From Actinomycetota bacterium (GTDB lineage Bacteria > Actinomycetota > UBA4738 > CALAEC01): a DNA stretch of 40,627 bases. Positions within the stretch are counted from its first letter, which is position 1, and every line of letters starts with the position of its first letter. Under the pieces are notes generated by a model. The model was not told the DNA's origin, made no database searches, and saw only the letters and a list, made by a program, of their open reading frames with translations. A program made the translations under genes and the position numbers. The stretch spans positions 1 through 40,627 of the forward strand of contig DASUTW010000060.1 of NCBI GenBank assembly GCA_036374395.1. Reading direction: 5' to 3'. Shown piece by piece: positions 1-40,627 of the stretch.

Positions 1-1
1 C

Positions 2-760
2 CCCCGGGGGGTGAGCACCGCTCGGAACCGGGGTGCCTCGGAAGCCCGCGGCGACTGGCTCGCCTTCTGCGACGACGACGATCTGTGGGCGCCCGATAAG
101 CTGGCCCGGCAGCTCGCGGCGGCCCGGGACGGGGACCGGCCGTGGGCGTACGGCGGTGCGGTCCACGTGAGCCTGGACCTCAGGGTGCTCAGCGTCAAGC
201 TGCCCCCGCCGCCCTCCGAGCTCGTGGCGGCGCTCCCCGGGTGGAGCGTGATGCCCGGCGGATCCTCGAACGCGATCGTTCGGAGGGACGCCTTCGACGA
301 GGTCGGCGGCTGGGACGACTCGCTGGTCAACCTGGCCGATTGGGACCTGTGGGCCCGTCTGGCGCGCCGGGCCCCACCGGCCTCCAGCCGCCGGCCACTG
401 GTCGGCTATCGCATCCATCCGGGGAACGCCTCGGCCGATACCGGCCTGATTTTGCGCGAGGCGCGGGCCCTCGAGAAGCGCTACGGCGCCCCGGTTGACC
501 GAGGGAAGCTCCACCACTACCTGGCATGGGTCTACCTGCGGTCCGGACGGCGACGCCCCGCGGTGGGACACCTCGCCCGGGCGGCCACGTCCGGCGAGCT
601 CACCGGCGTGGCCGGCACGGTCGCGGCCCTCGCCCGCCGCCGGGTAGCCGGGTGGATCCCTGCGCTCGAGCCGCGGGAGTCCCGGGAGGCGTCCGCCTGG
701 AGGCTCGAGGCGGAGGCGTGGATCTCGCGTCTCCGGGAAGCGGAGCCGGCCCCCGCGTGA
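2..760 (+). CDS. Glycosyltransferase family 2, C-terminal part (5' end lies outside the window)
   Basis: The frame is open from the window edge to TGA at 758-760. It carries 'ARNRGASEARGDWLAFCDDDDLWAPDKL' (GT2 DxD region) and 'ADWDLWARLA'. It aligns clearly by eye with the full-length GT2 paralogs at 15853-16794(-) and 17732-18697(-). Confidence 0.85.
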   Translation, partial: PRGVSTARNRGASEARGDWLAFCDDDDLWAPDKLARQLAAARDGDRPWAYGGAVHVSLDLRVLSVKLPPPPSELVAALPGWSVMPGGSSNAIVRRDAFDEVGGWDDSLVNLADWDLWARLARRAPPASSRRPLVGYRIHPGNASADTGLILREARALEKRYGAPVDRGKLHHYLAWVYLRSGRRRPAVGHLARAATSGELTGVAGTVAALARRRVAGWIPALEPRESREASAWRLEAEAWISRLREAEPAPA

Positions 761-831
761 CGGAACGGATATGGCCGCCCTCCGGCGAGGACCCGGGAGA
801 TCCTTCCGGACCACGGCGATGGTGGGCCGCC

Positions 832-2301
832 ATGATCCGGGACCCTCTGCCCTCAATAGGCATCGGGCTCTCGCTTCTTGCTGCTCTTCTCGTGGCCTCG
901 TGGCTCTTCGTGGCCATCCATCACGTGGACGATCGTTTCAACGTCGGGTGGGTCGAGGGAACGCGGATCGCACTTGTGTGGGAGGCCGACGCGGGACACT
1001 TCTACCCGCCCCTCTATGACGGTGAGTCGTTCGGGGGGACACGATTCATGCCTATCCCCATCCTCTTGCATCAGGGTCTTGCCCAGCTGACCGGAGAGTA
1101 CCTGGCTTCCGGGAAACTCCTGGCGTATCTCACAACCCTGGTCCTCCTGACCCTGACCTACCGTGTCATGCGTCGCCTGAGGTGCCCGAGACCAGCCTCA
1201 TTCGCCATCACTGCCGGGGTGCTCGTGACGGCACCGGGTCTCCTGGCGGCGACGACGGCGCAGGGAGACGCCCTCGCCGTGGCGATGCAGCTCGGCGCCG
1301 TTGCCATCGTCGCTCCTCGCCCTCGCGATCCGGCAGCCACGATCGCGGCCGGGGCACTCTGCTCGTTCGCCGTGCTTTCCAAGGTCAGTGCGATCTGGGC
1401 GCCGGTTGCCCTCGGCGCGTGGCTGCTCGCGGAACGAAGACGCCTGACGCTCCTGCTCTTCGTCGTGAGTTTCGTGCTGCTGCTCTCCGCGCAGGTGCTC
1501 ATCCTCCAGACCCTCACCGAGGGAAGGATGCTCGAGAACCTCCGTACGACGCTCCTCGCGGGGGTCACTGGGCCAGCTGGAATCCTCGGGTCCCCGCTTC
1601 GCTTGGTGAACCTGCTCGGCGGTATTCCTCTCCTTTGGGCCGTGCTGCCGGTCGCAGTCATCGGTGGAGCGATCTGGGGATCGGAAGACAGTCGCCCCTT
1701 CTACCTGAGCTTGCTCACCGCGTTCCTCGTCGTCCTCGTTGTGCTGGCCGACGAAGGCACCGTGCACAACCACCTTCTCGACGTCACGGTGTTGTCTCTC
1801 CTGTTCATCGGGATCCTCTTCGGGAGAACCACCGAGGTGTCTCCAGCTGTCGCACTCGTACTCGGGTCGCTTCTTCTGTGGTCCATCGGCACGTCATACC
1901 TCCTGGAGCTCTGGCCAGCGACGCGGGAGGCCGGGATCGAAGTGGTTCGAGGGATCCGCTCGAGCAGGTACGACCCCCGGCCCCTTGGTCGCGTCATCCG
2001 TCCCGGAGAGTCCTTACTCTCCGAGGATCCGTATGTCGCCGTGGCTTTGGATCGGCCGCCTGTCGTACTCGACGCTTGGACGTTGCTACGGCTCGGGCGC
2101 GCGTCTTCCGTACCGGCGGATTCCCTGGCGCGGCGGATCGAGGCGAGGGAGTTCGACTGGATCGTCCTGGTGCGCCCGATCGAAGACGAAGAGTGGTACT
2201 CGGACGTCCACTTCGGAACGATCGTGGCCGATGCCATCAGCGGGAGCTACCGGATCCAGCGGCAGGCCTCCGGCTACCACGTTTACGTGCCCCGGCGGTG
2301 A
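832..2301 (+). CDS. Polytopic membrane protein, GT-C-fold-like glycosyltransferase candidate (family member A)
   Basis: About 11 hydrophobic segments are followed by a soluble C-terminal domain of roughly 120 aa. 'HHVDDRF' sits directly after TM1, followed by 'FGGTRFMPIPILLH'. ATG at 832 gives 'MIRDPLP', which parallels 'MLRDDP' of member C. An alternative GTG at 757 overlaps the upstream stop (GTGA). The 526-831 part of the listed ORF is R/P/G-rich and overlaps the GT2 gene. Confidence 0.8.
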   Translation: MIRDPLPSIGIGLSLLAALLVASWLFVAIHHVDDRFNVGWVEGTRIALVWEADAGHFYPPLYDGESFGGTRFMPIPILLHQGLAQLTGEYLASGKLLAYLTTLVLLTLTYRVMRRLRCPRPASFAITAGVLVTAPGLLAATTAQGDALAVAMQLGAVAIVAPRPRDPAATIAAGALCSFAVLSKVSAIWAPVALGAWLLAERRRLTLLLFVVSFVLLLSAQVLILQTLTEGRMLENLRTTLLAGVTGPAGILGSPLRLVNLLGGIPLLWAVLPVAVIGGAIWGSEDSRPFYLSLLTAFLVVLVVLADEGTVHNHLLDVTVLSLLFIGILFGRTTEVSPAVALVLGSLLLWSIGTSYLLELWPATREAGIEVVRGIRSSRYDPRPLGRVIRPGESLLSEDPYVAVALDRPPVVLDAWTLLRLGRASSVPADSLARRIEAREFDWIVLVRPIEDEEWYSDVHFGTIVADAISGSYRIQRQASGYHVYVPRR

Positions 2302-2324
2302 TGAGCCCGCTCCCTGGTGGTCGA

Positions 2325-3908
2325 TCAGCTCGCTTCGGCTGGGGCATAGATGTGATACGGACCTCTGGAGAGCTGATAGTCGTACGAGTCCCTGATCTCG
2401 GCGGCGATCTCCGGCCCGAGATGGAAATCCTCCCACCACCAGGCGATGTCACGATTCTCGACCCGCCTGAGCAGCACAACCAGCTCGAACTCCTTCGCGT
2501 CGATCCGTCGGAGGAGCTCCGCCTGGATCTCTCGGTCCACCTCGACGATCCGCTCGACCATGAAGGGGTCGAGGAGCACCGGTCGTTGCCCGAGTGACAC
2601 CGGCACGTACGGATCCTCGGAGAGGATGGGCGTCTCGGAGGAAGCCAGCCCGCGGAGCGGCTGCGGATCTAACTGAGGGTCCGTGGTGGGATCGGCGAGG
2701 CGAACCACGTGGCGAGCCTCGGGCAGGACCACAGTGACGAGGCCGGTCACTCCCACCCACAGGACCATGAGCACGACCGCCGTCCCCGCGACCCTCTCAT
2801 AAGGAAGGCTGGGGAGCGTCCGACCCACCAGACCCCCGACCACGATGAGGACGAGAACCGCAATGTCGATGAGGTGGTTCCAATCCGCCCCGACGTCGGC
2901 GAGGACGACCACGAGGATCGCGGAGGCGGCGAGCAGCGCCAGGAGCCATTCCTCGTCACGTCGCCCCCGAAACGCATACCAGCCCGCCACAGCCGCGGCC
3001 GGCATCAGAAACCAGATCGGGGTCGCGTGGTCGATCGCCAGGAGAACCAACCGGTAGGGTGCCCGGAGCAGTCCGCCTTCCGCGAGCCCCGCCCCCGCCA
3101 GCCCGAGTACGTTGGAGAGCATCCGCCCCCCGCTGAGGGCCGAAAACAGACCGAGGAGGCCTACCGCCCAAACGACATACCCTCCCACGAACCAACTCAC
3201 CGACCGCCGATTGCGGCGAAACAGCCACAGCACGACCGCGATCGGAGCCCAGACGGCGCTGAGCTTCGCGGCCAGCGCGAGGGCGGCGAGAAGCGCGGCC
3301 ACGATCATGGCCACGGGCGTCGCAGAGCGGTGTGGTCGACTCGTCGCCAACCACACCGAGGACACTTGGAGCAGCACCGGGAGGGCATCAGCCCTGAGGC
3401 TCATCGTCAGCCCGAATCCGGCCTGTGTGAGCAGCAACAACGAGGCCAGCGCCGCAGCCAACGGCCAGGGGCAACCGAGTCTCCGGATGACGAGGAAGGT
3501 CACCAAGATGAGGGTGGCCATCGTCATGTAAGCGAGGACCTTGCCGGAGACGAGATACTCGCCGGTGACACGCGCCGCCCCGGCGTGGAGGAGCACCGGA
3601 AGGGGCATCCATCGGGTCCCGCCGTAGAAGCCGTCGTCGCTGAGCTGCGGATAGAGCGTGCCCTCGTTCACGTACCACGCCATCGCGATCCGAGAGCCCC
3701 CCACATGGTCGACGCGGTAACGGTCGTCCGCGTGCACCCATGCCACGACGATGGTCGCTGTCAACGCCAAGACCGTCAGCCCCACGAGCGCCGCAGCAAG
3801 CACCCGCTCCGCAGGGGGACCTCCGGCCACGGGCATGGGACGATTCCCTACCTGCTCGGGTTCGGCCGCCATGGGCACACGAGTGTAGAGGCCGGAGATC
3901 GGCTCCAC
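2325..3908 (-). CDS. Polytopic membrane protein, GT-C-fold-like glycosyltransferase candidate (family member B)
   Basis: It aligns with members A and C over its full length: 'VHADDRY', 'YGGTRWMPLPVLLH', 'TGEYLVSGKVLAY', and C-terminal 'SEDPYVPVSLGQRPVLLDPF...EFELVVL...DFHLG'. It is convergent with member A, leaving a 23-bp gap. The start may be ATG 3908 or ATG 3872 ('MAAEP'). Confidence 0.8.
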   Translation of the reverse strand: MEPISGLYTRVPMAAEPEQVGNRPMPVAGGPPAERVLAAALVGLTVLALTATIVVAWVHADDRYRVDHVGGSRIAMAWYVNEGTLYPQLSDDGFYGGTRWMPLPVLLHAGAARVTGEYLVSGKVLAYMTMATLILVTFLVIRRLGCPWPLAAALASLLLLTQAGFGLTMSLRADALPVLLQVSSVWLATSRPHRSATPVAMIVAALLAALALAAKLSAVWAPIAVVLWLFRRNRRSVSWFVGGYVVWAVGLLGLFSALSGGRMLSNVLGLAGAGLAEGGLLRAPYRLVLLAIDHATPIWFLMPAAAVAGWYAFRGRRDEEWLLALLAASAILVVVLADVGADWNHLIDIAVLVLIVVGGLVGRTLPSLPYERVAGTAVVLMVLWVGVTGLVTVVLPEARHVVRLADPTTDPQLDPQPLRGLASSETPILSEDPYVPVSLGQRPVLLDPFMVERIVEVDREIQAELLRRIDAKEFELVVLLRRVENRDIAWWWEDFHLGPEIAAEIRDSYDYQLSRGPYHIYAPAEAS

Positions 3909-3942
3909 CTAGGATGACCGGTTCCCCGTACCATGAAGCGCC

Positions 3943-5178
3943 ATGTTACGCCGCTCGTGGTGGCTGCTCTTCGTGGTGTTCGCCGTGACCCGGGTCGGAC
4001 TGATCTACGTGGGCGTGGATCCCTCGATCTATGGAGGCCGCGACCACGACATCGGGAGCGACGTGTCGATCTACGCCGGATGGGCGGACGGGATCATCGA
4101 GGGCGATGTCCCCTACCGGGATGAGCCGATCGAGTACCCGCCCGGGTCGCTTCCCTTCATCGTGGCGCCTGCGCTGGGGAAGGCCATCACCGGACTCCCG
4201 TACCGCGCGTTCTTCGGTGCGGCGATGCTCGCGGTCGACGTCCTCGGACTCATCGCCGTCCTCCGTCTGGTGGGGCACCAGGTGTCGAGAGCCGGGCCGT
4301 GGCTCTGGGTGCTCGGTCTGGCGGCGCTCGGACCGGTCGTCTGGACCAGGCTCGACCTGGTCCCGGCCGTCGCCACGCTCTGGGCCCTCGAGCGGATCGT
4401 CGCCCGCGCCTGGACCTCGGGAGGAGTCCTGCTCGCGTTCGGCGCGGTGGCCAAGGTGTTCCCGGGGTTCCTGTTCCTTCCTGCGGCGGCGGCCGCCCCA
4501 CGGCGGACGCCGTTCCTGGGGGCAGGGGCCGCCACGGCCCTCCTACTTCTGGCGCCGTTCGGGGTGGTGCTGCACCCGATGCTCTCCTCCGTCGCGGGCT
4601 ATCACCTTGGCCGGGGGATCCAGCTCGAGAGCGTATGGGGTGGAGCGATGCTCCTGACCGGCCTGGCCGGGGCTCCGGTCTCCGTCGAGAAGCGCTTCGG
4701 CGCCTGGGAGACGCTGGGCCCGGGCACCGAAGCCCTCGGCATCGCCTCCACGGTCCTCGCCGTCGGGGTGCTCGCGGGATCGGTAGCGGTGGCGTGGCGG
4801 CGGCGCGACGAGCCTCTGCGGCTCGCCGGCGTCTGGTTCGCCACGCTTGCCCTGCTCCTCGCGGTGGGGCCGGTCCTCTCACCCCAGTTCATGGTGTGGC
4901 TCGTGGCGGTCGGCGCTGGCGCGCTGGCGGTCGGGTCCGATACCGTCCGGAAGGCCGCGCTGTTCCTCCTGCCCCTCGCCGTCCTGACCCATCTCGTCTA
5001 CCCCATCTCCTACGACGGGTTGGTCGCCATGGAACCCGTCAGCGTCTGGCTGCTCACCGCGAGGAATGCGATGCTGGCCGCCCTGGCGGTGTGGTCGACG
5101 GTGGGCGTCGTCCGCGATCGGCCGACTGAGACGCATCGCGCGGACCGTGGATCCAGGCGGGGCTGGGAGGCACCATGA
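3943..5178 (+). CDS. GT87 / DUF2029-like polyprenol-phosphate-sugar-dependent membrane glycosyltransferase
   Basis: It is polytopic. The N-terminal loop 'SDVSIYAGWADGIIEGDVPYRDEPIEYPPGSLPF' matches the DUF2029/GT87 signature as I remember it (acidic loop, G..PY, then YPP). High GC3 runs throughout. Confidence 0.75.
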   Translation: MLRRSWWLLFVVFAVTRVGLIYVGVDPSIYGGRDHDIGSDVSIYAGWADGIIEGDVPYRDEPIEYPPGSLPFIVAPALGKAITGLPYRAFFGAAMLAVDVLGLIAVLRLVGHQVSRAGPWLWVLGLAALGPVVWTRLDLVPAVATLWALERIVARAWTSGGVLLAFGAVAKVFPGFLFLPAAAAAPRRTPFLGAGAATALLLLAPFGVVLHPMLSSVAGYHLGRGIQLESVWGGAMLLTGLAGAPVSVEKRFGAWETLGPGTEALGIASTVLAVGVLAGSVAVAWRRRDEPLRLAGVWFATLALLLAVGPVLSPQFMVWLVAVGAGALAVGSDTVRKAALFLLPLAVLTHLVYPISYDGLVAMEPVSVWLLTARNAMLAALAVWSTVGVVRDRPTETHRADRGSRRGWEAP

Positions 5179-5500
5179 GCGAGCCAAGACGCCACCGGGC
5201 GGCACCCCGCCGCGGGAGTCCTCGCCACGGCGCTTCGCTGGTGGGTCGGTCGCTCCGGTGGCTCTCCTATCCGCACGGGAAAGCGGACGATCGCAACGTC
5301 GCGCTTAGTAGGGTCTTGGAACGCGGGAGGTCGCGGCCTTAGCTTCTTCCCAGACAGATCGCCGGCGGTGGTGGGAGGCGGCTCGACCCCTTCCCCCGAT
5401 CGTCTCCGACGGGCTCTTCCTCGTCGGGCTGGTCGTTGTCTCAGCCCTCCCCTACATCGGCCGTCTCGGCTTCTACTCGGACGACTGGGCATTCCTGGCG

Positions 5501-7084
5501 GTGTTATCCACCGCCGAGGATCAATCGCTCACGAGCCTCGTCCGTGACCAGTACGCGACGAACCCGAACCTGGCGATGCGGCCCACGCAGGTCGTCTACC
5601 AGGCCTTCCTGTTCCGACTGTTCGGCCTCGAGCCGCTCGGCTACCACCTCGTCAACCTCGGCGTCCTCATCGCGGTAGCAGTGCTCCTGTCCCTGGTACT
5701 CCGTGAGCTCCGCCTGCCTCGGGGCCTCGCGGTGGCCGTGCCGGCCGTCTACGCGCTCATGCCCAACTACGCTACGGCCCGATTCTGGTTCGCCTCGTTT
5801 GGCTACCTGCTGGGGATGGCTCTCTACCTGCTGGCGTTGTACGCCGACCTCAGGGCGGCCTCGAGTGAACATCGGAGGACCGTGTGGACGTGGAAGGCCC
5901 TGGCCCTGGTGACGCTCACCACCGCGGCGTTCGGGTACGAGGTGGTGATACCGCTGTTCTTGCTCAACATCGGCCTCGCGGAGGTCGTGGCTCGACGACT
6001 GCCGTCCCGGGGGTTCCGGGCACGGATGGGGCCGGCAGGGACGGCCCTGCTGCACGGCAGCACGCTGGCCGTCGCCGTCGCGGCCGGCCTCTACAAGGCC
6101 TCCGTCGCCGTGGGCGTGGGGGTGGGATCCTCACCCCTTCGTTACACGCTGTGGCTCGGGTCGAGCTCGGTCGCCACGAACTTCGGCACCCACGGCGTTG
6201 GGCTCCCGCACACCGTGGGGTGGGCCCTCCCGCATGCTGGGATCGGCGGCGTGGCGATCGCGATCCTGGTCGGGCTCGGGATCTACCGCTACCTTGCCGT
6301 CGTTCGAGACCCTAGAAGTGAGGGCGACGCGCTGCCGTTCCGCGGAGGATGGCTCCGGATGGGCGTGGTGGGCCTCGTGGTGTTCGCCCTCGGGTACTCG
6401 ATCTTCCTCACCACCGGCAGGATCGCGTTCTCGAGCACCGGGATCGCGAACCGGGTGGCCACCGCAGGGGCCCTCGGCGCGGCGATCGTGCTCGTCGGAG
6501 CGGTGGGGTGGATCGCGAGCCGGCTGCGGTCCCCGAGGCTCCGGGATCGCGCCTTCCGTGCGGGGATCGCCGCCCTCTGTCTCTCGGGGATCGTCGTGGT
6601 GAACGGACTGGCCTCCTTCTGGGTCCAGAGCTGGGAGGAACAGCGCGAGGTCCTGGCGGATCTGGACGCCGCTTTCCCCAGACTCGCCCCTGGCTCCACC
6701 GTGCTCCTCGGCGGGGTCTGTCCCTACGTTGGCCCGGCCATCGTGTTCGAGTCGAGCTGGGACCTCCAGGGGGCACTGCGGGTCCGGCACGGGGACAAAT
6801 CGGTCGACGGCGACGTCACGAGCGGCGTCGTCTCGGCGGAGCCGCAGGGCGTCGTGACCCAGATCTACCAGGTCGAGGTGATGCACCCGTACGGCGCTCG
6901 GCTGTTCCTGTACGACCGTCGAGCGGGAACCACGACGGTGCTCGTGGATCAGTCCGCAGCCCGACGAGCGTTGTCGACGCAGGTGTCGGGGACCGACTGC
7001 CCCGAGGGTCGACCCGGCGCCGGGACCATCGACCTCCCCTTCGACGTCTTGTTCCATTGGTTCCGGAGCCGCATTGGGCTGTGA
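5501..7084 (+). CDS. Polytopic membrane protein, GT-C-like, homologous to 14411-15856(-); the true N-terminus probably lies upstream of 5501
   Basis: The ORF runs from GTG 5501 to TGA 7084 with many TM segments and a soluble C-terminus. The same frame stays open back to the stop at 5306-5308. There it encodes 'GLFLVGLVVVSALPYIGRLGFYSDDWAFLAV' (TM1 plus DD loop), which aligns with the N-terminus of the 14411-15856 protein. No ATG, GTG or TTG lies in that stretch (see findings). Confidence 0.7.
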   Translation: MLSTAEDQSLTSLVRDQYATNPNLAMRPTQVVYQAFLFRLFGLEPLGYHLVNLGVLIAVAVLLSLVLRELRLPRGLAVAVPAVYALMPNYATARFWFASFGYLLGMALYLLALYADLRAASSEHRRTVWTWKALALVTLTTAAFGYEVVIPLFLLNIGLAEVVARRLPSRGFRARMGPAGTALLHGSTLAVAVAAGLYKASVAVGVGVGSSPLRYTLWLGSSSVATNFGTHGVGLPHTVGWALPHAGIGGVAIAILVGLGIYRYLAVVRDPRSEGDALPFRGGWLRMGVVGLVVFALGYSIFLTTGRIAFSSTGIANRVATAGALGAAIVLVGAVGWIASRLRSPRLRDRAFRAGIAALCLSGIVVVNGLASFWVQSWEEQREVLADLDAAFPRLAPGSTVLLGGVCPYVGPAIVFESSWDLQGALRVRHGDKSVDGDVTSGVVSAEPQGVVTQIYQVEVMHPYGARLFLYDRRAGTTTVLVDQSAARRALSTQVSGTDCPEGRPGAGTIDLPFDVLFHWFRSRIGL

Positions 7085-7112
7085 GCGGTTCGCTGGGATA
7101 CTGCTCCACATC

Positions 7113-8420
7113 GTGACGGACGACCAGGGCTCAGACCGCGGGGACGATCGACCCGCCGGAGCGTCCAAACGCCCGACCGTCGGGATGCTGCACTGGCCCG
7201 ATCGGTTCGAAGACTTCCACGACCGGCTGGGCGTCACGTTCGAGTCCTTCCGGGACGAGTTCACCGGCAGCTGGGTGTTCAACTACGTGGAGGCTCTCCA
7301 GCGGGCCGGGGTCCGCCCGGTCCTCTACTACGCGTCCGCGCGGATCCGGGAGCCGCTTCGCTTCACCCACCGCCCGACCGGGGCGGCGGTGCGGGTCCTC
7401 CCCTCGCCCCGCCTGCACCAGAAGCTCCGCGGCGCGCAGGAGCGGTTCGGGATCCGATCGGCGTCCCTGCGAGCGCTAGGGTCCTACCTCGCCACCCCCC
7501 TGCGCCCGCTGGTGCGGGCGCTCCGCGAGGACGGCTGCGGCGCGATCCTGTGCCAGGAGTACGAGCACCCCCGGTTCGACGTGGCCGTGGGGCTCGGACG
7601 ACTGCTGCGCCTCCCCGTGTTCGCCACGTTCCAGGGCGGCGAGGCCCCCGCGACGAGGCTCGAGGTCCCGCTGCGGCGGCTGGCGGTCCGGCGGGCCGCG
7701 GGCCTGATCGTGGCCTCGGCGGCACAGGCCGAGCGAGCCCGCCGGCGGTACGGGCTCCCCTCGGACCGGATCGCGAGGATCCCCAACCCGATCGACGTGG
7801 ACCGGTGGCGTCCGATCCCGCAGACGGCCGGACGGGCGGAGCTCGGCATCCCGGCGGACGCGCCGGTGGTCACCTGGCAGGGACGGGTGGCGATCGACCA
7901 GAAGGGGCTCGACGTGCTGGTGGAGGCCTGGGCCCGGGTCTGCGAATCGCACGGGGAGGACGCCCCCCTGCTCCTGCTGGTGGGACACGGGCAGGACGCC
8001 GAGACGCTCCGAGCGATGCTGGCCGGCCTCCCCCCACACGCCGTCCGCTGGGTCGACCGGTTCGTCCACGACCGGGAGGCGCTGTGGCGGTACCGGGCCG
8101 CGGCCGACGTGGCGGTCCTCCCCTCGAGGCGGGAGGGGTTCCCGGTGGCCGCGGTGGAGGCCATGGCCTGCGGTCTCCCCGTCGTGGCGGCCGACGCGCT
8201 CGGCGTGCGCGATGCCCTCGGGGAGGGCGAGGAGGCCGCCGGCGTCGTCGTCCCCCGGGAGGATCCCGGCGCGCTGGCCGCCGCGCTGGAGCGGGTCCTG
8301 GCCGAACCCGACCTCCGCCGGACGCTGGGAGAGCGCGGGCGGCGCCGGGCGGAGGAGCGGTTCTCGCTCGACGTGGTGGGCGCCCGGCTCCGCGACTTCC
8401 TGTTCGGGCGGCGCGCGTGA
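7113..8420 (+). CDS. Glycosyltransferase family 4 (GT-B fold)
   Basis: The C-terminal half has 'REGFPVAAVEAMACGLPVVAAD', the EX7E-type GT4 motif. The start is uncertain. GTG 7113 is preferred because 'RPTVGMLHW' looks like the first beta-strand and lies upstream of ATG 7185. TTG 7074 is also possible. Confidence 0.8.
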   Translation: MTDDQGSDRGDDRPAGASKRPTVGMLHWPDRFEDFHDRLGVTFESFRDEFTGSWVFNYVEALQRAGVRPVLYYASARIREPLRFTHRPTGAAVRVLPSPRLHQKLRGAQERFGIRSASLRALGSYLATPLRPLVRALREDGCGAILCQEYEHPRFDVAVGLGRLLRLPVFATFQGGEAPATRLEVPLRRLAVRRAAGLIVASAAQAERARRRYGLPSDRIARIPNPIDVDRWRPIPQTAGRAELGIPADAPVVTWQGRVAIDQKGLDVLVEAWARVCESHGEDAPLLLLVGHGQDAETLRAMLAGLPPHAVRWVDRFVHDREALWRYRAAADVAVLPSRREGFPVAAVEAMACGLPVVAADALGVRDALGEGEEAAGVVVPREDPGALAAALERVLAEPDLRRTLGERGRRRAEERFSLDVVGARLRDFLFGRRA

Positions 8421-8458
8421 CGGACCGGGTCGTCCGGACCTTCCCCTAGACTCTACGC

Positions 8459-9292
8459 GTGATGGGTACGGGGACGCGGGAGGAGTGGATCGAGAACCGG
8501 CCGAGCCGCGGCCTGCGGCTGCCGGACCTCCGGGAGCTGTGGCAGTACCGCGAGCTCGCCTACTTCCTGGCCCTCCGAGACCTCAAGGTCCGGTACAAGC
8601 AGGCGGCCCTGGGCGCGGGGTGGGCGATCTTCCAGCCGGTGGTGCTGACGGTGGTGTTCACGCTGGTGTTCACGAGGTTCGCCCGGGTCGAGACCGCCAT
8701 CCCGTACCCGATCTTCGCCCTCTCCGGGCTGATCGCCTGGACCTACGTGGCCGGCAGCCTCACCCGATCGACCCAGATCCTCGTGGCGAACACCCCCCTG
8801 GTGACCAAGGTGTACTTCCCGCGCCTGCTGGCCCCGGTGGCCTCCGCGCTCCCGGGGATGGTCGACCTCCTGCTTTCCCTGCTGGTGCTGGCGGTAGTCA
8901 TGCCCTTCTACGACGTTCGGCCGACCTGGGCGATCCTCACCCTGCCCCTGTGGCTGGCGGCGATGCTCGTCGTGGTGCTCGGGGTCAGCCTTCTGCTCGG
9001 CACCCTCAACGTCCGGTACCGGGACGTGACCCACGGGATCACGCTCCTGGTCCAGCTGTGGATCTTCGTGAGCCCCGTGGCGTACCCGAGCGACGCCGTG
9101 CCGGAGGCCTGGCGGGTCCTCTACTTCCTCAACCCCGTGGCCGGCGTGCTCGAGGGGTTCCGCTGGGCGCTGGCGGGGGCGGCGTGGCCCGGCTCGGTCG
9201 TCTTCCTCTCGCTCGGCACCGCCCTGGTCCTGCTGGCCGCGGGCGTCCTCTACTTCCAGCACGCGGAGCGTCGCTTCGCCGACGTGATCTGA
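8459..9292 (+). CDS. wzm: ABC-2 type polysaccharide/O-antigen/teichoic-acid export permease (Wzm/TagG-like)
   Basis: 'LRELWQYRELAYFLALRDLKVRYKQAALGAGWAIFQP' is the classic Wzm/TagG N-terminal signature, followed by 6 predicted TM segments. The start is GTG 8459 or ATG 8462. Confidence 0.9.
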   Translation: MMGTGTREEWIENRPSRGLRLPDLRELWQYRELAYFLALRDLKVRYKQAALGAGWAIFQPVVLTVVFTLVFTRFARVETAIPYPIFALSGLIAWTYVAGSLTRSTQILVANTPLVTKVYFPRLLAPVASALPGMVDLLLSLLVLAVVMPFYDVRPTWAILTLPLWLAAMLVVVLGVSLLLGTLNVRYRDVTHGITLLVQLWIFVSPVAYPSDAVPEAWRVLYFLNPVAGVLEGFRWALAGAAWPGSVVFLSLGTALVLLAAGVLYFQHAERRFADVI

Positions 9293-9293
9293 G

Positions 9294-10535
9294 ATGCACG
9301 CGATCGAGATCGAGGGGCTGAGCAAGCGGTACTTGCTCGGCGAGGACCGTCCGGGGGGGACCCTGGTCGAGGCGATGAGCCGGTCGGCCCGGCGTCTGCT
9401 GCGGATGCGGTCCCGTCCCAGGCGGGACGAGGTGTGGGCCCTCCGGGACGTCACCCTGGCGGTGCCAGAGGGGGAGGCCCTCGGGGTGATCGGCCGCAAC
9501 GGGGCGGGGAAGAGCACCCTGCTCAAGATCCTGAGCCGCATCACCGAGCCGACCGCCGGCGTGGCTCGGACCAGGGGGAGGGTGACGTCCCTCCTCGAGG
9601 TGGGGACCGGGTTCCACCCCGAGCTCACCGGGCGGGAGAACGTGTTCCTCAACGGGGCCATCCTCGGGATGCGGCGGCGCGAGATCGAGCGGCGGTTCGA
9701 CGAGATCGTGGCCTTCGCCGGGGTGGAGCGGTTCATCGACACGCCGGTGAAGCGGTACTCCTCGGGGATGTATCTCCGCTTGGCCTTCTCCGTGGCCGCC
9801 CACTTGGAGCCGGACATCATGGTGGTGGACGAGGTCCTGGCGGTCGGGGACGCGGCCTTCCAGGCGAAGTGCCTGGGGCGGATGGAGACGGCCGAGCGCG
9901 AGGGGCGAACGGTGGTGTTCGTGAGCCACAACCTGGAGGCCATCGCCAAGCTGTGCCCCCGGACGATCTGGCTGGACGGCGGAGAGATCCGGGAGGAGGG
10001 GGACTCCCCGGCCGTGATCGACGCGTACCTCTCCGAGGAGGTCACGCGGGCCTCGGAGGAGACCGTGGCCGGGGACCCCGGGGCCGCCGTGGTCCTCCGC
10101 TCCGTGCGGGTCCTGGGAGAGGCCGGTGAGCCGCTCGAGACGCTCCTGCGCGACGAGCCGTTCCACATCGAGCTGCGGTTCTCCGTCCGGACCCAGGTGC
10201 CGGGCCTCGACGTCGCCGTCTGGGTGGCGAACGCGTTCGGGACGGAGGTGTTCCGCGAGGGATGGTTCGATCACTCGCCGGACCGTCCGAGCGAGCCGGG
10301 CGAATATGTGGCCACCCTTCGGGTCCCGCCCGTCCTCAACGTCGGGGAGTACACCGTCGGGGTGTGGATCGGCTCGCCGTACGAGACGCTGGTGGACGCG
10401 GTTGTGGCCCGGTTCCACCTCCAGGGTGACGTGAAGAACCGCCCGTCCCGGTCGGTGGTCCTGCACCTGCCGTGGGAGGTGCGGAGGATCAGCGGCGCCG
10501 ACGACCCGACCCCTGCCCCCCACCCCAGACGATGA
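9294..10535 (+). CDS. wzt: Polysaccharide export ABC transporter ATP-binding protein with a C-terminal extension (Wzt/TagH-like)
   Basis: Walker A is 'GRNGAGKST', the signature is 'YSSGMYLRLAF' and Walker B is 'IMVVDEVLAVGD'. Beyond the NBD lies a further beta-rich domain of about 160 aa (roughly 10041-10532), consistent with a Wzt_C-type glycan-terminus-binding module. It starts 1 nt after the wzm stop. Confidence 0.9.
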   Translation: MHAIEIEGLSKRYLLGEDRPGGTLVEAMSRSARRLLRMRSRPRRDEVWALRDVTLAVPEGEALGVIGRNGAGKSTLLKILSRITEPTAGVARTRGRVTSLLEVGTGFHPELTGRENVFLNGAILGMRRREIERRFDEIVAFAGVERFIDTPVKRYSSGMYLRLAFSVAAHLEPDIMVVDEVLAVGDAAFQAKCLGRMETAEREGRTVVFVSHNLEAIAKLCPRTIWLDGGEIREEGDSPAVIDAYLSEEVTRASEETVAGDPGAAVVLRSVRVLGEAGEPLETLLRDEPFHIELRFSVRTQVPGLDVAVWVANAFGTEVFREGWFDHSPDRPSEPGEYVATLRVPPVLNVGEYTVGVWIGSPYETLVDAVVARFHLQGDVKNRPSRSVVLHLPWEVRRISGADDPTPAPHPRR

Positions 10536-11728
10536 AGGTCCTGCTGTCGGCGCTAGCCTGCGAGCCGGGGAAGGGATCCGAGCCCGAGGTGGGGTTCCGG
10601 GCGATGCTCGCGGCGGCCAGGGAGCACGAGGTCTGGGTCCTGACGGCGTCGCAGTCGATCCCGGCGCTCGAGCGGGCCCTCCGGTCGGATCCGCGCGCAG
10701 AGCGGATCCATCTCGAGGGGATCCCGTTCGGCGTCGACGCCGAGACGATCGTCCACTTGAACGCCGTCGGCTACCACCGTCGGTACGAGGAGTGGCAGCG
10801 GCTGGCAGCCGACCGATCTCTCGAGCTCGAAGCGAGGGTGGGATTCGACGTGGTTCACCACGTCACCCTGGCCAGCTACTGGACAAGAGCCGGCGTCGCC
10901 GCGGTGCGGAAGCCGCTGGTGTGGGGGCCCATCGGGGGCGGCGTGGATCCCCCCCTTCGGCTTGTGCCGGAACTCGGGCTTCGGGGGATGGTGGAGGCCG
11001 CCGCCCGAGTCGTGGGGAGACCTCTGATCGCCCGACTTCCGCCTATCCGGAGGACCCAGCGGGTTGCCTCGCTGATCCTGGCCCAGAACCCCGGGACAGG
11101 ACGGAGACTCCGAAGCAGGGGGACGGTGAAGCTGTTGTCGAACGCTCTCGCCGTCGAGCTGGACGGCGTCCCGATCCCGAAGAAGCGAACCACGGACCTC
11201 TTGTTCGTGGGCCGCCTCCTTCCCTGGAAGGCGCCCATCTTGGCTCTTCGTGCCCTCCGGCACCTCCGGCATCCCCGTGCTGTGCTGCGGTTCCTTGGAG
11301 ACGGTCCAGAGCAGTCGCGCCTGGAGCAGACGGCCAGGAAGTGGGGGCTGTCGGAGCGCGTCCAGTTTGAGGGCTGGCTTCCCCGCGACGACGTCCTCAG
11401 CGCCATGGCTTCGGCAGGAGCCCTCCTCCATCCGGCGGTGCACGAGGAAGCTGGGCTCTGCATCGCAGAGGCTCTCACCCTCGGTACCCCGGTCGTCTGC
11501 CTGGACCACGGCGGACCCGCCGAGATCGTCGGGCAGTGGCGCGGAAGACCTTCGGCCCTGGTAACCGCGAGGGGAGCCGAGGCCACCGCCCGGAGCATCG
11601 CTGCCGCCGTCGATCGCTTCCTCCTGCATCCGCCTGAGCCGGCGAGCGGCCCCGTGACGGCCGGTACGTCGTTCCAGGACGAGCTCCTGTGGAGCTATGA
11701 ACGAGTGACCGCCGCGTCCCCGGGGTAG
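10532..11728 (+). CDS. Glycosyltransferase family 4, 'CEPGKGSEP' N-terminal subtype
   Basis: ATG 10532 overlaps the wzt stop (ATGA). The N-terminus is 'MKVLLSALACEPGKGSEPEVGF', and a GT-B C-terminal motif 'HEEAGLCIAEALTLGTPVVC' is present. It is a paralog of 30855-32105. Confidence 0.85.
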   Translation: MKVLLSALACEPGKGSEPEVGFRAMLAAAREHEVWVLTASQSIPALERALRSDPRAERIHLEGIPFGVDAETIVHLNAVGYHRRYEEWQRLAADRSLELEARVGFDVVHHVTLASYWTRAGVAAVRKPLVWGPIGGGVDPPLRLVPELGLRGMVEAAARVVGRPLIARLPPIRRTQRVASLILAQNPGTGRRLRSRGTVKLLSNALAVELDGVPIPKKRTTDLLFVGRLLPWKAPILALRALRHLRHPRAVLRFLGDGPEQSRLEQTARKWGLSERVQFEGWLPRDDVLSAMASAGALLHPAVHEEAGLCIAEALTLGTPVVCLDHGGPAEIVGQWRGRPSALVTARGAEATARSIAAAVDRFLLHPPEPASGPVTAGTSFQDELLWSYERVTAASPG

Positions 11729-11779
11729 GGCACCCGAGACCGCTAAAGGCACCGAGTCGGAGCCCCGAGTGAAGGGAGT

Positions 11780-13444
11780 ATGTCTGTGGGACAATCCGCT
11801 CATGAACCGACTCGGTCCCGGCACCCTGACGGCATGAGCGGGGACACCGCCCCCCTGGAGCTTCGGGACTACCTCGCCCTCCTGTGGCGCCGCAAGTGGA
11901 TCATCGCCGCCATGACCATCGTCGCGGTGGGAGCCGCCCTCTTCTACTCATACCGCCAGATACCCGTGTATACGTCGTCGGCCGAGGTGGTGGTCCGTCC
12001 CATCCAACTGGAGCCGGCTCAGTCCGCCCGAGGCACAACGGGGTTCGTGAACATGGAGACGGAGACCCGGGTCGCGAATTCCGGGCCCGTCGCCGAACGC
12101 GCCCTTGATGAGTTGGAGGATTCCGGTATCGAGCCGGGGGACGTCTCAGCCAGCCAGATCGAGGAGTCGGAGACGCTCCTGTTCACCGCCACCGGCCTCT
12201 CGCCGGAAAGCGCCCAGGCCTCGGCGCAGAACTGGGCCGAGGCATACCTGGGGCTCCGGAAGGAGCAGGCTCTCGCCGACCTTGAAGAGGTCCGCCGACC
12301 GCTCGAGGATCAGATCACCGTCCTCGGGCAACAAGCGGCGGTCCAGCGACGCATCATCCAGGAGAACCAGGAGTCCAACATCGCCGTCGCCACCACCGCG
12401 CAGCAGCGGTACGCGGCGATCCTGGCGGAGGTGTCCCTACTGCGACAGGACCTGAACCGGTACATCTCCGCCGGGAGCCTACACGTGGGAGAGGTCCTCC
12501 GTGCGGCGCCGACCCCCACCGCTCCCGCCAATCGGAACCACGTGACGACCGGGGGCCTCGCCTTGCTGGTGGGGATGTCTCTCGGCGTGGGGGTGGCCTA
12601 CCTGCGGGACCGGCTAGACCCGCGGGTACGGGGGACGCGAGAGCTGGAGGTTCACAGCGGAGGCTCGGTCCTCGCGTTGATCCCCTCCGGCAAGCCACTG
12701 AAGGACAACTTGCCCATCACCATGGCCGAGCCGGCCTCCGAGCTGGCCGACGCCTACATCGCCCTTGGCTTCCGCCTCCTCCGCATGGCGGGGGACCGGG
12801 AGATCAGGACACTGGTGGTGACGAGCTCCCTCCCCCAGGAGGGGAAGTCCTCCACCGTGGCCAACCTGGGCGTGGCCATGGCCCGATCCGGGAAGCGCAT
12901 CATCTTGGTCTCCGCCGACCTCCGAAAGCCCGGCCTCCTGACCTACTTCCCCCAATGGAACGGACGAGGCCTCGTGGACATGGTGCGGGATGGGACCGGC
13001 ATGAGCGAGGCGCTCTCCACCACATCGGTCGACAACCTGTGGGTGCTGCACGGGGGGTCCTCTCTGCGAGGATCCAGCCCGCTGGAGATCGTCTCGTCGG
13101 ACGAGATGCGGCGCCTGCTGATCGAGCTCGGCAGCTGGGCAGACCTCGTCCTGATCGACACCCCCCCACTCCTCGGCGCGTTCGATGCGTCCGCACTGGC
13201 CGCCTTCGCCGACGGCGTCCTGTTCGTGGCCGACGGGAAGCGCGCCAGCGGCACCACGGTCGAACAGGCCCGGCGCGAGCTGGAGCTGAGCGGGGCGAAC
13301 GTCGTTGGGGTCGCCGTGAACCGATACGACCCTCGCGACTACGCGGGCTACGCCTACAGGGCCCCGTACTACCGCCCCGAGAACGGCAGGGTCCTGCCGC
13401 CCCCCGAGCTTGAGCAGCCCCAGGTCTCGCGGGAAGAGCGCTAG
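11780..13444 (+). CDS. Fused polysaccharide co-polymerase (Wzz domain) / BY-type tyrosine autokinase
   Basis: The N-terminus 'LRDYLALLWRRKWIIAAMTIV' (Wzz) is followed by a coiled-coil region and a second TM. The kinase part has Walker A 'PQEGKSST', A' 'LVSADLRKP' and B 'LVLIDTPP'. The C-terminal Tyr cluster is 'RYDPRDYAGYAYRAPYYR' (13325-13372). The start may be ATG 11780, GTG 11786 (better spacing to 'AAGGGAG') or ATG 11834. Confidence 0.88.
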   Translation: MSVGQSAHEPTRSRHPDGMSGDTAPLELRDYLALLWRRKWIIAAMTIVAVGAALFYSYRQIPVYTSSAEVVVRPIQLEPAQSARGTTGFVNMETETRVANSGPVAERALDELEDSGIEPGDVSASQIEESETLLFTATGLSPESAQASAQNWAEAYLGLRKEQALADLEEVRRPLEDQITVLGQQAAVQRRIIQENQESNIAVATTAQQRYAAILAEVSLLRQDLNRYISAGSLHVGEVLRAAPTPTAPANRNHVTTGGLALLVGMSLGVGVAYLRDRLDPRVRGTRELEVHSGGSVLALIPSGKPLKDNLPITMAEPASELADAYIALGFRLLRMAGDREIRTLVVTSSLPQEGKSSTVANLGVAMARSGKRIILVSADLRKPGLLTYFPQWNGRGLVDMVRDGTGMSEALSTTSVDNLWVLHGGSSLRGSSPLEIVSSDEMRRLLIELGSWADLVLIDTPPLLGAFDASALAAFADGVLFVADGKRASGTTVEQARRELELSGANVVGVAVNRYDPRDYAGYAYRAPYYRPENGRVLPPPELEQPQVSREER

Positions 13445-13481
13445 CAGGTCCCGGTCGCTCTCGGAGCGCCTCACTCACCTC

Positions 13482-13502
13482 CGGCGTCGGGCCCCGGCGC
13501 CG
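13482..13502. terminator. GC-rich hairpin between convergent operons (candidate bidirectional terminator)
   Basis: The sequence cggcgtcgg-gcc-ccggcgccg forms a 9-bp stem (one G-U pair) with a 3-nt loop. It lies in the 58-bp gap between the stops at 13444 (+) and 13503 (-). There is no U-tract. Confidence 0.35.
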
Positions 13503-14414
13503 TCAGCCTGAGCTCGCGGGGGCCCGCGGGACACGATGCCCGCGGTTCCCCAACCCCGCCACCAGGCCCGGCAGGAGGCCGGTCACCTCCCCGACCCCCA
13601 TGGCGAACAGCTCTCGGTTGCCGGTCGCCACGCCACGGAGGAGGAGCCACGGAGCCCGGACCAGGTCGCGGAGGACCCGCCGGGCGATGAACAGGTCCCC
13701 CCGGCGAAGGTGCTTCCCATAGAAGCTCCCCTGCCCGCGCGCGTAGCGACGGTACAGGGCCGTGCGCTGCGAGGGATCCTGCCAGGCGAGGTGACCCACC
13801 ACGATCCCGGGCTCGTAGATGATCGGCACCCCCGCCCGGAGGGCCCGGTAAGCCCAGTCGTTGTCCTCCCCCGCCACGTTCAGGGAGGGATGCTCGTCCA
13901 GGTACCCGATCCGCTCCAGGAGCCGGATCGGGAACCCCATGTTGGCTGGGAACAGGACGTCGCCGTCGATCAGCGGCTCCTTGTACACGGCCGGCTCCGC
14001 CCGGGTGATCACCGTTAGCACGAGCCCCTCCCCCTCCGGCTCCACGCGCCCGGTCACAATGGCGTCCCCCACGTTACGAACCCGGGCGGCGAGCTGCCCG
14101 ATCCAGTCCTCCCGCGCCCGGCAGTCGTCGTGGGTGATGGCCGTGTACGGCGTGCGAACCCGCTCCAGCCCCCGATTCGTGGCGGCGGCGATCCCATGCT
14201 GGTTGGAGCGCAGATGGACCACCTCCAGACCGTCGGCCGTGAGGGCGTCCACCCACCTCTCGACCTCCGGGTTCTGGGACTGGTCCACCACGATGAGCTC
14301 CGCCGGCCAGGTCGCACCAGACCGGATCGACTCGAGGCAGCCGCGGAGGAGGTCGCGCCCCAGGGTGGGGATCACCACCGAAACATCCTCCGCCACGGCC
14401 CGCCCCGCGCTCAC
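13503..14414 (-). CDS. Glycosyltransferase family 2
   Basis: Motifs are 'VSVVIPTLGRDLL', 'LIVVDQS' and 'ITHDDC'. GTG at 14414 overlaps the upstream gene's TGA (GTGA). The 14415-14603 part of the listed ORF overlaps the upstream CDS. Confidence 0.85.
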   Translation of the reverse strand: MSAGRAVAEDVSVVIPTLGRDLLRGCLESIRSGATWPAELIVVDQSQNPEVERWVDALTADGLEVVHLRSNQHGIAAATNRGLERVRTPYTAITHDDCRAREDWIGQLAARVRNVGDAIVTGRVEPEGEGLVLTVITRAEPAVYKEPLIDGDVLFPANMGFPIRLLERIGYLDEHPSLNVAGEDNDWAYRALRAGVPIIYEPGIVVGHLAWQDPSQRTALYRRYARGQGSFYGKHLRRGDLFIARRVLRDLVRAPWLLLRGVATGNRELFAMGVGEVTGLLPGLVAGLGNRGHRVPRAPASSG

Positions 14415-15856
14415 GTGGCCTCCTCCAGCAGCTCCGGGAACGACACGACCAAGTCCACCTCGTCGGGCCCCGGGCACGGCCGGTCCCACAGCTCCCCGGC
14501 CAAGAGGAACGTGGCCCGACGTCCCGTGTGGTACTCCAGGGCATCGCGGGCCGCCCACTCGTAGATCAGGTCGTGGACGGCGTACGCGCCGCGAGGCGCC
14601 CACTCGACCACGCTACGGCGGACCCCGCAGACGGCCACCACGTCCCCGTCCTCGGTCTCGGCGGCGATCCTCGCCGAGGAGGCCTCGACGACGTCTGCGG
14701 AGCGCAGACGCACGCTCACGCTCAGGGCCAGGGAGAGCACCGCCCCGGCCGCCAGGACCCCGGCCACCGCCCCCACGGCGGCGCGTCGACGGAAGCCAAC
14801 GCGGGCCCCAATCACCGCGACGAGGGCCGACAGCACCAGCCACGTCGGGGTGAACAGCCTCGGCGACCCCTGGCGGGGGACCAGGAGCACCACCGGCACG
14901 TTGACCAGCACGATCAGCCCCGCACCGGCCAGGATCGCCCGCCGGATGAACCCACCGTTCCAGACCGTCGCGGTCCCCGCGAGGATCAGCGGGCCCGCGC
15001 GGGCGCCGAGGAGCCCCCCGACGGCCAGGACGGCCAGGCTCACCGGGAAGGCCCAGGCCACCGCCAGCGGTACGGAGTGGAGCCCCAACCCCACCGCGGG
15101 GAACTCCAGGTAGAAGGAAGGATCGCGGAACAGGCTGGCCACCCGCTCCCCCAGCGACACACCGAGCCGCGGATCCTCCCCGGGCCACAGGACGAAGGCG
15201 GCGAGGACCATCACGACCGGCACGGCGGTGGAGACCAGCGCCGCCCGACGCCGATCCCGCGCGGCCACGAGCCAGGCAGCCAGCGGGAGGGCCAGGAGGG
15301 ACTGCTCCACCGAGAGACCGGCGCCGAGTACCGCGAGGGCCGCCCACCCGTGCCGGCCGGCGCGGTGGAGCCGAAGGGCCCAGAGCGCCAGCGCCAGTCC
15401 CAGGGGGATGTGCAGGGCGGCAGGCCACAGCGCGGCCTCGGTCCCCAATGGCTGGAGCAGCCACACGGCCGCGCCGACTTCCGGCCAGGGGGCAGGCGTC
15501 CCCAGGTCCCGGAGGAGGCCCCGCAGCAGCAGAGCCACGGCGAGGGTGAGCGCCAGAGGGACGGCGATGGCCACCCCGAACGGGATCGTCTGGCACACGC
15601 CGGTGGTGACGAGGATCTCCAGGAAGTGGGCGGGACGCATCGCCCCCAGCCGCTCCACCGAGTCGCCGAGCGCGGAGGCCAGCCCCACCCGCTGCGGCTC
15701 CATGCACTTGGAGAAGTCGTCGGCCAGCGGCGCCCCCCGGAGCACCACGGGGATCGACACGGCCACGAAGACGACGGCCACCAGCAGCAGCCCCAGCCGG
15801 GCTCCACGGCCCTCCGGCGCGGCCTCCGGCACCCCTTCCTGGCGGCGCACCTTCAC
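14411..15856 (-). CDS. Polytopic membrane protein, GT-C-like, homolog of 5501-7084
   Basis: GTG 15856 overlaps the TGA of the upstream GT2 (GTGA). TM1 'LGLLLVAVVFVAVSIPVVL' is followed by 'APLADDF' and 'AMRP', which align with 'FYSDDW' and 'AMRP' in the 5501-7084 gene. About 11 TM segments precede a soluble C-terminus. Confidence 0.8.
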   Translation of the reverse strand: MKVRRQEGVPEAAPEGRGARLGLLLVAVVFVAVSIPVVLRGAPLADDFSKCMEPQRVGLASALGDSVERLGAMRPAHFLEILVTTGVCQTIPFGVAIAVPLALTLAVALLLRGLLRDLGTPAPWPEVGAAVWLLQPLGTEAALWPAALHIPLGLALALWALRLHRAGRHGWAALAVLGAGLSVEQSLLALPLAAWLVAARDRRRAALVSTAVPVVMVLAAFVLWPGEDPRLGVSLGERVASLFRDPSFYLEFPAVGLGLHSVPLAVAWAFPVSLAVLAVGGLLGARAGPLILAGTATVWNGGFIRRAILAGAGLIVLVNVPVVLLVPRQGSPRLFTPTWLVLSALVAVIGARVGFRRRAAVGAVAGVLAAGAVLSLALSVSVRLRSADVVEASSARIAAETEDGDVVAVCGVRRSVVEWAPRGAYAVHDLIYEWAARDALEYHTGRRATFLLAGELWDRPCPGPDEVDLVVSFPELLEEAT

Positions 15857-16794
15857 GGCCCGCTGCCTCTGCCACTCGCCAGCGGACGGACCCACTCCTC
15901 CGCCCCCGCCGTCCACGACGGGGAGCCCCCCCTCGCCCGGGCCCGCCGCTCCGCGACGCCAGGCCACGCCAGGGCCACGACGGCCCGGACGATCGAGCCC
16001 GGGTCCCCCCGGAGGGCGGCCGCCCAGAAGTATCGGGCCGCCCGGGCGCGTCGCCGATCCCGAAGCGCCTCCCACGCGGCCCACCGGTAGTGGCGCACCA
16101 GGTCCACCGCGATGCCGTGGCGGCGTGCCACCACGTCGAGCTCCTCCAGCATCCGGGGCATGGCACTCGATCTCCCGCGGCGGACGGACACCGCCACCAG
16201 CGGCTCCGGAACGCAGGCCGGCGGGCCGGCCCGGGCGAGACGGATCCACAGGTCCCAGTCCTCGCTGGTGGTTAGGTCGGGGTCGAATCCCCCCACCCGC
16301 CGGAGCAGATCCGCGGCCACCAGGACGCTCGACGTCCCCCCAGGAACGGCGTCGTGCCGCGCGAGAGCCGCCACCACCTCCTCGGGCGGAGGAGGCGGGG
16401 TCCCGTCGACCACGCGGAGGCGCTCGTCCACGATCACCTCGCCACCGTAGACCCACCGCCTGCCGGTCGCCGCCGCCGCGTCGAGCTGATGGCGGAGCTT
16501 CTCTGGGGCCCACAGGTCGTCGTCGTCGAGGAACGCCACCCAAGCCCCCCGAGCCATCTCGATCCCGCGGTTGCGCGCCGCGCTCACCCCGGCGGGGGCC
16601 TCGTTCCGAACCGCCCGGACCCGCGGGTCCGCGATGCCTCCGAGGAGGTCGTGGGTGCCGTCGGTGGAGGCGTCGTCGACCACGATCGCCTCCAGATCGA
16701 CCGCCCGCTGACCCAGCACGCTCCGCAGCGCCAGCGACAGGGGCCCGGCCCGGTCCCGGGTGGGGATGATCGCGCTGACCTCGGGGCCGGTCAC
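15853..16794 (-). CDS. Glycosyltransferase family 2 (paralog group with 2-760 and 17732-18697)
   Basis: Motifs are 'VSAIIPTRDR', 'IVVDDASTDGT', 'ARNRGIEMARGAWVAFLDDDDLWAPEKL' and 'EDWDLWIRLA'. GTG 16794 overlaps the TGA of the deacetylase gene. Confidence 0.88.
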   Translation of the reverse strand: MTGPEVSAIIPTRDRAGPLSLALRSVLGQRAVDLEAIVVDDASTDGTHDLLGGIADPRVRAVRNEAPAGVSAARNRGIEMARGAWVAFLDDDDLWAPEKLRHQLDAAAATGRRWVYGGEVIVDERLRVVDGTPPPPPEEVVAALARHDAVPGGTSSVLVAADLLRRVGGFDPDLTTSEDWDLWIRLARAGPPACVPEPLVAVSVRRGRSSAMPRMLEELDVVARRHGIAVDLVRHYRWAAWEALRDRRRARAARYFWAAALRGDPGSIVRAVVALAWPGVAERRARARGGSPSWTAGAEEWVRPLASGRGSGP

Positions 16795-17735
16795 CGGATC
16801 CGGTCGGCCCGGCTCAACCTGATGCTCAGACGCACCAGGAGCTCGTCGGGCGGCAGGCGGCCGGGCTCCCACCGCCCCAGCAGGTGGCGATCCTCCCTCG
16901 GATGCATCGGCCGCGGCCGGCCCGTCCATGCAGCCGCGTACCCGGCCTCCCGGACCTTCCTCGCGACCCGCCCGTCTGCCTTCCCGTGCGGGTAGGCGAA
17001 CAGGTCCAGGGGGCGGCCGACCACCTCGGCCAGCTCCCCCCGGCCAGCCCGGACGGCCTCCTCGAGGTCCTGGTCGGGAAGCCGGGGCAGCACCGCGTGG
17101 TCGACGGTGTGGAACCCGATCGTCATCCCCGCGTCGGCGAGGGCAGCGATGTCGCCTGGCTGCAGGTGGCGGACCTCGTCCCGTCCCTCCTCCTCGGCGA
17201 CCCGCCGGAGGCGCTCGTCCGCCTCGCAGGCAAGGATCACCGCCTCCAGGTCGGCGGGCACCTCCAGACGGACGGCCACCTCGGAGACCCCTCGCTCCCG
17301 CACCCACCGCTCCAGGGCTTCGAACCAGTAGGGGCCGGCCCCGTGGAGCGATCGCCCGCTGAGGAAGAACGTGGCCGGCAGTCCGAGCTCGCGGAGGATC
17401 GGCAGGGCAGACACGACGTGCGACGGGTAATCATCGTCGAAGGTCAGCGCGAACCTGGGCGTCCCCCGGTCGGCGCCGGCCAGCAGGTCGGCGAGGGGCA
17501 CCACCCGCCCGACCTCGGCCAGAGCCTCCACCTGCCGGCGGAACAGCTCCGCCGGGATCGAGGGGATCACCTGCGGCCCGGAGATCTCCCCTTCCGTCAG
17601 CCGATGGTAGAGGAGCACCAGGCTACGACCCCGGAGCCCCGCGATCCGGCGGGACAGGGCTCTGACCCCCCGGATCCTCAGCGCGGCCCGGGCCAGCCGG
17701 CGCGCCGCATCGCTGATTGACGTAGGGAGTCTCAT
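16791..17735 (-). CDS. Polysaccharide deacetylase (CE4 / NodB homology domain)
   Basis: Motifs are 'FALTFDDDYPSH', 'ATFFLSG' and 'IGFHTVDHAVL'. ATG 17735 overlaps the upstream TGA (ATGA). Confidence 0.85.
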   Translation of the reverse strand: MRLPTSISDAARRLARAALRIRGVRALSRRIAGLRGRSLVLLYHRLTEGEISGPQVIPSIPAELFRRQVEALAEVGRVVPLADLLAGADRGTPRFALTFDDDYPSHVVSALPILRELGLPATFFLSGRSLHGAGPYWFEALERWVRERGVSEVAVRLEVPADLEAVILACEADERLRRVAEEEGRDEVRHLQPGDIAALADAGMTIGFHTVDHAVLPRLPDQDLEEAVRAGRGELAEVVGRPLDLFAYPHGKADGRVARKVREAGYAAAWTGRPRPMHPREDRHLLGRWEPGRLPPDELLVRLSIRLSRADRIR

Positions 17736-18697
17736 CCCCGGCCCCGCTGAAGGGCCTCCCGGGCCAGGTCGTCCAGCCACCGCTGGGCCTCCCGCCGCCA
17801 CTCCTCATCCTCCGGACGACTACGGATCAGCCGGAACACCCTGTCGGAGCCCGCGGCGGGGTGGAGCAGGGCCACGGCCGCCCGGCCCACCGACCGGAGG
17901 TCGCCCATCGAGACGGCCATGGCGTAGTGCCCCGCCGCCCTGCCCCGCCGGCCCGCCCGGAGCCACGCCCAGGCCGCCCGGCGCTGCATGGCAGCTCGGT
18001 CGACGGGGATCCCGTATCGCTCGGCCAGCAGGTCGGGCTCGCGGACGATCGACGCAGTCTCCAGCGGCACGTTCGAGGGATGGAACCTGTATGCGACCAG
18101 CGGCCGGGGCACCCACGCCGGCGGCCCCACCCGCGCCAGACGGATCCACATGTCCCAGTCTTCCGTGCGCTTGAGCGTGGTGTCGAATGCCCCGACGTGG
18201 ACGAGCGCCTCCATGCTGACCACCACGTTCGACGCCCCCGTGGGCACGGGGTTGTATCTCGGGAGGGCGGCCACCACCTCCTCCGGATCGGGGGGCAGGC
18301 TGCCCGTCAGGACCCGCAGGTCCGCGTCCACGTTGACGTCCCCCCCGTACACCCACGCCCGCCCCGAGACCCTGGCGGCCTGGAGCTGCCGGACCAGCTT
18401 GTCGGGCGCCCAGAGGTCGTCGTCGTCGAGGAAGGCGACCCAAGCGCCGCGGGCCTCGTTGATGCCCCGATTCCGGGCGGCGCTCACTCCCATGGAGCGC
18501 TCTTCTCGGAGGAGCCGCACCCGCGGGTCGTCCAGGCCCGGAACCGATGGCGCGGAAGCGGACCCATCGTCGACCACGATGACCTCGACCTCCACGTCCA
18601 GCTGCCGCAGGGCGCTCGCCAGGGTAAGTCTCAGGACGTCGCCGCGGTCGCGGGTGGGGATCACCACGGACACGTCCGGCGTCCTCGAGGCCACCAC
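17732..18697 (-). CDS. Glycosyltransferase family 2 (paralog group)
   Basis: Motifs are 'VSVVIPTRDR', 'VIVVDDGS', 'ARNRGINEARGAWVAFLDDDDLWAPDKL' and 'EDWDMWIRLA'. GTG 18697 lies 4 nt downstream of the previous stop. Confidence 0.88.
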   Translation of the reverse strand: MVASRTPDVSVVIPTRDRGDVLRLTLASALRQLDVEVEVIVVDDGSASAPSVPGLDDPRVRLLREERSMGVSAARNRGINEARGAWVAFLDDDDLWAPDKLVRQLQAARVSGRAWVYGGDVNVDADLRVLTGSLPPDPEEVVAALPRYNPVPTGASNVVVSMEALVHVGAFDTTLKRTEDWDMWIRLARVGPPAWVPRPLVAYRFHPSNVPLETASIVREPDLLAERYGIPVDRAAMQRRAAWAWLRAGRRGRAAGHYAMAVSMGDLRSVGRAAVALLHPAAGSDRVFRLIRSRPEDEEWRREAQRWLDDLAREALQRGRG

Positions 18698-18701
18698 GGC
18701 G

Positions 18702-20195
18702 TCAGCGCTCCTTCACCGCCACCATCACCACGTTCTTCCCCAGGGGCGGGTGCCGGAGGAAACGCTGGATCCACCGGCTCAGGGGCACCATCAGCCGGTC
18801 GTACCCCCACACGGTGGAGCTCCCGATGCTGGTCCGGTGGAGCCACCTGTAGACCACGAGGTACGGGAGGACCCCGACCACGTCGAAGTAGTAGAGCGAC
18901 ACCACCCGCAGGCCGGCGGCGTCGGCGAGCCGCCGGAGCCGCCCCAACGAGTAGCGGCGGTAGTGCCCGGCCTTGTGGTCGAGGAGGCTGTACAGGCGCT
19001 CCAGGGCCGGCCCGAACACCAGCAGCGCGCCGCCCGGCCGGAGGGCCTCGGCGGCCATCCGCACCTCCTTCTCGTCCTCCTCGATGTGCTCAAGAACGTT
19101 GACGTACAGCGCCGCGTCGAAGGATTCGAAGGCCCGGCGCCCGTAGTCAACCAGGGTCTCCCTGCGGGCCTCCACCCGCCGGGTAAGGGCGGCGTACGGC
19201 TCGAGCTGGGCGAACATGTTCTCGGCGGGCTCCAGGGCCACGATCGACATGTCCGGAAATCGCTCCACCAGCTTCCGAGTGATCGTCCCGGCGCCGGCCC
19301 CCACCTCCAGGACCCGGCCCCGAAGGTACGGGCCAAAGTCGTCCAGCACCCAGTCGAAGAAGTGCTTGCTGGCCGCCAGGCATTCGAGGTCCTCCTCCGC
19401 GGCGAAGTGTTCGACCGGGAAAGCGCGCCCCGCGGGGGACAGGCGGCGCCGGCGGAACCGCAGCACGTCCGTCCGGAGAGCCACCAGATGGGAAACGAAC
19501 TCCCCCAAGTCCCTCATCCGGAGCCCGCCCCCGCCGGCGATCGGCCGCCGGTAGATGATCGAGGCTTCCCCCACCCGGTAGCCCTTGGCGATGGCCGTGG
19601 CCACGAAGGCGGTGTGGAGGCTGTAGCTGTTCACCGGTATCTCCCCGAACCGGAACTCTCGCACCACGTCCGTGCGGGCCACCCGAAAGCTGGTGGTGGC
19701 GTCGGCCACACGAGGCGTGGACGTGATCAGGCGGAACGCCGCGTTGGCCGCCTTGCCAAGCGCCCACCGGGAGAAGGCCATCCCAGGGGTACCGCTCCCA
19801 GGGGCCCATCGCGACCCGATCACCACGTCGAGACGGCGATCGACGAGGACGTCCACGAGGTTGGGGATCTGGCTGGGATCGTGCCGGCCGTTGGCATCGA
19901 GGGTGACCACCAGGTCGCTCCTCCCCTCCTCGACCACCCGCCGGAACCCCTCCAGGTAGGCGAGCGCGGGACCGGCCGGCGGTGCCGGGAAGGTGATCAG
20001 GGTGATCCCCAGCTCCTCGGCCACCTCAGTGGCCGTGGCCCCGCAGGCGCCGTCGTCGAACAGGAGAACGTCGAGGTCGATCCCCCGGGCCCGGAGGGCG
20101 TACGCCGCCACGGCGACCTCGCGGAGGACCGGACCGATCGCCGGCCCGACGTCGTAGGCGGGCAGGATGATGGTGGCCGCTTCCACTCGGTTCAT
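18702..20195 (-). CDS. Bifunctional protein: DPM1/Ppm1-like GT2 domain fused to a class I SAM-dependent methyltransferase
   Basis: The N-terminal half has 'TIILPAYD', 'LLFDDGA', 'VTLDANGRHDPSQIP', 'VVIGSRW' and 'DATTSFRV', which together look like polyprenol-phosphate-sugar synthase motifs. The C-terminal half has 'VLEVGAGAGTIT' (motif I), 'YVNVLEHI' and 'LRPGGALLVFGP'. The start is ATG 20195 ('MNRVEAATIILP') or GTG 20234. Confidence 0.85.
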   Translation of the reverse strand: MNRVEAATIILPAYDVGPAIGPVLREVAVAAYALRARGIDLDVLLFDDGACGATATEVAEELGITLITFPAPPAGPALAYLEGFRRVVEEGRSDLVVTLDANGRHDPSQIPNLVDVLVDRRLDVVIGSRWAPGSGTPGMAFSRWALGKAANAAFRLITSTPRVADATTSFRVARTDVVREFRFGEIPVNSYSLHTAFVATAIAKGYRVGEASIIYRRPIAGGGGLRMRDLGEFVSHLVALRTDVLRFRRRRLSPAGRAFPVEHFAAEEDLECLAASKHFFDWVLDDFGPYLRGRVLEVGAGAGTITRKLVERFPDMSIVALEPAENMFAQLEPYAALTRRVEARRETLVDYGRRAFESFDAALYVNVLEHIEEDEKEVRMAAEALRPGGALLVFGPALERLYSLLDHKAGHYRRYSLGRLRRLADAAGLRVVSLYYFDVVGVLPYLVVYRWLHRTSIGSSTVWGYDRLMVPLSRWIQRFLRHPPLGKNVVMVAVKER

Positions 20196-20312
20196 ACCGT
20201 ATCTGCCTCGAGCCAGGATCGGCCTCGGGAGCACCGACGAGGTGCCTCGATCCGGCCGCTCCAGGGTAGCCGCTCTCGGCGAGCTTCAGCATCACCATCG
20301 GGCATCTGCGCG

Positions 20313-20318
20313 TACTGT
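20313..20318 (+). promoter_or_regulatory. Candidate -10 hexamer (TACTGT) positioned for a leaderless transcript of the GT4 gene
   Basis: It matches TANNNT and ends 6 nt before ATG 20325. No SD lies upstream of that ATG. It sits in the divergent intergenic region 20196-20324. Confidence 0.2.
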
Positions 20319-20324
20319 AGGGCG

Positions 20325-21443
20325 ATGCGGCTTGCTCACGTGGTCCCGCGGGAGGAACAACCGTGGTCCGGGATCCTCACCGTGATCGTGCACCTCACCG
20401 CGGCCCTGCGCCGGCAGGGCCACGAGGTCGAGGTGTGGCAGCTCCACCGCTGGAACGATCGCTACGCGGCGCAGCGCCGCGTCCTTGAGGCCGCCGAGGT
20501 GGTGGAGATCCCCGTGGCGGTGGACGCCCCCGCGTGGCGGGTGGGTCGGATCGCCGCCTCGCTGGCCGAGAAGCGGAGCATCGACGTCGTCCACCTCCAC
20601 GGGGCGTTCAACATCTGGACCGCGCTCGTCGGCCGGGCCCTCCGCCGTCCCTACGTCTTCTCCCCGCACAGCGGCTACGATCCCGTGTCGCTGCGACGGA
20701 GCCGGTTCCGCAAGACGGTCTACGGGCTCGCCTTCGAGCGGACCCTCCTCCGCCGGGCCGCGCTCCTCGTGGGCCTCACCGAAGTCGAGGTGGCCCAGCT
20801 CCGGGCTCGGGGGGCTCGCGGCCCCGCCGTGGTCATCCCCAACGGGGTGGCCCCGCCCCCGGAGGGGGTGGACCCTGCGGCCTTCCGAGAGGAATTGGGC
20901 ATCTCGCCCCACGCGCCTTTGGCCCTGTTCGTGGGGCGCCTCGACGTCCACCGGAAGGGGCTGGACGTCCTGGTCGAAGGGATCGCCGACGCTCCGGGAT
21001 GGCACCTGGCCCTGGTCGGTCCTCGGTTCCGGGACGTGGAGCGCCTGGAGGCCGCGATCCGCCATCCGGACCTGAGAGACCGCGTCCACCTCGTCGGAGT
21101 CAGGTACGGGGACGCTCTGAGCCAGGCCCTGGCAGGGGCCACAGTCTTCGCCCTCCTGTCCCGGTGGGAGGGCCTGCCGATGGCCCTGCTGGAAGCCCTG
21201 TCGCTCGGGACCCCAGCCGTAGTCAGCCCGGCCGTGGAGGGCTTGGTCCCGGTGGCCGCGTCGGGAGCGGGCTGGGTCGCGGACGACGGGCGCCTTGTGG
21301 ACGTCCTCCGCGAGGCGGCGTCGGGCGCCGCGGCCCGCGCCGAGGCGGCCCGAGCACTGGCCAGCCGGTACGACTGGGATGCCGTGGCCCGCGAGTACGG
21401 TGCCGCCTACCGGCGGGCCCGCGACCGGGTCGCTACGGCGTAA
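20325..21443 (+). CDS. Glycosyltransferase family 4
   Basis: Motifs are 'MRLAHVVPREEQPWSGI', 'FVGRLDVHRKGLDVL' and 'SRWEGLPMALLEALSLGTPAVVS'. This is only the last 372 codons of the listed 1151-aa ORF. The rest of that ORF is antisense to the minus-strand operon. Confidence 0.85.
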   Translation: MRLAHVVPREEQPWSGILTVIVHLTAALRRQGHEVEVWQLHRWNDRYAAQRRVLEAAEVVEIPVAVDAPAWRVGRIAASLAEKRSIDVVHLHGAFNIWTALVGRALRRPYVFSPHSGYDPVSLRRSRFRKTVYGLAFERTLLRRAALLVGLTEVEVAQLRARGARGPAVVIPNGVAPPPEGVDPAAFREELGISPHAPLALFVGRLDVHRKGLDVLVEGIADAPGWHLALVGPRFRDVERLEAAIRHPDLRDRVHLVGVRYGDALSQALAGATVFALLSRWEGLPMALLEALSLGTPAVVSPAVEGLVPVAASGAGWVADDGRLVDVLREAASGAAARAEAARALASRYDWDAVAREYGAAYRRARDRVATA

Positions 21444-22962
21444 CCTGCGCCGGCCGGTACAGGTGGTACCCGCCGAAGGTCCGGTCCCAGCGGTAGGCCT
21501 CCCGCATCGCCGCTACCACACGGGTCCCGAAGTGGTAGTCGCGCCACCATCCGTCGTTCCCCTCCAGGGTCTCCACGAGCACGAGGGCGTCGAACTCCTG
21601 CTCTCGGATCCGGTCCACCAGGTCGTCGACGAGTTCTGGCTCCCGCCGGTCGATCCGGTTGAGCATGAACGGGTCGAACACCACCGGCGTCTGACCTCGG
21701 AGGGCCGGGAGGCCCGGGTCCTCCGAGAGCAGGGTCGCTCCGGCGGGCAGCTCCCCTGCCAGCGGGTCAGGGCGGAAGGGAGACTCGGCACCGAGGACGA
21801 TCTTCCCGGCCTCCTTCAGGTCCTCGCGCATGTGAACGGCAACGCCCGTGAACGTGACCCACACGAGGGCCACGGCCACCACCGACGCGAACACCTCGTC
21901 CCCACGCTCTCCGAACGCCGCCGTTAGCTGTCCGGTGACCAGCGCCATCAGCACGACGAGGTCGATGAGCTGGTTGGAGCCGGTCCCGATGTCCGCGAAC
22001 ACTACCAGCAGGATCGCGGCGGCGAACAGGAGGCCCCAGGCGAAGACGCTCGGCTCCACCCGCCGCAGGGTCAGCAGCCCGAACGCCGCCACAGGGAGGA
22101 GGACCCATTGGGCCACCGCCCCCTCGAACACGGCGTCGAGGAACCGGAGCGGAGCGGTCGCGGCGTCGCCCACGCTCAGGATCCCGCCCGCCGCGAACCG
22201 GACCAGGTTGTCGTACATCCGCCCGTCCGAGGCAACGTGGAGGAGCCCCAGAGACACCACAGTCAGGCCCACGAACGACCCCGCGAATACCAGGAGCCTG
22301 CGGCGGTCTCGGGGCCACAGCCACACGGCGAGCGCGAGGGGGGCCCACAGCGCATTGAACCGCGACAGAAGGGCCAGGGTGCACAGCGCCCCGGCCCCCA
22401 CCGCCCGGGCGTCGCTCCGAGTCCGCAGGACCAACGCCACCGCGGCGAGCTGGAAGAGGACCGGCAGGACGTCGCCGCCCACGCTCGTGCCACCAAGCAG
22501 CCCGGCGCCCCCGGCCACCACCGCGGCGGTGAGACCGAAAGCGACGGGACGGGGGGAGCCGAGCCGGACCAAGGTGACGTAGAGGAGGACCAGGAGCGCG
22601 GCCGTGGCCAGGAGCGCCACCAGCTTGCCCGAGGTCAGGTACTCGCCGGTGACCCGCGCCACCAGCCCGTGGAGGACGAACGGACCAGGCATGTACCGGA
22701 CCCCCCCATAGTGAGCCCCGTCGAAGATCTGCGGGTACAGGCCCTCCGCGTCGAGATGCTGGGCCAGGGCGATCCAGACGCCCTGGCGGTGCCGGACCTG
22801 GTACCGATCCCCCAGGTGCACCACGGCCAGGAACAGCCATGACGCCACGACCCCGGCGCTGGTCAGGATGAGCGCGCCTCGTAGCCACCGGGTCAGTCGG
22901 GCGGGGAGCCGCGGAAAGGCGTCACCGACCGATGGTCCCACGCGGGGATCGTCGCGAAGCAT
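21433..22962 (-). CDS. Polytopic membrane protein, GT-C-fold-like glycosyltransferase candidate (family member C)
   Basis: Motifs are 'VHLGDRY', 'YGGVRYMPGPFVLH', 'TGEYLTSGKLVAL', and C-terminal 'LLSEDPGLPALRGQTPVVFDPF...EFDALVLV...DYHFG'. The start is ATG 22962 ('MLRDDP') or GTG 22971. Its 3' end overlaps the convergent GT4 gene by 11 nt. Confidence 0.8.
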   Translation of the reverse strand: MLRDDPRVGPSVGDAFPRLPARLTRWLRGALILTSAGVVASWLFLAVVHLGDRYQVRHRQGVWIALAQHLDAEGLYPQIFDGAHYGGVRYMPGPFVLHGLVARVTGEYLTSGKLVALLATAALLVLLYVTLVRLGSPRPVAFGLTAAVVAGGAGLLGGTSVGGDVLPVLFQLAAVALVLRTRSDARAVGAGALCTLALLSRFNALWAPLALAVWLWPRDRRRLLVFAGSFVGLTVVSLGLLHVASDGRMYDNLVRFAAGGILSVGDAATAPLRFLDAVFEGAVAQWVLLPVAAFGLLTLRRVEPSVFAWGLLFAAAILLVVFADIGTGSNQLIDLVVLMALVTGQLTAAFGERGDEVFASVVAVALVWVTFTGVAVHMREDLKEAGKIVLGAESPFRPDPLAGELPAGATLLSEDPGLPALRGQTPVVFDPFMLNRIDRREPELVDDLVDRIREQEFDALVLVETLEGNDGWWRDYHFGTRVVAAMREAYRWDRTFGGYHLYRPAQVTP

Positions 22963-22970
22963 CCGGAGCA

Positions 22971-23015
22971 CAGGATAGCCGGGGCACCGAGAGGGGCGGA
23001 AGACTCGCTATCCTG
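22971..23015. repeat. Perfect 9-bp inverted repeat CAGGATAGC-N27-GCTATCCTG in a divergent intergenic region
   Basis: I read it directly: 22971-22979 is the reverse complement of 23007-23015. It lies between the member C start (22962) and the phosphoribosyltransferase start (23043), and it is AT-richer than its surroundings. Confidence 0.6.
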
Positions 23016-23042
23016 AGCGCAGTGAGGAGGGAGACGGAGACC

Positions 23043-23954
23043 GTGGACTCCGCCCGTGCCGACGAGCCGAGCCGCGCGTCGGCCGGGTCCGTCGTCCGCG
23101 ACCTGTTGGTCACGGTACGCCCGCGGCAGTGGATCAAGAACCTCCTCGTGTTCGGCGCCCCGGCCACCGGGCGCGTCCTCTTCGAGCCCGCGGCCCTCGC
23201 CTCGACGACCCTCGCCTTCCTGGCCTTCTGCCTGGTGGCTGGCGGGACCTACATCATCAACGACATCGTCGACGCCCCTGCCGACAGGACCCACCCCGTC
23301 AAGCGCCGCCGGCCCATCGCCGCCGAGACCATCTCCTCCCGCCTGGCCGCCGTGGTGGCCTTAATCCTCCTCACCGGCGGCCTGGCCGTGGCCTTCGCCG
23401 GCGGCGGGCTGCCACTCGTGGCCGTCACGGGCGGCTACGTGGCCCTCACCCTGGCCTACACCTACTGGCTGCGCGACATCGTCTTGCTCGACATCGCGGC
23501 CATCGCCGGAGGCTTCCTCCTTCGCGCCGTGGCCGGCGGGGTGGCCACCGGCGTCCCGCTCTCCGAGTGGTTCCTCCTCGTGGCCTCGTTCGCCTCGCTG
23601 TTCCTGGCCGCGGGGAAGCGCACCGCCGAGTACGTCCGGCTGGGCGACGATCGGGGGAAGCACCGGCCGAGCTTCGACGAGTACTCGGAGACCTACCTCC
23701 GGTTCATCCAGTACAGCGCGGCCACCATCACGATCGCCGCGTACGCCCTATGGTCGTTCGAGGGGGAGACGGGCGGGACGGCGTGGTCGGGACTCTCCAT
23801 CATCCCCTTCGCGCTAGGCATCTTCCGGTACGGCCTCCTGCTCGACAAGGGGCACGGGGCGGCGCCGGAGGACGCTATCCTGTCCGATCCACCCCTGCTC
23901 GGGCTCGGGGTGGCCTGGGTCCTGCTGGTGGCCGTGGGCGTCTACGTGGGCTGA
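23043..23954 (+). CDS. Decaprenyl-phosphate 5-phosphoribosyltransferase homolog (UbiA prenyltransferase superfamily, Rv3806c-like)
   Basis: Motifs are 'RPRQWIKNLLVFGAP' and 'YIINDIVDAPADRTHPVKRRRPIAA'. About 8 TM segments are present. GTG 23043 follows 'GAGGAGGGAG' and gives 303 aa, close to my recollection of about 302 aa for Rv3806c. The listed start at 22932 would overlap the divergent gene. Confidence 0.85.
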   Translation: MDSARADEPSRASAGSVVRDLLVTVRPRQWIKNLLVFGAPATGRVLFEPAALASTTLAFLAFCLVAGGTYIINDIVDAPADRTHPVKRRRPIAAETISSRLAAVVALILLTGGLAVAFAGGGLPLVAVTGGYVALTLAYTYWLRDIVLLDIAAIAGGFLLRAVAGGVATGVPLSEWFLLVASFASLFLAAGKRTAEYVRLGDDRGKHRPSFDEYSETYLRFIQYSAATITIAAYALWSFEGETGGTAWSGLSIIPFALGIFRYGLLLDKGHGAAPEDAILSDPPLLGLGVAWVLLVAVGVYVG

Positions 23955-23963
23955 GAGGGAGCG

Positions 23964-24941
23964 ATGCCGCGGGCGTTGGTGACGGGAGGCGGGGGGTTCC
24001 TCGGATCCCACCTGTGCGAGCGTCTGCTGGCCGAGGGGTGGGAGGTCCTCGCGGTCGACTCGCTCCTCACCGGGAACAGGGACAACCTCACGGGCCTCCT
24101 CGGGCATGACGGGTTCCGCTTCGAACAGCGCGACGTCACCGAGCTGGAGGAGGACGACCCGGTCCTCGAGGAGGCCCTCGATTGGGTCCTCCACCTAGCG
24201 TCCCCGGCGTCGCCGGTCGACTACCTTGAGTTCCCCCTGGACACCCTCCGGGTGGGCTCGCTCGGGACGCTGAGACTGCTGGAGGTGGCCCGGGCGAAGG
24301 GAGCGTCGTTCTTCCTGGCCTCCACCTCGGAGGTCTACGGCGACCCCCTGGTCCACCCGCAGCCCGAGACGTACTGGGGCAACGTCAACCCGATCGGCCC
24401 GAGGAGCGTGTACGACGAGGCCAAGCGGTTCGCCGAGGACGCCACCATGGCATACCGTCGACAGCACAACCTGAAGATTCGGATCGTCCGGATCTTCAAC
24501 ACCTACGGCCCCCGGATGCGACGCGGAGACGGACGGGCCGTCCCCACGTTCATCGAGCAGGCTCTCCGCGGCGAGCCGCTCACGGTCCATGGGACCGGTA
24601 CCCAGAGCCGCTCGCTCTGCTACGTGGACGATCTGATCGAGGGCTTCTACCGCCTGATCCTGTCCGACCAGACCGGCCCCATGAACGTCGGCAACCCCGA
24701 GGAGATCGCCATCGCAGACCTGGCCACGACGATCCGGGACATCGTCGGCAGCCCCTCGGAGGTCGTCATGGTCGACCGGCCCGTGGACGATCCGGAGATG
24801 CGGCGGCCCGACATCGAGCTGGCCCGACGGGTCCTCGGCTGGGAGCCGACGGTCCCACTCCGGGACGGCCTCACCCGCACCATCGACTGGGCCCGGACCG
24901 CCTGGCGCTCCGAGGTCGGGTCCGCGGACGACCGTCCGTGA
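23964..24941 (+). CDS. uxs: UDP-glucuronate decarboxylase (UDP-xylose synthase type extended SDR)
   Basis: Motifs are '[12 protein letters not shown]', '[36 protein letters not shown]' (YxxxK) and '[10 protein letters not shown]'. The SD 'GAGGGAG' precedes ATG 23964. Confidence 0.88.
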
Positions 24942-25882
24942 CCCGGCGCACGGGCATCCTCCGCATCTCCCGGGAGATGAAGGCGTCGAGTCCCGCCTTC
25001 ATCGTGGGGGAAGCACGCAGCGGGACAAGCATCCTGTACCGGACCCTGATGAAGCACACCTCGTTCCGCACGCACGAGCCGAACCTTGTGGAGACGGAGA
25101 TCTTCGCCCACCTCCGCCGGGTCTTCATGTTCGGGCCCGACTACCCGGCGCCCCTGCTCCGGTACATGCTGGACGACCGGAAGGCCTACGGCGCCTTCCT
25201 GGCCTCGATCCGCCCCCTCCGGCTGGTGAGCGCGCTGAACATCCCCGTCAACCTCCTGAGCCGCGGGCCGATGACCTGGACCCTCCGCACAAACATGGCC
25301 CACCTCGTCCTCCGCAGCTTCTTCTTCCACGCGCGCCTGGCACGAGGCTGTCGGCGGCTCGTGGAGAAGACCCCGACCAATACCCCCTACATCCCCGCGC
25401 TCTCCCGGATCTTCCCTCAGGCCCGCCTGTTGTACATCCACCGCCACCCCGTGGACGTCTACAGCTCCTACCGGCGGAGGGGACAGGCCGACCCTGACGC
25501 CGCGTGGGCCAGATCGCTTACCCCCGATGCCTTCTGCGAGATGTACGCGCACTCGGCCGCTCTCGCCCTCGACTGGGCCGCGGGGCACCACAACCTCCTC
25601 CTCGTCTCCTACGAGCGGTTCACCGGCTCGCCCGAGGTCGAGCTCCGCCGGGTGTGCGAGTTCCTGGGGGAGCCGTTCGAGGCCGCCGTCCTCGAGGAGC
25701 CCAACCCCGACCCGGGCCGGTGGAAGGGCGACCCCCTCCTGTGGGGCCCGATCGTCCCCGTGACGAAGCGGTGGCAGGACTACATGACCGGGGATGAAGC
25801 GGCCCTGATCGAGCATCGTCTCCATGGGACCATGCGACGGCTCGGGTACGACGCGGTCGGGCCCCCGGCGGCATCAGGATGA
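24938..25882 (+). CDS. PAPS-dependent sulfotransferase family protein
   Basis: The 5'-PSB loop is '[14 protein letters not shown]' (25007-25030). '[36 protein letters not shown]' is 3'-PB-like. GTG 24938 overlaps the uxs TGA (GTGA). An alternative start is ATG 24977. Confidence 0.8.
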
Positions 25883-26288
25883 TCCGGTGCAAGGCAAGGA
25901 TCGCGTGCTTCCCACCCCTTTACCCGAATCGCGTATCGAATAGGGGGGGTGTAGAAGAGCCGGCGCGGCGTACTCTGGGCTCAGGAGGAGCCCGAGAACG
26001 TGGGCGCCGCTCGCTGTTGCTCCTCAAGATGAAGCGGCTCCCTCAGGCACTTCGACCTTCCTAGTTATTTAGGGCTATGCCCATATCACCCCTACGGGGC
26101 ATGCCGGGACGGCCGTCTCGCTGTCACACTATTGGAGGACTGATGCGAAATCCGTATATCTCAGACGCAGTCATGGCCTTCCGGCCGAAATTGCGCGGCG
26201 AGGTTTGCTCACCGGGCGTCGGTGGAGAACATCCTGGTGCGCAGCTGACCGCGACCGTCCCGTCCTGGGAGCCTATCTCGGAGTCTAT
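25883..26288 (+). promoter_or_regulatory. Largest non-coding gap in the window; lower-GC promoter/leader region for the 12-kb plus-strand operon
   Basis: It spans 406 bp with no convincing high-GC3 ORF. Local GC falls to about 55% over 26041-26160, against about 70% elsewhere. It holds several inverted repeats: GAGGAGC (25985-25991) with GCTCCTC (26019-26025), and the 10-bp palindrome GACGGCCGTC (26108-26117). I could not pin down specific -35/-10 boxes. Confidence 0.4.
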
Positions 26289-26292
26289 GTGA
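26143..26292 (+). other. Candidate upstream leader ORF (49 codons) ending on the start codon of the priming transferase
   Basis: GGAGG (26134-26138) lies 4 nt before ATG 26143. The stop TGA 26290-26292 overlaps GTG 26289-26291 of the downstream gene. The first codons are atypical for this genome (CGA AAT CCG TAT ATC TCA GAC GCA). Coding status is unproven. Confidence 0.2.
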
Positions 26293-27770
26293 ACGGATCG
26301 ATCAAACAGGAAGCCGTGCCCGGTAAGGGCGTGGAGACCGGTTCCGCGCCTGCCCAGCGCCCTACCCTGAGGCTCGAGCGCCGCCGCACCGCCCGCACGG
26401 CCGGCACGGCGCTGCCCCTCCGTCGGCGGGCCCGATTCGGCCTCGTGGTCGCCGACGCCGTCGCCCTGCTCGGGGCCCTCGCGGTGATGGGAAGCATCCG
26501 GCCGGAGATCCAAGGGCTCAGCGTGCACATCCTGGCGCCGATGGCCGTCGCCGTGGTCGCTCAGATCGTCGTGTTCGCCGCCGTCGGCCTGTACCGCCTG
26601 TGGCGGATGCCGGCCTGGGACGAGGTCCGCCGGATGGTGGGGGCCACGGCCATCTGGGTGATCGTCGTGGCCATCGCCACTCCATGGTGGAGCGGCGCGG
26701 TCTCGAGATCATTCCTCCTGTACACCTGGCTGATCGCCCTGGCCTTCCTGTTCCCGATGCGGGGGGTGGTCCGCTGGGCCCTGAGCCGGGCCAAGACCAA
26801 GGAGGAGGCGGCCCTGCGGACTGCGGTGGTCGGGCCCAACGGCGAGGCCGGCTCGATGGTCAGCGGGCTCTCCGGATCCGGGGAGATCGCACCGGTCGGG
26901 TACATCGCCATGAACCCGGGGGACACCCACTCGAACGGGCTGCCGGTGCTGGGCACCCTCCAGGACCTCGGGTCGATCATCGTCGACAAGGAGATCGAGT
27001 GCCTGCTCCTTCCGGCGACGGGGCTCTCCGAGGACGAGATCCTGCGCGTCTCGAGAGCCTGTCGGCGGGCGAGCATCGAGTTGAAGGTGTGGTCCGAGCT
27101 GCCCGACATCCTCGGATCACGGCTGGCGATCCAGCCGATGGACGGCCGGGTGGCCCTGGCGCTTGAGCCGGTCCACTTCACCTCCACCCAGGCGGCGCTG
27201 AAGCGGTCGTTTGATCTCGTGACCGCCTCCCTCAGCCTCCTGGTGCTGCTGCCCTTCCTGGCCCTGATCGGGCTGGCGATCCGGCTCACCTCCCGGGGCC
27301 CGGTGCTGTTCCGACAGCCCCGGGTCACCAAGGACGGCCGGGTGTTCACGATGTACAAGTTCCGCACCATGGTGAGCGAGCTCCAGGAGGCCCTGGAGAT
27401 CGACCTCACCCAGCCATTCTTCAAGATGAGGGAGGATCCCCGTCTCACCAAGGTGGGACGGATGCTCCGCAGCCTCAGTCTCGATGAGCTCCCCCAGCTG
27501 CTGAACGTGATCCTCGGGGACATGAGCATGGTGGGCCCTCGGCCCCTCCCGGTCGAGCAGATCGAGGCCAACGCGGAGTTCTTCGCCCCGCGCCACGAGG
27601 TCCGTGGAGGCATCACGGGCTGGTGGCAGATCTCGGGACGCAGCGCCCTCGACTCCCGGCGGGCCCTCCGTCGGGACCTCTGGTACATCGAGAACTGGTC
27701 GCTGGGCCTCGACGTCTACATCTTGATCCGCACGCTCGGAGCTGTGATCGCACGACGAGGGGCCTGGTAA
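26289..27770 (+). CDS. Polyprenyl-phosphate glycosyl-1-phosphate transferase (large WbaP/CpsE-type bacterial sugar transferase)
   Basis: N-terminal TM segments are followed by a central soluble domain and then the C-terminal catalytic domain. The catalytic domain has 'KRSFDLVTASLSLLVLLPFLALIGLAIRL', 'PVLFRQPRVTKDGRVFTMYKFRTM', 'DELPQLLNVILGDMSMVGPRP', 'GITGWWQISGRS' and 'DLWYIENWSLGLD'. GTG 26289 is preceded by GGAG (26280-26283). Confidence 0.88.
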   Translation: MNGSIKQEAVPGKGVETGSAPAQRPTLRLERRRTARTAGTALPLRRRARFGLVVADAVALLGALAVMGSIRPEIQGLSVHILAPMAVAVVAQIVVFAAVGLYRLWRMPAWDEVRRMVGATAIWVIVVAIATPWWSGAVSRSFLLYTWLIALAFLFPMRGVVRWALSRAKTKEEAALRTAVVGPNGEAGSMVSGLSGSGEIAPVGYIAMNPGDTHSNGLPVLGTLQDLGSIIVDKEIECLLLPATGLSEDEILRVSRACRRASIELKVWSELPDILGSRLAIQPMDGRVALALEPVHFTSTQAALKRSFDLVTASLSLLVLLPFLALIGLAIRLTSRGPVLFRQPRVTKDGRVFTMYKFRTMVSELQEALEIDLTQPFFKMREDPRLTKVGRMLRSLSLDELPQLLNVILGDMSMVGPRPLPVEQIEANAEFFAPRHEVRGGITGWWQISGRSALDSRRALRRDLWYIENWSLGLDVYILIRTLGAVIARRGAW

Positions 27771-27780
27771 GGAGTAGAGG

Positions 27781-29160
27781 ATGAAGATTGGAGTCATCGG
27801 AACGGGACACGTTGGTCTGGTGGCGTGTGTCACCTACGCCGAGATGGGCCATCAGGTGGTCGGGGTCGACGTGGACGAGGAGCGCGTCGACCAGCTGGGG
27901 CGTGGCATCGCGCCCTTCTTCGAGCCGGGGCTGGTCGAGCTCCTGCAGCGGCACCTGGCCGGCGGGAGCCTCTCCTTCAGCACGGCCATCGCCGACGCGG
28001 TCCGGGGCGCTGAGGTCGTGTTCATCTGCGTGGGCACGCCTAGCCGAGCGACCGGCGAGGCCAACCTCCTGGCGGTGGAACGGGTCGCCCGGGAGGTCGC
28101 CGTGCACTCGGATCAGGCGGCCGGAGGACGGCTGGTCCTCGTCCAGAAGTCGACCGTTCCCGCGGGAACGGCCACCCGGGTCCGCAGGGCGCTCCGCATG
28201 GCGAACCGGGACGCGGGGGCCCGGGTCAGCGTGGCCTCGAACCCGGAGTTCCTCCGGGAGGGGCAGGCGATCCGGGACTCCCTGGAGCCCGACCGGATCC
28301 TTGTGGGGGCCGACTCCGTGTACGCATTCGAGGCGATGCGGCGGCTGTACAAGTCCCTCATCGACAATGGCACCGAGTACATCGAGACCGACGTGCCCAC
28401 GGCCGAGCTGGCCAAGCACGCGTCCAACGCGTTCCTGGCGCTGAAGATCTCCTACGCGAACGCGCTGGCCCGCCTGTGCGAGCGCTCGGGAGCCGACGTC
28501 ACCCGCGTGGCCGACATCATGGGGTCGGATCCGCGGATCGGACGGGCGTTCCTGGACGCCGGGATGGGGTACGGCGGGTTCTGCTTCCCCAAGGACCTCC
28601 AAGCCTTCGAGCACCTCTCCGACAGCCTCGGGTACGACTTCCCGCTCCTGCGGGAGGTGGCCCGGCTCAACAACGAGGCCCTGGTGGCCACCCTGACCAA
28701 GATCAAGGAGGGGGTGTGGAACCTCGAAGACAAGCGCGTCGCTCTGCTCGGGCTGTCGTTCAAGCCCGGGACCGACGACGTGCGATTCGCTCCCGCCCTC
28801 GAGCTGGCCCAGCGCCTCCTGGACGAGGGGGCCACCGTGGTCGGCTACGACCCGCAGGCCATGACGAACGCCAAGCAGGAGGTTCCGGGGCTGGAGCTCG
28901 CGGCCGACCCCTACGAGGCCGCCTCAGGCGCGCATTGCCTCGTACTATGCACTCAGTGGCCGGAGTTCCGAGACCTCGACCTGCATCATCTGCGGCGCGT
29001 CATGACCGATCCCCTGGTCGTGGACGGCCGGAACCTCTTCGACGCGCGCCAGATGGCCGCGGCGGGGTTCCTGTACTTCTCGGTGGGGCGGCCGCCCGGC
29101 GGCCTGGAGATCGACCTGCGCGACGTGGGGGAGACCCAGCAGGCCGACGCCTCCTCGTAG
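27781..29160 (+). CDS. ugd: UDP-glucose 6-dehydrogenase
   Basis: The Rossmann motif is 'MKIGVIGTGHVGLV' and the catalytic Cys motif is 'GYGGFCFPKD'; 'GLSFKPGTDD' is also present. A strong SD 'AAGGAG' lies upstream. Confidence 0.92.
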   Translation: MKIGVIGTGHVGLVACVTYAEMGHQVVGVDVDEERVDQLGRGIAPFFEPGLVELLQRHLAGGSLSFSTAIADAVRGAEVVFICVGTPSRATGEANLLAVERVAREVAVHSDQAAGGRLVLVQKSTVPAGTATRVRRALRMANRDAGARVSVASNPEFLREGQAIRDSLEPDRILVGADSVYAFEAMRRLYKSLIDNGTEYIETDVPTAELAKHASNAFLALKISYANALARLCERSGADVTRVADIMGSDPRIGRAFLDAGMGYGGFCFPKDLQAFEHLSDSLGYDFPLLREVARLNNEALVATLTKIKEGVWNLEDKRVALLGLSFKPGTDDVRFAPALELAQRLLDEGATVVGYDPQAMTNAKQEVPGLELAADPYEAASGAHCLVLCTQWPEFRDLDLHHLRRVMTDPLVVDGRNLFDARQMAAAGFLYFSVGRPPGGLEIDLRDVGETQQADASS

Positions 29161-29170
29161 CCCCCTGCCG

Positions 29171-30202
29171 ATGCGCCGACCGCCGGAGGATGCGAGGATG
29201 ACGCGCGCGCCGGAACGGGTCCCCGATCCCACTCGGGAGTGGGCGACCCTGCCGACCTCTCGCGCCCCCCGGTGGTTCCTCCCACGACGACGGGGGACGG
29301 CCACCAGGCGGAGCTTCATGATCTACCACCCGGTCACCCTCCGGAGCCGCGTGGGCTGGGAGGCGGCCCGACGCCTGGCGGCCGTGGGCGCGCTGGAGCT
29401 CCTCCGGCCCTCGAACATGCTACCCCGCGAGGTCTGGGAGCCCGTCGCCGGGGTGATCCCGCAGGGCGGCGCCCTGGCGGTGGCCAGAGCCAACCACCCC
29501 GGCCGGTTCCTGGCCTTGGTGGTGGGGGCCGACGGCGACCTGCTCGCCTTCCTCAAGGTGGCCCGGGACAGCGTGGGGTCGGACGTCCTCGAGCGCGAGC
29601 GGCGGGCCCTGGAGACCTACGGGCCACTCCTCCCCCCTCCCTTGTTCACCCCGCGGGTCCTGGACGGCCAGGCGGGGAGCCTGCTGCTGGAGGCGATCGA
29701 GTGGAGGAGCCGGGCCATCCCCTGGGGGCTCCCCACCGACGTCGCCCACGCGATGGGAAGATTCTACGCGGCCTCGGTCTCGGAAGGGTCGCAGGGGGTC
29801 ACGCAGGGGGACTTCACCCCGTGGAACCTCCTGCGAGCCCCCCACGGCTGGGCGCTCGTCGATTGGGAGAGCGCGGAGAGCGGCGTGCCGCCATTCTTTG
29901 ACTTGTTCCACTTCTTCGTGCAGTCCAGCGCCGAGCTCAGGCGGCCCAGCAAGCGGGCCGTGATCGAGGGGCTGGACCTGCGGGGGTGGGTCGGTGCGTG
30001 CGTGGAGGCCTACTCCGCCGGGGCGGGGGTCGATCCGCGGGCGGCGAAGGATCTCTTCGGCGAGTACCTGCGGTTCAGCGCCGCGCGCGTGTCCGCGGGC
30101 GCTCCCCCGAGGGCCCGGCGCATCCGGCGCGAGCTGGCCGCGCGCCTCGGAGCGGTGAGGACGGGGGCGCCCCAGCCCGATGCGGCAGGAGGTGGGCCAT
30201 GA
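29171..30202 (+). CDS. Protein-kinase-like / aminoglycoside-phosphotransferase-fold protein (substrate unknown)
   Basis: 'QGDFTPWNLL...WALVDWESA' resembles the APH/choline-kinase catalytic loop plus DxE/D metal site. The usual H before GD is Q here. The N-terminus is uncertain: ATG 29171, 29198 or 29318. Confidence 0.6.
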   Translation: MRRPPEDARMTRAPERVPDPTREWATLPTSRAPRWFLPRRRGTATRRSFMIYHPVTLRSRVGWEAARRLAAVGALELLRPSNMLPREVWEPVAGVIPQGGALAVARANHPGRFLALVVGADGDLLAFLKVARDSVGSDVLERERRALETYGPLLPPPLFTPRVLDGQAGSLLLEAIEWRSRAIPWGLPTDVAHAMGRFYAASVSEGSQGVTQGDFTPWNLLRAPHGWALVDWESAESGVPPFFDLFHFFVQSSAELRRPSKRAVIEGLDLRGWVGACVEAYSAGAGVDPRAAKDLFGEYLRFSAARVSAGAPPRARRIRRELAARLGAVRTGAPQPDAAGGGP

Positions 30203-30852
30203 GGTCCTGGAGTGGCGTCTACGTCGTCCTGGCCGGACCCGACGGCTCAGGCAAGTCCACCCTAGCCTCGAGGCTCGCGGCGGCGGCCCGGCGGTCGGGG
30301 AGGCCGGCTCGCCACCTGCACTGGAGGCCGGGGCTGCTGCCCCAGGCCGGGAGCCTGGTCGGCAGGGCTCCAGGCGACCCGTCCACGCCGCACGCGGAGG
30401 AGCCGCAGGGCCGGGTGCTCTCGCTCCTCCGGCTTGTGTACTACTGGGCGGACTTCCTGCTGGGGACGTGGCTGCGGGTGCAGCCGATCACGGCCCGCGG
30501 AGGGCTGGTGGTGATGGAGCGAGGGTGGTGGGACATCGCCGTGGATCCGCGGCGGTACCGCCTCCGGGTCGGCGCCCGGGTGATCCGGGCGCTGGGACGG
30601 CTGCTGCCGGCCCCGGACCTGGTGCTCGTGCTCAGGGCCTCTCCCGAAATTCTCGCCCAGCGCAAGGAGGAGCTCCCGACCTCGGAGCTGGCGCGCCAGA
30701 ACGACAGATGGGACGAGATCCGGTTCCCACAGCGGATCGCCAAGATCGTCCTCGACGCCACCCGTAGCCAGGACGACCTCGTCGCCGACGCGGCGGCCCA
30801 CATGGCCACGGTGTCGGGGGGCGACCCCGTCGGGGCCGGGGGGGTGGAGTAG
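30199..30852 (+). CDS. P-loop nucleoside/nucleotide-kinase-like protein
   Basis: ATG 30199 overlaps the upstream TGA (ATGA). Walker A is 'VVLAGPDGSGKSTLA' and 'LVVMERGWWD' is Walker-B-like. It is about 217 aa. It lacks the 'LDGDN' motif I associate with APS kinase. Confidence 0.65.
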   Translation: MRSWSGVYVVLAGPDGSGKSTLASRLAAAARRSGRPARHLHWRPGLLPQAGSLVGRAPGDPSTPHAEEPQGRVLSLLRLVYYWADFLLGTWLRVQPITARGGLVVMERGWWDIAVDPRRYRLRVGARVIRALGRLLPAPDLVLVLRASPEILAQRKEELPTSELARQNDRWDEIRFPQRIAKIVLDATRSQDDLVADAAAHMATVSGGDPVGAGGVE

Positions 30853-30854
30853 CC

Positions 30855-32105
30855 GTGCCCCGGTTCCTCGCCTTCGCATACGGCTGTGAGCCCGACAAGG
30901 GCTCCGAGCCCGGCGCGGGATGGATCTGGAGCCGGATGCTGGCCCGCATCGGCGAGACCTGGGTGATCACGCGGGAGAACAACCGGCCCTCGATCGAGGC
31001 CGCACTGCCCTCGACCCCGGAGCGGGACAACCTCCGGTTCGTGTACGTGGACCTGCCGGAGCGGGCCAGGTTCTGGAAGCGGGGCATGCGTGGCGCCAGG
31101 CTCTACTACGTCCTGTGGCAGGCGGCGGCGGTGTCCAGGGCCCGCCGACTTGTCCGGGAGTCCGAGTTCGACGCGGTATGGCATCTCACCTGGGCGAACG
31201 CCTGGATCGGGTCCATGGCGGCCCTCCTCCCCCGCCCGTTCATCTACGGCCCGGTCGGCGGCGGCGTGAGGATGCATTGGGGCTTCACGTCCGTGGTGGG
31301 CTTTCGTGGCACGATGTATGAGGTCTTCCGCGCGCTGGCCAGGGGCACGGCACGATACTTCAATCCCATTGCACGGCTCGCCTGGAGGAAGGCGCGGCTG
31401 ATCCTCGTCCTGAACGAGGACACCCGGAACTGGCTTCCACGACGACATCGCGACAGGGCAGTTGTCTTCCCGCACGCCGTCCTGGACCGACCGCCACGCC
31501 CGACTGCCGACTCACGAAGTCCCGGCCGCAACGTCGCGCTGTTCGCCGGACGGCTGGTCCCTTGGAAGGGAGGGGCTCTCGCAATTCAAGCGCTTAGTCT
31601 GCTTCCTGAGTGGCGGCTGCTGTTCTGTGGTGGAGGCCCGGACGAGGCTCGCCTGAAGCTCCTGGCGGCACGCTCAGACGTCGAGGAACGAGTGGACTTC
31701 CTGGGATGGATGACGAGAGATGAAGTGACCTCCTGGATGCGAAAGGCGGACGTCTTCCTGTTCCCCAGCCTTCACGACGATGCACCGTTCGCTGTCGCTG
31801 AGGCACTGGCGGAGGGGCTTCCAGTCGTCTGCCTCGCTCGCGGTGGAGCGGCCGCCATTGCGGGACGCGGCGTGCCAACCGCATCCGTGGCCAGCACTGT
31901 TGCGGGATTGGCCGAAGCTGTTCGGGAGTCAAGCAATGTGGAAGTCCCAGCTTTCCCGGACATCGATTCTCGCGCTCAAAGGCTCGCGGAGCTCCTTCGC
32001 GAGCGGTTCCCCTCCTGGGGCATACAGGTACCGGAAGAGACGAACCATCCAGAGGCGATCCATGGACCCACCGGCCTGAGGGGTGATCCACCTGCTGAGT
32101 CCTGA
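30855..32105 (+). CDS. Glycosyltransferase family 4, 'CEPDKGSEP' N-terminal subtype (paralog of 10532-11728)
   Basis: Motifs are 'MPRFLAFAYGCEPDKGSEPGAGW', 'GPVGGG', 'FAGRLVPWKG' and 'HDDAPFAVAEALAEGLPVVC'. GTG 30855 lies 2 nt after the previous stop. Confidence 0.85.
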   Translation: MPRFLAFAYGCEPDKGSEPGAGWIWSRMLARIGETWVITRENNRPSIEAALPSTPERDNLRFVYVDLPERARFWKRGMRGARLYYVLWQAAAVSRARRLVRESEFDAVWHLTWANAWIGSMAALLPRPFIYGPVGGGVRMHWGFTSVVGFRGTMYEVFRALARGTARYFNPIARLAWRKARLILVLNEDTRNWLPRRHRDRAVVFPHAVLDRPPRPTADSRSPGRNVALFAGRLVPWKGGALAIQALSLLPEWRLLFCGGGPDEARLKLLAARSDVEERVDFLGWMTRDEVTSWMRKADVFLFPSLHDDAPFAVAEALAEGLPVVCLARGGAAAIAGRGVPTASVASTVAGLAEAVRESSNVEVPAFPDIDSRAQRLAELLRERFPSWGIQVPEETNHPEAIHGPTGLRGDPPAES

Positions 32106-33522
32106 TCTCAGGCGTGCGGGGAGCGAGACGCTCCTTGTGATCTCCGGACTCGCTCTCGCAGCGGCGGCAGGAGCCTACAGCGTCGGGCATCCACAGCGAG
32201 CGCTTGTGTTCGGCCCGCTGTTCGTCCTCGGGCTCATCCTTCTGGACCTCAATGGACGCAAGGGAACGCTCGTCGACCGCTTCGGGTGGATCCCCTGGGC
32301 GTGGGTCGCTCTGCTCTTGGTGACCGACCTTCGCCTCATCAATGCGGATCCGCTGGCCGTCGCGGCCGGTGCTGCGAATGTTCAGCACCTCATCCAGATC
32401 GCGGCCTACGCGCTCGTCACCGTTCTGGTCGTCCGAGCACGGAGCACCATCATCGGCTTGTTCCCGCGACCGGTCCCCAAGGGCCTCCTGCTGGCGTTCC
32501 CGCTGGTCGCCGTGGCGTCCGCGGCCTGGTCGCTCATCCCCATCTATACGGTCGTCCGGGCACTGCAGCTGGTCGTGCTGGCGCTGCTGGCGCTCCTCGT
32601 GGTCCGGATCTGGGCGAGCGATCCAGACGCCGGGGAGGAGATCTTCGCCAGGATGCTTCGGCTTTTTGTCCAGGTCGTGTCGATCCTGGCGGTCATCGGT
32701 CTGGCCACCGCGGAGAACCTCGGCGATCGGTTCACGTGGCTGGGCATGCACCCCGGAGTCACGGCGACCTACACGGGGGCCGCCCTGCTCATCCTCATCC
32801 TCGGCGGACGGTCCTGGTTGCGCTTCCCCGGCTACACCTACTGGCCACGACTGCTCCTGTTCGGCGTGGTGATCTACCTCGCACAGACCCGGAGCGTCCT
32901 GGCCGGCATCGTGATCGGCATAGGCGTGGGCCTCTGGTTCAAGGGTCGGGACAAACCCATCGCTCGGTACCTAGGGGTCGCCTACTACCTCATCGGAGGG
33001 CTTCTGTTCGTCCTGGCCACCTCCCTTCAGCTCACCGGCTACCTGACACGAGGAGAGACGGCTGAATCGATCGCGAGCCTGAGCGGTCGGATCCCGCTCT
33101 GGGAGTTCGCCATCGGCCAGCTGGAATCGGTCCAGGAATGGGCACTGGGGTTCGGCTACGGATCGAGCCGGCTTGTCCTCCTGGCGTCGCCCGGGTTCCA
33201 GTGGGCCGGCTCGGCTCACAGCACATGGGTGGAGGTCCTGCTGGGGATCGGAGTCGTTGGTTTCGTGGCAACCGCGGCCACAATTGTGGCCCTCGTCTTC
33301 ACACTTTCCAGAAGTCAGGCGTTCGGCCGGCCTAACGTCATCGCCCTCTCGATCCTCGCGTTCTTCCTCATGGCCTCCCCGATCTCAGAAGGGATGGCTC
33401 TGCCGGGGATCGGCTTCGGCTTCCTGGCCCTGCTCCACGTCCCCGCCCTCGGCAAGCGAGCGCTCCGGCTGCCGCGACATCGTCCTGATCGCGCACGGGC
33501 AGACGTCCGTACCCGCGGATGA
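32083..33522 (+). CDS. O-antigen ligase / polymerase family membrane protein (Wzy_C-type)
   Basis: At least 10 TM segments flank a large loop, 'RIPLWEFAIGQL...GFGYGSS...AHSTWVEVLLGIGVVG', which is typical of the O-antigen ligase/polymerase domain. The start is GTG 32083 (23-nt overlap with the upstream gene) or GTG 32137. Confidence 0.75.
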   Translation: MIHLLSPDLRRAGSETLLVISGLALAAAAGAYSVGHPQRALVFGPLFVLGLILLDLNGRKGTLVDRFGWIPWAWVALLLVTDLRLINADPLAVAAGAANVQHLIQIAAYALVTVLVVRARSTIIGLFPRPVPKGLLLAFPLVAVASAAWSLIPIYTVVRALQLVVLALLALLVVRIWASDPDAGEEIFARMLRLFVQVVSILAVIGLATAENLGDRFTWLGMHPGVTATYTGAALLILILGGRSWLRFPGYTYWPRLLLFGVVIYLAQTRSVLAGIVIGIGVGLWFKGRDKPIARYLGVAYYLIGGLLFVLATSLQLTGYLTRGETAESIASLSGRIPLWEFAIGQLESVQEWALGFGYGSSRLVLLASPGFQWAGSAHSTWVEVLLGIGVVGFVATAATIVALVFTLSRSQAFGRPNVIALSILAFFLMASPISEGMALPGIGFGFLALLHVPALGKRALRLPRHRPDRARADVRTRG

Positions 33523-34841
33523 AACCGTTCTTTTCTGGCGTGAGGAAACTGACACGCTCCGCACGATCGATCGGCGGGCGATTCGGCTGGGGAGTGGCGG
33601 ACCAGGCGCTGTCGAGCCTGACCAACTTCGTGATCGGCTTCCTCGCAGCTCGAGGCCTCTCTCAATCGGAGTTCGGTGCCTTCGCCGTAGTCTTCGCCGT
33701 CTTCCTGATCGGGCTGGGGGTGACCAGAGCGATCAACAGCGAGCCCTTCGTGATCAGGTACTCGGCCGTATCCGCTGACAGATGGAGACATGGCGCCACA
33801 TGGGCCACCGGCACGGCACTCGCCGTCGGAGCGCTCGGTGGCGTGGCGTGCCTCGTCGCCGGCATCATCGCCGGGGGCGCTCTCGGGAGCGGCCTCGTAG
33901 CTGTTGGTGTCGCCCTCCCCGGTCTGATGCTCCAGGACACGTGGCGGTTCACCTTCTTCGCCGCCCGACGAGGCCGCTCCGCCTTCACGAACGACGCGGC
34001 CTGGGTACTTGCTCTCGCGGCTGGTGTGGCCCTCCTGGCCGTCGCCGATTCCTGGTCGGTCGGATCGCTCGTCCTGGCGTGGGGCGGGGCCGGCACACTC
34101 GCCGGAGTCATCGGGATCCTCCAAGCCGGAGTGGTTCCCACCCCGAACCGGAGCCTGGACTGGCTTCGCGATCAACGGGATCTGGCCCCCAGGTTTCTCG
34201 GCGAGTTCACCGTCACGACGCTCGTGAGCCAGATCACCGTGTTCGGACTGGGAATCCTTGCGGGACTCGCGGACGTCGGCGCGCTGCGAGCAGGGACACT
34301 CCTGCTGGGGCCCCTGAACGTCCTCTTCCTGGGGGTCGGCATCGTCGCGGTTCCGGAGGGAGTCAGGGCGCTCGTCTCGGCGAAGGAGAAACTCCTGCGT
34401 GTCTGTCGAAGGCTATCGATCACCCTCGCCTCGTTCGCACTAGCCTTCGGCACAGCGATGTGGCTGCTCCCGGATCGGATCGGCGTTGCCCTCATTCGGG
34501 AGAACTGGCATGCGGGGCACTCCGTGATCATCCCCCTCACGCTCGTCGTCGCCTTCTCGGGCATCCTCTTGGGGGCGGGGATCGGACTACGATCGCTGGC
34601 GGCGGCGAAGCTGAGCTTCCGGGCGAGACTCCTCGTCGCGCCGATCTCGTTGGTGGCCGGCCTCGGGGGAGCGGTGCTGGCCGGCGCGGTAGGAGCTGCC
34701 TGGGGGATGGCCTTCGCTTTCGTCGTGGGAGCCATCATCTGGTGGCGATACTTCCTGAAGGGACTCCGAGCGCACGTCGTCGGCCCACCCGACGAACGAG
34801 CGGCGACCGACGTCTATCCCGTCATCCACGGCGATGCGTAG
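33519..34841 (+). CDS. wzx: Polysaccharide flippase (Wzx / MOP superfamily)
   Basis: ATG 33519 overlaps the upstream TGA (ATGA). It has about 12 or more TM segments, and the N-terminus 'ADQALSSLTNFVIGFLAARGLSQSEFGAF' is typical of O-unit translocases. Confidence 0.75.
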   Translation: MKPFFSGVRKLTRSARSIGGRFGWGVADQALSSLTNFVIGFLAARGLSQSEFGAFAVVFAVFLIGLGVTRAINSEPFVIRYSAVSADRWRHGATWATGTALAVGALGGVACLVAGIIAGGALGSGLVAVGVALPGLMLQDTWRFTFFAARRGRSAFTNDAAWVLALAAGVALLAVADSWSVGSLVLAWGGAGTLAGVIGILQAGVVPTPNRSLDWLRDQRDLAPRFLGEFTVTTLVSQITVFGLGILAGLADVGALRAGTLLLGPLNVLFLGVGIVAVPEGVRALVSAKEKLLRVCRRLSITLASFALAFGTAMWLLPDRIGVALIRENWHAGHSVIIPLTLVVAFSGILLGAGIGLRSLAAAKLSFRARLLVAPISLVAGLGGAVLAGAVGAAWGMAFAFVVGAIIWWRYFLKGLRAHVVGPPDERAATDVYPVIHGDA

Positions 34842-35748
34842 GCTCTCGATCCTGACCCCGTCCTTCAATTACGCGTGGTGTATCGAGGATGCCCTGAAGA
34901 GTGTGGCGCAAGCTGCGGGCTTTGTCCCCGGCGGATGGGCTGTCGAGCACGTCGTGGTCGATGACGCGTCCACCGACGAGAGCGGTGAGATCCTTGAGCG
35001 ATGGCGAGATCGGGTCGTCCTGGAGCGCCAGACCGAGAATCAGGGACAGTCGCGGACGCTGAACCGAGCCCTTGCCCTGTCCTCGGGTGAGTGGATCGGC
35101 TGGCTGAACTCCGATGACTTCTTCCTCCCCCTGTCGCTGGCCGATGCGTCGCGTGCCTTCGACGACGAGGATGCCGACGTCATATACGGAGATGTGGCCC
35201 TGCTCGACGGGTCGGCACGGTTGCTCCGACTCATGACCGAGCATCCGTTCTCGCTGTGGACGCTCAGGTGGTGGGGTACCTATCTCGCGGTTGGCACGGT
35301 CTTCCTGCGCCGCGACCTTGTCTCGCGCCTCCGTTGGCGCGAGGACCTCAGCCTCCTGCTTGATTGGGACCTCTGGCTGAGGGCGGCGGAGTCGGGGGCT
35401 CGTTTCCGGTATCTCCCCCGGCCGCTGGCCGCGGTCCGCCGACACCCTGGGCAGGAGAGTCGCCAGGATCGGCCCGATCGACTCACCGAGAAGGCCACCG
35501 TCCGCCGGGAGCATCGGCTCCCATCCAGACCCTGGATGTGGCGCGCCGCTCAGCGTGTCGCGGCGTTGACCCATGGCGTTCAGAAGCTGGCGGCAGGAGG
35601 CTACGCCAGGGAGCAGCGGGCCGGTGCTGTCCGAGGACGACCGATGCGCTGGTTCGAAGATCCAGAAGCGAGGTCCACGGTCGACAGTCTCTACGAGCTT
35701 GTGTACGGAGGCCGCTCTGATGGAACCCTCCCTTCCAGGGAGGGATGA
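34834..35748 (+). CDS. Glycosyltransferase family 2
   Basis: Motifs are 'LSILTPSFNYAWCIEDAL', 'HVVVDDASTDES' and 'WIGWLNSDDFF'. It overlaps the wzx 3' end by 8 nt. Confidence 0.85.
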   Translation: MRRLSILTPSFNYAWCIEDALKSVAQAAGFVPGGWAVEHVVVDDASTDESGEILERWRDRVVLERQTENQGQSRTLNRALALSSGEWIGWLNSDDFFLPLSLADASRAFDDEDADVIYGDVALLDGSARLLRLMTEHPFSLWTLRWWGTYLAVGTVFLRRDLVSRLRWREDLSLLLDWDLWLRAAESGARFRYLPRPLAAVRRHPGQESRQDRPDRLTEKATVRREHRLPSRPWMWRAAQRVAALTHGVQKLAAGGYAREQRAGAVRGRPMRWFEDPEARSTVDSLYELVYGGRSDGTLPSREG

Positions 35749-36908
35749 TGCGGATCTTGATCCTGCACTCCCGGTATCGATCCGGGCCCGCCTCCGGGGA
35801 GAATCGTGTCGTGGAGGATGAGGCGAGGCTCCTCTCGGAGAGTGGTCACGACGTCGAGGTCTGGGACCCAAGCGTCGGCACCCCTTCCGGCATCAGGCTT
35901 CTGCAAGCGGGTGCTCGAGTGGTGTGGGGGCGTGCCGCGGCTGCGGAGGTCCGCACGCGCGTGGCCCGGTTCCGCCCCGACGTCGTCCACGTCCACAACC
36001 TCTTCCCCTCGCTCTCGCCCTCCGTGCTGAGGACGGTCACGGGACGCGCCCCGCTGGTCATGACGCTGCACAACTACCGGCTCCACTGTCTCCCCGGCGT
36101 CTTCCTCCGAGACGGACGGGTCTGCGAGGATTGCCTCGGGCGGACCCCCTGGCCCGGGGTTCTCCACGGGTGCTATCAAGGCTCGGTGCCAGCCAGCTTC
36201 GCGCTCGCTTCCTCTCTCGTCCTGCACCGACGACTTCGGACCTTCGATGGTGTCGATCTCTACCTGGCGATCAGCGAGTTCGTCCGGAGGAAGAACGTCG
36301 AGGGAGGGCTCCGAGGGGATCGCATCATCGTGAAGCCCCATTTCGTGTGGGGTGGCGAGGTCAGGCAGGGACCGGGCGACTACTTCCTCTATCTGGGACG
36401 CCTGTCACCCGAGAAGGGGGTCGCTACGCTCATCGAGGCATGGCGTGTCGTTGAGGCCAGACTCCTCGTCGTCGGGGAGGGGCCAGAGGCCTCGGCTCTC
36501 CGCGAGCGGGCGCCCTCGAACGTCGAGTTCCGCTCGACGGTCCCGCCTGAGAAGGCGCGAGCTCTGTTGGGGTCGGCCAGGGCCATCTTGGTTCCCTCGC
36601 TCTCCCACGAGGGCGCGGGGAGAGTGGTGCTGGAAGCCTACGCGGCGGGCGTCCCTGCCCTCGCCAGTCGCTCGGGAGGCCTGCCTGAGGTCGTGTCCGA
36701 CGGTGAGACCGGGCTCCTCCTCCCCGTGGGAGATCCCCACGCATGGGCAGAGGGTGTGAGCCGTCTCCTGAGCGATGCCGAGTCCGAGCGGATGGGCCGG
36801 GCAGCCTTCGGGCTGTGGCAACGAGCCTACAGTCCTCAATCAGGTCGGGGGCGCCTGGAGGACGCCTATCGGTCCGTGGTGGGGACGAGGGCCACCAGGG
36901 ACGGGTGA
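35745..36908 (+). CDS. Glycosyltransferase family 4
   Basis: ATG 35745 overlaps the upstream TGA (ATGA). Motifs are 'MMRILILHSRY', 'YLGRLSPEKG' and 'SHEGAGRVVLEAYAAGVPALAS'. Confidence 0.85.
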   Translation: MMRILILHSRYRSGPASGENRVVEDEARLLSESGHDVEVWDPSVGTPSGIRLLQAGARVVWGRAAAAEVRTRVARFRPDVVHVHNLFPSLSPSVLRTVTGRAPLVMTLHNYRLHCLPGVFLRDGRVCEDCLGRTPWPGVLHGCYQGSVPASFALASSLVLHRRLRTFDGVDLYLAISEFVRRKNVEGGLRGDRIIVKPHFVWGGEVRQGPGDYFLYLGRLSPEKGVATLIEAWRVVEARLLVVGEGPEASALRERAPSNVEFRSTVPPEKARALLGSARAILVPSLSHEGAGRVVLEAYAAGVPALASRSGGLPEVVSDGETGLLLPVGDPHAWAEGVSRLLSDAESERMGRAAFGLWQRAYSPQSGRGRLEDAYRSVVGTRATRDG

Positions 36909-36924
36909 AGCGAGGCGCGTTGGG

Positions 36925-38112
36925 ATGCGGATAGCGCATTTCCTCCTCGGCCGGAGCAACCCGGAGAGCTCCAACGGGGTGGACAAGACCGTCTTCTTCC
37001 TGAGCAAGGCCCAGGCGGAACTCGGGCATGACGTGTCCGTCTTGTCCATCAGCGACCTCCCTCCGATCCCCGTTCCGGGCGTCACGGTGGGAACCTTCGC
37101 TCCGAGGCGGCTCCCGAGCTTGCGGCCCTTCGACAAGGAGGGGCGAGCACGACCCCGGAATCCCTTCCGACTCCCGGACGGGATGTGGGACGACATGGTG
37201 GGGCGCCACCCCCACATCGTTCACTTCCATTCGGTCCACATCCCGGAGGCACTGTGGCTGGCAGACAGACTGAGGCGATCCGAAATCCCTTATTGTGTCT
37301 CGCCTCACGGAGGTCTCCTCACTACCGCGCAGCGACATCGCCGACGCCTCAGGAAGCAGCTCTTCTCTACGCTGCTCGAGCGTCGGTATCTCCGAAGAGC
37401 GAGCCTCATCCATGCCGTGAGCCAAGCCGAGGCTGAGGAGCTCCGCCGACAGAATCTCGGACCTCCGGTCGTCGTGGCCCACAATTGCATCGACGCCAGC
37501 GCGGTCCCGGATGACGTCGATCCGGGTCCCGTCATCGAGCGATTCCCACAGCTCCAGGGCAAGCGGGTCCTCGGCTATCTCGGTCGTCTCGACACCGGGC
37601 CGAAGGGGCTGGATCTGCTGCTGCGGGGCTGGGCGAGGATCGCCGATCCCTCGAACGAGGTCCTGCTCCTCGTCGGACCCGACTGGCGCGGGGGTCGGAT
37701 GAGGTTGGAGCGCCTGGCATCCGGACTCGGGGTGAACGGCGGCGTGGTCTTCGCGCCCGCGGTGTCGGGACGAGAGAAGTGGGCCTACTTCGCGGCGATG
37801 GACGTCTTCGTGGCGCCGTCCCGTTGGGAAGCAGCCCCGTTCACCGTCCTCGAGGCCATGGCGACGAGGACCGCCGTCGTCGCCACCCCGGCGAGCGATC
37901 CGGACGGTCTGATCCGAGCGAGCGAGGCCGGATGGGTCGTGCAGGCGGAGGTGGAGGCGCTCGCTCGAGCGCTGAAGACCGTCACGCAGACGTCCGGCGA
38001 GCAGCTCCGACTGATGGGAACGAAGGCCCGTCGCCTCATCGAGCGGGAGTATCGCTGGAACGACGCCGCCGAGATCCTCACCGAGGCGTACGAGGATGCC
38101 ACTCGGGGGTGA
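36925..38112 (+). CDS. Glycosyltransferase family 4
   Basis: Motifs are 'MRIAHFLLGRSNPESSNGVDK', 'YLGRLDTGPKGLD' and 'SRWEAAPFTVLEAMATRTAVVAT'. The 36775-36924 part of the listed ORF overlaps the upstream CDS. Confidence 0.85.
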   Translation: MRIAHFLLGRSNPESSNGVDKTVFFLSKAQAELGHDVSVLSISDLPPIPVPGVTVGTFAPRRLPSLRPFDKEGRARPRNPFRLPDGMWDDMVGRHPHIVHFHSVHIPEALWLADRLRRSEIPYCVSPHGGLLTTAQRHRRRLRKQLFSTLLERRYLRRASLIHAVSQAEAEELRRQNLGPPVVVAHNCIDASAVPDDVDPGPVIERFPQLQGKRVLGYLGRLDTGPKGLDLLLRGWARIADPSNEVLLLVGPDWRGGRMRLERLASGLGVNGGVVFAPAVSGREKWAYFAAMDVFVAPSRWEAAPFTVLEAMATRTAVVATPASDPDGLIRASEAGWVVQAEVEALARALKTVTQTSGEQLRLMGTKARRLIEREYRWNDAAEILTEAYEDATRG

Positions 38113-38126
38113 CCGGCTCCTCACGA

Positions 38127-38143
38127 GGGCGCGCTACGCGCCC
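38127..38143. terminator. Hairpin GGGCGCG-cta-CGCGCCC between convergent genes (candidate bidirectional terminator)
   Basis: It is a perfect 7-bp GC stem with a 3-nt loop. The loop is the TAG stop (38134-38136, minus strand) of the deacetylase gene. It lies 15 nt after the plus-strand stop at 38112. Confidence 0.4.
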
Positions 38144-39000
38144 GCTGGGGATCTCCGGCCCAGCTCGGGAGAAACCAACCGGACCATCCAGAGGGGTGTG
38201 TGCTCCTGCCACCATCCCACCACGTCGTACGCTCCCAGAACCTTGTCCCGCAGCCTCTCGACATCATCCCCGTCGACGAAGAATCGGGGGATCCGCAGCA
38301 GGGGGTCCGAGGCCCGAACCTGTCGGTACATCGCCGCCAGGCCGATCGCATGGCCATGCTGTTCCACGATCCTCTCCACGCTCGGCGTGAAGTGGACCCT
38401 CGGCCTGCCGAACGGATAGGCGAAGAGATCGACGTCTGTTCCGAGGTGCTCCGAGAGCAACGATCGAGCCCGACCCACCTCCTCGTCGACCTCGGCGGGA
38501 GCAAGGCGAGCGAGGTTCCGGTGCGAGTAGGTGTGGTTCCCGATCTCCATGCCCGCGGACGTCATCTCTCGCAGCTGTGACCAGCTCATGAAGCGAAGGT
38601 CGCCGGGGTCTCGACGAACGATCGTCCCGAACCGCTCTCTCACGTCGCGGTCTCCATCGATCAGGCCGGCGGTCACGAAGAACGTGGCTGGGAGCCCGTG
38701 CCGGGCCAGCAGGGGCATCGCATGCGCATGGTTGTCCTCGTACCCATCGTCGAACGTGAGCGCGACGAGGGGTTTGGCGGGCGGCTCACCGGAGCGAGAG
38801 GCGATCAGGTCCCGCAGGGGAACCACCTCGCATTCGTCCCGCAGCCACTCGAGGTGCGATTCGAAGAGCTCGGGGGGCGAGGAGAAGTCCCAGGAGGACG
38901 GGTGGATCGAATGGTAGACGAGGACGACCCGCCGATGGGGGCGCTCGAACAGGCGGCCCACCCGTACCGCCCCCCGCTTGACCGATCTCCTCCACCTCAT
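38134..39000 (-). CDS. Polysaccharide deacetylase (CE4 / NodB homology domain)
   Basis: Motifs are 'LVALTFDDGYEDNH', 'ATFFVTAG' and 'MEIGNHTYSHRNL'. Confidence 0.88.
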   Translation of the reverse strand: MRWRRSVKRGAVRVGRLFERPHRRVVLVYHSIHPSSWDFSSPPELFESHLEWLRDECEVVPLRDLIASRSGEPPAKPLVALTFDDGYEDNHAHAMPLLARHGLPATFFVTAGLIDGDRDVRERFGTIVRRDPGDLRFMSWSQLREMTSAGMEIGNHTYSHRNLARLAPAEVDEEVGRARSLLSEHLGTDVDLFAYPFGRPRVHFTPSVERIVEQHGHAIGLAAMYRQVRASDPLLRIPRFFVDGDDVERLRDKVLGAYDVVGWWQEHTPLWMVRLVSPELGRRSPAGA

Positions 39001-39025
39001 CGAGACCGCTCGACGTCGCCGCGCT

Positions 39026-39856
39026 TCATGACCGTCGTGAGGCCGGCAAGGCTGTCACGGTGTGGTTGGCCCTCACATCCTCCAGCCAGGTGGGGACCGA
39101 GATCCGGTGCGCCGCGCCGATGGCCTTCAGCACGTCGCACTGCCGCATGCCCCAGCCCCTCGACGCGGCCCGCGAGAGGAGGAACCGTGGGTGGGCCAGA
39201 CCCCTCATCATCATGACGGCCTCCGCGTGGATGAGGGGGAACCGTTCCCATCGGCCCCGAGCGGCTGCTCGGATCGCCCTGACCATCGGTGCCCTGGGCA
39301 GCCCGAGTCGCGTGATCGCCTCCTCCGTCCCTTCCCAGTCCCCTGCCATCTTCTGCAGGACCCCGTACTTCTCCAGCCCCTGCCCCATCCGACGACCACC
39401 CCATCTGATCCCCTTGTAGAGGAACAGCAGGAGACCTTCCGCCCCCTCACGGATCCGTCTGAACCCGCGCTGGTCCATCACCATGAGCGGTACCAGATCC
39501 TCCGCCGTGAACAGGCGAGTCCCCCTGAACGATGATTCGGCGGCGACGTCGAGCTGCGCCCACGTCGACTCGCTCACCGCGATCAGCGCAAGGACACCCT
39601 CGGCATGCACGCACTCGATCACCCACTGGAGGCCTTGTCCTTCGGCCCAGTCGTAAAAGAGGGTGGCGAGCTCGGCATGGTCCCGAGTCGGAGCCGCCGA
39701 GTCAACATCGCCACTCCCGGCCAGCGCCCGGTCCGTATTCTTCCAGATCCCCCACGACTCACTCGATCCGGTCAGCTGTCGCAGCAGGGGGAGCCATTCG
39801 GCCGACGGCATCGTCAGTTCGTGGCCGCTCACGTCTCGGAGCCCAGGGAGCCGCAC
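39026..39856 (-). CDS. Hypothetical protein; possible minimal nucleotidyltransferase-fold motif (weak)
   Basis: It is a 276-codon ORF with high GC3, sitting 25 nt upstream of and co-oriented with the CE4 gene. 'LAGSGDVDSAAP' and the later 'AQLDVAAE' loosely resemble the G[SG]...D.D and third-acidic motifs of Pol-beta-type NTases. I recognise no other family. GTG 39856 is the start as listed. Confidence 0.55.
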   Translation of the reverse strand: MRLPGLRDVSGHELTMPSAEWLPLLRQLTGSSESWGIWKNTDRALAGSGDVDSAAPTRDHAELATLFYDWAEGQGLQWVIECVHAEGVLALIAVSESTWAQLDVAAESSFRGTRLFTAEDLVPLMVMDQRGFRRIREGAEGLLLFLYKGIRWGGRRMGQGLEKYGVLQKMAGDWEGTEEAITRLGLPRAPMVRAIRAAARGRWERFPLIHAEAVMMMRGLAHPRFLLSRAASRGWGMRQCDVLKAIGAAHRISVPTWLEDVRANHTVTALPASRRS

Positions 39857-39967
39857 GCCGGAGGAGGCTTCACCACGAGGCTAGAATAGCCAGGATTTGA
39901 GGAACCGGCCGGACCAACGCCGAACCAGGTGTGACCACGAGGGACCCCCGGGACGAGGTTTGCGGAT

Positions 39968-40627
39968 GTGAGCGTTGTGATGGTGACGGGGTCGGGGGGG
40001 CTGGTCGGCTCCGAGGCGTGCCTGTACTTCGGCGACCTGGGGCTCGACGTCGTGGGGGTCGACAACGACATGCGGGCCACGTTCTTCGGGGACGAGGCGT
40101 CGACGGCGTGGAACGTCGACCGCCTCCGGCAGCAGCTCGGGGACTCCTACCGCCACCACGACCTCGACGTCCGCGACCGCGACGGGGTGCTCGATCTCTT
40201 CGCCCGTCACGGTTCCTCCATCGAGCTGGTGATCCACGCCGCCGCCCAGCCGTCCCACGACTGGGCCGCCCGGGAGCCGTTCACGGACTTCGACATCAAC
40301 GCGGTGGGGACGCTGAACGTGCTCGAGGCCACCAGGCTCCACGCTCCCGAGGCGGTGTTCATCTTCACCTCGACCAACAAGGTCTACGGGGACGCGCCCA
40401 ACCGACTGCCGCTGCAGGAGCTGGAGAAGCGGTACGAGATCGAAGAGGACCACCCCTACGTCGACGGCATCTCCGAGGACATGTCGATCGACCGCTCCCT
40501 CCACAGCCTGTTCGGCGCGTCCAAGGTCGCCGCCGACGTGCTGGTCCAGGAGTACGGGCGGTACTTCGGGATGCGGACGGCCTGCTTCCGCGGCGGAACC
40601 CTCACCGGCCAGCTCCACTCCGCCACC
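39968..40627 (+). CDS. Extended SDR, NAD-dependent epimerase/dehydratase (CDP-paratose/tyvelose-2-epimerase-like); 3' end lies outside the window
   Basis: This ORF is absent from the supplied track because it has no stop in the window. My translation reads '[17 protein letters not shown]...[13 protein letters not shown]...[13 protein letters not shown]...[10 protein letters not shown]...[23 protein letters not shown]'. It is in frame through 40627. The listed minus-strand ORF 39881-40618 is its shadow. Confidence 0.8.

What the first reader, a model, noticed from the sequence alone, without database searches (positions are those of the whole stretch)
13503..20195. Six-gene operon joined by ATGA/GTGA overlaps: GT2-MTase, GT2, CE4, GT2, GT-C-like, GT2, matching the logic of a lipid-linked amino-sugar donor pathway
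Reading the minus strand, consecutive genes overlap by 4 nt at 17732-17735 (ATGA), 16791-16794 (GTGA), 15853-15856 (GTGA) and 14411-14414 (GTGA). There is a 4-nt gap at 18698-18701. This argues for tight translational coupling and fixed stoichiometry.

The combination of a GT2 (candidate polyprenyl-P-HexNAc synthase), a CE4 deacetylase and a GT-C transferase matches two established pathways:
- ArnC/ArnD/ArnT.
- Mycobacterial PpgS (Rv3631), then a deacetylase, then Rv3779, which installs GalN on arabinogalactan.

The operon may therefore add a free-amine sugar to the glycan from outside the membrane.
Basis: partly seen in the sequence, partly recalled or inferred. Interest (0 to 1): 0.6.

Follow-up and report, generated by a model that had tools for sequence, protein, structure and literature searches.

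The report
Arn-like amino-sugar decoration operon, new GT-C family
Six tightly packed genes in a cell-surface sugar-polymer locus of an uncultured high-GC bacterium encode a lipid-sugar synthase fused to a methyltransferase, an intracellular deacetylase, three ordinary glycosyltransferases and an unnamed membrane glycosyltransferase; together they probably add a de-acetylated amino sugar to the wall glycan from outside the membrane, but no step has been shown biochemically.

Summary
Six minus-strand ORFs at 20195-13503 are joined by one 4-nt gap and four ATGA/GTGA overlaps. A 129-bp divergent intergenic region bounds them at one end and a convergent gene at the other.

The domain calls hold, with refinements:
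- Only g1 is a DPM1/ArnC-type polyprenyl-phosphate glycosyltransferase. DPMS and ArnC are the only glycosyltransferases in its top 50 fold matches, and hhalign against E. coli ArnC gives 96%. Its DxD motif is an invariant DxN.
- g2, g4 and g6 are soluble WcaA/EpsD-like GT2s.
- The CE4 (g3) has intact catalytic motifs and no signal peptide in any of 22 family members.
- g5 matches no Pfam or NCBIfam family. It has 11 predicted transmembrane segments, an invariant DD just after TM1, and a confident model whose nine best PDB matches are all GT-C enzymes, with weak scores.

Synteny: a g3-like CE4 lies within 10 kb in 21 of 24 distinct g5 loci that have upstream DNA, 22 counting the divergent CE4 of L019. 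Compact g1-CE4-g5 triads occur in Acidobacteriota. However, g1 is found in only 9 of 22 g5-bearing MAGs. A cytosolic, HfsH-like role for the CE4 on lipid-linked oligosaccharides remains a live rival.

Verdict: the Arn-like reading is partly supported (about 0.45). This is a new variant of a known kind, of moderate interest.

The parts
20196..20324 (.). 129-bp divergent intergenic region between the g1 start (20195, minus) and a GT4 gene start (20325, plus). Presumed promoter region of the six-gene operon.
   Evidence: No sigma-70 consensus was found, which says little for a high-GC actinobacterium.
18702..20195 (-). g1, 497 aa. DPM1/ArnC-type GT2 domain (about 1-250) fused to a class I SAM methyltransferase (about 270-497). 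Candidate polyprenyl-phosphate-sugar synthase.
   Evidence: Pfam and NCBIfam. PDB sequence hits DPMS 5mlz 4.5e-7 and ArnC about 2e-4. AF2 pLDDT 83.9. In Foldseek the only glycosyltransferases in the top 50 are DPMS and ArnC. hhalign against E. coli ArnC gives 96.2%, E 2.6e-9. 'TLDANGRHDP' is invariant, DxN in place of DxD, and the ExGxGxG SAM motif is intact. 31-37% identity to the housekeeping Lnt-Ppm1 fusion of relatives.
17732..18697 (-). g2, 321 aa. Soluble GT-A GT2 of the WcaA/EpsD/TuaG/MftF type, 52% identical to g4.
   Evidence: Directly upstream of the CE4 in most related loci.
16791..17735 (-). g3, 314 aa. CE4 (NodB-domain) metal-dependent de-N-acetylase, predicted cytoplasmic, PgaB-N/HfsH-like layout with an insertion of about 40 aa.
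   Evidence: PF01522, 75 bits. No hydrophobic N-terminus in any of 22 family members. Invariant LVLxYHR, TFDDD, H106, HTxxH and YPHG. 33% identity to the second CE4 of the window. No ArnD-level similarity.
15853..16794 (-). g4, 313 aa. Soluble GT2, paralogue of g2, directly upstream of g5 in most loci.
14411..15856 (-). g5, 481 aa. Polytopic membrane protein of an unnamed family with a GT-C-like fold. Invariant D46-D47 after TM1. Small C-terminal extracytoplasmic alpha/beta domain with invariant cysteines.
   Evidence: No Pfam, NCBIfam or PDB sequence hit. 11 hydrophobic segments. Conservation. AF2 pLDDT 85.7, pTM 0.88. Foldseek top 9 are all GT-C, prob 0.95-1.0, E 3.5e-3 to 7e-2, TM 0.30-0.42. 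The distant family member P0373 carries a sub-threshold PMT_2 hit and two others carry C-terminal TPRs.
13503..14414 (-). g6, 303 aa. Soluble GT2 (MftF/EpsD/rhamnosyltransferase-like). The most conserved partner of g5 and directly downstream of it in most loci.
   Evidence: 57-69% identity across loci.

Best explanation
The six ORFs form one compact operon inside a 40-kb envelope-glycan locus of an uncultured high-GC actinobacterium. The locus also holds a Wzm/Wzt ABC exporter, a UbiA-type lipid-pentose donor gene, several GT-C-like proteins and a Wzx/Wzy set.

Proposed mechanism:
1. g1 is a DPM1/ArnC-type GT2. It loads a HexNAc from a nucleotide sugar onto polyprenyl phosphate at the cytoplasmic face.
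2. g3, the cytoplasmic CE4, removes the N-acetyl group. The methyltransferase half of g1 may then methylate the lipid-linked sugar.
3. An unidentified flippase moves the lipid-sugar across the membrane.
4. g5, the founding member of an unnamed GT-C-fold family, transfers the amino sugar onto a glycan from outside the membrane.
5. The backbone of that glycan is built in the cytoplasm by the soluble GT2s g2, g4 and g6 and by other transferases of the locus.

Shown here: gene order and junctions, domain and fold classes, intact catalytic motifs, absence of export signals on the CE4, and co-conservation.

Inferred: the lipid acceptor, the sugar, the order of steps, the acceptor glycan and the role of the methyltransferase.
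For: - g1 fold and sequence match polyprenyl-phosphate glycosyltransferases best. These are DPMS and ArnC and the NCBIfam models for dolichyl-P-hexose transferase, PpgS, AglJ and ArnC. g1 is 31-37% identical to the Lnt-Ppm1 fusion present in 39 of 40 relatives.
- The CE4 is cytoplasmic and catalytically intact across 22 homologues.
- g5 has an invariant DD in the first outer loop. Its nine best PDB matches are all GT-C (STT3, ArnT, PglB, Pmt4), followed by unrelated transporters at prob about 0.1. A distant relative carries a PMT_2 signal.
- Synteny: contiguous g1-CE4-g5 in L001/L016 and L010; g1-g5 with a CE4 1.1 kb away in L019; all six genes in L024, L028, L030 and L031.
- A g3-like CE4 lies within 10 kb of g5 in 21 of 24 distinct loci with upstream DNA, 22 counting the divergent CE4 of L019.
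- Every g1 locus examined also holds CE4 and g5.
- The synthase, deacylase, GT-C logic is established for ArnC/ArnD/ArnT (PMC4402001) and for the mycobacterial and corynebacterial PpgS to Rv3779 route (PMC9671496, PMC3485146).
Against: - The second Asp of the g1 DxD motif is an invariant Asn, and the upstream 'DD' nucleotide motif is not conserved.
- g1 has no transmembrane helix; there is only one borderline hydrophobic segment at 431-449.
- A full-length g1 was found in only 9 of 22 g5-bearing MAGs. Seven Acidobacteriota loci with the g2-g3-g4-g5-g6 block have no DPM1-like GT2 within 10 kb.
- In most loci the CE4 follows the WcaA-like g2, not g1.
- The g5 fold matches are weak (best E 3.5e-3, TM at most 0.42), and there is no sequence link to ArnT.
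- g3 shows no ArnD-level similarity.
- No flippase gene lies in the operon.
Confidence: 0.45

Rival explanations
1. HfsH-like reading. g2, g4 and g6 build a HexNAc-containing oligosaccharide on a polyprenyl-diphosphate carrier in the cytoplasm. The cytosolic CE4 de-N-acetylates one residue of that intermediate before export. The free amine may then be methylated by the g1 methyltransferase or sulfated by the neighbouring sulfotransferases. g5 is a GT-C that adds an unrelated side branch outside the membrane from whatever lipid-P-sugar is available, for example the product of the housekeeping Ppm1.
For: - The core block g2-g3-g4-g5-g6 is conserved without g1 in many loci and genomes.
- The CE4 always sits directly behind a GT2.
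- L004 holds a second g2-like-then-g3-like pair with no GT-C beside it.
- g3 shares the PgaB-N/HfsH-type LVLxYH layout with the second CE4 of the window, which does hit the HfsH model.
- HfsH is reported to be cytosolic and is proposed to act on lipid-linked precursors (PMC5362036).
- In L030 a Wzx-type flippase follows g6 directly.
Against: - It does not explain the compact g1-CE4-g5 triads, in which g2 and g4 are displaced.
- It does not explain why g1 was never seen without CE4 and g5.
- g3 itself does not hit the HfsH model at E < 0.01.
Confidence: 0.3
2. Self-contained lipid-monophosphate oligosaccharide line, with haloarchaeal Agl-like logic. g1 primes polyprenyl-P with a sugar. g2, g4 and g6 extend it into a short oligosaccharide, and the CE4 edits one residue. 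g5 then transfers the whole oligosaccharide en bloc to a protein or glycan acceptor outside the membrane.
For: - g1 best matches the NCBIfam models for the dolichyl-P hexose transferase and AglJ.
- g2, g4 and g6 all give weak hits to AglG, which extends a Dol-P-linked sugar.
- The top fold matches of g5 include the oligosaccharyltransferases STT3 and PglB.
- It explains why three GT2s are welded to the CE4 and the GT-C.
- A GT2 extending polyprenyl-P-GalN has been proposed for C. glutamicum Cgp_0396 (PMC9671496).
Against: - All NCBIfam scores are far below their cut-offs.
- g5 has only an 80-aa C-terminal domain, too small for the large STT3/PglB-type acceptor-binding domain.
- g1 is missing from many genomes that have the block.
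Confidence: 0.12
3. g5 is not a glycosyltransferase of lipid-P-sugars. It is instead a divergent Wzy-type polymerase or another polytopic assembly protein, and g1 is a chain-terminating GT-methyltransferase whose methyl cap is read by the Wzt C-terminal domain.
For: - Wzy proteins are polytopic and often match no family.
- Wzt at 9294-10535 carries a Wzt_C cap-binding domain.
- GT-methyltransferase fusions act as terminators in ABC-transporter-dependent pathways (my own knowledge, for example WsaE).
Against: - The window already has a Wzy_C protein next to a likely Wzx.
- The invariant DD after TM1 of g5 and its GT-C-only top fold hits argue against a polymerase.
- The GT domain of g1 is DPM1/ArnC-like, not of the chain-extending type.
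Confidence: 0.07

Closest known systems
ArnC / ArnD / ArnT (with ArnE/F) lipid A Ara4N pathway of E. coli and Salmonella
   Same: The logic matches: a DPM1-type GT2 makes an N-acylated lipid-P-sugar, a cytoplasmic-face CE4 removes the acyl group, and a GT-C transfers the amino sugar outside (PMC4402001). g1 is homologous to ArnC (hhalign 96%; fold). g3 is a CE4 like ArnD. ArnT is among the best fold matches of g5. The arn operon also has overlapping junctions.
   Different: g3 and g5 show no family-level sequence similarity to ArnD or ArnT. g1 has DxN instead of DxD, lacks transmembrane helices and carries a fused methyltransferase. There are no ArnA or ArnB (formyl/amino-arabinose) genes and no ArnE/F flippase. 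Three extra GT2s are interleaved. The likely acceptor is a wall or surface glycan, not lipid A.
Mycobacterial/corynebacterial GalN decoration of arabinogalactan: PpgS (Rv3631) + Rv3632, unknown deacetylase, Rv3779
   Same: The host is an actinobacterium. The locus resembles an arabinogalactan locus, with an ABC exporter, a UbiA-type donor gene and GT-Cs. The route is GT2 lipid-P-HexNAc synthase, then de-N-acetylation, then GT-C transfer (PMC9671496, PMC3485146). g1 hits the PpgS model weakly.
   Different: The PpgS score is 37 bits against a cut-off of 370, so g1 is not an orthologue. No Rv3632-like small partner was seen. Here a candidate deacetylase is encoded in the operon, whereas the mycobacterial one is unidentified. 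g5 was not compared directly with Rv3779.
Caulobacter HfsH (cytosolic CE4 of holdfast synthesis)
   Same: Both are CE4 enzymes without an export signal, sit in a polysaccharide locus among GT2/GT4 genes, and are thought to act on lipid-linked precursors before flipping (PMC5362036).
   Different: g3 does not reach the HfsH model at E < 0.01. HfsH is not paired with a GT-C or a DPM1-like GT2.
Three-component extracytoplasmic glycosylation systems (GtrA/GtrB/GtrX; UbiA-type pentofuranose systems, PMC11127046)
   Same: Both combine a lipid-P-sugar synthase with a GT-C transferase that adds side-chain sugars after export. The same window holds a UbiA gene back-to-back with another GT-C-like gene.
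   Different: This operon adds a deacetylase step and a methyltransferase domain, no GtrA-type flippase was found, and the GT-C belongs to a different, unnamed family.

Membership tests
DPM1/GtrB/ArnC-type polyprenyl-phosphate glycosyltransferases (GT2) | GT-A catalytic domain specifically similar to DPMS/ArnC rather than to chain-extending GT2s | tested here: met
   PDB phmmer gives DPMS 4.5e-7 and ArnC about 2e-4. In Foldseek the only glycosyltransferases in the top 50 are DPMS and ArnC. hhalign against E. coli ArnC gives prob 96.2%, E 2.6e-9. g1 is 31-37% identical to the Lnt-Ppm1 fusion of relatives.
DPM1/GtrB/ArnC-type polyprenyl-phosphate glycosyltransferases (GT2) | DxD (DAD) metal-binding motif | tested here: not met
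   g1 has 'LDANGRHDP' aligned to 'DADLQ(H/N)PP' of DPMS and ArnC. N102 is invariant in 29 family members.
DPM1/GtrB/ArnC-type polyprenyl-phosphate glycosyltransferases (GT2) | Membrane anchoring (transmembrane or interface helices) and a polyprenyl-P acceptor | tested here: inconclusive
   No clear transmembrane segment; one borderline hydrophobic stretch at 431-449. The model has a long helix at 227-252 and a helical hairpin at 442-479. Activity cannot be tested with these tools.
PpgS (Rv3631) equivalog | Score above the NCBIfam NF058614 cut-off | tested here: not met
   37.2 bits against a cut-off of 370.
CE4 / NodB-domain de-N-acetylases (PF01522) | Domain above the gathering score, with Asp-Asp and His-x-x-x-His metal/catalytic motifs | tested here: met
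   75.2 bits against 23.1. Invariant T98-F-D-D-D102, H209-T-x-x-H213 and Y-P-H-G 248-251 in 22 sequences.
ArnD (lipid-linked sugar deformylase) | Sequence membership of the ArnD family | tested here: not met
   No ArnD NCBIfam hit at E < 0.01. BLASTP against E. coli ArnD aligns only the HxxxH region, E 0.009.
ArnD-like mode of action | Cytoplasmic location (no signal peptide or transmembrane segment) | tested here: met
   Hydropathy shows no hydrophobic N-terminus in g3 or in 21 homologues; the N-termini are basic and amphipathic.
GT-C glycosyltransferases (GT-C_A class: ArnT, PMT, STT3/PglB, Emb) | Polytopic membrane protein with an acidic catalytic motif in the first extracytoplasmic loop | tested here: met
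   11 hydrophobic segments, a basic N-terminus, and invariant D46-D47 seven residues after TM1. The model has two short helices in that loop.
GT-C glycosyltransferases (GT-C_A class) | Fold similarity to solved GT-C structures | tested here: inconclusive
   The top 9 Foldseek hits are all GT-C with prob 0.95-1.0, but E is 3.5e-3 to 7e-2 and TM 0.30-0.42.
Named GT-C sequence families (PMT_2, ArnT/GT83, GT87, etc.) | A Pfam, NCBIfam or profile hit | tested here: not met
   None for g5 or for 33 family members, apart from three weak DUF6056 hits. The PDB profile search was empty. hhalign against ArnT gives prob 0.7%. The only link is transitive: distant relative P0373 has PMT_2 at 24.8 bits, below the gathering score of 26.1.
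Rv3779-type GalN transferase | Sequence similarity to Rv3779 | not tested
Wzy/O-antigen-ligase family | Wzy_C domain | tested here: not met
   No hit for g5. Another gene, 32083-33522, carries Wzy_C.

The most novel reading that the evidence does not exclude
g1, g3 and g5 would form a previously undescribed four-activity system: a lipid-P-HexNAc synthase, a cytoplasmic CE4 de-N-acetylase, a fused methyltransferase and a new GT-C family. It would install a free, N-methylated or (with the recurrent neighbouring sulfotransferases and PAPS genes) N-sulfated hexosamine on the envelope glycans of uncultured Actinomycetota. The module would have been exchanged with Acidobacteriota. The g3-type cytoplasmic CE4 would then be a model for the still-missing deacetylase of the mycobacterial GalN pathway.
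Probability: 0.2. Interest if true: 0.65.

Novelty: new variant of a known kind. Interest (0 to 1): 0.45.

Why it matters
Extracytoplasmic decoration of wall glycans with cationic amino sugars changes surface charge, phage recognition and resistance to cationic antimicrobials. In mycobacteria and corynebacteria the deacetylase of the GalN route is still unknown (PMC9671496). This operon would give three things:
- a gene-linked candidate type for that deacetylation step;
- an unnamed GT-C family, with about 20 full-length 50%-identity clusters among 1.84 billion representatives and an invariant DD motif;
- a conserved fusion of a DPM1-like domain to a methyltransferase, whose chemistry could be tested in standard expression hosts.

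It also documents a glycan module shared at 54-60% identity between Actinomycetota and Acidobacteriota soil MAGs and absent from the 40 nearest relatives. That pattern is typical of laterally exchanged surface-glycan cassettes.

Tried and rejected
- A sigma-70 promoter and intrinsic terminator scan of 13300-20500 found nothing useful.
- Sequence searches of g5 against Pfam, NCBIfam and PDB, including a 33-sequence profile, gave no family.
- hhalign of the g5 family against E. coli ArnT was negative.
- BLASTP of g5 against the four other polytopic proteins of the window showed no relation, so g5 is not a member of the GT-C-like family noted earlier at 2325-3908 and 21433-22971.
- g3 against ArnD shared only the HxxxH motif.
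- The 265-aa minus-strand ORF at 20292-21089 was rejected as non-coding on codon-position GC. The real gene there is a + strand GT4.
- A Tat or Sec signal on g3 was considered and rejected: the N-terminus is Arg-rich but has no hydrophobic core in any homologue.

Full report
**1. Observation**

The reverse strand of 13400-20400 shows six consecutive ORFs:
- g1, 20195-18702
- g2, 18697-17732
- g3, 17735-16791
- g4, 16794-15853
- g5, 15856-14411
- g6, 14414-13503

The junctions are exactly as reported. There is a 4-nt gap at 18701-18698, an ATGA at 17735-17732, and GTGA at 16794-16791, 15856-15853 and 14414-14411.

The start codons are supported in two ways. tblastn alignments of homologues reach query residue 1-7 for every gene. 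Shine-Dalgarno-like purine runs lie upstream of most starts.

Codon-position GC shows that the space upstream of g1 is not empty. A + strand GT4 gene at 20325-21443 is hidden in a long spurious ORF. The operon therefore begins at a 129-bp divergent intergenic region. It ends 58 bp from the convergent Wzz/tyrosine-kinase gene, whose stop is at 13444.

Four of five junctions here are 4-nt overlaps, against roughly 3 of 17 other same-strand junctions in the window. My hand hypergeometric calculation gives p about 0.02, but the other starts were not verified. Such overlaps are common in high-GC operons and also occur in the E. coli arn operon. They argue for one transcription and translation unit, not for a particular stoichiometry.

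**2. What the six proteins are**

*g1 (497 aa).* It has a GT2 domain and a class I SAM methyltransferase domain.
- The GT2 half is specifically of the polyprenyl-phosphate glycosyltransferase kind. Its best NCBIfam models are dolichyl-phosphate hexose transferase, PpgS, AglJ and ArnC, all far below their cut-offs.
- Its best PDB sequence hits are DPMS and ArnC.
- An AlphaFold model (pLDDT 83.9) finds DPMS and ArnC as the only glycosyltransferases among its 50 best PDB matches.
- The family profile aligns to E. coli ArnC with 96% probability.
- It is 31-37% identical to an Lnt-Ppm1 fusion that 39 of 40 relatives and the window's own genome carry. This is the same architecture as M. tuberculosis Ppm1 (PMC3485146).
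- Two departures: the DxD motif is an invariant D-A-N ('TLDANGRHDP'), and the upstream DD is not conserved.
- The methyltransferase half keeps ExGxGxG. It resembles TleD, FPP methyltransferases, UbiG and amine N-methyltransferases, which does not fix its substrate.

*g2 and g4.* They are 52% identical paralogues. Together with g6 they are soluble WcaA/EpsD/TuaG/MftF-like GT2s without hydrophobic segments.

*g3.* It is a CE4. In 22 family members the N-terminus is basic and never hydrophobic. LVLxYHR, TFDDD, HTxxH and YPHG are invariant. It is therefore an intact cytoplasmic de-N-acetylase. It is 33% identical to a second signal-less CE4 at 38134-39000, which hits the PgaB-N and HfsH models. 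It is not ArnD-like beyond the superfamily motif.

*g5.* It matches nothing in Pfam, NCBIfam or PDB by sequence, even as a profile.
- It has about 11 hydrophobic segments.
- D46-D47 just after TM1 is invariant, as are four cysteines.
- Its model is confident (pLDDT 85.7, pTM 0.88).
- The nine best PDB matches are all GT-C enzymes: STT3, ArnT, PglB and Pmt4. EmbB appears lower in the list.
- Probabilities are 0.95-1.0 but E-values are weak (3.5e-3 and above) and TM-scores are 0.30-0.42. Unrelated transporters follow at probability about 0.1.
- An exhaustive profile search found only 136 representatives among 1.84 billion. One of the most distant carries a near-threshold PMT_2 hit and two carry C-terminal TPRs.
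- I read g5 as a new GT-C-fold family. The fold class is likely. Membership of any named family was tested and not met.

**3. Context and conservation**

The window is a large glycan locus. It contains:
- Wzm and Wzt, the latter with a Wzt_C domain;
- a Wzz/tyrosine kinase;
- several GT4s;
- a UbiA-type gene back-to-back with another GT-C-like protein;
- a UXS-like epimerase, a sulfotransferase, a WbaP-like initiating transferase and Ugd;
- a Wzy_C protein beside a likely Wzx.

g5 homologues at 44-83% identity are all unannotated and come from metagenomes. In species-representative genomes they occur in Actinomycetota MAGs, including Nitriliruptorales, and at 54-60% identity in Acidobacteriota (Vicinamibacteria) MAGs.

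None of the 40 nearest relatives of the window's genome has g5, a g3 orthologue or a full-length g1. The operon is thus an accessory, probably laterally exchanged cassette.

Gene arrangements across 27 fetched g5 loci (26 distinct, since L001 and L016 are the same contig), plus the two g1-derived loci L030 and L031:
- The block g2-g3-g4-g5-g6 recurs in about 16 loci.
- A compact g1-g3-g5 triad occurs in L001/L016 and L010.
- L019 has g1-g5 with a divergent CE4 1.1 kb downstream.
- The full six-gene set occurs in L024, L028, L030 and L031.
- A g3-like CE4 lies within 10 kb of g5 in 21 of 24 distinct loci that have upstream DNA, 22 counting the divergent CE4 of L019.

Starting from g1, both randomly chosen long contigs led back to the same gene set. 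In two further genomes g1 lies 11-13 kb upstream on the same strand.

The converse does not hold. Only 9 of 22 g5-bearing MAGs have a g1 orthologue. Seven Acidobacteriota block loci have no DPM1-like GT2 within 10 kb.

**4. Mechanism**

1. polyprenyl-P plus NDP-HexNAc gives polyprenyl-P-HexNAc (g1);
2. cytoplasmic de-N-acetylation (g3), possibly followed by methylation by the fused domain;
3. flipping by an unidentified protein;
4. transfer by g5 to a glycan whose backbone is built by g2, g4, g6 and other transferases and exported by Wzm/Wzt.

The precedents are ArnC/ArnD/ArnE-F/ArnT (PMC4402001) and PpgS to Rv3779, where 'as yet unidentified factors' flip and deacetylate the lipid-sugar (PMC9671496).

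The main rival, at about 0.3, is HfsH-like. The CE4 edits a lipid-linked oligosaccharide made by the flanking GT2s before export (PMC5362036). g5 then adds an independent branch.
- In its favour: the g1-independent conservation of the block, and the constant position of the CE4 directly behind a GT2.
- Against it: the compact triads, and the dependence of g1 on CE4 and g5.

Two lesser rivals:
- An Agl-like line that builds an oligosaccharide on lipid monophosphate and transfers it en bloc (about 0.12).
- A reading in which g5 is a Wzy-type polymerase and g1 a chain terminator (about 0.07).

**5. Comparison and novelty**

By function the operon resembles Arn and the mycobacterial GalN route. 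By membership, g1 is a divergent member of the DPM1/ArnC subfamily (DxN motif, no transmembrane helices, fused methyltransferase). g3 is a CE4 but not an ArnD. g5 belongs to no named GT-C family.

This is a new variant of a known kind of system. The operon is conserved, and the GT-C family and the fusion are undescribed as far as these libraries show. Every biochemical step is inferred.

**6. Limits**

- g3 was not folded.
- Rv3779 was not compared.
- MAG incompleteness inflates the apparent absences of g1.

Noticed in passing
window 20325-21443 (+): A GT4 (GT-B) glycosyltransferase gene of 372 aa is masked in ORF lists by a spurious 1151-aa ORF (17988-21443). It is divergent from g1, and its stop overlaps the stop region of the convergent GT-C-like gene 21433-22971.
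   Followed up: yes
window 38134-39000 (-): A second CE4 deacetylase without a signal peptide, 33% identical to g3. It hits the PgaB N-terminal and HfsH (oligosaccharide deacetylase) models. The locus therefore encodes two cytoplasmic CE4 enzymes.
   Followed up: partly
L007-L010, L012, L013, L015, L016, L020, L023, L024 (genome contigs): The g5 family and its GT2/CE4 neighbours occur at 54-60% identity in Acidobacteriota (Vicinamibacteria) MAGs as well as in Actinomycetota. They are absent from the 40 closest relatives of the window's genome. This points to inter-phylum transfer of a glycan cassette.
   Followed up: partly
L001 15925-21449; L002 4177-7053; L003 5956-6963; L004 12333-16487; L030 2875-4449 and 18945-19898; L031 11497-12372; window 24938-25882: Sulfotransferase genes, and in L001 and L030 PAPS-synthesis genes, recur right beside the GT2-CE4-GT-C block. 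A cytoplasmic deacetylase next to cytoplasmic sulfotransferases raises the possibility of N-sulfated hexosamine, by the logic of the heparan NDST enzyme.
   Followed up: no
G000:C36 (L029 1387-4008, -): The window's genome and 39 of 40 relatives carry an Lnt-Ppm1 fusion (apolipoprotein N-acyltransferase plus a DPM1-like GT2), the architecture of M. tuberculosis Ppm1. This implies a housekeeping polyprenyl-P-mannose supply for GT-C enzymes.
   Followed up: partly
L002 1-1804; L005 2123-3866; L006 203-1871; L018 9142-10849; L028 15298-16969: Gene pairs in which a large methyltransferase-containing protein is followed by a distantly DPM1-like GT2 of about 368 aa. They look like a split, order-reversed analogue of the g1 fusion. 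L010 6470-7549 and L024 4730-5530 hold a further DPM1-like GT2 directly upstream of g1.
   Followed up: no
window 14001-18000: GC content is about 0.75 over g3-g6, against 0.66-0.72 in the rest of the window. This is a mild compositional difference within the locus.
   Followed up: no
window 832-2301 (+): A 489-aa polytopic protein with a sub-threshold PMT_2 hit (20.7 bits) lies directly behind a g2/g4-like GT2 (2-760). This is a second GT2-then-GT-C pair in the window.
   Followed up: no
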